Assembly (NCBI GenBank): GCA_964016885.1
Contig: OZ024743.1
Coordinates: 29,946,001 to 30,010,000, forward strand
Reading direction: 5' to 3'
Source of the DNA: Eledone cirrhosa
Taxonomy: Eukaryota
Length of the DNA: 64,000 nucleotides
Shown in pieces: positions 1 to 64,000 of this stretch (the first letter of the stretch is position 1; each line of letters begins with the position of its first letter). Under the pieces are notes generated by a model, which did no database searches, had not been told where the DNA came from, and saw nothing but the letters and a program-made list of their open reading frames with translations. A program made the position numbers and the translations under genes.

Positions 1-449
1 AAATATATTTTGTTAGAATCAATCTCCATTATGCGTATTTTTATATCTTTTTAAAAATTTGTATATTTTTATGACTGTTTTTGTTTATTAGTCCATAATA
101 TCGCGAGGTTTCACAAGTTTTACTTTCATGTTGAATTTAATCACCAGCTAGTATTTTGCAGAAAATTTATGTGGTGCATTAATGTTATGGTTTAGTTGTG
201 CAAGTCAAAGAATATACAACTGATTTTTATCAGTTTAGAAATACCTCTAAAGAATTGTGGTTGTATGTCACAGGCAAATGCTGTCAGTAATTATATATTG
301 CCGAATATTATTAAATAACTATGGGAGGACAGAGTTCTGTGACAGAAAATAATAACAAACATAACATAAAATATTTCTATACATCATCAGAAAACATTGA
401 TGAATAATACCCAAACAAATACATTACACAGTGAGGAAACACATGAAAA

Positions 450-528
450 ACACACACAACCACATACACACACGCGCACATATATATATATATATGCACA
501 CTCTCATATATATATATATATATGCACA

Positions 529-573
<45 letters not shown>

Positions 574-759
574 GTATACATACAAATATATGTGTGATAG
601 TGGGGTGTGATATTCATGTGTTTCCTCAGTGTATTATCCATTTGTTTTGTGTGTATATATATGTATATACGTATATATATCTATATATATATATATATAT
701 ATATGCATACATACATAAACACATACACACACACATATACACCCGCACACACACCCACA

Positions 760-849
<90 letters not shown>

Positions 850-850
850 T
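450..850. repeat. Compound (TA)n/(CA)n microsatellite
   Basis: Read directly; it accounts for the IY/TH ORFs in the track. Confidence 0.97.
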
Positions 851-1629
851 ATATTCGACTGGGAGGAGTGTGTGAAAGACGGAAAAATTGAGAGAAAGTG
901 ACACATTCACTTAGAAACATTCACTAATCAAATAGAAACTTTCGGAAACACAAATTATCGAATACACATATACACATTTTATAGAGAAAGTATGCTTTTC
1001 CCAGTTAAGTATACGTAGGTAGACACGCTCATATGTACGTATATACATACCTATATACATATATATGCCCATATAGGTATAGCATATAGGAGTAATTAGT
1101 AACGTAAGTAATAATTTTATGTTCTGTTCATTTTCTACTCTCGCGTATTCATAACAATCTTGCCATTTCCAATTTGAAATCGAAGTTCTTGGTGATAATC
1201 TTAACCACTTTACTCACAAAACTCACGCCATTTGGTATGGCTACGTTAAAGATTTAACAGTTTTCTTCATTTCTTATTTCCTGTTCAATGCCACAATATC
1301 CTTTAGGCAATTTTCAATTACTCTATCATTCAGAAAGTCATAATCCCAGTATATCGTTGTTTTCCCATTATCCTGCATTACATTAACTTATGTTTTAACC
1401 TTGATATCCTCTGTATATCTTTCAAAGTAATCATGCTTTCTCATTTCCAGAAGATCTCTTCTCTTTGGCTCTTTAATTTAACTCATCCTAACTAATCTTT
1501 TCATCTATATTAATATCCATTTCTTCTGTTGCACTTTACTCTTCGTCACTATTTACCAAACGTTCTACTCCTTACACTCTAATCTACACTGCCGAGACCT
1601 ATACCACCATTCTTTCTCTTCGTGTACAA

Positions 1630-1940
<311 letters not shown>

Positions 1941-3103
1941 GTACGTATCAGTTTAGCGGACGCTTATTATAACGCCCGCTTTGTCCGTTTGTAAACAAAC
2001 TGACAGCCTGAATTTATGCCGTACGGTGTTAAGGCAACCACGTCACCTTTTTTGTTCAACACTGACACAGGAACGATGTACTAGTTTCAAGCTTGTTAGC
2101 TATCATCAGCACCGTATACCCTTCTGCCAGATGGTTGAACGTTCGAAAGTATATACTTTCCTTATCCACTGCAACTGCCTAGCTATTGATTTTAAAATCA
2201 CGTTTAATCTTTTAAAATATGTATCTCTAAACCTTTCTTTCATTTCTGCATGGAAAATATTATCCAGTTCTAAAATCCCCAAATGGATATATCTCCCTTT
2301 TCTCCATGTTTTCCCACAATGGCAGCAGTAACAAGTGTCCTCTTTATTCTATTGAGCACAGAGCATTTGGAAATTCCAAAGTCCATACCAATATGATTGC
2401 TACATGTATGGACTGTTTTATCAAGTAAATTATCTGGTGTTCAGACTTTCCAACCAGTTTGAAGTCCTCCTTAATCAGGAGATGGTTTAGGCATGGTCCT
2501 TTCATTACATTGTTAACGCATTTTAACTTTCCTAGGTGTCGGTGTTATAGATATATATGCTCTGACTGATAGTTAATGGTCAAAATGAATTATCTTTGGA
2601 GATACCCTTTTTAATATCTACTTCTTCAAGGAAGACATTGCTTAAGTACAACTTGGTCTTTACTTTAGCATATTATTCAGAATAAAATTTGCAATATAAA
2701 AAATCAGCAGGTATTCAACAATCCAAGATAGTTGCACCAGAACATATGGTTATGGACTTGATTGTATGATGCTTTTCTTTTACAATGCCACAAGCTTGTC
2801 TTATCGATAACCATATGATCCTTGGTACCTTGATATCTCTTCTTAAATCTTTTTTGTTCTCTTGAGAATTTTCATTCCGACAAAAGAAAAGTATATTCCT
2901 TCTTCATAAATATCCAAGTACGTACCTTCCATATAAAAACTATATTTAGAGTAACTGAGGCAGAAATAATTCTATAGACAGGTTCATTCTAGGGGTGCCA
3001 CTCCTGATTTTTAAGGTTCACCTCAGCTATCAATGCCTATGGGTCGATTTGGCTAAATACCCTGAACACATTATACAGATTGACAGATAAAATGACAAGT
3101 CAA

Positions 3104-3480
3104 TCATATTGGTGGCCTCCCCACAGCCCCGGTGGACAGAATGGAGAAGGCGTTTTCCAGGAGGACGGCAAGGGAGACGCGCTGGAAGAGCCATTGTAAC
3201 TCGCGAGGATCACACCTGCGACTAGCCAGCTCAGAGCCTATGATGGTGAGTTGGGAGGTTTCCCTAGGATCGAGGACACCGGAAGACTCTACTGACAAGG
3301 GCACGACCGCAAACCTGTCGGAGAGCGACCGGTATTTGCAGAGTTTGGCCTCCTCAGCCCGACGTGCAGCAGAACCTGCGTTAGTCGTAGACTGCACCAG
3401 GTTGCGGGTGGAGAAAGTGTCGATGGAAGTGGCATCCCAGACAAGAGGTTTGCCACCGTGAAACGGCAAGATTGTCATAC
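3104..3480 (-). mobile_element. CRE-type non-LTR retrotransposon 3' fragment (restriction-like endonuclease C-terminus)
   Basis: ORF 3104..3493 reads GKPLVWDAT..DTF...GSAARRAEEAKLCKY..L...VPLSVESSG...LFQRVSLAV..ENA, the typical CRE/RLE C-terminal pattern; GC-richer than its flanks. Confidence 0.8.
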
Positions 3481-4391
3481 ATTGTTCAGGCATGCTATAT
3501 TGCCGTAGTTTCCCAGAACATTACACCTTACATTAAAAGCGTTTCCTTCCCGTTACAATCCTAGAGGGAACTTCAACTCACTTAACACATACATTAAATT
3601 GTGTTGCCAGCCGTTCATGAACCGCATTGCATCTCTTGAATCATGAGCTAAGGATTCTATCTGGACCGGTAATTATCCAATTTGGTATGTTGCCCACCTG
3701 ATGCTTCACATCAACTGTGCCTATAGCAATATCATTTTGTATATTTCCTGCTCGCAATTCTGTCTTGGTTTCTCCCCCCCCCCCAGCATTCCTATGCATC
3801 ACTGTTTCCCCATATCCCATTTCAGAACTTCTTTGCCTGGTCTCCATTATGAACAACATCCTTCCCATTGTCTCCTTTCAAAGTACGTAAGAATTGTTTC
3901 GATTATTTTGTTTACATATCTTAGCTTCTGGCTTTTCAACAAAATACCTTTCTTTTAACAGTTCCATTACCGTTCAGAATCCCTTGTTCCGTAGTTTATA
4001 TTTTTTGTCTAATAACTCTCGATCAGTCTTTTTCCAACTTTTCATTTTCCTCTAAAACATTGCTCAATTTTACGTAAACCTTGGCTTAACCAACTGATGT
4101 CATTTTCAACGTGTCGTTTCCTCCATGGAACCTTTGCCTTCATCTGCTTTGTTTTGTTAGTTATAATTTCTCCTCAACAATTAGTGCTGTAACTGGATAG
4201 GTTTTCTTGTTTGCGTTGTGTCCTGCGTCTGGATATGTGGTATGACAGCAAAATTCTTTTTTTTTATTTATTTCATCATTCTTCTATCTATCTTTCTCAT
4301 AGACATCGGGATGTTTTATCTGGGTGCATTCATCAAATATATAAACGGTCATTGAAATTCAAGCTATTCCGCAACCAATTAGATCCTTTCC

Positions 4392-4766
4392 CTACCTCAG
4401 TTACCCACCCGTTCTTCTTAATCACCCCTACTTCATTCATTAGTTTACTTTCCGACATTGAAAATATGTCATTTTTCATACAAAAACCCAATGTACCAGA
4501 TGTACCAGATGTCAATCCACAATCTCCTTCCTCGCCAACCCTAACAGTACCATCATAATTTACATGTTCCTGTAGTTTATGTTTCTGAACGTCTTCAGTT
4601 TCTACTCTAACCTCCATCTGTTGCTAGCTGAAGGTTAACTTTAACGTTCACTAACCCGAAATATTTCTACCTCAGTTACCCACCCGTTCTTCTTAATCAC
4701 CCTTACTTCATTCATTAGTTTACTTTCCGACATTGAAAATATGTCATTTTTCATACAAAAACCCAA
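4392..4766 (+). mobile_element. Retrozyme-like unit: 100-bp direct repeats (period 275) with a degenerate hammerhead at the junction
   Basis: 4392-4491 repeats at 4667-4766; tag-CTGAAG-gtta..taacc-c-GAAA-tattt-cta at 4625-4669. Confidence 0.5.
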
Positions 4767-4799
4767 GTACATCACCCTACTCAACAACAATTTTGCCTT

Positions 4800-6420
4800 T
4801 CATGACATTCACTGAGTGTAGCGTACTCATTATTTGCCAACTTGCGTCTACCTGTACGCACAATTGTTTTGTGTACTCTATTGCATGGTAGCAACTGTCT
4901 GGGACCAGATCACTCCCCTTGTATAGATGAAGGCGACATCGTACCTTTCTATCATTTACGAAGTGTCTGCCTCATCTTTCGCAGCTCTATTTCTTGCCAT
5001 TCCTGATGGTTAATAACATTAACACATTCGAGTTCTCTATTAAATCATTCAGCTTCGTTATATTGCTCTATATAAGTTTACAGAACTGTCGTACCTCGTT
5101 CATATTAGAGGGTTCCTTAATTTCAACAAGGTGTTTCCCTATTAACCAGTAAAAACTCTGCGTCAGTTTGAAAGGTTTTGTTTTGTTTGCAGTACTTGCC
5201 TCTCTTATGGTCTAGCTCACTGCTTTAATATGAATCTGTTGTTTCAGAGTATCTCTTCATGTGATCTTATACTTTCTTTTAACTTTTCTTCCTTTTCTAG
5301 TCTTTACGTTTACAATGGCTAGCTCTTCGACTATTGACATTTCGCTTTTCGGGTTATCTATTTGTTTCTGTATATCTTTTTCCATTTAGGTTGCTTATGG
5401 ACATGTCTGCTTTTCTTTTTCTTTATTTTGAGACCAATTTTGCAGTTGAGAGCTTTAGCTGTAGAGTGTATGAGGTTTTTAAGAGAGGTCAAATCGTTTT
5501 TAGTTTCTACTAAATCTCCTTGTTGATCTTATGTGTATCTTCTTTTCGTATTTGTCCTGAATTTTAGGGAGTTTGTCTCTGTCATTCATTTCTGTACATA
5601 AGGTTTTACTCAATTCTCTGACACTATCTTCTGTGGCTTCTGCAATGTCTTGTACATTACCTTCTAGAACCCTATGGACGTTTTCATTATCTCCAGTAGC
5701 CGGTTGCCTATTTTCTTCAATGTTTCCATTCCGTCCGATTTCGTCAATCTTCTCGTTGACCTCTGTTATCTCCAATTGTTATTGTCGGTCTCCTAATGTT
5801 AGGCTGTATTGGTATTTCTGGTTTCCCGTTATTACATTGTGTTCATATCTGTTGTAATTCAATTAATGTCAATTTGTTTTCTTTTACAATGTATCTACGT
5901 GTGTTACCTAGTTTATTGTCAACTATGTAAGGGTGAATGTTTCCACCGAACAGTTTTTTCCATTCAGTGTATGTTTGTTTAATGTCGAAACTTGTTTATA
6001 TTCCACCTTAGTCCATTTTCGTTTTGTTTTCCCATTTCAAGTGAAGTTTGTTAATGTTTGTTCTACTGGTTCAAGATTGGAGATTTCCAGGTTCTGGTGA
6101 CTTGCTGAACTGTTAGATAGGAAGGTTGCTGGAGTTGTTAACTTTTCGATCACAGTCTATTGCATCACTGAGAGACGCGACCTTGCGAAACTGCGTGATG
6201 GATGATGCAGTATAATTTAGGGGGTTTATGCATTTTGCACTTATGAATTCCCTTTTATCCTTACTGGTAAGTGACATACATTCATGTCCGAAACTAGACA
6301 AGTTTTCTTAAAGAAGCTTAGGGTGTCCTCTCTAGATTCATTGAGCTGATCTTATCTGAGCTCGCTACCATCCCAGTATTTCGAAACCCCGCAGAGATAA
6401 AAAAAATAATGCAAGTCTCT
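4800..6420 (-). mobile_element. Decayed 5' portion of a second R4/Dong-type element
   Basis: Minus-strand QNKTFQTDA..FY-like motif (~5170), charged N-terminal ORF remnant 5500..5775; begins next to an AAT-rich tract at ~6430. Confidence 0.5.
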
Positions 6421-6445
6421 ACACTTATGTGATTATTATCATTAT

Positions 6446-7986
6446 GAATAAACAAATAAATCATTATTACGATTATCACCATTAAATGAATTATTATTTA
6501 GATGTTTCCAGTGCTGTGTTAATATTTGCTTTTGTTGTAGTAGTGATAGTGGCTGTTGAGTTTCTGCAGTTGTTGTTACTAGACTAATCATAGCTAGCGT
6601 ATTTAGTAGTAGTAGCTTTAGTTTCTTCACTTTTTGTTATACTGTTTAGCGGGAGCTTTTCAAATACGTCTGTAGATGTAATATGGTGTGGTGGTGGTAA
6701 TGGAGAAGTGATGGAGGTGGTAAGGGGTAGTGGTGGAGTTAGTGATGGAGTAGTGATGCTGGAGGTGATGAGGTAGCGGTCGAACTAACGAGGAGGTTTT
6801 TCTGTTTGTCTGGGCTAAATTGTGTAGCCATAACAGCTGGGCGTTGTTGTCGGGTTTGTTTTTGTCTGTGCTATGTTCTGTACGCATACGGCTTGCTACT
6901 AACATCTAGTAGACAGATTGACATCTGACTTCCGCTTTCTCCTCAAAATTTAAACTAACCATTTGGAAATTTTCGTGATTGGGAAGTTATTATTGCGTTT
7001 TTTATGACTTTCCGTGTGTTAGTGGTATTGGTGGTGGTGGTGGTGAGAGTGGTAGCCTTAGCATTAGTTTGGGTGTTCTATTCAGTGAAAGCGGAGGGAG
7101 AGTTTTCCTTGATTTGTAAATTTTTTTGAGGAGGGAAGGTGGGGAGGTGCAAATTTAAAAGTCCATGCTCACCATGCGATCGGTGGAAACTCCATCTTAG
7201 CTTCCTAGAAAGATTTAGTGGCAGGTAAAAACGACGGCCTTCTTGGCAAGACTCTGGGAAAATCAACTTTTCCTGATGATGTATACATTTAAGAAATCCC
7301 TGATCTAAGAGGGCTACTGAGGAGTTTTGCCATTTCGAAATAAACTCTACAGGCAGGGAAGTGCAGTCAGTCCGGGCTGTCCAAGATGCGCAGAGAGCAA
7401 CGAAACCATCCAGTACGCACTCAACGAGTGTCCGTGTATTGTTGACCCGTGGGCTTCTGTCGAAAACCTGCTATCAGTTGTAGGATGGATTCGACTATCA
7501 AAAGCGTCTATTATGAAGATCGCATCACTACCCTCCTTTAGAGGGGAAGTACAAGCAGCTTTTATCTGCCTGGTGTCCATAGTGAAATGGTCCCGTTGTG
7601 GACTCCAGGTTTCGATTGGAGCAAAATATCATGGGGGATAGGGAAAGGTTGCCTTCCAACCAATTTGTTGAATGTGGGTGAGAGAGGTGAGCATGGCCCG
7701 TGTGAATTGGCATTTCTCTGAGTATGCACCTGTAAATTGAAGGAGACCCCCTGAGATAGGGAACTTGCCCTAGCGGTCAAGGCTAACGTGGCTTTTCTCC
7801 ATGAATGAGATTCGGAAGTATCCTCACTTTGGGGGAATTTGCTATGTTTTATTCTTAAATGTTTATTTTAAAATCTTCTTTATAAACCTTTAACCCACAC
7901 AAAAAATCACACACTATGCCGTTCTATACCGTCCTTATTCTCCTCTTAATGAAAGCTCTGTAGTGGCTAATAAATAAACCATTATT
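6446..7986 (+). mobile_element. Tx1-like LINE fragment: ORF2 3' end on + (7270-7980) with an inverted ORF1-like segment (6446-7266)
   Basis: LPFRNKLYRQG..CPRC..ET..YAL.EC matches the C-terminus of the array copies; ends gtggctaataaa then (ATT)n; 14-bp direct repeat attattatcattat at 6432-6445 and 7987-8000. Confidence 0.7.
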
Positions 7987-7999
7987 ATTATTATCATTA

Positions 8000-8440
8000 T
8001 CGCTGTCACGTAATGCAAATGGATAATACACCGGAGTAATTAGTCATCTGTCAAGTCCCAACGAGGACCTCCGACTGATAATACTTTTCTCAAAATGTGC
8101 GCAGTACCTAGCAAAGCCTAACATGTTTGGTGTTCCCAGTTGCTTTATGATTTCGAAGTTTCAATGGGTTTTTCCCTAATGCTCTCATCACCACTGCTAT
8201 CAATTTCATTACCCTCATGCATTTCAAATAGACTTGCATGGTCCACTGTCATTCCAGAGTACTTGGTGATTTTTTTCCATCTCGTTTCTCGCAACATTCG
8301 GGTCATGGCCACGTCGATGCTCAATTACTTTGTCAGTTTGAAAATCATAATCCCAGAATATCGTTGATTTTCAATCCTCCTGCATTTCATTACAAGGCAC
8401 ATGCTCAAGTGAATTCTCTACACATCATATAGGTATTTAC
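8000..8440 (-). mobile_element. R4/Dong-type element 3' end (RLE domain) with (TAA)n tail
   Basis: Minus strand: TIFWDYDFQTDKVIEHRR, KITKY, ALLGTAHILRKVLS, then ataatgataataataataat. Confidence 0.85.
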
Positions 8441-8849
8441 GACACAGAAGGCATGGAAAGCTGATGAGGGTGAAGATGTTATCTCGTACATCACTTTTAT
8501 TTTTCTCGTGTCACTTCTATGTGCCAGTGTGCTTCACCTTGTCTCCTCCTGTTTCAGTCTTTTCTATATTTCATCAGCCCGTCAACCACCTTGTGATTCA
8601 TTTCTCTGTTGACCACTGGTCGCTGGTCACTGTCTGGTGAGTCATTTAGCTCATCGCTGTTTTGACAACATTTAGCGGCTGCTCTAGTATGAGCTTTCTC
8701 CATTTATAACTTTATATTATTTATTTATGTTCATACAAGGAATAAAAGGGCTATCTAATGTTTCAAGACCCACTATTGACTATATCTCCAGAAAGAAAGA
8801 GGAATATCATTTGTGAATAATCTTCAAGTAATGCGCGCTAAAAACATAT

Positions 8850-8898
8850 CTACATATATATGTATGTATACACACACACACAAACACGCACACACACA

Positions 8899-8953
<55 letters not shown>

Positions 8954-8972
8954 TTATATATATATATGTGTA

Positions 8973-9015
<43 letters not shown>
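8850..9015. repeat. (CA)n/(TA)n/(GT)n microsatellite
   Basis: Read directly. Confidence 0.95.
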
Positions 9016-9360
9016 GTCTGTGTTGGTGAGTGTGCGTGCTGAAAAATCGATATAATAGGCTATATTCAAAGGGCCGTGATATTGACAGAAACTTCTAGAA
9101 CATTACGATGCCACCATGTGCGCATGCATTCACCTCGCTTTCCTGATACGAACTACCAATAAAGACAAAAAATTAAATGTTTGATACTAAGAGAAGCGTA
9201 TAAAAACGGAATGCTTCTCGAATTTCAACAGCTTTGATCTTAGCATATAAAGAAATATAAACAGAGTAAATTCAATATTATTCTTATTCCTCCCAGTCTC
9301 ACGCTAACACCGTCTCGTCCTTTTTTGTCTCTCTATTACAGACTATTATTTAAAAACATA

Positions 9361-9545
9361 CGGTGGATTGGCAGTATCAGTAGAGGGTCGGACGCCATGC
9401 TTTCCAGCATAGTTACGTCCCTTTACGATCTGAGTTCAAATCCCGCCGAGGTTGACTTTGCCTTTCATCCTTACGGGGTCGATAAAATAAAGTACCAGTA
9501 ATGCACTGGGTAATTGCTGGCCTTGTGCCTAAAGTAGAAACAATT
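9361..9545 (+). mobile_element. tRNA-headed SINE with Nin/Deu-type core, full length
   Basis: B-box gagttcaaatcc; core gcctttcatccttacggggtcgataaaataaagtaccag; 16-bp TSD attatttaaaaacata at 9345-9360 and 9543-9558. Confidence 0.9.
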
Positions 9546-9847
9546 ATTTAAAAACATATCACTGATTTCCCCCGATCTATCTCCTATTTTGTGTCTCTTT
9601 ATGTAATGTAGAGCTCCTACTAAAAATTTGAATATAATACAATAACTTGACTGTCACTTACTCCATACTGATGACGCACAATGACAAAAAAGCAGGTGTT
9701 TACGGAAAAAGAATCAAATATGGAATTAAATTTAAACATAACATCTTGACTGAGTTGGCTCTCCTTTCTTTCAAATATGTATACCTAATCAGTGATCGCA
9801 TATATATATATATTAGTCTGTGCTTATGCATATCTGCTTGCGAAATA

Positions 9848-9904
<57 letters not shown>

Positions 9905-9905
9905 G

Positions 9906-9941
<36 letters not shown>

Positions 9942-10719
9942 ATAAGTATGTTCGTATATCCTGTATTATTTCTTTACATATATGAATTTCAAGTATACTT
10001 CAACTTTAATATATTATTGAACAAGCAACCGATCTAAGTACGCTAAATATGCAAATTGCTACATCTCGTTTGCTGTTCTTGTCATATTCGATGATTTTAC
10101 AAAGCCTGTATTCTTCTTTGGATAGTGAAAAATGTAGATAACTTCTGAAGATAGGACCAACCCTAACCGATTGCCGCATAAAGATGTTTAACCTTTTCAA
10201 CTAACAGAGAGAGGCTTAGATAATTATATTTATATAATGTTTGATCTCCAACTCAAATGCGTATAACAATTGGAGAAATATCTAATTTCCGGCCCATGGA
10301 GACGGAAAAAAAGGGTTAGGTTGCTTTTGTTGAATGAATCTCGTGTAGGGCAACTACATTAACCACCTCCACAAATAGTTGGTGACAAAAATTCCTGCAG
10401 ATTGAAGTGTAAAGAACTGCTTGTTTTAAGAGTCAGTGGGAATGTTTGCAATGTGAAATATGTATGTCCAAACGCAAATGACCATAATAGTGGTATATCT
10501 CCACCAAGCATGGTTTATAATATCGCGTAAATTACTCCTGGAGACCTTAACAGGTCACTAATTCCATAGTTTTTGAAGATCCCAAAATATATTGTTTGTG
10601 GAAATGTTTTCATTCTTCATAGCTTGGAAAATGGAGTGTTTTTAAGGACTAGAGTTTGTTATAATACACTGTTCACCACTTCCTCAATTTACTCGGTCAT
10701 ATTCTAACATTCGAAACTA

Positions 10720-10878
10720 ACCGGTAGAGCTTCAGACGCTATCCTCTGCACCATAGAGTTACGGCTCTTTATGGGATGAGTTCAAATCCCACCGAGGTTA
10801 ACTTTGCCTTTCATCCTTACGGGGTCGATAAAATAAAATACCAGTAATGCACTGGGATAATAAAAGTAGAAACAATTA
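10720..10878 (+). mobile_element. SINE, same family (internally deleted)
   Basis: B-box and core match 9361-9545. Confidence 0.85.
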
Positions 10879-11980
10879 ATATTTCTCCTTACTGAGGGAA
10901 ACATTAGCTTTCTTCAAATCGCTCCCTGGAGCGAAAAATATGTACTACATAGAAAATATGTTTTATTGATTTTACTTCCAGACAGGGAGGTTCAAAGAAG
11001 TATTAGATAGTCTAGCCATATAAACTTTACACGAAAGAAAAGAAATATATTATTTTTTAAAACAAATGCCATTTCCTTTTCAGGTTTTGTACTCAAAGTC
11101 AAATATGCTTGAAAACCTCGAGCCATTCGAACGTATGAATTAAATATTACTTAAAAGAAAAAGACACACCCCACAAACAATGCAATATAAAAAAAATAAT
11201 AGTAATTAAATTGGAAACATAAAATATCAATACTGAAAAGGAAAATAAATCAATAATATATTAACAGCACCCCCCCCCCCCAAAAAAAAAAGAGGATTTC
11301 GATAATAACGAAAACAAGAACAATAAAACTTTGTACCAACGGTATCTTTGTTAATATAGTAAATAACAGTATATAAACACTATTCATTTCCCATGAACAA
11401 ATACCTTTAGAAATGCAGCATTAGTCAGACTTACATAATTGAGATTGAAAAGAAAAGAAATCATCTATAAATATCGTTTAAAATTGTATTGGGCTTTCAT
11501 AAGAATCAGTGAAAGAAGCCCTAACTGGTGTATGTAAAAGGTTTGTGCACCACTTTTGAAAGGGATTGATAGCTTTATATTTTCCTCCACATATATAAGC
11601 AGTTGATAATTACCCTATATTCTGAGATTTTATTGCATGCAGTCAATTTATTTGGATAAAACCAAATAAATATCGATTTTCTCTAGCCGAAAAATGACAC
11701 TGAATTCGAAAGAAGACAACAATTTAGACTCGTAGATGTTATCGTAAATTGTATCACAACATCATAAATGTCTGAATATTAAAGATACGTTGTTGTCAAT
11801 AAGGTTTTAATGTTTGAACCATTAACTTCATATTTGATGTTTTCAATGATATTTTTCACATCCATGGACGAGTTTAATATTCCAAAACACCTCTATTTTA
11901 GGTTCATAACATGTTTACAATTTATCTTTCTTCAATTTAACACAGACCCGCACATTACACACACACGCACACACACACAT

Positions 11981-12016
<36 letters not shown>

Positions 12017-12032
12017 GCATACATACTTATGA

Positions 12033-12063
<31 letters not shown>

Positions 12064-12104
12064 CATGCATACATATGTGTGTATATATATATACATATAT
12101 ATAT

Positions 12105-12535
12105 GTCTGGTCGTCGGCGACTAAACCTGCAACCCCACAAGTTTACTTGGTGAGGAGAGTGATTTTGGACACCATGCAGGACAAAAAACAAAACCTGACA
12201 AAGAGCGGAAGAACTCATAAGTGTCAACGGCCATTCGAAAGTGTGTAAATATGTAAATACACATGTACCGTGTGGTTAAACAACTGGGAGTGAAGGACCA
12301 TTAGCCTTTGTGAGGGCATTCTTCTAGGAGAAAGCAACTCAGGAAACTGGGATAACTCCGATATAAAATCTGCAGCTCAGTAGTTACCGATGATGTTGAT
12401 CTTTTCTTCTTTTCAGGTTATAGCTACCGTCGCTCAAAGAGTGGGATTGGCTCAGTGCACAGTCTTTCCGCACTTTAACAAATATATTCACGCACAGGCA
12501 TTGCAGGATATAATTAATTAATAATTATTAATAAT
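12105..12535 (+). mobile_element. Possible non-autonomous RTE-derived element with AAT-rich tail
   Basis: ggcgactaaacc start and cacgcacaggc end resemble RTE 5'UTR-derived repeats as recalled; tail taattaattaataattattaataat. Confidence 0.3.
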
Positions 12536-12579
12536 GGTACATCATGCAATGGCCATACTAGATAACGAGGGGGAAGCTA

Positions 12580-12685
<106 letters not shown>

Positions 12686-13100
12686 TTGTGTGTGGGGGGG
12701 GGGGGGTGCAGATTATGTAATGACGAGAAATGCCGTATATTGAATATTGAATATCTCCTCAACAAAGATAGGCCGCTGAATACGTACCTGGATATCTTCT
12801 CACGATGCCCCAATCGACTAAAAACACGGTAAAGAACCCCCTTAACAATTTTTTCCTAGAATATCCCCTATCAATTTTCTTGCCGTTTTTAGCTATTATT
12901 GCCATTGAGATAATAAACATAACATCTACAAATGTTGAAGTTGTTCTCCTCAAACCAAAAAATGAAAAATATCATGTCTATACTACTCTGTGTTGTCAAT
13001 TTATTACCTCCACATTTGGTCACTCTATCATATTTCCTTTAACTAAAAAATGTCCGGTTTAAATCAACCAGCACTGTTTGATAAAGTGGACGAAACCTTA

Positions 13101-13147
<47 letters not shown>

Positions 13148-13309
13148 GCGCAGTCGTATGAATGTGCCCGGGAATGTTGTAGTGATAGAGAAAGTGCGCA
13201 TATGTACGTGTTAGTGTTTGCATCTTTAAAATGTAAATAATTAATAGTACTTTATAATCCTCTTACTCTATCTCCCCCTCCCCTCTCTTTCTCTCTCTCT
13301 CTGTCGCAT

Positions 13310-13340
<31 letters not shown>

Positions 13341-13974
13341 ATATATTAGTGCACTAGATACTCTGTGAGAGAGATGGAGAGAGCGAGAGTGAGACAAAGA
13401 AATGAGAGATGTTTGGAAGATTTACTTGTTAATTCCATATTGCAGCAAACATGATTTCATAACAGAATTACATTATAAACTTCCAAATTCACTCAATTGT
13501 AATCTCAATGTCACCAAAGAGAAGCTCTAAAGCTGGACAGAATTGAGCCTGAAGCATGTGTTATTTAGTGGCTGAAAGTCAAATAACCTCCTTTGACATA
13601 GAAGAGATTTGAGCCGAATCTGACGATGGTGAATCTCTGGGAAACACGAGAATCGTGACATATAAAGTAGATTAACAAGTTCTTGTCGCATTTTTCTGTT
13701 TTATTAATAAGTTAACTGAAATTTTTTTCCCGTGGCAGGTACTAAATTATCGATCTATTTTGCTGTCTATGACTTGCACGTTTTCTGTCAAATATTTAGT
13801 TATATTTTCTACAACAAACATAATACTTTGCAAAAGTATACAAGTTGTTATTTGGCTCCAACATAACACTGCTCGTGTCAAAATTATCATAAAATTCAAT
13901 CCTCTCATGACTATATCGTCTTTGTATATAGCATAAAGGATAAGGATAAAGATCCTATAATTCCTTGTGGAGTC

Positions 13975-14225
13975 GTAGAGGCACCGTCTAGGGCACTTTT
14001 AATCCTGGCGAAGCCCAACCCTCTCTAGGTCTGAACACAGCCGATATTTTTCTATAGAGGAAGAATCGATCCGAGTATTGGATTGCTACTTTTTTATGGA
14101 CTTTGAAAGGATTAAAGGCAAAGGTGATCACGACGCGTTTTGAAATCAGAGCGCGCAATGAGGTGGAACGTATAGCGTAAAGCACTCTATCCGACGTCTT
14201 AATGATTCTGGCAGTTCGCCGCCTT
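13975..14225 (-). mobile_element. Diverged SINE, long-tail subfamily
   Basis: Degenerate core and tRNA-like head; 3' tail shared with 26915-27212. Confidence 0.7.
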
Positions 14226-15635
14226 GTCTTTCCATATAGTTACTATTAAATCTTATTTTAGTAATATCCCAGCTGATCCCAACATGAAGCATTACAAACA
14301 TGATAATTGTGTTTTCTTTTTCTCCAGACATAGCTTAACTAGCAGCTCTGTTCCGTTTTCCATTTCTTCTCTACGGCAATGGTTTGATGGGTATTCGATT
14401 CTTACTTCTAAAAGTGAACGAATGGAGTTTCTCTCCTCAGCTCGTGTGACATTGGAATACATTCTAAGGATTCGTTATTGAGTTGATTCTTTAGTTATTT
14501 ATTTCTGGTCGTGTGCTCACGTAGAATCTCCACAGCTGGAGAGCTAGAGGAGGGTAGCAAGAGAGATTAAGAGAGAGGTAGAGTAATGGAAAGAGAGAAT
14601 GAAAGAGGGACAGAGAGAAAGAGAGATGAGAGTGGGGAGATTGAGAGAGAAAGTACATATTGTTTAGCTCTTAAGTCAGTACTGATATGTCAGGTTATCA
14701 TTTCCTACTGGCAAAGAGACGGCAATATTCCTTGAATTGGAAATTTCCCTAAATTTCTCCCTTTTCTTTTTCGATTGTAAGTACATTCCTCCTAGTATTA
14801 TAGTGGGCAAGGAATTGAGTATCCATCAGATAAATTCAGTGGGCTGGCAGCTCTTTCTCGTAGATCGAATTTCTACGCATTTCTACGCAAAGAGATGAAG
14901 AAATGGAGAGAGGGGGAGGGGGGGGGGTAGGTAGTGAAAGAGAGAGAGAAAGAGAGAGAGAGAGATTGCATGAGATGGAATGAGACCAAGCATGTTTTTG
15001 TAGCTCCATACTTGATCGAATAAAAATAAAAAAGTCGAGCCATTGCTGTTCTAGCTTTTCTTTAAGGACATACTGTAATGTGGACTACATTTATGAAGTG
15101 TAAGTCGAATATATTAAGAAATAATGATTTCAAAGCAATATTGAAATACATAGATTTGTTTCTACTAATTTGTAATAGTTAAGCAGTTATGAAATGTTAT
15201 TATCAGTTTCGCCTACACGTGTCAGCTTAAGGGTTGAAACGAAAAGTGTTCATACGACAGCTTTGACAAGGAGTCCTTTAATCAGTCGATCATCTGTTGT
15301 ATTAATTCATTAAATTAAGAATTAGCAGTTGTACCTTTAACGTAAAAGCGGCCGACCATATGGCGTGTATTTCATAAAGCTATTATATCCAATTACTGGT
15401 ACAGTCCATATTCTTGACTTAAAACTTTTTCTAGTGAGCGAGCAATATTCGCAAGGATTCGATCGACACTGAGATAGGGTTAAAAATGAATAAGAGCATT
15501 CGAACGAACGGATATGATTGTGAAGTTCATTTCTTTGTCATTTGGCCAGATTACTCACACATCACAAACTAATAAATAAAAGAAGCTATTAATCTTAATT
15601 ATATAAACTCTGATATTAAAGTTATCTGTTAGATT

Positions 15636-15825
15636 AATTGTTTCTACTTTTGGTACAAGGCCAGCAATTACCCAGCATATTACTGGTTCTTTATTTTATC
15701 GACCCCGTAAGGATGAGAGGCAAAGTTGACCTTGGCGGGATTTGAAATCAGAATAGAAAGGGCCGTAACTCTATGCGTCAAAGCATGACGTCCGACCCTC
15801 TACCGATACTGCCAATCCACCGCCC
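15636..15825 (-). mobile_element. SINE inserted in the left inverted repeat of the PLE
   Basis: Full core; 19-bp TSD agttatct(g/c)ttagattaat at 15620-15638 and 15826-15844. Confidence 0.9.
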
Positions 15826-16169
15826 AGTTATCTCTTAGATTAATGACCGCTAATAAAAAATTATATTTCTTATTATAAGGTGTTACTTTAATGATGGTTT
15901 GTCAAGTCAATTTCATGAGGCACTGTTAATGTATGAGTCTTAGTAAGAATTCTGAGTAAGGTAATTAAAGACTATACACTAGTTTAGTTAGTATAAGTCT
16001 GCAATTTCAATGTAGGCTTAAGAGTCTAGAAATGTAAAGATATATCAGATGGATTCAGTATAATTATATGGTCATATGTCTACAGTGTTTAAATGGTATA
16101 ATCAGCAGTTCTGTAACCCAGAGTTTAGTCTCTAAGTGTGGAAGAATACAAAAAATACAACCGTTACAT

Positions 16170-18923
16170 ATGTCTCTCAAGTCTATACCTATACCTAGCA
16201 GAAAACTATACCTTAAACAAATCATAGCTGCTACAAATTCGTTTATATGTAGGGTAAGATGGAATGCCTACCACTTGGATAACGACACTGGTAATCTCCC
16301 TACACCTAAAGAAAGATACGGATTCAAGACATACCGGAACCCGCCACACAACACCTTCCTGGACTCCTTTGAAGAAGATTTACTCAATATGATCAGAATA
16401 TAGAATTTAAGAACAAACGCAGATGCAGTAATCCGTTTCTGACTTCCCTGGACTCTCTCATCACTAGGAACAAGAAGGACCCACACCTTTTCGTTGCCTC
16501 TGACAAAACTTAGAACCTATAAAAGCTGGATGTAAGCATATACAGACAATTCATTAATAAGGAATTAAACAAAAAGTACAAAAAACGTCCATTGGTACTT
16601 TAAATGACATTAATAAATTAGCCAAGGATATAGTTACTAGCTTAGATATAGATAAATACACTAACCCTTATGTACCTATGACACCTAAATTCTCTCTTAA
16701 GGATCACAAATATAATTTTAATGAAAGCCCCTCTATCAAACTATTATGCCCCTCCATTTCAGATATAGATAGGATTAGCAAATTGTTCCATGATAGAATA
16801 ATACCAGAACTTAATAGTAAGGCTAAGGTCTGTCTCTGTAACAACACCGACCAGGTCATTAAATGGTTCACTGAGCTACCTGGTAAGGCAGCTCTAAAAT
16901 TCATCCAGTTTGACATAGATAATTACTATGCTTCTATATTCCCCATACTCTAAAATAAGGCCCTTATCTTAGCTAGATCTAACACTAGTCTAGCTAAAAA
17001 ATAGATAGATGTAGTACTGGCTGCGCGGAGAATTATAATTCATTTCGAGGGTTCCCACTGGACCAGAACCAACCGTCCTTATAACTTTGTTAATAGGATG
17101 GGGTCTAGTGTCCTCGCACAAGCAACCGACCTGGTGGGCATTTACCTCCTGCACAGGCTTAGAGATGAGATCCCTCTGCTACAAGGAGGGGTATATAGGG
17201 ACAACGCCCTATTCACCGTAAGGAACCATAACCCCCGTAGGATAGAGAATCTTAACAAACTTATACACAAGTTCTCTGAATCGTACGGCCTCTCTGTAAC
17301 TAAATACCTAAATCACCATATAGTCAACTTCTTAGATGTTACCTTAGAATTAAGTACCGGTTTATACAGACCATACCATAAGTCCGGTGAGGTTCTATCT
17401 TATATCAATTATGCTTCTAACCACCCTAAACCTACGCTCAACTCCATAGAATCTCTAGGTTTTCTGCTAATGTGGACCTCTTCAATCAAACAGCGGATTA
17501 TTGTAATAGGGCATTAGCTGACTCAGGTTATAATCGTAACATGTCCTGTCTCCCCAATGCATGCTCTATAACCCCCCCCCCCCTTAGGAGACTAATGTTA
17601 TTGCGAGCCATACCTATAACCAACAACACTGAGGCCAAAATAGTGTAAAATAGTGTAGAAGGGATAATAGTACCAATAGTTGCGGCCCACATAATAACTA
17701 CAAAGGTAGCAGGACAGGTGTACTACCACACCTACACCGTAATAGTCCGGCTAATAGTAGCAACTACAGCCTACTTGAATTTTTCCCTGCTTGCAGGCTC
17801 AATAAATGTAATAGCCTATTACCTACACCTTCTAACCCGCTTAAGGCTAGTCGGAACCACCACACTGGGAAAGTCTGTGCACTCGGACATAATGCCAACA
17901 AAAGACACATTGTGCAGCAACTCATTAGACATGATGCCCTTAGTAACCCTAGAGCTACGCGTAACCGCCACCGTGATGTCCTGTGGTTCCATCCCCCTTA
18001 TTCTCGTGGCCTCTAATTTACCTAGAATCTTGTTCGAAGCCGTAGAGAAAAACTTCCCACCTAACCATAGATACAGAAAAATCCTCAATAAGAATAACGT
18101 AAACATATCCGTTTCCACTACATCCAACCTAGCTGACCTCATAGCAATAAGTAACTATAACAAGCTCACTACTATACGGCATCCTAGCAACGACAACTTT
18201 AGAGAATATGACAACTCTGGTAACCTTAGAAATTCTTTAGCCCCACATGATAACGTCGGTGGTCACCAGGACCGGCATCTTAGTATTGGCAGCGGTCCAC
18301 AAAATTGTACCACATTAGAAATTAATTGCCGCACCAGTAGTGTGACTGATGACGGGGTTAGTGACCTTAACAGCTCGAATAACCGTTGTAGAAGACGCTG
18401 TAGCATACGGTGTGTGCATAGTACTGCCCCACGTGGCCACAGCTATGGTAATGCCAACTAAAATAATAGTAGCCGTGTTGTTGATAATAATATTAATAAT
18501 ATTACGTTGGATACTAACACCCACCACCTTAGAGGCGACGGTTGTAAACACTGCAATTGTCGTGACCCTACAAATTGTCCACTCCGAGGCTACTGCATAA
18601 CTAAAAATGTTATCTATATACGTACTGTTACTAGTCAGAATAGTGTTAAGTATTACATAGGGGCCACTTCTGGGTCGTTCAAGACCAGATTTGGAACACA
18701 CCTCCACTCTGTTAGGAATAAGAAGCATATATACTCTAACTATATCCCCCAATTAAATGACTCTAACATTAGCTTCACCACTTATTGGGAAATTGTGTAC
18801 CAGGCAACACCATACAACTATAAGAAAAGCGGCCAGCTCTGTCTGATGGAACTGTACTATATAGTGCAAGCATCCTTGGACCTCATTAATAGTCGAGCCG
18901 AATTTGTCATCAAATGCGACTAG
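16170..18923 (+). pseudogene. PLE polyprotein: reverse transcriptase plus C-terminal GIY-YIG endonuclease
   Basis: SLKSIPIPS..RVRWNAY, YGFK, FIQFDIDNYYASI, MGS..AQATDLVG, GVYRDN, VNFLDVTL, SNHP, CNCRDPTNCPLRGYC..NVIY..YYIGATSGSFKTRFGTH; several stops and frameshifts. Confidence 0.92.
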
Positions 18924-19588
18924 AGACTACAATAGTCCTTCTGTAGATGGACCCGGGATAATACTCAAACACCATAGCACCTGGGGCCTCCAACACTGCG
19001 CCCTGGCTCGACCTAAAACGGTGGACTTAAAATTAAACATCTTTCAACAATACTATCATCATACCACCGTCGTCCCCCCAGGGAGCTGCACTACATATTT
19101 TCAGACGAAACTACCCCTTTGTATTCTTCCACACTGATAGACTAAACTCTGTGTAATATTACAGAACTGCTGATTATACCCTTTAAACACTGTAGACATA
19201 TGATCATAAAATTAAACTGAATCCATCTTATATGTCTTTACATTTCTAGACTCTTAAGTCTACATTGAAATTGCAGCTTATACTAACTAAACTAGTGTAT
19301 ATTCATTAATTACCTTACTCAGAATTGTAACTAAGACTCATACCTTAACAGTGCCTCATTAAATTGACTTGACAAACCATAATTAAATTAACACCTTATA
19401 ACAAGAAATATGATTTTTTTTATTAGCGGTCATTAATCTAACAGATAACTTTAATATGCACCGGGATTACTTCCCTTAGTACACAAGGATCTCCACTCCA
19501 TTTTGTAACACGAAGTAATGCATTTCGATGTTAAAATGTTGCTTATACCCTTGCAGGGTTCCTTATTAATTTATTTGCCTATTTAACT

Positions 19589-19627
19589 GCCTCAGACGAG
19601 CTCCATTAGGCGAAACATATGTAAGAT
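19589..19627 (+). ncRNA. Minimal hammerhead-like motif (U4A substitution)
   Basis: ct-CAGACGA-gc tccattag gc-GAAA-CATATG-TA-ag; palindromic stem III. Confidence 0.65.
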
Positions 19628-19693
19628 ATTTTTTATAAACGTGTTTTAACGGCTTGCTTCTCTTTCATGAATATTTCGATTATACACACACAC

Positions 19694-19726
<33 letters not shown>

Positions 19727-19728
19727 TA

Positions 19729-19807
<79 letters not shown>

Positions 19808-19974
19808 AGGGAGAAAGAGACGATTATTAGGAAGACAAATATATTTTTTCCTTATTTGTTTCTCTCTCTTTTCTGGGTTAGAAAATGATTATAACGAAAT
19901 GTTTTACTTTGTGTGAAGTGTTAAGTTATTAGTCGATTTATTTATTATTTAACAATGGCATTTATTTATGTATA

Positions 19975-20562
19975 TATATAAACAAATAGTAAACGGAAAA
20001 CATAGATTAGAAAAGGCTGGAGGGATTATTTCAGTATAATATCAACACATGTATTTATAAAGTCGGGATTTCCGCATTTAGTCGTGTACCGGTTACAGCT
20101 GTATATGCTTTTTCAATGACCCCAGACTATAGTGCAGTTAAATTGCATATTTATACGAATAATAATAAAATGGAGAAAATAAATTTATTTGTACATACAT
20201 ATTTAGAGAGGAAAGTTCACATATTCGTCCGAAGTCCAACAGTCGAAGCCAACAATTTAAACTACTACCACCACTGTTGGGCAACACTAACAGAAAACTT
20301 CGTAAAAAAATATGAATTTTCCACTCTAAATATGTATATAAACACTAAAATTTGTTTTCTCTATTTTATTATTATTCGTATACATATATGATGTAACTGC
20401 ACTATACACTTCCGTCGTTGAAAAAGCATATAAAGCTGAAACCGGTATACGATTAAACGCGGAAATCCATACTTTATAAATAAATGTTTGATAGTATACT
20501 GAAAAACACCCTCCAGCATTGTTTACTGTAATTTTTTCCTTTTTACAATTTGGTTGTATATA
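19975..20562. repeat. About 590-bp imperfect palindrome with a hammerhead-like motif in each arm
   Basis: Arms 19975-20254 and 20275-20562; TTGAAAA-agc atataaa gct-GAAA-CCGG-TA at 20418-20447, mirrored at ~20077-20116. Confidence 0.85.
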
Positions 20563-20659
20563 TCAACTCGTGTGTCACTTTTCAACACTCCACACACACA
20601 CATACATACACACACACGCACACACGAATACACACAGAGTTACACACACACACACACTC

Positions 20660-20690
<31 letters not shown>

Positions 20691-20705
20691 TATATATATA
20701 TATAG

Positions 20706-20775
<70 letters not shown>

Positions 20776-20949
20776 TTCAAAAGTAACCAATCTTAAAGAG
20801 AGAGATGGAGATAGTAGAGGAGATATGAGAGGAGAGATTGGTGAGTTAGTTAGAAGCCAAAGCGTAAAGGCATGTTCTCAATGTGCAATATGCAGTAGAA
20901 AGCAGCTAGGTGGCTGGCTTCATGCAGAAGTTAGGTGCGCAGAGCTGGA

Positions 20950-21517
20950 AATATTCATTAGTTAAGCAAAACAAGGCCACAAACTTCACAAGGAAGACAT
21001 TATTAAAAGATTGTCAACATATTTTAGTTTGATGTAAGGAATGTAGAGAATAATAATAATAATATTAATAATAATAATTTCCGTTTACAATTGTTTCGCT
21101 TCTCCATATAATATTTCTGGACCAGATGACTATATATCATAATTGATCTGGTTCAGTTGAAAATAATAAACATATTTAAAAAAAAACAGAGTGGATCATC
21201 GGAACTCAAAGGAATATAAATTAAAATAATGTTACATAATATAATGTTCCATATATTAGTTTTTACTATGGTGTCTTGGTTGCATCAGCTGTCAGCCATA
21301 ATCAAGCAGTATTCATCTGTCGAGGCTGCATTGTGTGAGATCTGCCTATGGGTTACCCATAGTCATCTGATCCAGAAATATTATATGGAGTAGCGAAACA
21401 TTCTAAACGGACATTATTATTATTATTATTCTCTACATTCCTTACGTCAAACTAAAATATGTTGACAATCTTTTAATAATGTCTTCCTTGTGAAGTTTCT
21501 GGTCTTGTTTTGCTTAA
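20950..21517 (-). mobile_element. Truncated copy of the PLE2 3' end with an inverted 5' segment
   Basis: 20950-21350 is a direct repeat of 21528-21930; 21358-21517 is the reverse complement of 20961-21133. Confidence 0.85.
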
Positions 21518-21527
21518 ATATATATAT

Positions 21528-21624
21528 ATATTCATTAGTTAAACAAAACAAGACCACAAATTTCACAAGGAAGACATTATTAAAAGATTGTCAACGTATT
21601 TAGTTTGATGTAAGGAATGTAGAG

Positions 21625-21657
<33 letters not shown>

Positions 21658-23945
21658 GCCCGTTTACAATTGTTTCGCCACTCCGTATAATATTTCTGGA
21701 TCAGATGACTATGTATCATAATTGATCTGGTTCAGTTGAAAATAATTAACATATTTAAAAACACAGAGTGGCTCATCGGAACTCAAAGGAATATAAATTA
21801 AAATAATGTTACATAATATAATGTTCCATATATTAGTTTTTACTATTGTGCCTTTGTTTCATCAGCTGTCAGCCATAATCAAGCAATACTCATCTGTCGA
21901 GGCTGCATTGTGTGAGATCTGCCTATGTGTAACAAGATGGCTGCCAAAGGGCATATTTACCTTACTAATTAGAGGGTGGTTTCAGGGGAAGTAACTTCTC
22001 AAGAGATTAGAGATTGTGTGTATTTTATAGTTATGTGCTAGTATTTAAATCATTTAATTGAGAGACAATGTAGAGGAGGTAACTTATAATTATCGAGTTG
22101 TTCATAGCAATTTAACTTATTAGCTACAATTAGAGATGGGGCTACATGACTAAGTTGGGTCAAAAACACTATTGGCGAAGGAATTAGCCCTTCGATGTTG
22201 ACAGCTAATGGTTACCTCCGTTCTATCGTTAATTGGTAGAGGTCTTGATAGAGTTATGTAATATGCTTCCGTAACACAGAGATCACAAGATTTCCTTCGT
22301 CCATTGAACGGTTGGGCCCTAGCTACGATATCCCATGAACTTTCTTTAAGTTAAGGTTTTTAATGAGCCTAGCTAGCGATGTCGAACATCTGTTGTTAGA
22401 GTCTCGAAGGAAAAAAGTGCGCGTTATAGCGTACCTTAAAAGGGTTAGAGGTAGACCCGATATAAGAGCTGGTATTCGAAGCAGTCTCAACTGTGCACCT
22501 ATAGACTATGTTGGGTGTCAGGCAGTGTCCATTTAATGGGCATGCATTGGGGTACCGGCAGTTGCAGTTGCTTCTGCGGTTAGTGATAGTAGGGTTATTT
22601 AACCTAAGCAGTTGGTCCGTGCTAGAAGGATTAGATGGGGAGGTGTGCTACTAGAGTAATTATTGGTGTAGTGGCGTGGTGTATTTGATAAGGGTGGTGG
22701 TACCGCGGTGTGGGAGTTATAGTGTCTTAGCTTATGATGGTTACTGAACGCGATGTGGCTAGCTAGGTTAGGTGTAGTGGAGAATGAGATTTTAATGTTA
22801 TTTTTATTAAAGAGTTTGTAATATCTATGGTTAGGGGGGAAGTGTTTGGATAGGATAGAGAAGAAGCGATTGGGGATATTAGTGGCTAGATTAGATGAGA
22901 ATGGTGGGTTAAGCCAGGTGATATTTCTAGGCCTATTCCTTCTAGGGGTTCTAGTGGAGTTGGTAGGGACCTTCCTATGGTTATTATTACCTGGGGGTTT
23001 GTTATTTGTCATCCCATTTCTCATTCCTATTCTAGGGTTGATTCTAAGTTTGCTACTAGGAGTGGCGAGCAGGCCGCTGCCACCATTAAAGTTACCTGTA
23101 TAGGTGCTGTTACTGCTAAAATTCCGACGTATCTGGATATATGCTAAGGTATTTCTAGTTCTAGTGTCAAGTTTATTATGGTGAGTTGCTGTGTTATGGC
23201 ATTTAGGTATGTAATAAATTGATTGTTTATAACCAGATTCAGAGAGAGCCTTATTATAATATTGTGCGTGGTTTATAAATATCTCTTCATTTGCTGATAG
23301 CATTGAGATCCTATAGGAGATAGATTTGATTACTGCTCTGATGACTGCCGGTGGGTGGTTAGAGTGTGGGCTAATATATGTGAGTATTTCGCCTATTTTA
23401 TGGTAAGGGTTATAAAGGTTATTGTTGAGATCAAGGGTGACGTCTAGGAAGTTTACTACTTTATGGTTCAGCTCGATGGTGATATAGAGACCGTTATTTT
23501 TGAAGAATCTATGAAATTGTTTCTTAAGCAAATCGATTCCCCGATTAGTGCAATTGTGGACTGCAAATAGGGCGTCGTCCCTGTATATTCTACCTTGCAT
23601 GGGTTGGATTTCGGCTCTGATGTTACGTAATAGGTAAATCCCAACTAAATCTGTGACTTGCGCGGAGTCACTTGATCCCATCGTAATGTCAAAGTTATAT
23701 GTTCTATCTTTTCTAGTCCAGAGTGCTCCGTTGAATTCAATGATAGTCTGCCTAGCCATGAGTATGATGTTAATCTCATTATTGGTTATGTCCGAGTTGG
23801 TGGTTGCTAGGGCTAGTGCTTTGTTGAGCAGTTCCGGGGTTATTGACGCATAATAGCTGTCTATATCAAATTGGATGAACCTCATAGATTGCTTGGACCT
23901 TAGATCAGAGAACCATCTGATGACTTGGTCGGTGTTGGACCACAA
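21528..23945 (-). mobile_element. Penelope-like element 2 (5'-truncated) ending in (TA)n
   Basis: ORF 22599..24002: FIQFDIDSYYASI, MGSSDSAQVTDLVG, IYRDD, VNFLDVTL, WLNPP; frameshifted CNCRYPNACPLNGHC..NIVY..YIGSTSNPFKVRYNAH at 22395-22570. Confidence 0.92.
21661..21783 (-). ncRNA. Hammerhead-like motif with enlarged stem II
   Basis: gtt-CCGATGA-gccactctgt..(~80 nt)..acggagtggc-GAAA-CAATTG-TA-aac. Confidence 0.7.
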
Positions 23946-23949
23946 CTTG

Positions 23950-24460
23950 TAGGTGGTATCATCCCACCACTCTGACCCCTCCCATTCCACACGCACGCAC
24001 ACACCGATCTACGCCCCACCCCACACACACACCTTTTCCTGAACATGGAACCTCGTTCTTCCCCCAACACTCACATTCACATACACACGCTTACACACAC
24101 GAACACCTACACACATACACAAACACCACCTTCAGCCCTCCCCGATCGGACCCCCTCCTCCCTCTCCCTACTCCACCCGCCACCATCGCTACACGCCCCA
24201 CAACCTTCCACCACTTGTTTATCTTTATGTTTATTTTTATTTTTATTTGTACCCCTTCCACCGTTTTACTCCCCCCTTTTTTTCTAAATGTCTCTCCACC
24301 ACTCCCCCACATACCCTCGGAACTCTCTTCCCACCCACTTTTATCCTGAAGAAGGGCTTATGCCCGAAGCGTCGTCTCCCCTCTCAAGAGCGTGAAACTA
24401 ATAAATCATTGTTTGTACTGCCTCGCTGTTTTCGTTCCCGTTCCAGTTTTCTCTCTCTCT
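23950..24460 (+). mobile_element. PLE-type 3' UTR/pseudo-LTR segment, opposite in orientation to PLE2
   Basis: C-rich UTR, hammerhead motif, AATAAA at 24400, ends in (CT)n(TA)n. Confidence 0.6.
24344..24376 (+). ncRNA. Minimal hammerhead-like motif
   Basis: CTGAAGA-a-gggc ttat gccc-GAAG-cg-TC; GAAG replaces GAAA and stem I is weak. Confidence 0.65.
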
Positions 24461-24681
24461 CTATATATATATATATCATGTTTAATAGAGAAATAGCTTC
24501 TAACGGACTAGAACTGTTTCATGTAAAAGAAATGTTCAGCAAATCTGACTGTCCTTGTAAAACCTGTACTTATATGTTTTCTGATGGTTGGGGAAGGTGG
24601 TTATTTTGCGGATGGGTGGAGATTATTGGCCAAGTGATTTTAACGAACAGGGACTCATTGAAAAATGTATTTTTAGATATA

Positions 24682-25189
24682 TCTATATTAATAAAGCTGA
24701 AGGCCGTATGTATGTCACAAACTTTGGCAAAACGGCTGGACCAAACAGCACCAAATTCGCACCATAGATGTAACTTTTTCCAATAAAGAAAGCGAGGGTA
24801 TTTTTGTTTACTAAATTTCGTTATTATTGATTAAATATATTTTGTTTATCTAAAGATTCACTTCTTTAAAATTTGCAAATGTCAACACTTCCGGTTAGCG
24901 ATCGCTTAAATAAACATTCATATATTTTGCAGTTTATATATAATATCGACTATCTTTTCAATGTATCATAGATTAATTTTCTTTGTATATTCTCAATCTC
25001 TCTATATATTAATAAATGTGACTACATTACTGGTACTTTATTATATATAATATATATAATACGACATTCCTCTCTCTTTCTTACTCTGTTTCTTTAGTTA
25101 GATACATAGCTATAACGTCACGCGCTTATAATATATGTCTGTTTGTCTGCCTGTCTGCATTGACTTCGCTTCTAACCAACTTTTAATTC

Positions 25190-25247
<58 letters not shown>

Positions 25248-25553
25248 CGAAGGAAATGTGGTAAGGAACCAGGTGGACCATAACGTACCAAAGTACTCAA
25301 TACTTGAGGTAGTAGAGTGGGTAATAGGAACCAGTTAGAACCCGACAGCTGAGCTCAAGCCGTTTCGACGGCTAATTCTGGACTAGTCCAGAATTAGCCG
25401 TCGAAACGGCTTGAGCTCAGCTGTCGGGGTCTTACTGGTTCCTATATATATATATATATATAATTACCTATTCGTGTACATATTTTCAACAGTAATACTA
25501 TACAACACAGACGGATTATCGCCTGTTTATCCAAGCGAAGCTAGGTACGTTAG

Positions 25554-25593
<40 letters not shown>

Positions 25594-25648
25594 GGATGCC
25601 GTAGAACACGCCAATCGTAGCCGGGTGCCAGCCGGACCGTCCAGCTAG
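24682..25648 (+). mobile_element. Non-autonomous Helitron-like element (possibly two nested)
   Basis: A|TCTATATTAATAAAG start; 3' hairpin ccgg gtgccag ccgg then CTAG|T; second start-like motif at ~25001 and second end-like motif at 25531-25556. Confidence 0.55.
25243..25444 (-). repeat. Hairpin-plus-tail element: 120-bp near-perfect loopless palindrome
   Basis: 25325-25444 is self-complementary about gactagtc; flanked by (TA)n; relatives at 34507-34595 and 35066-35269. Confidence 0.9.
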
Positions 25649-25729
25649 TACACAATAATAATAGGAGAGATAAAAGACAAAGTTCACATTCATACTCCCG
25701 TAGCTCCTCCCACCCCTACACATATACAC

Positions 25730-26340
25730 ATGGTGATCTCATTGTCTTGGTTGAGGCATGTGTCAAGGTGTTTCTGAACGATGCAGCTCTCATATGATTC
25801 GTATGTGCAACATTCGGACGGTACTTCCGATGTATGAGGTGCCCCCTCGTCTACATGTTACTTTCAAAATTACATAAGCTCTTAGGCACACTTCCGCATA
25901 CGTTATAGGAATGTTACGAAGCGTGCATAGATCGTTGTAAGCAGGTCGAGTCGTCTAGTGTAGTCTCCTTAAAAAGACTACTCTACAAACATATGCTTTC
26001 ACCAGTACTTCTGTCAATGCTAAATGTAGTTACTTAATTTTCCACCCTGAAAAACCACTCTAATCTCCTCCCATCTGCCATGAGCAACGCTGAACTAACT
26101 AGACTTAATCACTCTAACTCTTACATTTTACAGAAGCATTTTCCCTCAATCTTTCTCGGTTCCAGGTCACTAACCTAAGAAATTTGCCTTCGAAAAGTGT
26201 AACATACCTTCCATCAAAAAGATGAAGAGGATTCTGCATCGTCGAGCAAAACATCTGCACACAGTTGGGAATCGAACAATTGAGCAGCTTCGTTAAATTA
26301 CCTCTACACTTCTTGTACTAAAATTCTAGACACTTGTAAA
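25730..26340 (-). mobile_element. Decayed PLE fragment of a different family (GIY-YIG domain)
   Basis: Minus strand CLRAYVILKVTCRRGGTSYIGSTVRMLHIRI at ~25790-25890; upstream extent uncertain. Confidence 0.65.
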
Positions 26341-26914
26341 TGTGTTATATCAATAAATGATTTATTTATGATTAATTCCATAGTTTAAAGTTCATATCTA
26401 CAAAGAGGACCGAACAATAGCTACTTTAAAATGAATTGATAATATTAATTTTGCTTGATTGAAGTATTTTCATTGTATTAATGACATATAATTAAACGAT
26501 ATTTAACTATATACATCAATGAAACATAGATTTCAAAGATATTAATTTAACGTTTGATCCATGAAAAATGTCTTTCGTAGTTTTAATTTTTAACTCTATG
26601 AATAAGATTGGAAGTATTATTATTGAAATCAAGTTACAATGAAGTATGAACAACATTTACTTTTAGTAGAAAATTAATATTATGATTTAAAGAATTTAAT
26701 TTGTAGAAAAGATACATAGTCAAACATTTGTATTACTGTTGCTCATTACATCAAACCGATCATTGATACAAATCAAACTCAATATAATGTATTCAGCCTG
26801 TCGAAATACTGTCGAACTACTTCCATGCCATTGATCTCGACGTTTTCTGAATATAAATTTATTTGAGTGGCACCGATTCATAAATGTATTTATGTATGGA
26901 CCTGTATCATTTGA

Positions 26915-27212
26915 AGGGGTCGTAGGTGCACCATATCGATATATGGCGTTTCTAGGGCATTTAAAACCTCGCAAAGCCCATCCCATCGCCAGGTCTGAAT
27001 ACAGCAGATTTCCTTCAGAGAAGGATAGAGTGAGAGAAAAACAGTGAGAAAGAGATATAGAGGAATAATCGGCCCCAGTACTAGACTGGTACTTATTTTA
27101 TCGACCTCGAAAGAATGAAAGGTAATGTTGACATCGGCGGAATTTGAACTCGGAGAGCAGAAACAAATACCACAAAGCATTCTATCTGATATCGTAACCA
27201 CTCTGCCGCCGT
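26915..27212 (-). mobile_element. SINE, long-tail subfamily
   Basis: Core, B-box and tail shared with 13975-14225. Confidence 0.75.
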
Positions 27213-27279
27213 TCATACATTAAATCGTTGCGTTGCAATGCTTGTATATATTTTTAATTATTTTCTCTTGGACTACGGA

Positions 27280-27480
27280 TAGTGGATTGACTCAATCGTT
27301 AGAGCGTTACACGAAATACTTTGCAGTACTTGTTACAACCGCTTCAAATTCTGACAATAATACACTTGTCATTTATCCATCCAGTTGTCAATAAATGAAA
27401 GTACCAATGAAGTACTGAGATCAATGAAATCGATTCTCCCTCAAAATTGCTGACCGCACGTCTAAATTAGAAATCATTAT
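27280..27480 (+). mobile_element. Old diverged SINE
   Basis: ttcaaattc, tgtcaataaatgaaagtacca, aattgctgacc..tctaaattagaaa. Confidence 0.6.
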
Positions 27481-28684
27481 TTTCCCAGGGATTAAAATCA
27501 AGATATCTAACAGTGAGGTGAGAAATAAGGGAAAAAAAAGTTCAGTATTTTACTGTATTTTCGTTATCCAACACAAGATGACATCAAAGTAGTATTTCTG
27601 AATAAAATATATACACTACGACAGTTCTGGAAAATAGCTGTTTGGACAATGTATTTGGGAAAGGTATTTATCTCACGCTTTCCTGCTTCCCCTCTTTTAG
27701 GGTAATTAACTTTTTTCTGGAAAGCGTCACTAACATCATAAGCTAAAGTTCATGAGGGTTATAATCGAATGATATGCTATAGTTATACCAGAACAATTGA
27801 AACGCCTTGAAACTAGGAAAGATAGATAAACCACAATACTTTCGAGAAAATGGTATTCCATAAAAACATAAACTGAAACAAAAAATAAATGCTGATTTAA
27901 AAAAAAAAGTCATTTCAAAAGCTATTATTATAATTACCTACCTCACTGAGCTAAATGTTTCTCTTTTGTGTTTTGTAACATAAAATATATAAGAAAGAAA
28001 TCACTTTTTTTGTCTAGATTTTATATCAACAGTACAAATTTAATCTACTTTGAAGTCTACTTGCAGATATTTCTAAATTATTTTTATATTATTTTCCTTT
28101 TCTATTACGTTTTCCCTGTTTATTCAAATAACAATAGACTCCACTTATCCTTTTGTAATAGCTGTCTTCATTAGCTTAACTTAGCCATTATACCAATTAG
28201 ATTTTACACAAATAACGAAAGAAAAACACACCATAAATACCTAATGAAACTTAAAAGCATAACAAACATTTCTACACAAGGATGTGCATACACGCACGCA
28301 AGGACGTACATATGCATACGGCACTGAAAACAGCCAGTAACATCTGGTACCGATTAAAGCAATTAACGCTGTATTAGCTGATCACTGCTAATCAATAATA
28401 TTTGATTAATAGTTTCTCCATTATCAATTTTCCCGTCACTAATTTCGTCAAAGTATGCGAGTATATCCCGCGGTTAGATTTCCTCTTTTATGGTTTATTT
28501 ATTTGTTATTGCTGATTTGTTCTATCTAGACAGAGCTGTGCTTCTTTAGTTAAGAACGATGAAATATGTAATTTTATATAGATATCTTTCATCTAAATGT
28601 TTAATAGACCGATATAGTGCAATATGTGAACGAGAACGTAGACGACCACCCCGTTTAAATGAATTACATTATCTATTTTTGGTC

Positions 28685-28773
28685 CGAGGTTAACTTTGCC
28701 TTACGGTGTCGATAAAATAAAGTACCAGTCATGTACTGGGTAATTGCTGGCCTTGTGCCTAAAGTAGAAACAC
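28685..28773 (+). mobile_element. 5'-truncated SINE
   Basis: Core and tail; TSD ttatctatttttggtcc at 28669-28685 and 28774-28790. Confidence 0.85.
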
Positions 28774-29353
28774 TTATCTATTTTTGGTCCCCGTAAATCC
28801 TGGCGTCAAAAGCAACCTTTACAGTGAAATTGTGTATTTAACGACTAACCTCTATATCACTATCTCAGCTAAACTATCCTTCCGATCGTCTGACATCAGC
28901 ACATAATACAATCATATATTCTCATTATATGTAGCAATTCAAATATGAATGCAATGACAACTTCAAATTATTAATAATTTACCACCCTGGAATCTAATTT
29001 ATTGGAAGATTTTCTCCATCTGGCGCACCTTCCGATTGTATAGATGACATAGTTAGTAAAGAACACATTGAGCCTTAAAATATACATGAAATAATTTATT
29101 TATTCTGACCTGAAATGTACAGCATATTTATTCTATTAGAAACACAGAAGAAATAAACATTATATCTCTCTCAACACGTTTGATACCAAGAAATAAGGAC
29201 ATAAATTATAAAATAGTGCACTCAGTGGTAGAAGGTCCGGGGGACCTATTCAGGGGCATATCGTCATAACTTTCGATTTATTAGTGAGAATATTTCTATT
29301 TATGCAACCCGTATCGTTGTTATTTAGAGAGAGATGGATTCAAATTACAAACA

Positions 29354-29879
29354 CCAAGTAAGAAATAATTGTTTCTACATTTGGCACAAGGCCAGCAATT
29401 ATCAGTGCATTACTGGTACTTTATTTTATCGACCCCGTAAGGATGAAAGGCACAGTTAATCTCGACGGGATTTGAACTCAGAGCGTAAAAGGGCGTAACT
29501 ATGCTGGAAAGCATGACGTCCCACCCTCTACCGATACTGACAATTCACCCGCCCAAGTAAGAAATAATTGTTTCTACGTTAGGCACAAGGCCAGCAATTA
29601 CCCAGTGTATTACTGGTACTTTATTGTATCGACCCCGTAAGGATGAAAGGCAAAGTTAACCTCGGCGGGATTTGAACTCAGAATGGCCAGGGCCGTAACT
29701 CTATGCGCCAAAGCATGGCATCCGACACACTACCAATACTGCCAATCCACCGCCCAAGTAAGAAATAATTGTTTCTACTTTAGGCACAAGGCCAGCAATT
29801 ACACAGTGCCTTACTGGTACTTTATTTTATCGACCCCGTAAGGATGAAAGGCAAAGTCAACCTCGGCGGGAGAAATAAT
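29354..29879 (-). mobile_element. Three head-to-tail SINE copies
   Basis: Two full copies and one truncated, each preceded by ccaagtaagaaataat; agaaataat closes the array. Confidence 0.92.
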
Positions 29880-30061
29880 GTGAAGTTATAAGATATGGTA
29901 TATACAAGAATTTATATGCAAATATATATGCACATACATAAATGTATACATACATAGACATACGTATACAAATATATTTACTTGCACATAAATATAATGA
30001 TCATATACTCACACACACACATATATGTATATATATTTGTTTTGTTCCCGTCTAAGATTTA

Positions 30062-30083
30062 AATATATATATATATATATGTG

Positions 30084-30176
<93 letters not shown>

Positions 30177-30195
30177 GTGTGTGTGTGTGTGTGTC
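30062..30195. repeat. (TA)n-(GT)n microsatellite
   Basis: Read directly. Confidence 0.97.
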
Positions 30196-30268
30196 TGATG
30201 TTAGCTAAGATGCTTACATAGGCGGTATGCCGGTTGAGAATCCTTTACTCTTACAGAGCAGAGTATGA

Positions 30269-30686
<418 letters not shown>

Positions 30687-30868
30687 AATATATACACATA
30701 TACAAACATCCGCACATATATATGAATTATATGTATACATGAAGTTATATGTGGTGTATATATGAATGCATATAACTGAATAAAGAAATAACCATGATAA
30801 GTGTGTGCGTGTATGATGACTAGGGTGGGGTTAGTGATGGTGGTGGTGGCAGTGTTGTTAGCGAAGAA

Positions 30869-31441
30869 ATGCTATTGTTTTAGAATAGTGACAGACTCAC
30901 ATACTTTAATTTCAGCAAACAGGGGGAGATAAAGCTGACAAGGCCTTTTTTCGCATTTTTTGTTGCTTATCAAAGCCAACTACTCTTCTTGTTTGCTGAA
31001 ATCATGGATGTTTGGTTCTTATAGAATTCTAGTAAATAATCAGGAACTGATTATACAGAGCAAAATACACTATATATACATTCTTATATATATACCTATT
31101 TCAGAGCACCTATTCTAATTTTCAATTTCTGCTTGACCGGAAACCGCTCTGTATAATCAGTTCCTGATTATTTACTAGGAATTCTATAAGAACCAAACAT
31201 CCATGATTTCAGCAAACAGGAGGAGTAGTTGGCTTTGATAAGCATCAATAACTGCGAAACAAGGCCTTGTCAGCTTTATCTCCCCCTGTTTGCTGAAATT
31301 AAAGTAAGTGAGTCTGTCACTATTCTAGAACAATAGCATAAGGTCTTTGAAATGCTTTTAATTAAGCATACAGTGTATTACAAAATACACTATATATACA
31401 TTCATATATATATAGCTATTTAAGAGCACCAATTCTAATTT

Positions 31442-31443
<2 letters not shown>
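30869..31443 (+). mobile_element. Retrozyme/pseudo-LTR-like element: inverted arm plus a 320-nt unit with terminal redundancy
   Basis: 30869-31061 is the reverse complement of 31146-31339; 31061-31122 repeats at 31381-31442; ends in (TA)n. Confidence 0.85.
31207..31298 (+). ncRNA. Apparently intact type I hammerhead ribozyme (U3-A8 core variant)
   Basis: ggct-TTGATAA-gca tcaataac tgc-GAAA-CAAGGCCTTG-TC-agct, closed by a 14-bp distal stem tttcagcaaacagg/cctgtttgctgaaa. Confidence 0.85.
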
Positions 31444-31520
<77 letters not shown>

Positions 31521-31551
31521 CTATAGTTTGGGAGGGTCATGTTGCCAATAA

Positions 31552-31596
<45 letters not shown>

Positions 31597-31600
31597 TATA

Positions 31601-32753
31601 GTCGAGAGCTTAATTCGTTTTGTGCGGGGTTTGCAAATTTTGCAATAACTACACATGCTGAATTCACTGATAAAAATAGGGGCTTTCTCCCCATAGAACC
31701 TCGCATGTGCTTTCATAACCTGTGAGATTCTGGCGCACGAAAAATAAAAACCTGTTGAGAAAGCGATGCCTTTTTCGATCATTATACCAAAAGCTTATTT
31801 CTTATAAGCAGACAGTATTATTGATTCAGGTGTTGCAGAAACCCAATTTCGGAGTATGCCATCTTCCCTGAGGGTCCAGGTAACTATTTAAATCATATCT
31901 CATTTTGTTTGACCCGTTTGGCTTGTTCGCTTTTTTGGCTAAGGAGGTTAATGGCTTCTTAACCATCGTCTCAGCGTGTATGACCATTTTAACTTATGTT
32001 TATAGCTCTGGTATCTTCTTCATATATATGGAGCGCTTGTCTGCACAATACGGAAGTTGCGTTTCGCTAACTTCTACCCGCCGAAATGAGATTCTCGCTA
32101 AATTTATATTTGTATTAATCTCCCAAGTCAAACGATTAACCTGTTAATTTTTTTTCGTTTGTTTGTGTTTTTTTTTTTTTTTGGCTTTTTAGTTAATTCT
32201 ATTGACTGATTAATCGCTTAAGTTTATTTTAAAAACAACTCCGTCGAGAGCTTAATTTGTTTTGTGCGGTTTTAGCAAATTTTTGCAATAACTGCACATG
32301 CTGAATTCACAGACCAAAATAAGGGTTTTCTCGTCTTAGCATCTCACATGTGCTTTCATAACGTGTGAGATTCTGGCGCACGAAGAACAAAAACCTGTTG
32401 AGAAAGCGATGCCTTGTTCGATCATTATACTAAAAGCTTATGTTTTATAAGCAGACAGTATTATTGATTTAGGTGTTGCAGAAACCTAATTTCGGAGTAT
32501 TCCATCTTCCCCGAGGGTCCGGGTAACTATTTAAATCATATCTCATTTTGTTTGACCCGTTTAGCTTGTTTGCTTTTTTGGCTAAGGTGGTTAATGGCTT
32601 CTTAACAATCGTCTCAGCGTGTATGACCATTTTAACTTATGTTTATAGCTCTGGTATCTTCTTCATATCCATGGAGCGCTTGTCTGCACAATACGAAAGT
32701 TGCGTTTCGCTAATTTATACCCGCCGAAATGCGATTCGCGCTAAATTTATATT

Positions 32754-32757
<4 letters not shown>
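31601..32757 (+). mobile_element. About 1.8 tandem copies of a ~643-nt unit between two (TA)n tracts, each with a degenerate hammerhead
   Basis: 31601-32116 repeats at 32243-32757; TTGAGAA-a-gcgatgcct..aggtgttgc-a-GAAA at 31755-31841 and 32398-32484. Confidence 0.75.
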
Positions 32758-32823
<66 letters not shown>

Positions 32824-32871
32824 AAGAGGGAAGAATAACATGGTCAACAGTAAAAAAAGGGGTGTTATTTA

Positions 32872-32983
32872 CAGTATTAACAATTGTTTCATTGATTAGG
32901 ATGTCTAAAGGTTGCTAATCACTCGAAGTTGTGTCACTCAACCTTAAAACAGTGTATGCCTAATTAAATCATCAGAATAACTG
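32872..32983 (-). ncRNA. Hammerhead with canonical core and enlarged stem II
   Basis: tatt-CTGATGA-tttaattagg..cctaatcaat-GAAA-CAATTG-TT-aata; (TA)n lies ~50 nt downstream. Confidence 0.75.
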
Positions 32984-33044
32984 AAAAATTACACACGGTG
33001 TTTGCATTTATACTGCTTGTGAATTCAAATAACATCAATAATAA

Positions 33045-33270
33045 AGAAAGAAAAAGAAAACAGAAAAAGGAAAAAAGAAAAAAAAGAAAAAAAAAAAAAA
33101 AGAAAAAAGAAAAAAAGAAAAAAGAAAAAAAAGAAAAAAAGAAGAAAAGAAAAAAAAGAAAAAAAGAAAAAAAAGAAAAAAAGAAGAAAAAAAGAAAAAA
33201 AAGAAAAAAAAGAAAAAAAAAGAAAAACAAGAAAAAAAGAAAAAAAAAAGAAAAAATAAGAAAAAGAAAA
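33045..33270. repeat. Polypurine (GA5-8)n tract
   Basis: About 225 bp almost entirely A/G on the + strand. Confidence 0.95.
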
Positions 33271-33725
33271 TTCATTATTCTATTTTCTGTAGGCACTTTT
33301 TCTTCCTACTATAACCCCCTGTGATTTAACCAAAACATATGTATATATTTAATATTTAGTTTCATATTGATGGTATAACAAACCATGTTAATACAATAAC
33401 ACAGGAAGTTTTTCCTTTCCCCATTTGTTTACTTACTCTTATGTATTTTTTTAATTATGCTTTAATTTTTAATTTTAGGTTTTAACATTTTTTTATTATT
33501 TTTAAATATTTTAAAATATTTTTACTTATATTTTTGTAAATTTTAAATGTTTTAATTCCTTTAAAAAAATGTTTAAAGTGTTTTAATTATTTTTAATTAT
33601 TATTTTTAAATTATTTGTCTTAAAATCATTTTTTATATATTTTTGTAATTATTTTTAAGTGCTTATGATTCCTTTTGTATGCCTTCACATGCCTCAGTCT
33701 CTTGTGGGAAAATCTGCCTGTATTA

Positions 33726-33826
33726 CGAGGTTGACTTTGCCTTTCATCCTTACGGGGTCGATAAAATAAAGTACCAGTAATGCACTGGATTATTGCTGGC
33801 CTTGTGCCTAAAGTAGAAACAATTAT
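33726..33826 (+). mobile_element. 5'-truncated SINE
   Basis: Near-exact match to the 3' half of 9361-9545. Confidence 0.9.
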
Positions 33827-34395
33827 TGTATTATCATGTTTTGTTATCATGTTGACTAATAAACCCAGTACGCATTCTCTCCATCCTTCTCATATCTAAT
33901 CTCCCTCATATTATCCTGTACTGTTTCTCTACTGTTCTGGTGACTAAGCTTGGTAGAGATTATATTCAGCACTATATTTTTATTGTTTACGCTCTGAGAA
34001 ATCCTGCCCCACAGTATGGATGAAACATTGTTAGCGAATAAACATTGTATAAGTATGTAGGCCTTCTTTGATTTATTTTATCTATAACGGCTCTGTTTCG
34101 TACATTGAGCTAATACGACACTGTCAAAAAATATGACACTGTGCAGATGTGCTTATGCACATATGATCCATTGTCTACGTAAATATATATATATATATTC
34201 ATTTATGTTTGTTGGTTTACCACTGGATAGAACTGGTCATTCCGTATACTCAACCTTGATGTAATATTAGGGAGAGCACTCAACGTAATGCAACTCACCT
34301 GTCTTCGTTTGTGTTGTTGGTGGTGCGAGTACGGAGTTAATTATTATAAAATAACAGGAGGCTAGACTGGTGTAATAATTCCTTACAGGTTTATT

Positions 34396-34453
34396 ATACT
34401 ATGAACATTTCAATGACAGAGTTCAGTATAAATCCGGTGACATCATCTGGTAT
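34396..34453 (-). ncRNA. Degenerate hammerhead-like motif
   Basis: atac-CAGATGA..GAAA-tgttca-TA-gtat then AATAAA; stem II is poor. Confidence 0.45.
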
Positions 34454-34599
34454 TCGAAATTTAATAAAGGAATATAATAGACAACATCCATATATATATA
34501 TATATGTTCCTATTACCTACTCTACTACCCTAAGTATTGAGTAATTTGGTGCGTTATGGTCCACCTGGTTCCTTACCACATGTCCTTCGTTATATATAT

Positions 34600-35045
34600 A
34601 TAAATTTTAGTACAGCATTAACGAAACTTAGTTTGCGGCCAAGCTAATGTATGCAAATTCAGTATGTAGCTTTAGCAATCGAATGGGGATAGTACCCCAG
34701 AGTAATAACAATACGTTTAGATAGCTTAGCAAATCAAATATAGCGATCGGCAGTCCAGCCTCATTACCACACCAACGAAAATACAGGACCCAGGAAAAGA
34801 TTTTAGACTGACCTGGACAGAACGCTGGGACCAAATGCAATATATAATGCATATCGTATAGCACACGATATACATCCCATACAGCACACAACATAAGCGC
34901 TAGGTTTCTGCAAATCCAAGATCGACAAATTCCGCTTGCAGGGGTCTGTAAGTTAATGGTTTTTGGCGAGATAAGGATTTACTTCTTCAGCAAGTCTTGT
35001 GTTCTTTAGCCTCTGCGCGTATGGTCTAGCAGTGAATTTCGCTAT
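34600..35045 (-). mobile_element. Short element between (TA)n tracts with a degenerate long-stem-II hammerhead
   Basis: CTGAAGA-a-gtaaatcc..ggatttgc-a-GAAA-cctag at 34990-34900; 3' end resembles that of the 31601-32757 unit. Confidence 0.55.
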
Positions 35046-35065
35046 AGACATATATATATATATAC

Positions 35066-35267
35066 TAGGAAAAAGTATGACCCACGGCAGAGCTCAAGCA
35101 GTTTCGACGGGTATTTCTGGACTATTTCTGAGACCAGAAATAGCCGTCGAAACGGCTTGAGCTATGCCGTCGGGGTCATACTTTTTCCTATTTCCCACTT
35201 TACTACCCTAAGTATTGAGTACTCTGGTGCGTTATGGTCCATCTGGTTCCTTACCTCAATTCCTTTG

Positions 35268-35269
<2 letters not shown>
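35066..35269 (+). repeat. Hairpin-plus-tail element, same family as 25243-25444
   Basis: 35066-35190 palindrome; tail ends in (TA)n. Confidence 0.88.
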
Positions 35270-35301
<32 letters not shown>

Positions 35302-35309
<8 letters not shown>

Positions 35310-36086
35310 GTCTAATGTTTCTTCTTTCTTTATAATGTATAATATAGCTCTGATATTGAGTCAATCTAATTCATTTAGATTATGTTATCCCTATTAATCA
35401 TAGAGCCACAACGGTTAAGGTTGGCAACGCACAAATTCAGGGATATATGTGTGTATATGCATGTATAAGTATGTATTCGCATGTATTTGTGTATTTCCTT
35501 TTATTGTCTATAACTCCCTCTGGTAGAGTAACCACAGAAGTATAGTGACTGCTGTCAAGCTTACACTATTTACACTTCTAGCTCTCCTTACCCACATCGT
35601 CTGTAGCCGAGATATTAATTCCCCCCTACGCCATTTTTCTCTTGGTTGAAAGAGGCTTAACTCTGTTTCTTGACCGCTGTATCACGTGATAAGTTCCCCC
35701 TCCGTCTTTCCGGGATTCTCCCTCACGCCTTGCGGACGTGTTTTGAAACTTTAATGGGGTATTCTCTTGATAAGTTGGCAAACCTCACAACAATACTGCA
35801 TCTCTATGATGTAATGTTTTTGCAGAGTAGCCACGAAACTGCGCAGTCCAGGATGTTGAGGAATATTGGGTATATATATGTTTTTTTATTTATGTCTAAT
35901 GTTCCTTCTTTCTTTATAATGTATAATATAGCTCTGATATTGAGTCAATCTAATTCATTCAGATTATTTTGTCCCTATTAATCATAGAGCAAGAACGGTT
36001 AAGGTTGACACCACACAAATTCAGGGATATATGTGTGTATATGCATGTATATGTATGTATTCGCATGTATCTGTGTATTTCTTTTT

Positions 36087-36090
<4 letters not shown>
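35302..36090 (+). mobile_element. Retrozyme/pseudo-LTR-like element with ~200-bp direct repeats and an internal hammerhead
   Basis: 35305-35507 repeats at ~35889-36091; TTGATAA-gttggc..gccac-GAAA-CTGCGCAG-TC at 35767-35848; (TA)n on both sides. Confidence 0.8.
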
Positions 36091-36149
<59 letters not shown>

Positions 36150-37519
36150 TGGTGACTCAATACATTCTACAGGTGATTTCGGGAGATGGGTAAGGTAAAA
36201 GGGAAATATCTAAAAAAAAAAAAATAATATCTGAATAATTCTCTTTAAATTTCATATTTCATTACAACGCCTGATATATCAAAAGATATACAATTTTACA
36301 TTTGATATCCGGTAAAAGTTGAATGTCGAAGTGTTGAAATGCAGTGATACACATGCTATCATGGAAGCGCCTGTGGACATACACAGAAAGCATTCATAAT
36401 CGTGCAAATCGTCCATAGGAAATACATATACAAATTAACATGTGCATATGTATTCATATTCACCAATATGTACATCTTTTTTACTCTTTTATTGGCTTTG
36501 GGTTATAAACGGCGATCATGCAAAGAAAAATGACTATAGGGAATTAGTTTATAATGTTGGTCTCCGTTAATTTTCTTATTTCTTATATAAGTTTCAGTGT
36601 CGCTCTTGAAATTATATAAGAGAACCGTTAGATTCTGTAACATTACAATCTGTTTTCCGAAAGAATCTGCATAAGTCGTCAAATAACCAAGCCCTTAGAA
36701 ATCGCACAGTAAGGTTGATTGTTCAATATGAAAACAATTTCTATCAGTGACATCCAAACATAAAGCTTTTATTTGCATATTTTTCACAAAATGATGATTA
36801 TCAAAAACAGGCATAAGAAAAATCCCATGTCATGACTAATTTTAATTTCTCAATACGAATGCCTAAAATATATTTAATGCATTCTTGCTTTTTATTTGCT
36901 GAGAATATCTATTGCAAAGAATTATGCATTTAACATTACTGAAAATTATTGAAAATAATTTTCATACGTACGGGTTTCTTTTTTGTCTTCCTTTTGTATT
37001 AGTTTTTATTTTGTAACGGAATGAGGCACAAACAAAGAAAATCCGAATAGCCTAAATTGAATTTCTCCTTAAAATATTCTAAATCTCTTTTTCGTGATTA
37101 TTAAATCTGTTCTTTTTCTCTCATAGTATTTCGTATGTCTAAGAAATGATCCACACGTACCTACACAGTATTTTATAAATCAAAGAATTATGCTGAACTA
37201 CACAATCAAATAACGCATCAAATCAAAGCCTAGCAAATAGACAGTTATAACATAAAATTCCTACCACCGAGTCACCAACTAGTCAGAGTCAAGCATTGTA
37301 TCAGCTCTCACCAATACAGTAGTTGCAGTTTAACCATAAGTATTGCAGTGAAATACATAAATATCGAATGCCCCTTCTGTGAAGTTTGTTCTTATGCCTA
37401 TTTTTACCGTCATTAATATTCACACACGCACGCACAAACAAACACACAAATACACAAATACAGGCACACATACAGGCACACACTACACACATACACATAT
37501 ATGAACACATTTTGCTAGA

Positions 37520-37632
37520 GGGGAAGAATCGACCCCAATACTTAACTGGTACTTTTTTATCGACCTCGAAAGGATGAAAGGCAAAGTTGAGCACGGCAGT
37601 ATTTGAACTCAGAGCGCGCAATGAGGTGGGAT
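37520..37632 (-). mobile_element. SINE fragment
   Basis: Core and B-box. Confidence 0.8.
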
Positions 37633-37634
37633 AA

Positions 37635-38700
37635 ATACCGTGGGAGGAATACCGGCATCTTAACGAATGCATGCACACTGCATAATTCCATGCAGAATGG
37701 TTTCGTCTCTCTGCTTGCATTTCTGACAGATCCGTCTGACAGTACATCCATACCTGTAGAGTTTGTCTCGAAACAGCCGTTGCACCGACCCGTAGCACTA
37801 CCAGGTAGGGATTTCACATAGACATGTGATCGAAAGTCCTCCGGGTCGAATTTCTCCGAGAAATTGTCACACTTGCCCACCACTAGTCCTCTATAGAACG
37901 ATAACGTAGAATTTCCACTGACATCATTGCCTAACTGATAGTGTTGTGAGCTCCTGACAACATTCCACATGCTGGGTACCCAGGATCACTTTTCACTTGA
38001 TACATGCCTGCAAGACAATGAAAGAGATGAGCTGCAGATAAACGTGTATAACAAACGGTGACCAAATCTGTTCACCGTTTACGAATACCTGCAAATACGG
38101 TAGCCTCAGCGAATGTTTACGCATCTTCATCCACGGCATGACGATACCACCACACAAAGGGCGTTGGCGTCAGATGGATCGTCTGATTAGTGGAACATGA
38201 CCCTTCCACAAGAAGTGAAATACATTGTCGTTGTTGGTATTGTTGTTCATGTTGCTGTTGTTGCATATGTCACTGGTCTAATTGTTGTTGTTTATGTTGT
38301 CATAGGTGGTATTTTATTGTTCCTGGTGTAATTTATTATTGTTGTGGTGGTGAAACTTTAGTTTCTGATGGTGGCAGCGGTGATTCTGATATTGTTAGTA
38401 ATAGTGTTGTTGTTGGTTTTTTTATTGGTCTGGCGGTGTTAACATTTTCATTAGTGGGAAGTCAATTGCATAATATTTTGTTTGTGTTGTTGCTGATGCT
38501 GCACCTGGCGAAGATGGTCATGTTGGCGATGTTTGTATTGCTGTTGCTGACAGTAGTAGTGGTGGTAGTGACATTAGTATTATTCACCATTGTACTCTGC
38601 CTGTTATTGACAAACTTTGTCATGACTTTTTAAATCATTTTTTCAGTTTGTCGGTTCTATTTCTGGATACGGTGATTGTGTTTGCTTCCATTACAAACAG
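37635..38700 (-). mobile_element. Decayed, internally deleted Tx1-like copy
   Basis: RKHSLRLPYLQVF (~38110) and SGNSTLSFYRGLVVGKCD (~37890) match array ORF2; upstream T/N-rich ORF1-like stretch. Confidence 0.75.
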
Positions 38701-40380
38701 ACTTTACGGAGCATAATTTGCAGATATAATTGCAATATTTGGGCCCAAGGCCCAAATATTATGTGTTCGCTTTTTTTAGGTCATTTGATGGTGCTCTATT
38801 TACAGTGTAAAATAAAAATATTATGAAGGATCGTTATAAAAAAAGCAAGTGAAAATCAAAACACGTCCGGAAGAAAATTATGCGTGACGACTACCTGAAA
38901 AAACCATAATAATTCTTTTTACATTTGGCATAAGACCAGCAATCTAAAGGAAAGAGGAAAGTTGATTTATTTTATCGACTTTACAATGTTGAAATGCAAA
39001 GCTAACCTCAGCGGAAGAAAGAGCCGGAAGAATCTTTAGAGCGGGGTGTATTTATGGAAATTTAATTTATCAGATTAAAACAAACGACAGTTGAATTTGT
39101 TTTTCAGCCTTCAAGCGTTTTGAAATTATGCATGACATGGATTGGGTGGACTACATCCTTCACAGAACATTGTTTGGCTGTCGCTATATTTATAATCACC
39201 AATCTTGACATGAGCATCCGGCATTCTAGCGTATGTAATGATGATAAATATGTTGCAAGCATTTGATGCAGGTTTCGGTTTAGAAGATACCTCTCTTCCA
39301 TCAACTTCAGTGAACCTGAAAAACATGAGCACAACACTAACGCTTCATTCTCAGCCATTAAGAAAACAAGATGAGAATCCTGTATTTTGTTATGCTAGTT
39401 CAAGTTTTAATTTCCAATCACGGAGATATCCACTTTGAATATAATCCATCCAGCGTGTCTACAATATGTTGTAGGCATGTACTGGTGTTAAAGTAATATA
39501 TGGTGTCCTACCACAATATGTTAGGTTTGCTTATTTTTGTATGACGCTGAACTAGCTGATTCGTTAAAGCCCCGTTCTCTACGTTGCTTTATATCCTTCT
39601 GGACCCGATAGAAATAAGGTGTCTATCTAGTAGTGATGTCAATATAATTGGTTTTCTTCAAAAGGGCTGGCTCTGCTTAAATTAGAAAATACTATTAAAT
39701 TAGAAAATAATACAATTTAGTTATATGATGTAGCTTACAAACATCAATGTTGTGAACATTATCGTTCATATTACGTTGTCTCAGTTACTAGGTTTGTTTA
39801 AGGTGATAGATGTGATACCTTTTTGAGTACGTTAACATTTATCATTGTTATCGCTGTAGAGTAATAGAGAAATGCTATTGCAAATAATTTGACACTCTTC
39901 AATTAGTGGTATGTATTAAAGTCTAATAGAAAATTCGATCAATATTTTGCCTCCCACATCTGCTATATTGGAGTGCACTATATATTCTAGCTTTTTCATG
40001 ATACAATATAGAAAACAACACAAGAAGAATCGCACAGTACTAATGATATTTGGAATAGTTTGCCATGAATAAATCAATTATAAAAATGCATTTGTTGTAA
40101 AAGCTGTAGAATAATTTAATAGTTCATATTAACATTGCCATGAGACACAACAATAAAGGTTAAAAAAAGCGATTGTGTTATATTTTGTTTTCCAAAGTTA
40201 TGCTTTAGTAAGTACATTTTCATGAACTAAAAACAAACAATGAGTTCAAATGCTCACTCATCCTTCCTAGTACATAGGAAATGTGTGATAAACAGTTGAA
40301 GTATATGTTCCATATCAGTTCTTTACATCATGACTGCATTTGCACGATCACTGATGTTGAGTAATAGTTTCGTGTGTGTG

Positions 40381-40465
<85 letters not shown>

Positions 40466-40596
40466 CTAATAAAAGTAATGTGCCAGAGAGAAGCACTTTT
40501 TTGCAACATTTGCCGGGGTAAGGGTACATTGATATCTTTATCCCTACCTCATAACATTTTTGATATGGTGATAAATAACTAAACAATAACTAGCTG

Positions 40597-40654
<58 letters not shown>
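40597..40654. repeat. (TATC)n tract at the left edge of the LINE array
   Basis: Read directly. Confidence 0.98.
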
Positions 40655-43600
40655 CAGGGTCCCTATACAAACTTATAGGTCCCTAAAAGAAACATTTGAG
40701 AATGATGTGGGGAATTCCTGCGTGACACCACTGAACCGCGTCCTTCTCAAATGTCTGCCCACGCCAGACACCCCCGTCCCACCAGACCCCACCCCACCAC
40801 ACATCTCCGTCCCCACCACGCCGGAAACCACCACCCATCCAGACAACCCCTCCAACACCCCCATGGAAATCGTGCAGCCTGGTCCCCAGGAGACGAAGGG
40901 TGAGTGATCTCTTTTCCTCTTTTAACTTTTCAGCACCAACATGGCCAATATAAGTGTTGGATGTGTGAACGTACGCGGCCTGGGTATGCCCTGGAAACAG
41001 GGCAAACTCTTAAACGACCTCAGGTCGCACAGTATGGATGTGGTAGCCGTTTGCGAGTCCAGGATCCACAGCGACGACAGCTGGCCCCCATATTCGATGA
41101 TTTTGAGATCTACGCATCTCTCTGTCAACCGGGGGGTGGGGCCGGAGTTGCCGTTTTGCTGCGGAAACACCTGGGCCTCGTAACACAGACAGTACATCTG
41201 GACCCGGAGGGTCGACTGGTGGTCCTAGACGTTGACGGTAGTGAAGGTGGAGACTTCAGGCTGGTGGCCGCATATGCACCATCCGGGACATCCGCGGCCA
41301 GACTTCTTCAAACGTCTAGAGACTTTTCTGGGAACATCCCGCTCCTTGCTTTTAGTGGGGGACTGGAATGGAATCCTAGATGCACGTTGGGACTATGTGG
41401 GAGCATGTCCCGATAAAGGGGGTGTAACAGTCTCAAACAGTTAATCAACCGATTTGACCTGGCCGATAGATATCGACTAGATTTTCCAACTGCGCCACTG
41501 TGGACGTGGACTAATCGTAGTGGAACATCTAGATCGTACCTAGATAGGGTTCTAGTTAGAAATAAGGATAGGGACATTTTAAGCTATCCATAAATGTTCA
41601 TGGTTGCCTATTAAGATCACAAACTAGTGACCAGCATGGCCAACCTTGATAGAACCCATAGACAAGGACCCGGCTACTGGAAGCTGAACCTGTCGTTACC
41701 GACAAGCAAAGCTTACAGTAGACGGATTAGCACTTTAGTTAAACAGCACTTGACAGGGGCCATTGTCAACAACAGATGGTGGTACTCTCTCAAGAGGGCA
41801 GTTAGATTAGACTCGTTAGTTTTTAGTAAAGAATTAGCGTTAGATAGAAATAGAACCGAGAAGGAACTGGTAGATAAAGTAGAAGAGGTAATTAGAAGTG
41901 GCAACGTAGTCAGCGTGCTAGCAACGAGAACGGCCTTGGACCAGTTATTCGACGCAAAGCACTAGGGCTGCGTTGTCAGAAGCAAAATACGTGCTCTGGG
42001 AAACGAGGGAGCCAAAGCTGTTAGCTGGGCCCGAGTGACGGAGGCAAAAAGTGGCAACAAGTCCACGATTCGGTCTTTGAAGGACCAAAACGGACGCTTG
42101 ATACGTGAGCCGAAGCAGATGTGTGCGGCCTTTCAGCGGCACTTTGCTCAACTGTTCGGGCGGGGCGTCGCGCCGGGAGGGGCTATGGATTTCGGTCCAT
42201 ACCTCGACGGCCTACCGCGACTCTCGGACAGGGAGGCAAAGTTCTGTGAAAAGCGGATTTCATCCGCTGAGATAGGGGACGCGCTGAGCCAATGCGGCAA
42301 ACGCAAATCTCCAGGTCTTGACGGTCTGCCCTACGAAATTTACGTAGCAATGTCGGACATATTCTCCGGTCTCCTGGAAGCGGTCTACTGCAACAGGCAA
42401 CAGAACTGGAGAATTCCCAGTTCTGTAACCGAGGGCATAGTCACACTAATCAGGAAGGACGAGAATAAGGGGGATGACATAGGCAACTTCCGGGCCATAA
42501 TTCTGCTAAACACAGAGTTAGAGATTTTTTGCCAAGGTGTTGTCAAATAGACTGGCGCCTGACGTCGAGAATCTGGTGGGAGAACCGCAGACATGCGCAA
42601 TCCCAACCAGGTCCATACACGACAACCTCCACCTCATGCGATACATCATAGAGAGGGTAGGATGTAAACCCGGCTTCGGTGGGGCCCTGATCAACTTGGA
42701 TCAGTCTAAGGCTTTCGATAGGGTTGACCATCGTTACCTGGATGCGGTGCTTGAGGCGGCAGGCTTCGTACCCGTTTTCAGGGGCTGGATTGCTGAAATG
42801 CAAAGCAGCAACATCTGCTCAAGGGTCAAGATGAACGGTTACATCTCGGAGCCGTTCCATATTACGCGATCCATTCGACAGGGATGCCCTCTCTCCTCCC
42901 TTCTGTACGCACTGACTCGAGAGCCACTACTGCGGAAGCTGGAGCTATTGCAGGGCATCCATTTGGAACCGGGACTGCGAAAAGCGGCGTCGGCCTAGGC
43001 TGACGACGTGACAGTAATGGTATCGAGCGCCTCGCAAATCGAGGAAGTCGGCACCTTACTGAAGGAATACGAAAGTTTCACAGGAGTGAAGCTGAACTGG
43101 GACAAGCCCATCGGTTTGCAACTCGGATCGTGGAGAGTCAGACCGATGCCTTCCGATGGCGTCGTCGGGCGCTGGACGGAAGGACCGCTAAAGCTGCTCG
43201 GGGTCTGGTTTGGTCCGGACCTCCAGGTGGAGAAGAACTGGAACGAAGTGACGGCCAAGGTGTTTGCACTCACCCAGAAGTGGGCCGAGTGCAAACTATC
43301 CTTGAAAGGTCGAGCGGAGGTGGCGAACACTTTTATAGCGTCCGCCATCTACTACCGCCTGACCGTCGTGCCTTGTCCAGCCAAAACGCTCGCCAAAATG
43401 GAGCGCGCGCTCTTCCAATTCCTTTGGAAGAGGCGGGCTCCTTTGGTGAGAATATCCATCTGCTGCCAACACTTCTAACGGAGTGCTGGGGATGCCGTGG
43501 TTGACGATGCGCAAACACGCGCTTAGGCTGCGGCATCTCTACGTATTCCTCACCGCACAACCGGTGTGGGCCCCGTTCGTGAGGCCAGCCTTCCCACAAT

Positions 43601-44611
43601 TCGTCTCGCTGACCGAGCTGCAGTCCTGGGTCAAGCAAAGACCGAGGAAAATGGGTGACTGGCACATCGAATGTGCTCAGGCGTTCACAGCCCTCTGGCA
43701 GGCGGACCCGGCGATCAGTGGAGACTCCACTTCGTCATTCTATAGAGGGTTGGTCCGCAGCAAGTGCGACGACGCGCTCGGTGAAACTCTAGGCGTAGAG
43801 GAAGATGAACTGGACAGTCTGTTCGGTAGGACCTTCCGCCCGGGACCGATGGACAACTTCCAAAAGTCCCTGGCCTGGCAATGCTACCGACGAGCTCTAC
43901 CAGTTCGAGAGAAGCTCTACAGACATGGGCGCCCGGGAAGGGACCCTGCAAAAAAGATCTGTCCGAGGTGCGTGCGAGACGAAGAAACCGTCGCGCACGC
44001 ATTCATACACTGCCCGGGCGTCACTGACCTGTGGGGCTATGTGGAACGACTATTGTCGCGGATAGGACCAGTCCGGTTGACCACCGACTCCATTGTCATG
44101 ATCAACCCGCCACCCTCCTTCAAAAACGAAGGAGAGGCGGTTTTCCTGTGTGTGATAGCTATGGCGAAAGAGGTTGTAACGTGGACAAGATTGAAAGGGC
44201 TGAGGTCAGACACCTTTCTCTCCGGCCAACAACTGATTCTTTTTTCAAATACCACTTTGGAAGAATAATCAGGATGGAGAGAGTGGTGCTGTACCCCGGC
44301 AAGTTTTATGAAAGGTGGGTTAAAGTGGCGAGAATGGCCCGAGTAAATGGGCCTTCTCTCTATATCAGCCTGTAGGTTTAGGAAAAGGAGGAGGAGAGGA
44401 AAGGAGTACAAACTCTTCGTACTCCTGGCGATGAGGGTTGCACATTTTTTCGGGGGTATGTGTTACCCATATAAACTGTCTCCTCCTACTGGGGAAAATC
44501 GACTAACTTTTTAAATTGCATTTGTGATAACATTTTACACGTTTTTATTGTATGTAAACTTCCCCCTTTGTACTTGTCCCCTGCATTTGTGCCCCTGTGG
44601 CTAATCAAGTA
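40655..44611 (+). mobile_element. Tx1/L1-clade LINE copy 1 (5'-truncated in ORF1; subfamily A)
   Basis: Starts at sequence matching 46591; ORF2 40941-44375 with APE, RT and C-terminal Cys/His domain; the Y of YADD is a stop codon. Confidence 0.95.
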
Positions 44612-44691
<80 letters not shown>

Positions 44692-44923
44692 GTCTATCTC
44701 TCTATCAGACGTGTGTCACTTCGCGGAGAAGTTTCCGTTAATCTATGTAAGAAAAAAAAGTGAGTTTTTAGTTAAATTTTATATCATTGTGTAACTTGAC
44801 CACCCGTCTGGACCTTCAGGTGGTGGGTCAACTCATTTTCGCCCCTACAGGGGCGGAATATTCATTTAAAAAATTTTTCTCCATCGAATCTTGGAAAAAA
44901 TATTGTAAAATTTTGATTACGTT

Positions 44924-46841
44924 ATGAACGCTGCATCCAACGATAATGGTGGTGGAGAGGCGGTAAGACTACAAAGCTCGCAGTCAACAACGTCTTCTTC
45001 ACTAGATACTACAGAGATGGAAAGACAAAATGAAAATAAAAAAACCAATTCATATCCAAACAACACAAATGACACCAAACAGTCCAATGACAACAAAAAT
45101 AACAGCAAAACCAATAATGATGATAAAAGCAACAATGATAACAACAACAAAGAAAAAAAATAAAGACAACGCCAATAACACCAGCATCAAAGACAACAAC
45201 AACACCAAGGAAAATACGGATGATACCAACATCTGTGACAACAAGAATAACAACAACAATAACAACAATAATGACAACACCACCAATACGGATTCCACAA
45301 AGAAACCAAAAATCTCCTTTGCGGAGAAAGTTCAAAAGAAAGAAGAATTGATATATCTCGACATAACGAATGCTGAACAACTTTTAAAGGACGCTAAGAG
45401 ATATGTCACTTTCGAAAAAAATGGTGCTTTCAGCATCAATTCTCCGGTAGAAATTCGCAAGGAAACTGCTCTCAAAACGATAGTTTTTAGGACAGTTTCC
45501 AATTCTACCCGAAAACCAGTCCAATTGTCACAGAAAGAAAATTGAACTGGTTTTCAAAAATTCAATGAATGATATTGCATTCATTCAAAGAAGCAAACTT
45601 TTTGGGAGTATTTCGGTACTCATGAAGGATCAATTGACGGCCCAAAATTACTCTGTGTCGCCAATTGTATCCAACCTGTACACCCTTTTCCCTATATACA
45701 TGGGAAAAAGGACACAAAAGATCAGAATCACGAGTGTCACACCAAAGGTGAACATATGGTGGATACTGTGCGGCTTCATCAATTTTGATGAAGACAGAAT
45801 ACTGTCAGTAGGAAAGTCCCCCAGAGATGTATTCAATGGGACTAGCATTGATGTTCTGGTGCAAATGAGCCCAGAGCGAATAGCTATGATCCTACAGCGT
45901 GTACTCCTGGACGGACTCACCTACATACACTTTTCGGTTGAGGGTAGTCGGCCTTCATGTTACCATTGCTTTAGCAGTGGTCACCTGAGGGCTTCCTGTC
46001 CTAAACTAATGAACCAAAAAAAGGCTCTTCTGCCGACACCCATCAAAACAACACGACCACCAACACCACCACAACAACAACAACAACAACACACAAAAAT
46101 AACCACAACAAACACAGTCCCACTCAACCCCACTCCACCTAAAACCACTGCAAAATCATACACAGGCACAACAGCTCCCCAAGACATACCCCTCCCCAAT
46201 CACACAGACGATACAACAGATGAGGCTATCTCGCCATCACCCAGTGAAGACGAGGGAGGACCCCATCGCTCGAAAAGAAAGAAAAGACATCACAAAAGCA
46301 AAAAACCAGCAAACACTACCACAAACATACAACCACCAACACAAACAACAAAAATATCACAAACAAAACCCCCACCTCCTGAAAACAAAATACCTACAAC
46401 AAAACGAAAGCACACACAAGAACTACAGACAAAAACAAACACAACACAAGAAAATTACACTTACACTTACATAAACACTGAAAACAAAACACTAATGGAG
46501 ACCATCACGAACGACCCTTTGGTTTTCACCGAAGGGAAAACTTTCGCCCACTCTATTAAAAATAACAAAAAACTGAACCTAAAACTGATTAGGGTCCCTA
46601 TACAAACTTATAGGTCCCTAAAAGAAACATTTGAGAAGGATGTGGGGAATTCCTGCGTGAAACCACTCAACCGCGTCCTCTCAAATGCCTCCCCACCCCA
46701 GACACTCCCATCCCACCAGACCCCACCCCACCAAACATCTTCGTTCCCACCCCGCCGGAAATCACCACCCATCCAGACAACCCCTCCAACACCCCCATGG
46801 AAATCGTGCGGCCTGGTCCCCAGGAGGCGAAGGGTGAGTGA
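44924..46841 (+). pseudogene. LINE ORF1 (gag-like, CCHC zinc knuckle), frameshifted
   Basis: EGSRPSCYHCFSSGHLRASCP; N/T/P-rich low-complexity segments. Confidence 0.85.
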
Positions 46842-46874
46842 TCTCTTTTCCTCTTTTAACTTTTCAGCACCAAC

Positions 46875-49800
46875 ATGGCCAATATAAGAGTTGGATGTGT
46901 GAACATACGTGGCCTGGGGATGCCCTGGAAACAGGGCAAACTCTTAAACGACCTCAGGTCGCACAGTATGGATGTGGTAGCCATTTGCGAGTCCAGGATC
47001 CACGGCGAGCGACAGCTGGCCACCATATTCGATGACTTTGAGATCTACGCATCTCTCTGTCAACCGGGGGGTGGGGGCGGAGTTGCCGTTTTGCTGCGGA
47101 AACACCTGGGCCTCGTAACACAGACGGTACATCTGGACCCGGAGGGTCGACTGGTGGTCCTAGACGTTGACGGTAGTGAAGGTGGAGCCTTCAGGCTGGT
47201 GGCCGAATATGCCCCATCCGGGACAGCGCGGCCAGACTTCTTCAAACGTCTAGAGACTTTTCTGGGAACGTCCCGCTCCTTGCTTTTAGTGGGGGACTGG
47301 AATGGAATCCTAGATGCACGTTGGGACTATGTGGGAGCATGTCCCGATAAAGGGGGGTGTAACAGCCTCAAACAGTTAATCGACCGATTTGACCTGGCCG
47401 ATAGATATCGACTAGATTTTCCGACTGCGCCACTGTGGACGTGGAGTAATCGTAGCGGAACATCTAGATCGTACCTAGATAGGGTTCTAGTTAGAAATAA
47501 GGATAGGGACATGTTAAGCTGTCCACAAATGTTCATGGTTGCCTATTCAGATCACAAACTAGTGACCTGCATGGCCAACCTTGAAAGAACCCATAGACAA
47601 GGACCCGGCTACTGGAAGCTGAACTTGTCGTTACCGACAAGCAAAGCTTACAGTAGACGGATTAGCACTTTAGTTAAACAGCACTTGACAGGGGCCATTG
47701 TCAACAACAGATGGTGGTACTCTCTCAAGAGGGCGGTTAGATTAGACTCGTTAGTTTTTAGTAAAGAATTAACGTTAGATAGAAATAGAACCGAGAAGGA
47801 ACTGGTAGATAAAGTAGAAGAGGTAATTAGAAGTGGCACCGTAGCCAGCGTGCTAGCAACGAGAACGGCTTTGGACCAGTTCTTCGACGCAAAGCACGAG
47901 GGCTGCTTTGTCAGAAGGAAAATACGGGCTCTGGGAAACGAGGGAGCCAAAGCTGTTTGCTGGGCCCGAGTGACGGAGGCAAAAAGTGGCAACAAGTCCA
48001 CGATTCGGTCTTTGAAGGACCAAAACGGACGCGTGATACGTGAGCCGAAGCAGATGTGTGCGGCTTTTCAGCGGCACTTTGCTCGGCTGTTCGGGGGGAG
48101 CGGCGCGCCGGGAAAGGCTATGGATTTCGGTCCATACCTCGACGGCCTACCGCGACTCTCGGACAGCGGGGCAAAGTTCTGCGAAAAGCCGATTTCAGCC
48201 ACTGAGATAGGGGGCGCGCTGAGCCAATGCGGCAAACGCTAATCTCCAGGTCTCGACGGTCTACCCTACGAAATTTACGTAGCAATGCCGGACTTATTCT
48301 CCGGTCTCCTGGAAGCGGTCTACTGCAACTGGCAACAGAACAGGAGAATTCCCAGTTCTGTAACCGGGTGCGTGGTCACACTAATCAGGAAGGACGAGAA
48401 TAAGGGGGATGACATTGGCAACTTCCGGCCCATAACTCTGCTAAACACAGAGTTAGAGATTTTGGCGAAGGTGTTGGCAAAGAGGCTGGCGCTTGTCGTC
48501 GGGAACCTGGTGGGAGAAGCGCAGACATGCGCAATCCCGACCAGGTCCATACACGACAACCTCCACCTCATGCGATACATCATAGAGAGGGTAGGGTGCA
48601 AACCCGGCTTCGGTGGGGCCCTGATCAACTTGGATCAGTCTAAGGCTTTCGATAGGGTTGACCATCGTTACCTGGATGCGGTGCTCGAGGCGGCAAGCTT
48701 CGGACCCGTGTTCAGGGGCTGGATTGCTGAAATGCACAACAGCAACATCTGCTCAAGGGTCATGGTGAACGGCTACCTCTCGGAACCGTTCCATATTACG
48801 CGATCCATTCGACAGGGATGCCCTCTCTCCTCCCTTCTGTACGTACTGACTCGAGGGCCACTACTGCGGAAGCTGGAGCTATTGCAGGGCATCCCTCTGG
48901 AACCGGGACTGCGGAAAGCGGCGTCGGCCTACGCCGACGACGTTCCAGTAATTGTGTCGAGCGCCTCGCAAATCGAGGAAGTCGGCACCTTACTGAAGGA
49001 ATACGAAAGTGTCACAGGAGCGAAGCGGAACCGGGAAAAGTCCATCGGTTTGCAACTCGGATCGTGGAGAGGCAGACCGATGCCTTCCGATGGCGTCGTC
49101 GGACGCTGGACGGAAGGACCGGTAATGCTGCTCGGGGTCTGGTTTGGTCCGGACCTCCAGGTGGAGAAGAACTGGAACGAAGTGACGGCCAAGGAGTTTG
49201 CACTCACCCAGAAGTGGGCCAAGTGCAAACTATCCTTGAAAGGTCGAGCGGAGGTGGCGAACACTTTTATAGCGTCCGCCATCTACTACCGCTTGACCAT
49301 CGTGCCTTGTCCAGCCAAAACGCTCACCAAAATGGAGCGCGCGCTCTTCCGATTCCTTTGGAAGAGGCGGGCTCCTTTGGTGAGAAGATCGATCTGCTGC
49401 CAACACCCTTCTAACGGAGGGCTGGGGATGCCGTGGTTGACGATGCGCAAACACGCGCTCAGGCTGCGGCATCTCTACGTATTCCTCACCGGACAACCGG
49501 TGTGGGCCTCGTTCGTGAGGCGAGCCTTCCCCGACTCGTCTCACTGACCGAGCTGCAGTCCTGGGTCAAGCAAAGACCGAGGAAAATGGGCGACTGGCAC
49601 ATCGAATGTGCTCAGGCGCTCACAGCCCTCTGGCAGGCGGACCCGGCGATCAGTGGAGACTCCACTTCGTCATTCTTTAGAGGGTTGGTCCGCAGCAAGT
49701 GCGACGACGCGCTCGGTGAAACTCTAGGCGTAGAGGAAGATGAACTGGCCAGTCTGTTCGGTAGGACCTTCCGCCCGGGACCGATGGACAACTTCCAAAA

Positions 49801-50304
49801 GTCCCTGGCCTGGCAGTGCTACCGACGAGCTCTACCAGTTCGAGACAAGCTCTACAGACATGGGCGCCCGGGCAGGGACCCTGGAAAAAAGATCTGTCCG
49901 AGGTGCGTGCGAGACGAAGAAACCGTCGCGCATGCATTCATACACTGCCCGGGCGTCACTGACCTGTGGGGCTATGTAGAACGACTATTGTCGCGGGTGG
50001 GACCAATCCAGTTGACCACCGAGTCCATTGTCATGATCAAACCGCCACCCTCCTTCAAAAACGAAGGAGAGGCGGTTTTCCTTTGTGTGATAGCTATGGC
50101 GAAAGAGGTTGTATGGTGGACAAGGTTGAAAGGGCTGAGGTCAGACACCTTTCTCTCCGGCCAACAACTGATTCTTTTTTTCAAATACCACTTTGGAAGA
50201 AGAATCAGTATGGAGAGAGAGGTGCTGTACCCCAGTTCGTTTTATGAAATGTGGGTGAAAGTGGCGAGAATGGCCCGAGTGAATGGCCCTATATCAGCCT
50301 GTAG
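46875..50304 (+). pseudogene. LINE ORF2: APE endonuclease plus reverse transcriptase
   Basis: NIRG, GDWN, SYLD, SDH, GYWKLN, NFRPITLLN, DQSKAFDRVDH, RQGCPLS, YADD, CPRC..ET..H..IHC; stop at 48240 and frameshifts near 49530 and 50288. Confidence 0.95.
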
Positions 50305-50542
50305 GTTTAGGAAAAGGAGGAGGAGAGGAAAGGAGTACAAACTCTTCGTACTCCTGGAGATGAGGGTTGCACTTTTTTTTTCGGGGGTATGTGTTACCCA
50401 TATAAACTGTCTCCCTCTATTGGGGAAAATCGACTAACTTTTTAAATTCCATTTGTGATAACATTTTACACGTTTGTATTGTATGTAAACTTCCCCCTTT
50501 GTATTTGTCCCCTTCTTTTGTGCCCCTGTGGCTAATAAGGAA

Positions 50543-50616
<74 letters not shown>

Positions 50617-50629
50617 TTATCTATCTATT

Positions 50630-53600
50630 TCTCTGTCTGACGCGTGGAACATCGCCGGTAAGTTTTTTGTTAATTTCTATGCAAAAAACCGATCTAATTG
50701 TTTGAAAAAACATAACACTTTGTAGATTAACCCCCCAAGCTGAATTGTCAGCTGGGTGGTAATCCCATTTTTCGATGGGCGAAAATTTTATTTTAAAAAT
50801 TTGTTTTAATATATCAGATTTTACAAACTAAATAACTTGAGCAACACAAGAACGCTGGAGAACGTTAATCGAGAAAAGAGAGAGAAAGAGGCAGATATTA
50901 ACGTTATATCTGCTTCTGCTACTATGGACGTCGCCATAGATACAAGTGTCAACAAAGAGACAAATATATTAACACTTGAAAATTTTAAAATTTCTACTGT
51001 CGAAGCGGAGAAAAATAACAATAATACTCAGGAAAACACAGGAATTAAACCCATTAACATATATACACATGAAAAAGACATCAACAACTCTACAGATACA
51101 TATACGCATAATGTTTTACCTCGACAAGGAACTGAGACTTCCAACAACGATAACAACAACAACAACAACAACAGCAACACCACACAAAAAAAGAAAATGT
51201 ATTTCGCTGAAACAGTGAACAAAAAACAAGATTTTATAATTCTTGATATCACCAACGCAAGAGATATGCTCCAGCAAGGGAGACCATTTGTAACTTTCGA
51301 AGAAAGAGGTGGGTTTAGAATTAACTCACCCCTTGAAATAAAGGAAGACACAATCTGCAGTTCAGTCACCTTTAGGACTGTGTCAAATTCCACAAGAATG
51401 CCGACATTTGTTAACCAAGCAGATATAGAAGATACTTTCAAGGAAATTCTAGCAAATGTCGATTTTCTCCAGCGCGGAAAACAGTACAGAAGTGTTTCCG
51501 TACTGTTTAAAAGCGAGACACTCGCCCCAAAAAACTCTGTGACACCAATGGTGTCAGAAGCATACACCTTTTTCCCTACATACATGGGAAAAAGGACACA
51601 ACAAATAAAAATAAAAAACATACCTCCAAACATTAACATCTGGTGGATCTTGGCTGGCTTCGTAGAGCCAGAAACTGATATGATACTTTCGATACGAAAA
51701 TCTATTCGACAAAGGTGGGCGGGCACAGATTTGGAGATTCTTTTGCAAATGAAACCGGAGAGAATCTCCAAAATACCCGAAAGAGTCGTTATCGATAATA
51801 ACAACAAAATAAACATTTCGGTAGAAGGACGAACATTTCATTGCTTTCGCTGTGGTAGCACAGCACACCTAAATGCCTCTTGTCCACAAACACAAAAACA
51901 ACATCATAAAAAAACGCCATTATCAACACGAACACAAAAACAATCACCACCACCACAAGTACAACGACAGACGAAACGAGCAACCCCACCAAAACAAACA
52001 GACACTCAACCAACAACAACAGAAAAAACAGAGACAACACCCCTGAAGAACACTCCATCAAACACTACCACAAATACACACGCCGAAACACCACCACCTG
52101 ACGATGATTATTCATCGACGGATGAAGCTGCTTTTCCTTCTTTAAGTGAAGAAGAGGGAGAACCGCGGAAATCTAAAAAAACAAAAAAAGGGACACCACA
52201 AAACCCCCAAAACTCCAATCACCAACACCAACACACAACCACAGACACAAACAACACCACAGTCAAACATCCCCTATCAGCAAAACCAGCACCAACACCA
52301 CCCCAAACACAAGCACCCACCATAAAAAAGAACACTCCCGGATGAACAATAAACTAAAACAACACAACAAAAACACAAACAACAATACGCATACATCAAC
52401 ACAAACAACAAGAGTTTGATGGAGGTCCTCTCCCAAAACCCCAAGGTGGAGACGGAGGGCAAAACTTTCGTCAGGGCAGAATCGTCTCCACACCTTAAAC
52501 TTATAAGGGTTTCTATGGAAACCTATAAAGACCTAAAAATTAAATTTTCACAGGACGTGGGCAACCCCTGCCACAAACCCATCAACCGCGTCCTGTTGAA
52601 AGGTTTCCCCACATTACCCAACACCCCATCCAGCACCCAAATGGAGATTGAACAACCCGATCTCCAGGAAACAAAAAGGTAAGTGCACCTTTCGTCCTTT
52701 TTCTCCAACTTTTCTTCACCAACATGGCTGGTTTACGAGTTGGAACCGTGAATGTGCGTGGCCTAGGGATGCCCTGGAAACAGGGCCAACTTTTAAACGA
52801 CCTTAGGTCACACAGTATGGATGTGATAGCCATCACCGAGTCCAGGATCCACAACAGGCAGCAACTAACCCCCATCTTCGACGACTTTGAGATCTACGCA
52901 TCTCTCTGTCAGCCAGGAGGTGGAGGTGGAGTGGCTGTCATGTTTCGGAAGAACCTGGACGTCGGAGTACAGAAAGTACACTTGGACCCGAGGGTAGACT
53001 GGTAGTCCTAGACGTGAACAGTATCGGAGGTGGAGCCTTCAGACTGGTGGCCGTTTATGCCCCGACCGGGAAATCGCAATCATGGCCAGACTTCTTTAAG
53101 CGTCTAGAGTCTTTTCTGGGAACGTCTCGCTCCTTACTTTTAGTGGGGGATTGGAACGGTATCCTAGATGCACGATGGGACTATGTGGGAGCATGTCCCA
53201 GTAGAGCGGGGTGCAACAGCCTCAACACTTTAATTGGCCAATTCCAACTGGCCGATAGGTATCGACTGGATTTCCCGACTGCACCACAGTGGACGTGGGT
53301 ACACCGCAGTGGGACATCTAGATCGTATTTAGATAGGTTCTTCATTAGAGAAAGGGACAAGGATATGTTAAGCTGTCCACGAATGCACATGGTTGCTTAT
53401 TCAGATCACAAGTTAGTCGTCTGCTTAGTCAACCGTGATAGAATACATAGACAGGGTCCCGGATACTGGAAGCTGAACGTGTCGTTGCCAGCACGTAAAG
53501 CTTACAGTGAACGGATAAGTAGACTAGTCAAGCAAAAGTTAACGGGAGCCATCGTCAACAATAGATGGTGGTACTCTCTCAAGAAAGCAATTAGAATAGA

Positions 53601-56382
53601 ATCGATAGGGTATAGCAGAGAGTTAGCCTTATAGAAAAACAGAATAGAAAGAGAACTAGTAGCCAAGGTAGAGGAGGCACTTAGAAGTGGCTACGCGGTT
53701 AGAGTGTTAGCGTCGAGAACGGCACTGGACCAGTTCTTCGATGCGAAAAACGAAGGCTGAGTGGTCAGAAGCAAAACACGTGCTCTAGGAAACGAAGGAG
53801 CGAAATATATCAGCTGGGCCCGAGTGACGGAGGCAAAACGTGGCAACAAGTCCTCGATTCGGTCTATGAAAGACCAAAACGGACGCGTGCTACTTGACCC
53901 CAAACAAATGTGCGCGGCCTTTCAGCGGCAGTTTGCGCGACTGTTTGAGCAGAACGACGGTGAGCCGAACGGGGCAATGGACTTTAGGTCATACCTCGAC
54001 GGCCTGCCGCGTCTCTCGAACACGGACGCCGAGTTCTGCGAAAGACCAATCACGGACACTGAGATACGGGACGCTGTGGGCCGTTGCGGGAAACGCAAGT
54101 CACCCGGTCTAGATGGTCTACCCTACGAATTTTACATATGCCGAACTTGTTCTCTGGCGTCCTCGAAGCCGTCTACTGCAATTGGCAGCAGAACGGGAGA
54201 ATTTCCAGTTCTGCAGGCAAGGGCGTAGTAACGCTGATCAGGAAAGACGAGAACAAGGGGGCGGAATTAACAACTTCAGGCCCATAACTCTGCTCAACAC
54301 AGAGTTAAAGATTTTGGCCAAGGTGCTATCGACGAGGTTGGCGCTTGTCGTCGAGAACCTGGTAGGGAAAGCGCAAACGTGTGCAATCCCGACCAGGTCC
54401 ATACACGACAACCTCCACCTCATGCGATACATCATAGAGAGGGTGGGTAGTAAACCCGGCTTCGGTGGGGATCTGATCAACTTGCATCAGTCTAAGGCAT
54501 TCGATAGGGTCGACCATCGATACTTGGAAGCGGTTCTCAAGGCGGCCGGTTTCGGTCCCGTGTTCAGAGGATGGATCGAGGCGATGCACACCAGCATCTG
54601 CTCGAGGGTCAAGGTGAACGGCTACCTATCGGAGCCGCTCGCAATCACGCGTTCCATTCGACAGGGGTGCCCTCTCTCCTCCATTCTGTATGTATTGACT
54701 CTAGAGCCACTACTGCGGAAATTGGTGTGGTTGCAGGGCATCCCCCTAGAACCGGGACTGCGCAAAGCGGCTTCGGTTTATTCCGACGACGTGACAGTAA
54801 TGGTGTCGAGCACCTCGGAAATCGGGGTGATCGGCAACATACTGAAAGAATACGAAACGCTGACGGGAGCAAAACTAAACCCAGACAAGTCTGTCGGTTT
54901 GCAACTCGGTACCTGGAGAGGCAAACCGATGACATCCGACAGCGTCGTTGGACGCTGGACGGACGGACCGGTGAAATTGCTCGGGGTCTGGTTCGGTCCA
55001 GACCTCCAGGTGGAGAAAAACTGGAACGAGGTCACGGCCAAGGTGTTTGCAGAGTGCAAACTGTCCTTGAAAGGTCGAGCGGAGGTGGCGAACACTTTCA
55101 TAGCGTCCGTCATCTACTACCGCTTGACTGTCGTGCTTGTCCCCGTGAACACCTCGCCAAGAAGGAACGCATGCTCTTCCAGTTTCTGTGGAAGAAGCAG
55201 GCTCCGCTGGTGAGGCGATCCGTCCGCTGTCAGCACCCTTCCAACGGAGGGCTGGGAATGCGTGGCTGATGATGCGCAAACATGCGCTGAGGCTGCGGCA
55301 TCTCCAGGTATTCCTCACCGACACCCAACCGGTGTGGGCACCGTTTGTGAGGCAGGCTTTCCCACAGCTCGTCTCGCTAACGGAGCTGCAGTCCTGGATG
55401 AAGAAAAGACCGAAAATGATGGGCGCCTGGCACATTCAATGCGCTCAGGCGCTCACAGTCCTCTGGCAAGCGGGCGCAGCATTCAGTGGAGACTCCACTT
55501 CGACATTCTATAGAGGGATTGTACGTTACAAGGGCGACGACGTGCTCGGAGAGACTCTGGGCGTCGAAGACGATGAACTCACTAGTCTGTTTGGTAGGAC
55601 TTTCCGCCCAGGACCTATGGACAACTTCCAGAGGTCCCTGGCCTGGCAGTGCTACCGAGGAGCTCTACCGGTTCGTGACAAGATCTACAGGCACGGACGC
55701 CCTGGCAGGGATCCTTCCAAGAGGACGTATCCAAGATGTGCGCAGGACATTGAAACAGTTCTGCACGCAATTGTATACTTCCCGGGCGTAAGCGACCTGT
55801 GAAACTATGCAGAACAACTGCTGTCGCGTAAGGGACAAATCCAGTTGACTGCCGAGTCCATAGTAAGGATCAAACCGCCAGACTCTTCCAAAAACGAAAG
55901 AGAGGCGGTTTTCCTCTGTACGGTTGCTATGGTTAAAGAAGTTATATGGTGGACGAGATTGAGAGGACTGAGGACAGATGCCTTTCTCTCCGGACAACAA
56001 TTGATTCCCTTCTTTAAGTATCACTTTAGAAGGAGAATCAGAGTAGAGAGAGAAGCACTGCACCCCAGTAAATTTACTGAAAGGTGGGTGAATGAAGCGA
56101 AAATGGCCCGAGTGATTGGGCCTTCTCTGTTTATAAGCCTGTAGGTTGAGGAAGAGAGCAAAAGGAGGAAGGGAGCACTTGCACAACACGCTCCTGGAGT
56201 TGAGGGTTGTTCTATCGACGGGGTATTAAACAACCCATTTGTGGCGCCTCCCCCCTATTGGGGATTTCGATTGTTGAAATTGTTTGTTTTTATATATTTT
56301 ACACGACTGTATGTAAAATCCCCGGCATATCTTTGTATTGTCCCCGTTTCTTGTTGCGCCCTTGTGGCTAATAAAGAAATAT
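50630..56382 (+). mobile_element. Tx1/L1-clade LINE copy 3 (full length; subfamily B)
   Basis: ORF1 50837-52682 with CFRCGSTAHLNASC; ORF2 52724-56144 disrupted (YSDD); (TATC)n at 56383-56483. Confidence 0.95.
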
Positions 56383-56427
56383 ATCTATCTATCTGTCTAT
56401 CTATCTATCTATATATCTATTAAAACC

Positions 56428-56483
<56 letters not shown>

Positions 56484-56866
56484 CAACAATTGATTCCATT
56501 CTTTAAGTATCACTTTAGAAGGAGAATCAGGGTGGAGAGAGAGGCATTGCACCCCAGTAAATTTACTGAAAGGTGGGTGAATGAAGCGAAAATGGCCCGA
56601 GTGATTGGGCCTTCTCTGTTTATAAGCCTGTAGGTTGAGGAAGAGAGCAAAAGGAAGAAAGGAGCACTTGCACAACACGCTCCTTGAGTTGAGGGTTGTT
56701 CTATCGACGGGGTATTAAACAACCCATTTGTGGCGCCTCCCCCCTATTGGGGATTTCGATTGTTGAAATTGTTTGTTTTTATATATTTTACACGACTGTA
56801 TGTAAAATCCCCGGCATGTCTTTGTATTGTCCCCTTTCTTGTTGCGCCCTTGTGGCTAATAAAGAA
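56484..56866 (+). mobile_element. LINE copy 4 (3' fragment; subfamily B)
   Basis: Nearly identical to 55996-56380; followed by (TATC)n at 56867-56882. Confidence 0.95.
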
Positions 56867-56882
56867 ATCTATCTATCTATCT

Positions 56883-59800
56883 GACGGAATTACGAACTGT
56901 CGTATTCCGAACAATTTTAAATAAAACAAAAAAACCAGCGCAACCATCTCAAGCCGAAATTCAGTTAGTCTTGAAAGACGCGATGAGAGACATCACTTTT
57001 ATACAAAAGGATAAACTCTATGGGAGTTTATCCAATATGATGAAAGACGAATTGGCGGCGAAAAAATACTCTGTGTCGCCAATTCGGTCCACACACTACA
57101 CCTTCTTCCCCACCTACATGGGTAAAAAACCCCAGAGGATATGGATAACCACCATCACCCCAAACATAAACTACTGGTGGTTACTAACCGGCTTCCTCAA
57201 TTTAGACGAGGACAACCTCATTTCAATAAAGAAGGCATCCGGCGACGCGTTCAGTGGAACGAGCATCGAAGTTCTGACCCAAATAAGGCCAGAACGCATC
57301 GCCCAAATCCCTGAGCGCGTCATGCTGGATGACCGTACCCACCTCAACATTATTGTGGAGGGTAGGCGTCCCTCCTGTTACCTCTGTGGCAATAGAGGTC
57401 ACCTGAGGGCTGCCTGTCCCCAGCTCACACAGAAAAAAACACTGCTACCAACACAAACACCGCCCCAACATCAACAACAAAAACAACCACAACAACAACA
57501 ACAACAAAAACCAACAACCCCACCACCACCACCACCACCACCACCACAACAACAACAACAACAAATACGTGAAAAAATAACACAGAATACCGTCCCACCC
57601 AATCCCTCCCCACCCAAAACAAATACAAAATCACACACACCGCAAATACTACCAGAAAACATACCCCTCCCACCCAACAAAGAAGACGAACCCCTTTCGT
57701 CGCAAGACGAACAAGATCCCTTCCAACAAGTAAAAAGAAAGAAGAGGAGACGCACCACAGACACACATGTTAACTTTAATCCCCCCCCCCACCCAAGAGA
57801 ACACAAACTACACACAAACCACCCCTCCCTGTCACACAACACTATCTGCTACACAAAAAAAGACCTTACAATATACATACATGAACACAGACAACAAAGA
57901 ATTACGGAAAACAATTTCAGCAAACCCTTCGGTCCAAACCGAAGGGCCTAACTTTAAAACTGCTGTGGGACTACCTCATTTAAAAATGATAAACTCCCAA
58001 TGCACTTGTACAAAACACTGAAAATAAATTTCACGGAGGACGTTGCCCCCCCCCCTGCGCCAAACCAATCAACCGCGTCCTCCTAAAAAATCCCCCCCCC
58101 TCCCACACACACACCCCAGACACCCACTCAACCACAAACACCCCAACCCCACAACACACCGATGCCCCTTCACTTCCACAAACCACCACCCCACCCAACA
58201 ACCCATCCCCAACCAGCATGGAAATTGAGCGGCCCGTTTCCCGGGATGCAGAGAGGTAAGTGCCTTTTCTCCTTACCACCAACATGGCTGTGCTAAGAGT
58301 AGGGTGTCTAAATGTGCGTGTCCTGGGCTCGTCTTGGAAGCAAGCAATGCTTCTAAATGACCTCAGGTCACAATCTATAAATGTGATGGTTATCTGCGAG
58401 GCACGGATCAGCAGCATGCGACAGCTATCCCCCACCTTTGACGACTTTGAGATGCACGCATCTCTCTGTCAGCCCGGAGGTGGGGGTGGGGTTGTCGTTC
58501 TGCTGCAAAAACATATGGTCCTTGCAACACAGATAGTTCACTTGGACCCAGGGGGTCGACTGGTGGTGCTGGACCTTGGCAGTGGTGAAGGTAGAGCCTT
58601 TAGGCTGGTAGCCGTATATGCCCCTTTTGGGACTGAGCGGCCCGACTTTTTCCAGCGTCTGGAGTCTTTTCTAGGGACGTCCCGTTCCCTGCTTTTAGTG
58701 GGGCATTGGAATGGTATCCTGGATGCACGTTGGGAATATGCAGGGGCATGTCCCGATAGAGAGGGGTGCAACAGCCTCAAGGGGTTACTCGGCCGATTTG
58801 ACCTGGCCGATAGATTTCGACTAGATTTTCCGACGGTGCCAACCTGGTCTTGGTCAAATCGCAACGGATCATCTAGGTCGTACCTAGATAGATTTTTAGT
58901 TAGAAATAAGGACAGGGACTTTTTAAGTTGTCCAGAAATGCTCATGGTTGGCTATTCAGACCACAAGTTGGTGACCTGCATGGTCAACCTTGATAGAACG
59001 CATAGACAGGGCCCCGGTTACTGGAAGCTCAACTTGTCCTTGCCGGCAAGTAGAGCCTATAGGGATCGGATTAGTACGTTAGTTAAGGAACGGTTGACTG
59101 GAGCGATCGTCAACAGCAGGTGGTGGGTATCTCTAAAGAGAGAGATTAGAGTAGTCTCGATAGAATTTAGTAAGGTTCTAGCTGCGGATAGGAATAGGAA
59201 GGAAAGGGAGCTAATAGATAGAGTAGAAGAGGCTATTAGAAGCGGCAACGTGGCCAGAGTGCTAGCGTCGAGAACGGCTTTGAGCCATTTTTTCGACGAG
59301 AAGCACGAAGGCTGCGTTGTCCGAAGTAAAATACGTGCTCTAGGGAACGAGGGGACCAAAGCTGTTAGCTGGGCCCGCGTGACAGAGGCCAACAGTGGAA
59401 CTAAATCCACTATCCGGTCTTTGCGAGACCTGGATGGACGGGCGATTCTTGAGCCTAAGCAGATGTGTGAGGCCTTTCAAAGGCACTTTGCCCGACGGTT
59501 CGGGAGGGGCGGGGAGCCGGTTGGGAACGTGGACTTCGGTCCATACCTCGACGGCCTGCCGCGCCTCTCGGACAGGGAGGCGAAGTCCTGCGAGGAGCCG
59601 ATTTCGGCTGCTGAGATAGAGGACGTGCTGAGCCAATGCAGCAAACGCAAATCCCCGGGTCTCGATGGTCTTCCTTACGAATTATATCTAGCTATGCCGG
59701 ACTTGTTCCCCGATCTCCTCGAGGCGGTCTACTGCAACTGGCAACATAACGGGAGAATTCCCTGTACCGTGACCAAGGGCGTAGTCACGCTAGTAAGGAA

Positions 59801-61980
59801 GGACGAGAGCAAGGGGGACGAAATAAGTAACTTCAGGCCCATAACTCTGCTAAATACAGAGTTACAGATTTTGGCCAAGGTGCTAGCAAAGAGGTTGGCG
59901 CTTGTCGTGGGCAACCTGGTGGGAGATGCGCAGACATGCGCTATCCCGTCCAGGTCCATCCATGACAACCTCCACCTCATGCGATACATCATAGAGAGGG
60001 TTGGGAACGAACCCGGCTTTGGTGGCGCTCTGATCAACTTGGATCAATCTAAGGCGTTCGATAGGCTCGACCATGGTTACCTGGATGCGGTGCTAGCGGC
60101 GGCAGGCTTCGGACCCGTTTTCAGGGGCTGGATCACTGCTATGCACAGCAGCCGCATCTGCTCTAGGGTCAAGGTGAACGGCTACCTCTCGGAGCCGTTC
60201 AAAATCGCGCGGTCCATCCGACAAGGGTGCCCTCTTTCCTCCCTTGTGTATGTGTTGACTCTCGAGCTACTACTGCGGAAGTTGGAGTTGTTGCAGGGCA
60301 TCCCGTTGGAACCGGGATTGCGGAAAGCGGTGTCGGCCTACGCCGATGACGTGACAGTAATGGTGTCGACGGCCTCCGAAATCGAGGCGGTCGGCACCTT
60401 ACTGGAGGAGTACGAAAGGTTCACAGGGGCTAAGCTGAACCGGGACAAGTCGATCGGTTTGCAACTCGGCACGTGGAGGGGCAGACCGATGCCCTCCGAT
60501 GGCGTCGTCGGGCGCTGGACGGAGGGCCCGGTGAAGTAGCTCGGGGTCTGGTTCGGACCGGACCTCCAGGTGGAGAAAAACTGGGCGGAGGTTACGAACA
60601 GGGTGTTTGCACTGACCCAGAAGTGGGCCAGTTGCAAACTATCCCTGAAAGGTCGGGCGGAGGTGGCGAACACCTACATAGCGTCCGTAATCTACTACCG
60701 CCTGACCGTAGTGCCCTGCCCAAGGGAAACCCTCACCAAGATGGAGCGCGCACTCTTCCAATTCCTTTGGAAGAGGCGGGCTCCTATGTTGAGGAGATCC
60801 ATATGCTGTCAACACCCTTCGAAAGGGGGGCTGGGGATGCCGTGGCTAATGATGCGTAAACACGCATTAAGGCTACGGCACCTCTACGTATTCCTCACCG
60901 TCAACCGGTGTGGGCCTCGTTTGTGAGACGAACCTTTCCCAGACTCGTCTCACTCACCGAGCTGCAATCCTGGGTCAAGCAAAGACCGAGAAAACTGGGC
61001 GCCTGGCACACTGAGTGTGCCCAGGCGCTCACCGCCCTCTGGCAGGCGGATCCGGTTATCAGTGGAGACTCCACCGCAACATTCTATAGAGGGCTGGTAC
61101 GCAGCATGTGCGACGACGCCCTCGGAGAAGCCCTAGACATTGAAGAGGACGAACTGGCCAGACTGTTCGGTAGGACATTCAGCCCGGGACCTATGGACAA
61201 CTTCCAGAAGTCCCTGGCCTGGCAGTGCTACCGAGGGGCTTTACCCGTTCGAGAAAGGCTCTACAGACACGGGCGCCCGGGTAGGGACCCCGCCAAAAAG
61301 ATCTGTCCCAGATGCGTGTGCGACGAGGAAACGGTTGCATTGGTACACTGCTCGGGCGTAGCCGATCTGTGGGGCTATGTCGAACAACTGCTGTCAAGGG
61401 TGGGACCGATCCGGTTGACCACCGAGTCTATTGTAATCATCAAGCCGCCTCCCCCCTTCAAAGATGAAGCAGAGGCGGTGTTTCTGTGCGTAATAGCCAT
61501 GGCGAAAGAGGTTGTATGGTGGACGCGTCTGAAAGGACTGAGGTCAGGCACCTTTCTCTCTGGCCAACAACTGGTCCGTTTCTTCCGATATCATTTTGGA
61601 AGAAGGATCAGGATGGAGAGAGAGGTGCTCCACCCCAGTCGTTTTTATGAAAGGTGGGTGAAAGTGGCGAGAATGGCCCGTGTGAATGGGCCTTCTCTTC
61701 ATATAAGCCTGTAGGTGGAAAAGAGGAAGGAACGAGGGAGCACCCCCTCTCTGTGCTCCTGAGGAAAAGGGTTGCACACTTTTTTCCGGGGTGTGTGCGA
61801 CCCCCCAAGGCGCCTCCTCTCTATTGAGGATTTTGTTATAAATTTTATTTTTTGTTATATTTTATTTTATTTTTATATTTTGTTATTGCCTCCTCCTTAT
61901 TGAGGACGCCTTGTTTTGTAAACTCCCCCCATTGTACTTGTCCCCACTTTTGATGCCCTGGTGGCAAATAAAAGAAACAT
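56883..61980 (+). mobile_element. Tx1/L1-clade LINE copy 5 (5'-truncated in ORF1; subfamily C)
   Basis: ORF1 to 58259 with CYLCGNRGHLRAAC; ORF2 58284-61714 open through YADD, stop at 60537; short TATC tract at 61981-61993. Confidence 0.95.
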
Positions 61981-61993
61981 ATCTATCTATCTA

Positions 61994-64000
61994 GCCTCCA
62001 ATAGAAATAGGAAGGAAAGGGAGTTGTTAGATAGTGTAAAAGAGGCAATTAGAAGCGGCGACGTGGCCAGAGTGCTAGAGTCGAGAACGGCCCTGGGCCA
62101 GTTCTTCGACGCGAAACACGAAGGCTGCATCGTCCGAAGCAAAATACGTGCTCTGGGAAACGAGGGGACCAAAGCTGTTATCTGGGCCCGCGTGACAGAA
62201 GCCAAAAGAGGGAGCAGATACACTATCCGGTCTTTGCGAGACCAGGATGGACGGGTGATCCTTGAACCTAAGCAGATGTGCGAGGCTTTTCAAAAGCACT
62301 CTGCCGGATTGTTCGGAAGGGGCGGGGGGCCGGTTGGGGACGTGGACTTCGGTCCATACCTCGACGGCCTGCCGCGTCTCTCGGACAGGGAGGCGAAGTC
62401 CTGCGAGGAGCCGATTTCAGCCGCTGAGATAGAGGACGTGCTGAGCCAATGCGGCAAACGCAAATCCCCGGGTCTCGATGGTCTTCCATACGAACTATAT
62501 GTTCCCCGGTCTTGTTCCCCGGTCTCCTCGAGGCGGTCTACTGCAACTGGCAACAGAACGCGATAATTCCCTGTGCTGTGACCAAGGGCGTTGTCACGCT
62601 AGTGAGGAAGGACGAGAAAAAGGGGGACGATATAAATAATTTCAGGCCCATAACTCTACTAAATACAGAGTTACAGATTTTGGCCAAGGTGCTAGCAAAG
62701 AGGTTGGCGCTTGTCGTGGGCAACCTGGTGGGAGATGCGCAGACATGTGCTATCCCGTCCAGGTCCATCCACGATAACCTCCACCTCATGCGATACATCA
62801 TAGAGAGGGTTGGGAACGAACCCGGCTTTGGTGGGGCCCTGATCAACTTGGATCAATCTAAGGCATTGGATAGGGTCGACCATGGTTACCTGGATGCGGT
62901 GCTAGCGGCGGCAGGCTTCGGACCCGTTTTCAGGGGCCGGTTCAATGCCATGCACAGCAGCCGCATCTGCTCTAGGGTCAAGGTGAACGGCGACCTCTCG
63001 GAGCCGTTCAAAATCGCGCGGTCCATCCGACAGGGGTGCCCTCTCTCCTCCCTTCTGTATGTAATGACTCTAGAGCCACTGCTGCAGAAGTTGGAGTTGT
63101 TGCAGGGCATCCCGTTGGAACCGGGATTGCGGAAAGCGGTGTCAGCCTACGCCGATGACGTAACAGTAATGGTGTCGACGGCCTCGGAAATCGGGGCGAT
63201 CGGCACCTTACTGGAGGAGTACGAACGGTTTACAGGGGCTAAGCTGAACCGGGACAAGTCGATCGGTCTGCAACTTGGCACGTGGAGGGGGAGATCGATG
63301 CCCTCCGATGGTGTCGTCGCGCGCTGGACGGAGGGCCCGGTGAAGTTGCTCGGGGTCTGGTTCGGACCAGACCTCCAGGTGGAGAAGAACTGGGGTGAGG
63401 TGACGAACAGGGTGTTTGCACTGACCCGGAAGTGGGCCGAGTGCAAACTGTCCCTGAAAGGTCGGGCGGAGGTGGCGAACACTTATATAGCGTCCGTCAT
63501 CTACTACCGCCTGACCGTTGTGCCTTGCCCAAGGGAAACGCTCGCCAAAATGGAGCGCGCACTCTTCCAATTCCTTTGGAAGAAGCGGGCTCCTATGGTG
63601 AGGAGATCCATTTGCTGTCAACACCCTTCGAAAGGAGGGCTGGGGATGCCGTGGCTAATGATACGTAAACACGCATTAAGTCTACGGCACCTTCAGGTAT
63701 TCCTCTCCGGTCAACCGGTGTGGGCCCCGTTTGTGGGGCGAGCCTTTCCCAGACTCGTCTCACTCACCGAGCTGCAATCCTGGGTCAAGCAAAGACCGAG
63801 AAAACTGGGCGCCTGGCACACCGAGTGTGCCCAGGCGCTCACGGCTCTCTGGCAGGCGAACCCGGCTGTCAGTGGAGAATCCACCTCGTCATTCTATAGA
63901 GGGCTGGTGGTTAGCAGTTGCGACGACGCCCTGGGAGAAGCCCTAGGCATGGAGGAAGACGAACTGGCCAACCTGTTCGGTAGGACATTCAGCCCGGGAC
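61994..64000 (+). mobile_element. LINE copy 6 (5'-truncated after the endonuclease; subfamily C), continues past the window
   Basis: Aligns to copy 5 from ~59177; RT motifs including YADD at ~63148. Confidence 0.95.

Follow-up and report, generated by a model that had tools for sequence, protein, structure and literature searches.

The locus and its hammerhead

Positions 30869 to 31443 of the window (the whole 64,000-nt stretch of Eledone cirrhosa DNA that was analyzed) hold one decayed, two-armed copy of a noncoding 320-nt repeat with a type I hammerhead (Table 1). The left arm is 95% complementary to the main arm and is joined to it head-to-head. The first-pass annotation had recognized the main arm and taken it for just over one round of copying from a circle; it missed the inverted arm, and the locus is instead a two-armed insertion of the type made by Penelope-like elements (PLEs). 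It had also reported a terminal redundancy with a 320-nt period, which is real (31062 to 31123 versus 31382 to 31443, 62 nt, 93.5% identity), although the left copy lies outside the interval annotated, 31146 to 31443. The main arm, whose 3' end is E2, has a fixed initiation site at its right end and a random truncation at its left. The left arm reaches neither of the usual 3' sites, stopping at unit position 278 with no (TA)n, and its hammerhead copy on the minus strand is damaged (U3 at 30973, C17 at 30937).

Table 1. Features of the locus and the PLEs of the window, in window coordinates
Feature	Positions	Strand	Remarks
Decayed Hydra-like PLE	16038-19450	+	RT, GIY-YIG (Pfam E 0.003)
Decayed Hydra-like PLE	21455-24008	-	RT, GIY-YIG (Pfam E 0.003)
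Inverted 5'-truncated arm	30869-31061	-	193 nt; unit positions 85-278
Main arm	31061-31443	+	382 nt; one complete unit of 320 nt (31062-31381), then 61 nt of the following round
Type I hammerhead domain	31206-31299	+	Enclosed by distal stem 31206-31220/31285-31299
Core 5' strand TTGATAA	31235-31241	+	U3 at 31235, A8 at 31240
Stem II	31242-31255	+	3 pairs in window copy, 4 in family
GAAA	31256-31259	+
Palindromic stem III	31259-31270	+	12 nt: 31260-31269 plus A15.1/U16.1
GUC site	31269-31271	+
C17	31271	+	Predicted cleavage site
Tail	31406-31439	+	34 nt, bounded by fixed 3' sites E1 (~31405) and E2 (31439)
(TA)n microsatellite	31445-31594	.	Target; 3' end of main arm runs into it

The domain has the type I hammerhead layout, namely, the core N3-UGA-N-N8-A/GAAA/UH, a 3-8 pair, and stems I to III. 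The U3-A8 core and the GUC site lie where the first-pass annotation had placed them, as does the 10-nt palindrome of stem III, which A15.1 and U16.1 extend. Its 14-bp closing stem had to be revised to 15 Watson-Crick pairs, or 17 counting two outer pairs, and its 3-bp stem II holds for this copy but not for the family, in which position 31252 is an A; the private C of the window copy costs one pair. The predicted folding energy of the domain is -44.2 kcal/mol (z = -6.7), a stability equaled by none of 200 shuffles, and a hammerhead descriptor matched the real window once and, at a stricter cutoff, 1 of 40 shuffled windows. None of the Rfam models reached its gathering score on the hammerhead, the top one being Hammerhead_HH9 (15.4 bits, E = 0.32, cutoff of 52); another copy of the family scored 23.9 bits against the hammerhead models. 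When the whole window was searched with Rfam at E values up to 1, no hammerhead was returned, only microsatellite-driven miRNA matches. The motif is real and slightly decayed, not a product of chance, and self-cleavage is predicted from its sequence.

Other features of the window were also recorded. A splice-donor-like word at 31304 to 31309, 33 nt past the predicted cleavage site, is kept in all subfamilies, and this word and one in the tail that resembles an acceptor may be what is left of a PLE 5' intron. The terminal repeats of both PLEs of the window are inverted or tandem and end with TA tracts. A 201-nt SINE-like repeat forms 2.6 tandem copies at 29354 to 29871, with further copies elsewhere in the window, and from 40900 to 64000 a non-LTR retrotransposon with ORF1 and an endonuclease-RT ORF recurs in about five diverged tandem copies at a spacing of 5.6 to 5.9 kb, with (TATC)n between them.

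A retrozyme family with a selected ribozyme

Copies of the family are dispersed across many chromosomes of the 3.0-Gb genome. A 23-mer from the ribozyme had 220 exact matches and a 22-mer typical of older subfamilies had 2,595, with none for either control; the copy number is in the hundreds for the window's subfamily and in the thousands over all subfamilies. We examined 87 nonredundant loci of the window's subfamily, comprising 29 of the best 30 matches (one duplicate was dropped), 3 extra loci, and 55 from a pattern list. Copies diverge from the majority sequence by 2.1% (84 loci), and family variants were confirmed in contigs from three runs of one sample. Related subfamilies are 70 to 85% identical and noncoding, with a period of about 310 to 320 nt. 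No ORF was found in the 320-nt unit, which has a GC content of 34%. The unit has the traits that define a non-LTR retrozyme (noncoding, 150 to 450 bp, in tandem, with a GC content below 50% and a hammerhead in each unit), the class to which the first-pass annotation had assigned it. A literature search by title and abstract returned no paper on this family, which could be catalogued in supplements or Repbase-type libraries.

The family is thus an addition to the metazoan non-LTR retrozymes, or nonautonomous PLEs, a known class. Those described in mussel (350 to 390 bp) and axolotl (330/350 bp) (PMC7229834, Cervera and de la Pena 2020) likewise consist of noncoding tandem units of this order of size, each with one type I hammerhead, in thousands of copies that coexist with PLEs. 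Unlike them, the youngest subfamilies here have a U3-A8 core, and stem III is a 12-nt palindrome of 4 pairs. Fixed ends, tails, and inverted arms are present here and were not among the features of PMC7229834 that were compared.

Conservation of the ribozyme was assessed in an alignment of 11 rows, which are related and hand-picked, so that counts from them stand for about four independent lineages. In these rows, 13 of 24 pairs have changed on both sides, including all 4 pairs of stem II, and compensating changes separate subfamilies in stem II, stem III, and the distal stem. The covariation score of 0.51 was reached by none of 500 shuffles, and slid controls stayed at or below 0.15. The 3-8 pair is C-G in 7 of the rows and U-A in 4; among 221 motifs, a count in which overlapping loci were entered more than once, it is U-A in 142, C-G in 69, and mixed in 10. 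C3-G8 belongs to the older subfamilies and U3-A8 to the younger ones. Because the compensatory changes reach every stem II pair and the 3-8 pair, the ribozyme has been under selection in the master copies. The first-pass annotation had noted that covariation at 3-8 is tolerated; U3-A8 had been described in hammerheads of the Cercyon PLEs of Schistosoma (PMC4209133). Cercyon also shares the occurrence of motif pairs on opposite strands, 100 to 700 bp apart; its hammerheads are minimal and lie in pseudo-LTRs (pLTRs), whereas here the change from C3-G8 to U3-A8 took place between subfamilies of one noncoding family.

Insertion architecture and the RNA template

Of the 87 loci, 56 have two arms joined head-to-head, 29 have a single arm, and 2 are complex. 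Arms range from 29 to 1,142 nt in a set of loci whose selection favors long arms. Their 3' ends lie at two fixed sites, followed by (TA)n, and the spacing of these sites, which corresponds to the tail, is 34 nt in 25 of 25 ends called in older subfamilies. Where both ends of a two-armed locus fall at E1 or E2, one arm ends at each site in 39 of 40 cases (P = 4e-11); the other 16 two-armed loci, the window locus among them, have at least one end elsewhere. The same pairing was seen in 6 of 7 cases in older subfamilies (strict pattern, 102 loci). A minor third 3' end site was noted at unit positions 79 to 81 (loci L010, L021, and L108). No target site duplication could be read, owing to the (TA)n.

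Fixed 3' ends, a 34-nt tail, 5' truncation, an inverted arm, and a (TA)n target together mark an insertion mobilized by a PLE. PLE insertions are described with partial tandems, an inverted 5'-truncated copy, a tail of 30 to 40 bp that is often one-sided, and (TA)n targets (PMC8557442; PMC3846280), and the PLE protein was found to cut and extend both strands, with two internal RNA start sites that bound the tail and a start site that is alike for both strands (PMC11167929). The family thus shares tandems, inverted arm, tail, two start sites, and (TA)n with the EN+ PLEs of these sources (Craig 2021, PMC8557442; Arkhipova 2013, PMC3846280; Frangieh 2024, PMC11167929). It differs from them in having no RT/endonuclease ORF and a full-size hammerhead, where the PLE type is minimal.

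We therefore consider it likely, with a probability of about 0.85, that the locus is a non-LTR retrozyme copy inserted into (TA)n by a PLE enzyme acting in trans. The multimer transcribed from tandem copies would be cut by its own hammerheads, which would probably dimerize through the palindromic stem III to do so, and the resulting monomers would then probably be ligated into circles. The PLE protein would cut both strands of the TA repeat, and reverse transcription would be primed from both DNA ends, starting at two places inside an RNA that runs unbroken through the cleavage site. Each cDNA would stop at random, and the pair would be joined by their 5' ends through short overlaps. The left arm of the window, with neither an E1 end nor (TA)n, runs contrary to the family rule and counts against this mechanism. 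Origin of the inverted arm by fold-back of one cDNA was rejected, as neither arm is consistently longer.

The 5' ends bear on the form of the template. They are spread evenly over the unit, with 6 of the 141 falling around the cleavage site (positions 205 to 217) where 5.7 are expected, and arms cross that site 142 times. The absence of a pileup rejects a cleaved linear monomer as the template, and the RNA must have been continuous across the cleavage site; either an uncut multimer or a circle fits arms that run through the site in this way. The terminal redundancy noted above is expected equally from uncut multimeric RNA and is no proof of a circle. Rare variants are shared within one insertion at 9.8% (tandem) and 15% (inverted) versus 1.5% between loci (3 of the 87 loci were dropped from this count), and no sequence difference separates the first round from later ones, except a weak one at a single site. 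These observations are consistent with repeated copying of one small template, but a homogeneous master array, or gene conversion at a later time, could give the same result. Between the two forms, we judge a circle to be just the likelier and an uncut multimer nearly its equal.

The reading that competes best with trans mobilization of a circle has the unit as a PLE deletion derivative copied from uncut linear multimers, the hammerhead being a maintained passenger and no circle taking part in insertion. We rate it as a serious possibility, somewhat short of even odds. In PMC11167929, PLE hammerhead mutants had no effect on insertion in vitro, no RNA-seq ends were reported at the cleavage site, and cleavage was dispensable, with unprocessed RNA as the main template, which favors the uncut multimer; the lack of excess 5' ends at the cleavage site agrees with it as well, and so does the predicted inactivity of the monomer fold. 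Against it, the compensatory changes in all stem II pairs and the 3-8 pair show selection on the ribozyme, and the absence of a 5' pileup at any start site and the likeness of the rounds, save for the one weak site, are what a circle predicts. Furthermore, retrozymes of similar size in mussel and axolotl occur as circular RNAs, mostly so in mussel (PMC7229834).

Folding energies, which leave out tertiary contacts, offer a view of how a circle might behave. The fold predicted for the monomer is 7.5 kcal/mol more stable than the active one and pairs the core 5' strand with stem III; the full circle is predicted to do likewise, whereas in the predictions of PMC7229834 the core is free in most animal retrozymes. 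As a monomer, stem III has 4 pairs and a tetraloop; in a dimer, it forms a 12-pair duplex, and the energy of this duplex (-19.5) would roughly reverse the inactive fold in the window's subfamily and two others, in line with the earlier suggestion of dimeric cleavage through the palindromic stem III. In the oldest subfamily, the dimer switch fails in the energy model. The helix that blocks the core has 7 to 8 pairs in the two U3-A8 subfamilies, and an in silico swap to C3-G8 lowered the blocking pair probability from 0.99 to 0.49. We put forward the lock on the monomer core as a hypothesis from these models; if it holds, U3 tightens the lock. A retrozyme circle that locks itself, is opened by dimerization, and is inserted by concerted double priming is a tentative extension that we regard as rather unlikely as a whole. 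In its priming step, one PLE dimer would serve both broken DNA ends and copy one circle from sites 34 nt apart, one per strand.

Relation to PLEs

Several PLE families of the genome target TA and have long ORFs, and Hydra-like PLEs, in which CxCX5C, DKT, and RWK motifs were seen, are abundant, with 52,412 first-look candidates. Among the PLEs of the genome, a canonical family that targets (TA)n and has a tail of about 40 nt would be the most plausible driver, judged by geometry. As homologous partners, both the canonical C-terminal-endonuclease PLE and the sampled Hydra-like PLE loci were rejected because their ends are unrelated to the unit, and a unit-like array beside a PLE ORF (L078) was rejected as a separate insertion. 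The abundant canonical PLE carries a minimal hammerhead about 400 to 450 nt past its ORF (L311 to L338), mostly with C for U at core position 4. Read by eye, tails of Hydra-like PLEs here appear to be about 90 to 165 nt long (L128:2920-3290, L153:2640-3100, and the 3' ends of L069 to L071), compared with the 30 to 40 nt described.

These comparisons bear on whether the locus is merely the truncated pLTR ends of an autonomous PLE, which we consider improbable. The end signature is the same as that of PLE pLTRs, PLE ORF pieces lie near some copies, and at L132 (1110-2823) a retrozyme arm has a PLE RT fragment fused to its 5' end with no TA spacer, possibly as a template switch chimera or through a target deletion. 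However, 69 of 141 arms complete the full 320-nt period with no ORF, the noncoding period is unchanged in three older subfamilies, and the neighboring PLEs that were read entered the same (TA)n independently, are set off by it, and have unrelated ends of their own. The first-pass annotation had held that relatives always attached to a PLE ORF would make the unit simply a pLTR; at the 87 loci, no RT plus GIY-YIG ORF was found between repeats (flanks of 1.5 to 2.5 kb). Seven terminal or untranslated regions of six PLEs scored 23 to 30 against the unit, no higher than shuffles, while a control subfamily scored 270. None of these six families proved to be a parent PLE with a homologous pLTR, which makes it unlikely that the retrozyme is a pLTR and nothing more. 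At L013 and L108, units were seen joined directly to terminal repeats of PLEs. A DNA-level repeat or satellite spread by unequal crossover, with a chance hammerhead, has the tandem arrangement of units in its favor but is highly implausible given the dispersal over many chromosomes, the inverted arms, and the covarying fold, and it is refuted by the polarity of the ends, fixed at 3' and ragged at 5'.

Multicopy noncoding units arranged head-to-tail, with PLE enzymes proposed as their movers, are also known from MRC1 of Chlamydomonas (PMC8557442) and from vertebrate retrozymes (10.64898/2026.07.22.740005). Many of those nonautonomous families match a PLE terminal region, whereas this one had no match in the six PLEs tested. 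The latter source, a 2026 preprint, links retrozymes to PLE pLTRs and reports in vitro cleavage for only 1 of 9 predicted dimers, a point against the mechanism proposed here.

Taken together, a retrozyme with the full PLE insertion signature at the nucleotide level supports the proposed, little-tested partnership between retrozymes and PLEs. The family also records a natural switch from C3-G8 to U3-A8 inside one lineage. The two end sites are strictly paired, which yields a testable prediction about the completion of insertion by PLEs, and if the double-priming reading is true, the rule seen in 39 of 40 loci would be a genomic readout of a PLE reaction geometry that in vitro work left unseen. 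In an animal genome with abundant PLEs, such an element is unremarkable; it is usable as a small model.

Follow-up and report, generated by a model that had tools for sequence, protein, structure and literature searches.

A Tx1-like LINE family in the octopod Eledone cirrhosa that probably inserts into (TATC)n microsatellites in one orientation, with a likely contribution of the RNA 3' tail to site choice

The window analysed here is a stretch of 64,000 bp of the Eledone cirrhosa genome (contig OZ024743.1, positions 29,946,001 to 30,010,000), in which an array of LINE copies and TATC tracts, all on the plus strand, runs from position 40597 to the right-hand end. A (TATC)14 tract (40597..40654) forms the upstream remnant of the target and is followed by E1 (40655..44611), a 5'-truncated copy of the E2 subfamily, whose ORF2 (40941-44375) contains five stops as well as frameshifts. 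The next TATC tract (44612..44706), which probably ends with the TATC-like 5' leader of E2, separates E1 from E2 (44707..50542), a full-length copy with a broken ORF1 (about 45006-46887), an ORF2 encoding endonuclease (EN), reverse transcriptase (RT) and zf-RVT regions (46875-50304, one stop and one frameshift), and a 3' UTR that ends in GTGGCTAATAAGGAA. A TATC tract together with the 5' leader of E3 (50543..50628) leads into E3 (50629..56381), a full-length copy of a second subfamily with an ORF1 frame at 50810-52345 and an ORF2 at 52724-56144 that carries stops and frameshifts. An interrupted TATC tract (56382..56483) precedes E4 (56484..56866), a 5'-truncated copy of the E3 subfamily, and an (ATCT)4 tract (56867..56882) precedes E5 (56883..61979), which represents a third subfamily, with a CCHC knuckle encoded in 56863-57951 and an ORF2 at 58284-61714 (one stop, one frameshift). 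Finally, a (TATC)3 tract (61980..61992) is followed by E6 (61993..64000), a 5'-truncated copy of the E5 subfamily that begins near ORF2 residue 308 and runs past the window; its 3' end lies at window-equivalent position 64795, and a seventh copy (about 64845-67043 in the same numbering) ends in TATC and then (TA)n.

The initial annotation had described six co-oriented copies with different 5' ends and a TATC junction at every copy, and no TATC tract in the first 40 kb, all of which is borne out. The copies are two-ORF LINEs of three subfamilies, all decayed (each of the five ORF2s of sufficient length has stops or frameshifts); the six tracts lie on one strand; and tracts of three or more units are absent from 1-40596, where only two-unit matches occur (e.g., at 4285, 9575 and 27820). 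E2 and E3 are full length, while the other 5' ends fall at the end of ORF1 (E1), inside ORF1 (E5), inside ORF2 (E6) or so far downstream that 383 bp remain (E4). The five 3' ends in the window read GTGGC(T/A)AAT(A/C)AA.., a few bases before TATC, so that the poly(A)-free end claimed earlier stands for these copies; outside the window an A23 tail was found in one copy (L036), such tails being rare elsewhere. A poly(A) junction pattern gave one match in the genome, although this pattern misses the E2-type end, as in L036. Predicted RNA structure at four window 3' ends did not go beyond that of shuffled sequences (z-scores -0.85 to 0.42).

Pairwise identity is 94.9% for E1/E2, 91.8% for E5/E6 and 97.4% over 384 bp for E3/E4, compared with 76-83% between subfamilies in long alignments of the window copies. 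If one or two copies had given rise to the array through tandem or segmental duplication, or through misassembly, the close similarity of E3 and E4 would be accounted for, and duplication of this kind does have parallels in the genome, namely a young related family in (ATT)n with near-identical arrays and identical 16-nt spacers, and a dispersed copy (L016) that resembles a tandem duplicate. Because the starts differ and the three interleaved subfamilies are so far apart, the array cannot be one recent duplication, and this explanation, which the data refute for the complete array, is highly improbable. E4 alone is ambiguous, but it requires no duplication since dispersed E3 copies are 96-99% identical to the E3 3' end, the same level as E4.

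Intact ORF2 of the family (about 1150 aa) carries EN, RT and zf-RVT; in Pfam, Exo_endo_phos and RVT_1 score above cut-off and zf-RVT just below it, with zf-RVT above cut-off in one window frame. The best named match in fish shares only 32% identity with ORF2, the best sequence match of ORF2 among solved structures is human L1 ORF2p (E 1.7e-47), and the predicted EN model (pLDDT 94) has L1 EN as best fold match (TM 0.85). With an N-terminal APE endonuclease, RT and a C-terminal cysteine-rich region, the element is an APE-type non-LTR retrotransposon of the L1 group. ORF1 contains a single CX2CX4HX4C motif, which scores below the Pfam cut-off for zf-CCHC (E 0.0017) and is a candidate for the CCHC zinc knuckle typical of Tx1-clade ORF1. 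Quick trees place the family with TX1/YTX2-named and U2-inserted elements (SH-aLRT 94 and 89). The 31-row clade with support of 94, apart from plant L1 and Dictyostelium elements, comprises the family, TX1/YTX2-named vertebrate proteins and four loci (L166, L170, L193 and L194) that sit in U2 genes (Rfam) and are presumably Keno-like Tx1 elements. These Keno-like elements share the clade of the GATA family, but their target is U2, and L166 and L170 carry terminal poly(A), which the GATA family almost never keeps. The Tx1 assignment proposed at the outset is consistent with the trees and appears moderately supported, vertebrate L1, Tx1L, Kibi and Koshi sequences lying outside the sampling of these trees. 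Other relatives (P0004 etc.) are 41-46% identical, and a metagenome scan for such relatives returned almost only distant elements; no repeat was seen at the 3' end of L175. Contigs from four other organisms cover the element but do not reveal its 3' flank.

Junctions were scored in 113 copies from the genome, 94 of them 5'-truncated, leaving out the window copies (L001, L065, L076, L095), L122 (whose junctions equal those of L121), small loci superseded by larger extracts and one E5 site; a TATC run was defined as 8 or more nt. Only truncated copies test the target, because full-length copies bear their own short TATC-like 5' leader. An upstream TATC run was found in 60 of the 94 truncated copies versus 10 of 4168 background windows. 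Over the whole set, a run is present at the 5' end in 78/113 and at the 3' end in 85/113, and on the opposite strand in none. A co-oriented relative lies across the tract in 57 of 113 copies and an opposite-oriented one in no case. Kojima's rule (PMC4494074) counts a Tx1 family as microsatellite-specific when over 20% of its flanks contain the target; with its target at both ends and in fixed orientation, the present family is microsatellite-specific in this sense. It adjoins 22 of 28 sampled long TATC tracts, and at least 13,016 exact 3' ends occur in the genome against 12,640 long tract starts. The specificity claimed for GATA is therefore strong, though not absolute, since 34 of the 94 truncated copies have no 5' TATC run and one sub-lineage resides at CAATA. 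Eighteen of these 34 also have no junction duplication, including four (L045, L047, L138, L142) with family sequence upstream, which are not clean ends. (CT)n is occupied by single copies only (L161, L125). In a microsatellite-rich genome such as this, copies inserted at random might merely persist near repeats, but the strand is fixed, the register is fixed (by hand count, about 75 of the first 100 genome matches have TATCT two bases past GAAA) and the far commoner TA/CA tracts are not used. Strand and register refute random insertion, which we regard as scarcely credible.

Duplications with unique content were observed at 18 junctions (shuffled mean 0.37, maximum 3), one of which (L016) is probably a tandem duplication. 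The other 17 measure 10-22 bp; 12 start with TATCT (10-21 bp) and five with (C)AATA. Such target-site duplications, together with 5' truncation, are as in APE-type elements of the L1 group. Repeat tails at the 3' end occur in CR1, L2 and RTE families, and TATC could likewise be an element-encoded tail that seeds microsatellites, the 5' tracts being the tails of neighbours; the 85 copies with a 3' run agree with this, as do about ten truncated copies with 3' TATC and an unrelated 5' flank. The unique duplications, however, include TATC itself and begin with it, as little as TATCT being duplicated in L049 and L113; a duplication enclosing or lying beyond the tract was found in none of 34 copies tested (best matches 7-11 nt or simple repeats); and just 29 of the 113 copies show a family 3' end upstream, yet 78 have the 5' run. 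A seeding tail of the CR1/L2/RTE type is largely refuted and very unlikely. The flank scoring planned in the initial annotation, in which TATC confined to 3' ends with arbitrary 5' flanks would have indicated a tail, thus favours a target.

Sister families occupy (ATT)n. TATC families share 60-67% identity with them in EN and 79-84% in RT, and the predicted EN hairpin reads NRSG versus NR(I/M)G. Copies at CAATA cluster as a single young group within the E3 subfamily, which was separated by haplotype at 1.1 and 3 kb but not at 340 bp; the tally omits apparent duplicates (L359-L361, L365) and loci re-extracted larger, and L367-L369 and L337, in one repeat region, may not be independent. In all five CAATA copies covering EN, it equals that of TATC-type relatives. 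This move with an unchanged EN domain points to the RNA 3' end as co-selecting the site, and the 2-nt linker between GAAA and TATCT (TA, TC, CA, TT, TG, GA) tracks subfamily. TT-TATAT, present in 8 of the first 100 matches, was considered as a second retargeted lineage but rejected, the three copies examined not clustering; TATC was present in 12/23 of this set, with crude 5' boundaries. Alternatively, the targeting is real but depends on nothing other than the ORF2 protein. Altered endonucleases would then account for the TATC/ATT split, D932Y in the C-terminal region of ORF2 would account for the CAATA shift, and the 3' linker would be a passive relic. EN does diverge more than RT, and its hairpin differs in a loop that L1/Tx1L grafts show to influence target choice (PMC1950540); D932Y occurs in 17 of 20 readable CAATA copies versus 0 of 16 other E3 copies, and the ATT families also have no D at this position, so a protein cause is plausible. 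Against it, EN is constant across the CAATA group, the three early-branching CAATA copies L379, L364 and L144 (of which only L379 has a duplication, 8 bp) retain D932, and L372, beside the group in the tree, has a lone tail change, TCAATCTATC. We consider a protein-only cause rather unlikely.

We propose, with good confidence, that a Tx1-like LINE family inserts into (TATC)n in one orientation with 10-21 bp duplications, and that its site choice is likely two-layered. The orientation, the target on both sides, the duplications and the mixed-subfamily arrays are observed. The endonuclease likely nicks the GATA strand, our best guess being AGAT^A, at a TpA step as in L1; junctions alone cannot place the nick to the base. 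A read-through RNA would then likely pair, through its final few bases, with the nicked end and prime reverse transcription, in a target-primed process. As each insertion would leave TATC on both sides, new copies come to lie next to older ones, giving head-to-tail arrays. Site choice would combine a moderately selective endonuclease with an inherited RNA tail, which would explain the CAATA move, and it is likely that the RNA 3' tail helps to choose the landing site. More tentatively, at somewhat under even chances, the LINE may be self-reprogramming, with a read-through tail that copies the site where it last landed and guides the next insertion; a single tail substitution, CUAUC to CAAUC, and then CAAUA, would have moved the lineage out of GATA microsatellites and into dispersed AT-rich sites, the endonuclease staying unchanged.

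Human L1 ORF2p is the best structure match for ORF2 and EN, and T^A nicking is plausible here too. Unlike this family, L1 uses a long poly(A) for priming at TTTT^AA, and its copies are dispersed rather than arrayed. We take Dong, Waldo, Mino and Togen to belong to other clades (R4, R1 and NeSL-related). Their targets are also microsatellites, (TAA)n, (ACAY)n, (AC)n and (TG)n, respectively, that of Dong being the repeat of the ATT sister families, and GATA is a target of none of them as listed in the consulted parts of PMC3812793 and PMC4640811. Microsatellite-specific Tx1 families were, as first stated, already known: Kibi in (TC)n, Koshi in (TTC)n and crocodilian families in (TTCC)n/(TTTC)n (PMC4494074, PMC3812793). 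These are likewise APE-type Tx1-clade LINEs, related families in related repeats; the present families, in (TATC)n/(GATA)n and (ATT)n, differ from the Kibi and Koshi lineages in target. A precedent for RNA-target pairing exists in R1Bm and SART1, also APE-type and specific, for which annealing of target-like RNA to the nicked strand has been proposed; they are of the R1 clade, however, their pairing improves accuracy at a target that does not change, and the sections seen of PMC7265360 describe no natural retargeting. Our literature search found no GATA-targeting family, though the Tx1 target lists of PMC4494074 could hold one and Repbase/Dfam lay outside its scope. An octopus survey reports 13 recently active L1-Tx1 families, with the word 'target' absent from its main text (PMC13282606). 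New here are the (ATT)n sister families and the young CAATA sub-lineage with an unchanged endonuclease domain.

APE-type microsatellite targeting is described as not well understood and is credited to the endonuclease in a review (PMC3812793). The Eledone cirrhosa genome offers a natural series of TATC, ATT and CAATA lineages with intact ORF2s and near-identical endonucleases, so that protein and RNA contributions are directly separable. The family touches most sampled long GATA tracts, which bears on microsatellite markers and repeat annotation in octopods. If the self-reprogramming reading is true, RNA sequence would be what carries target specificity from one generation of copies to the next, and this could account for the frequent target switches of Tx1 elements.

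On re-examination of the window, all six TATC tracts recorded in the initial annotation at 40597-64000 were found again, as were the six LINE copies in a shared orientation (E1 to E6), and no TATC tract of three units is present in the first 40.5 kb, where there are dozens of TA, CA and CT tracts. The copies form three subfamilies with 94.9% (E1/E2), 97.4% (E3/E4) and 91.8% (E5/E6) identity within pairs and 76-83% between subfamilies; ORF2 is broken in every long copy, and a seventh copy extends the array past the window, with its end near window-equivalent position 67043. Two further stretches, 37666-38223 (minus strand) and 7279-7707 (plus strand), hold old, degenerate pieces of this lineage, with 31-36% amino acid identity to ORF2. 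The window also contains a 228-bp A-rich tract with a period of 9/17 bp (33043-33270) and open frames of 153-469 aa at 22599-24008 (minus strand), 17005-18923 and 24043-24786 (both plus strand), four of which were scanned against Pfam with no match.

Whether TATC is the landing site or an element-encoded 3' tail was examined in dispersed copies. From the best-scoring genome matches to the three 3' UTRs (40 scored of 1075, 1052 and 2097 candidates), 113 distinct copies, all outside the window, were kept for junction counts. A TATC run of 8 or more nt is found at the 5' junction of 78 copies (60/94 truncated, 18/19 full-length), compared with 10 of 4168 background windows, and an opposite-strand run in 0/113. 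Full-length copies bring a TATC-like leader of their own (e.g. L367 and L369), so it is the truncated copies that truly test the target. Duplications with unique content were detected in 18 copies (mean 0.37 and maximum 3 in shuffled controls); after removal of one locus (L016), 12 start at TATCT (10-21 bp) and five at (C)AATA, and some, including those of loci L049 and L113, share nothing with the repeat beyond TATCT. None of the 34 truncated copies lacking a 5' TATC run has a duplication around the tract; 18 of them have no junction duplication either, four of these with family sequence upstream and the remainder without explanation. The proposal of GATA/TATC as target is upheld by the 5' TATC in 60/94 truncated copies and by the lack of any tract-enclosing duplication in the 34, and we consider it highly probable that these elements target (TATC)n/(GATA)n.

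As to arrays, 57/113 copies have a co-oriented family member immediately across the tract and 0/113 an opposite-oriented one. In the reverse approach, the first 28 long tracts of one contig were taken as starting points: 20 adjoin the three subfamilies and two more adjoin a fourth, whose ORF1 homology was judged by eye. Exact 3' ends of E2/E3 type number at least 13,016 in the genome, including a few ATT-type ones, and tracts with six or more TATC units begin at 12,640 positions. The suggestion that insertions regenerate their own target holds in the plain sense that TATC remains on both sides after each insertion. The fourth subfamily (L397, L405, L407) has a distinct 5' end, its open ORF1 frames are near-identical, and it is apparently young; a further one (L418-L447) has a TT linker and 845 exact ends, its long copies being 85-88% identical to E2.

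ORF2 is intact in L038 and L149, elsewhere in the genome (1150 and 1153 aa), and has endonuclease (EN), reverse transcriptase (RT) and zf-RVT domains there. Human L1 ORF2p is the top match among solved structures, and the predicted EN model (pLDDT 94.4) is a better match to L1 EN than to cellular AP endonucleases. The nearest named protein is one of Argonauta hians (66%), which makes an octopod host probable; at least 20% of the element's words are present in sequencing runs from seven organisms, and all 30 bins are covered in four runs. In quick trees, the TATC family groups with TX1/YTX2-named vertebrate proteins and four elements sitting beside or within U2 snRNA sequence (SH-aLRT 94 in one tree, 89 in another); because these trees held no vertebrate L1, Kibi or Koshi sequences, membership of the Tx1 clade is likely rather than proven. 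Those four elements (L166, L170, L193, L194) belong, with L176:9202-9356, to metagenome LINEs lying beside U1 and U2 snRNA sequence. Microsatellite targets described in earlier reports are TC, TTC, TTCC/TTTC, ACAY, AC, TAA and TG (PMC4494074, PMC3812793, PMC4640811, PMC3747384, PMC1950540, PMC7265360, PMC13295347, PMC13282606, PMC8967140). No GATA-targeting LINE was found in the open-access literature searched. The first observation is real and correctly read, and the element is of a known kind; judged against that literature, its target repeat, GATA, is new.

Sister families occupy (ATT)n. Beyond the window, 6-12 kb from its end, the minus strand carries a full-length sister element (L061:6946-10000 and L062:1-2700) that is ~70% identical in nucleotides to the TATC family, has the same 3' end and is flanked on both sides by (ATT)n. 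There are two ATT families: that of this element has ATT 3' in 29/30 loci, and a younger one, whose copies share 99.5-100% identity in the last 1.9 kb at the 3' end, in 30/30, with ATT ahead of the 5' end in 11/11 single loci aligned to the start. Overall, the 5' evidence for ATT comes mostly from full-length copies; among truncated ones with true flanks, 4/7 have it. The very young ATT family yields many stop-free ORF2 matches. In the tree, the clade of TATC families is sister to that of the ATT families; between them, identity is 60-67% in EN and 79-84% in RT. At L329-L331 (G000:C1:423390500-423420499), at least five full-length ATT-family copies stand in tandem (98.7-99.8% match, identical 16-nt spacers), for which tandem duplication, a concatemer or an assembly effect are candidate readings. 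A short common repeat ending GTAGAAA..(ATT)n supplies ATT-family landing sites in the upstream flanks of L317, L324 and L326, and related sequence makes up a 201-bp tandem repeat at 29354-29871 of the window.

A young E3-type branch is found at CAATA sites. After E3-type 3' ends, the genome has TCTATC in 1246 cases and TCAA in 130; 41 CAA loci read TCAATA (37) or TCAATC (4). Among CAA loci with a visible 5' end, 24/40 have duplications, 22 of which include AAT, preceded by C in 14 and T in eight. The tail of one E3-type copy, L372 (TCAATCTATC), is one base from a TATC tail, and a split (FastTree 0.88, and 0.94 on 3 kb) places all 19 long CAATA copies and L372 opposite 14 other E3 copies. The EN (residues 1-250) of CAATA copies equals that of TATC-type relatives in 5/5, save one private change in each of two. 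The only ORF2 change linked to the group is D932Y in the C-terminal region, found in 17/20 readable CAATA copies versus 0/16 others; three early CAATA copies retain D932. A search for a second target switch of this kind established none. At L367-L369 and L337, full-length and truncated CAATA-type copies are repeated within a tandem repeat of the host, and their 3' flank, CAATATT, matches the most frequent target of the sub-lineage.

Orientation, register, duplications, arrays and heritable 2-nt linkers between the GAAA of the 3' end and TATCT are observed features of the TATC family. Following established TPRT, EN would nick the GATA strand, with AGAT^A as the simplest position, the released DNA end would prime on the RNA 3' end, and a second nick 10-20 bp away would yield the duplication. 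The linkers TA, CA, TT, TG and GA are unlike the TC of the target and yet inherited; therefore the RNA must contain them and probably reaches some bases into the repeat. In L036, A23 stands ahead of TCTATC, and polyadenylated RNA can thus be copied as well. We lean slightly towards a contribution of the RNA tail to the choice of site; that the tail alone brought about the switch from TATC to CAATA is a more tentative proposal. The TATC, ATT and CAATA lineages form a natural series in which RNA-assisted choice of target can be examined, suggestive but short of proof.
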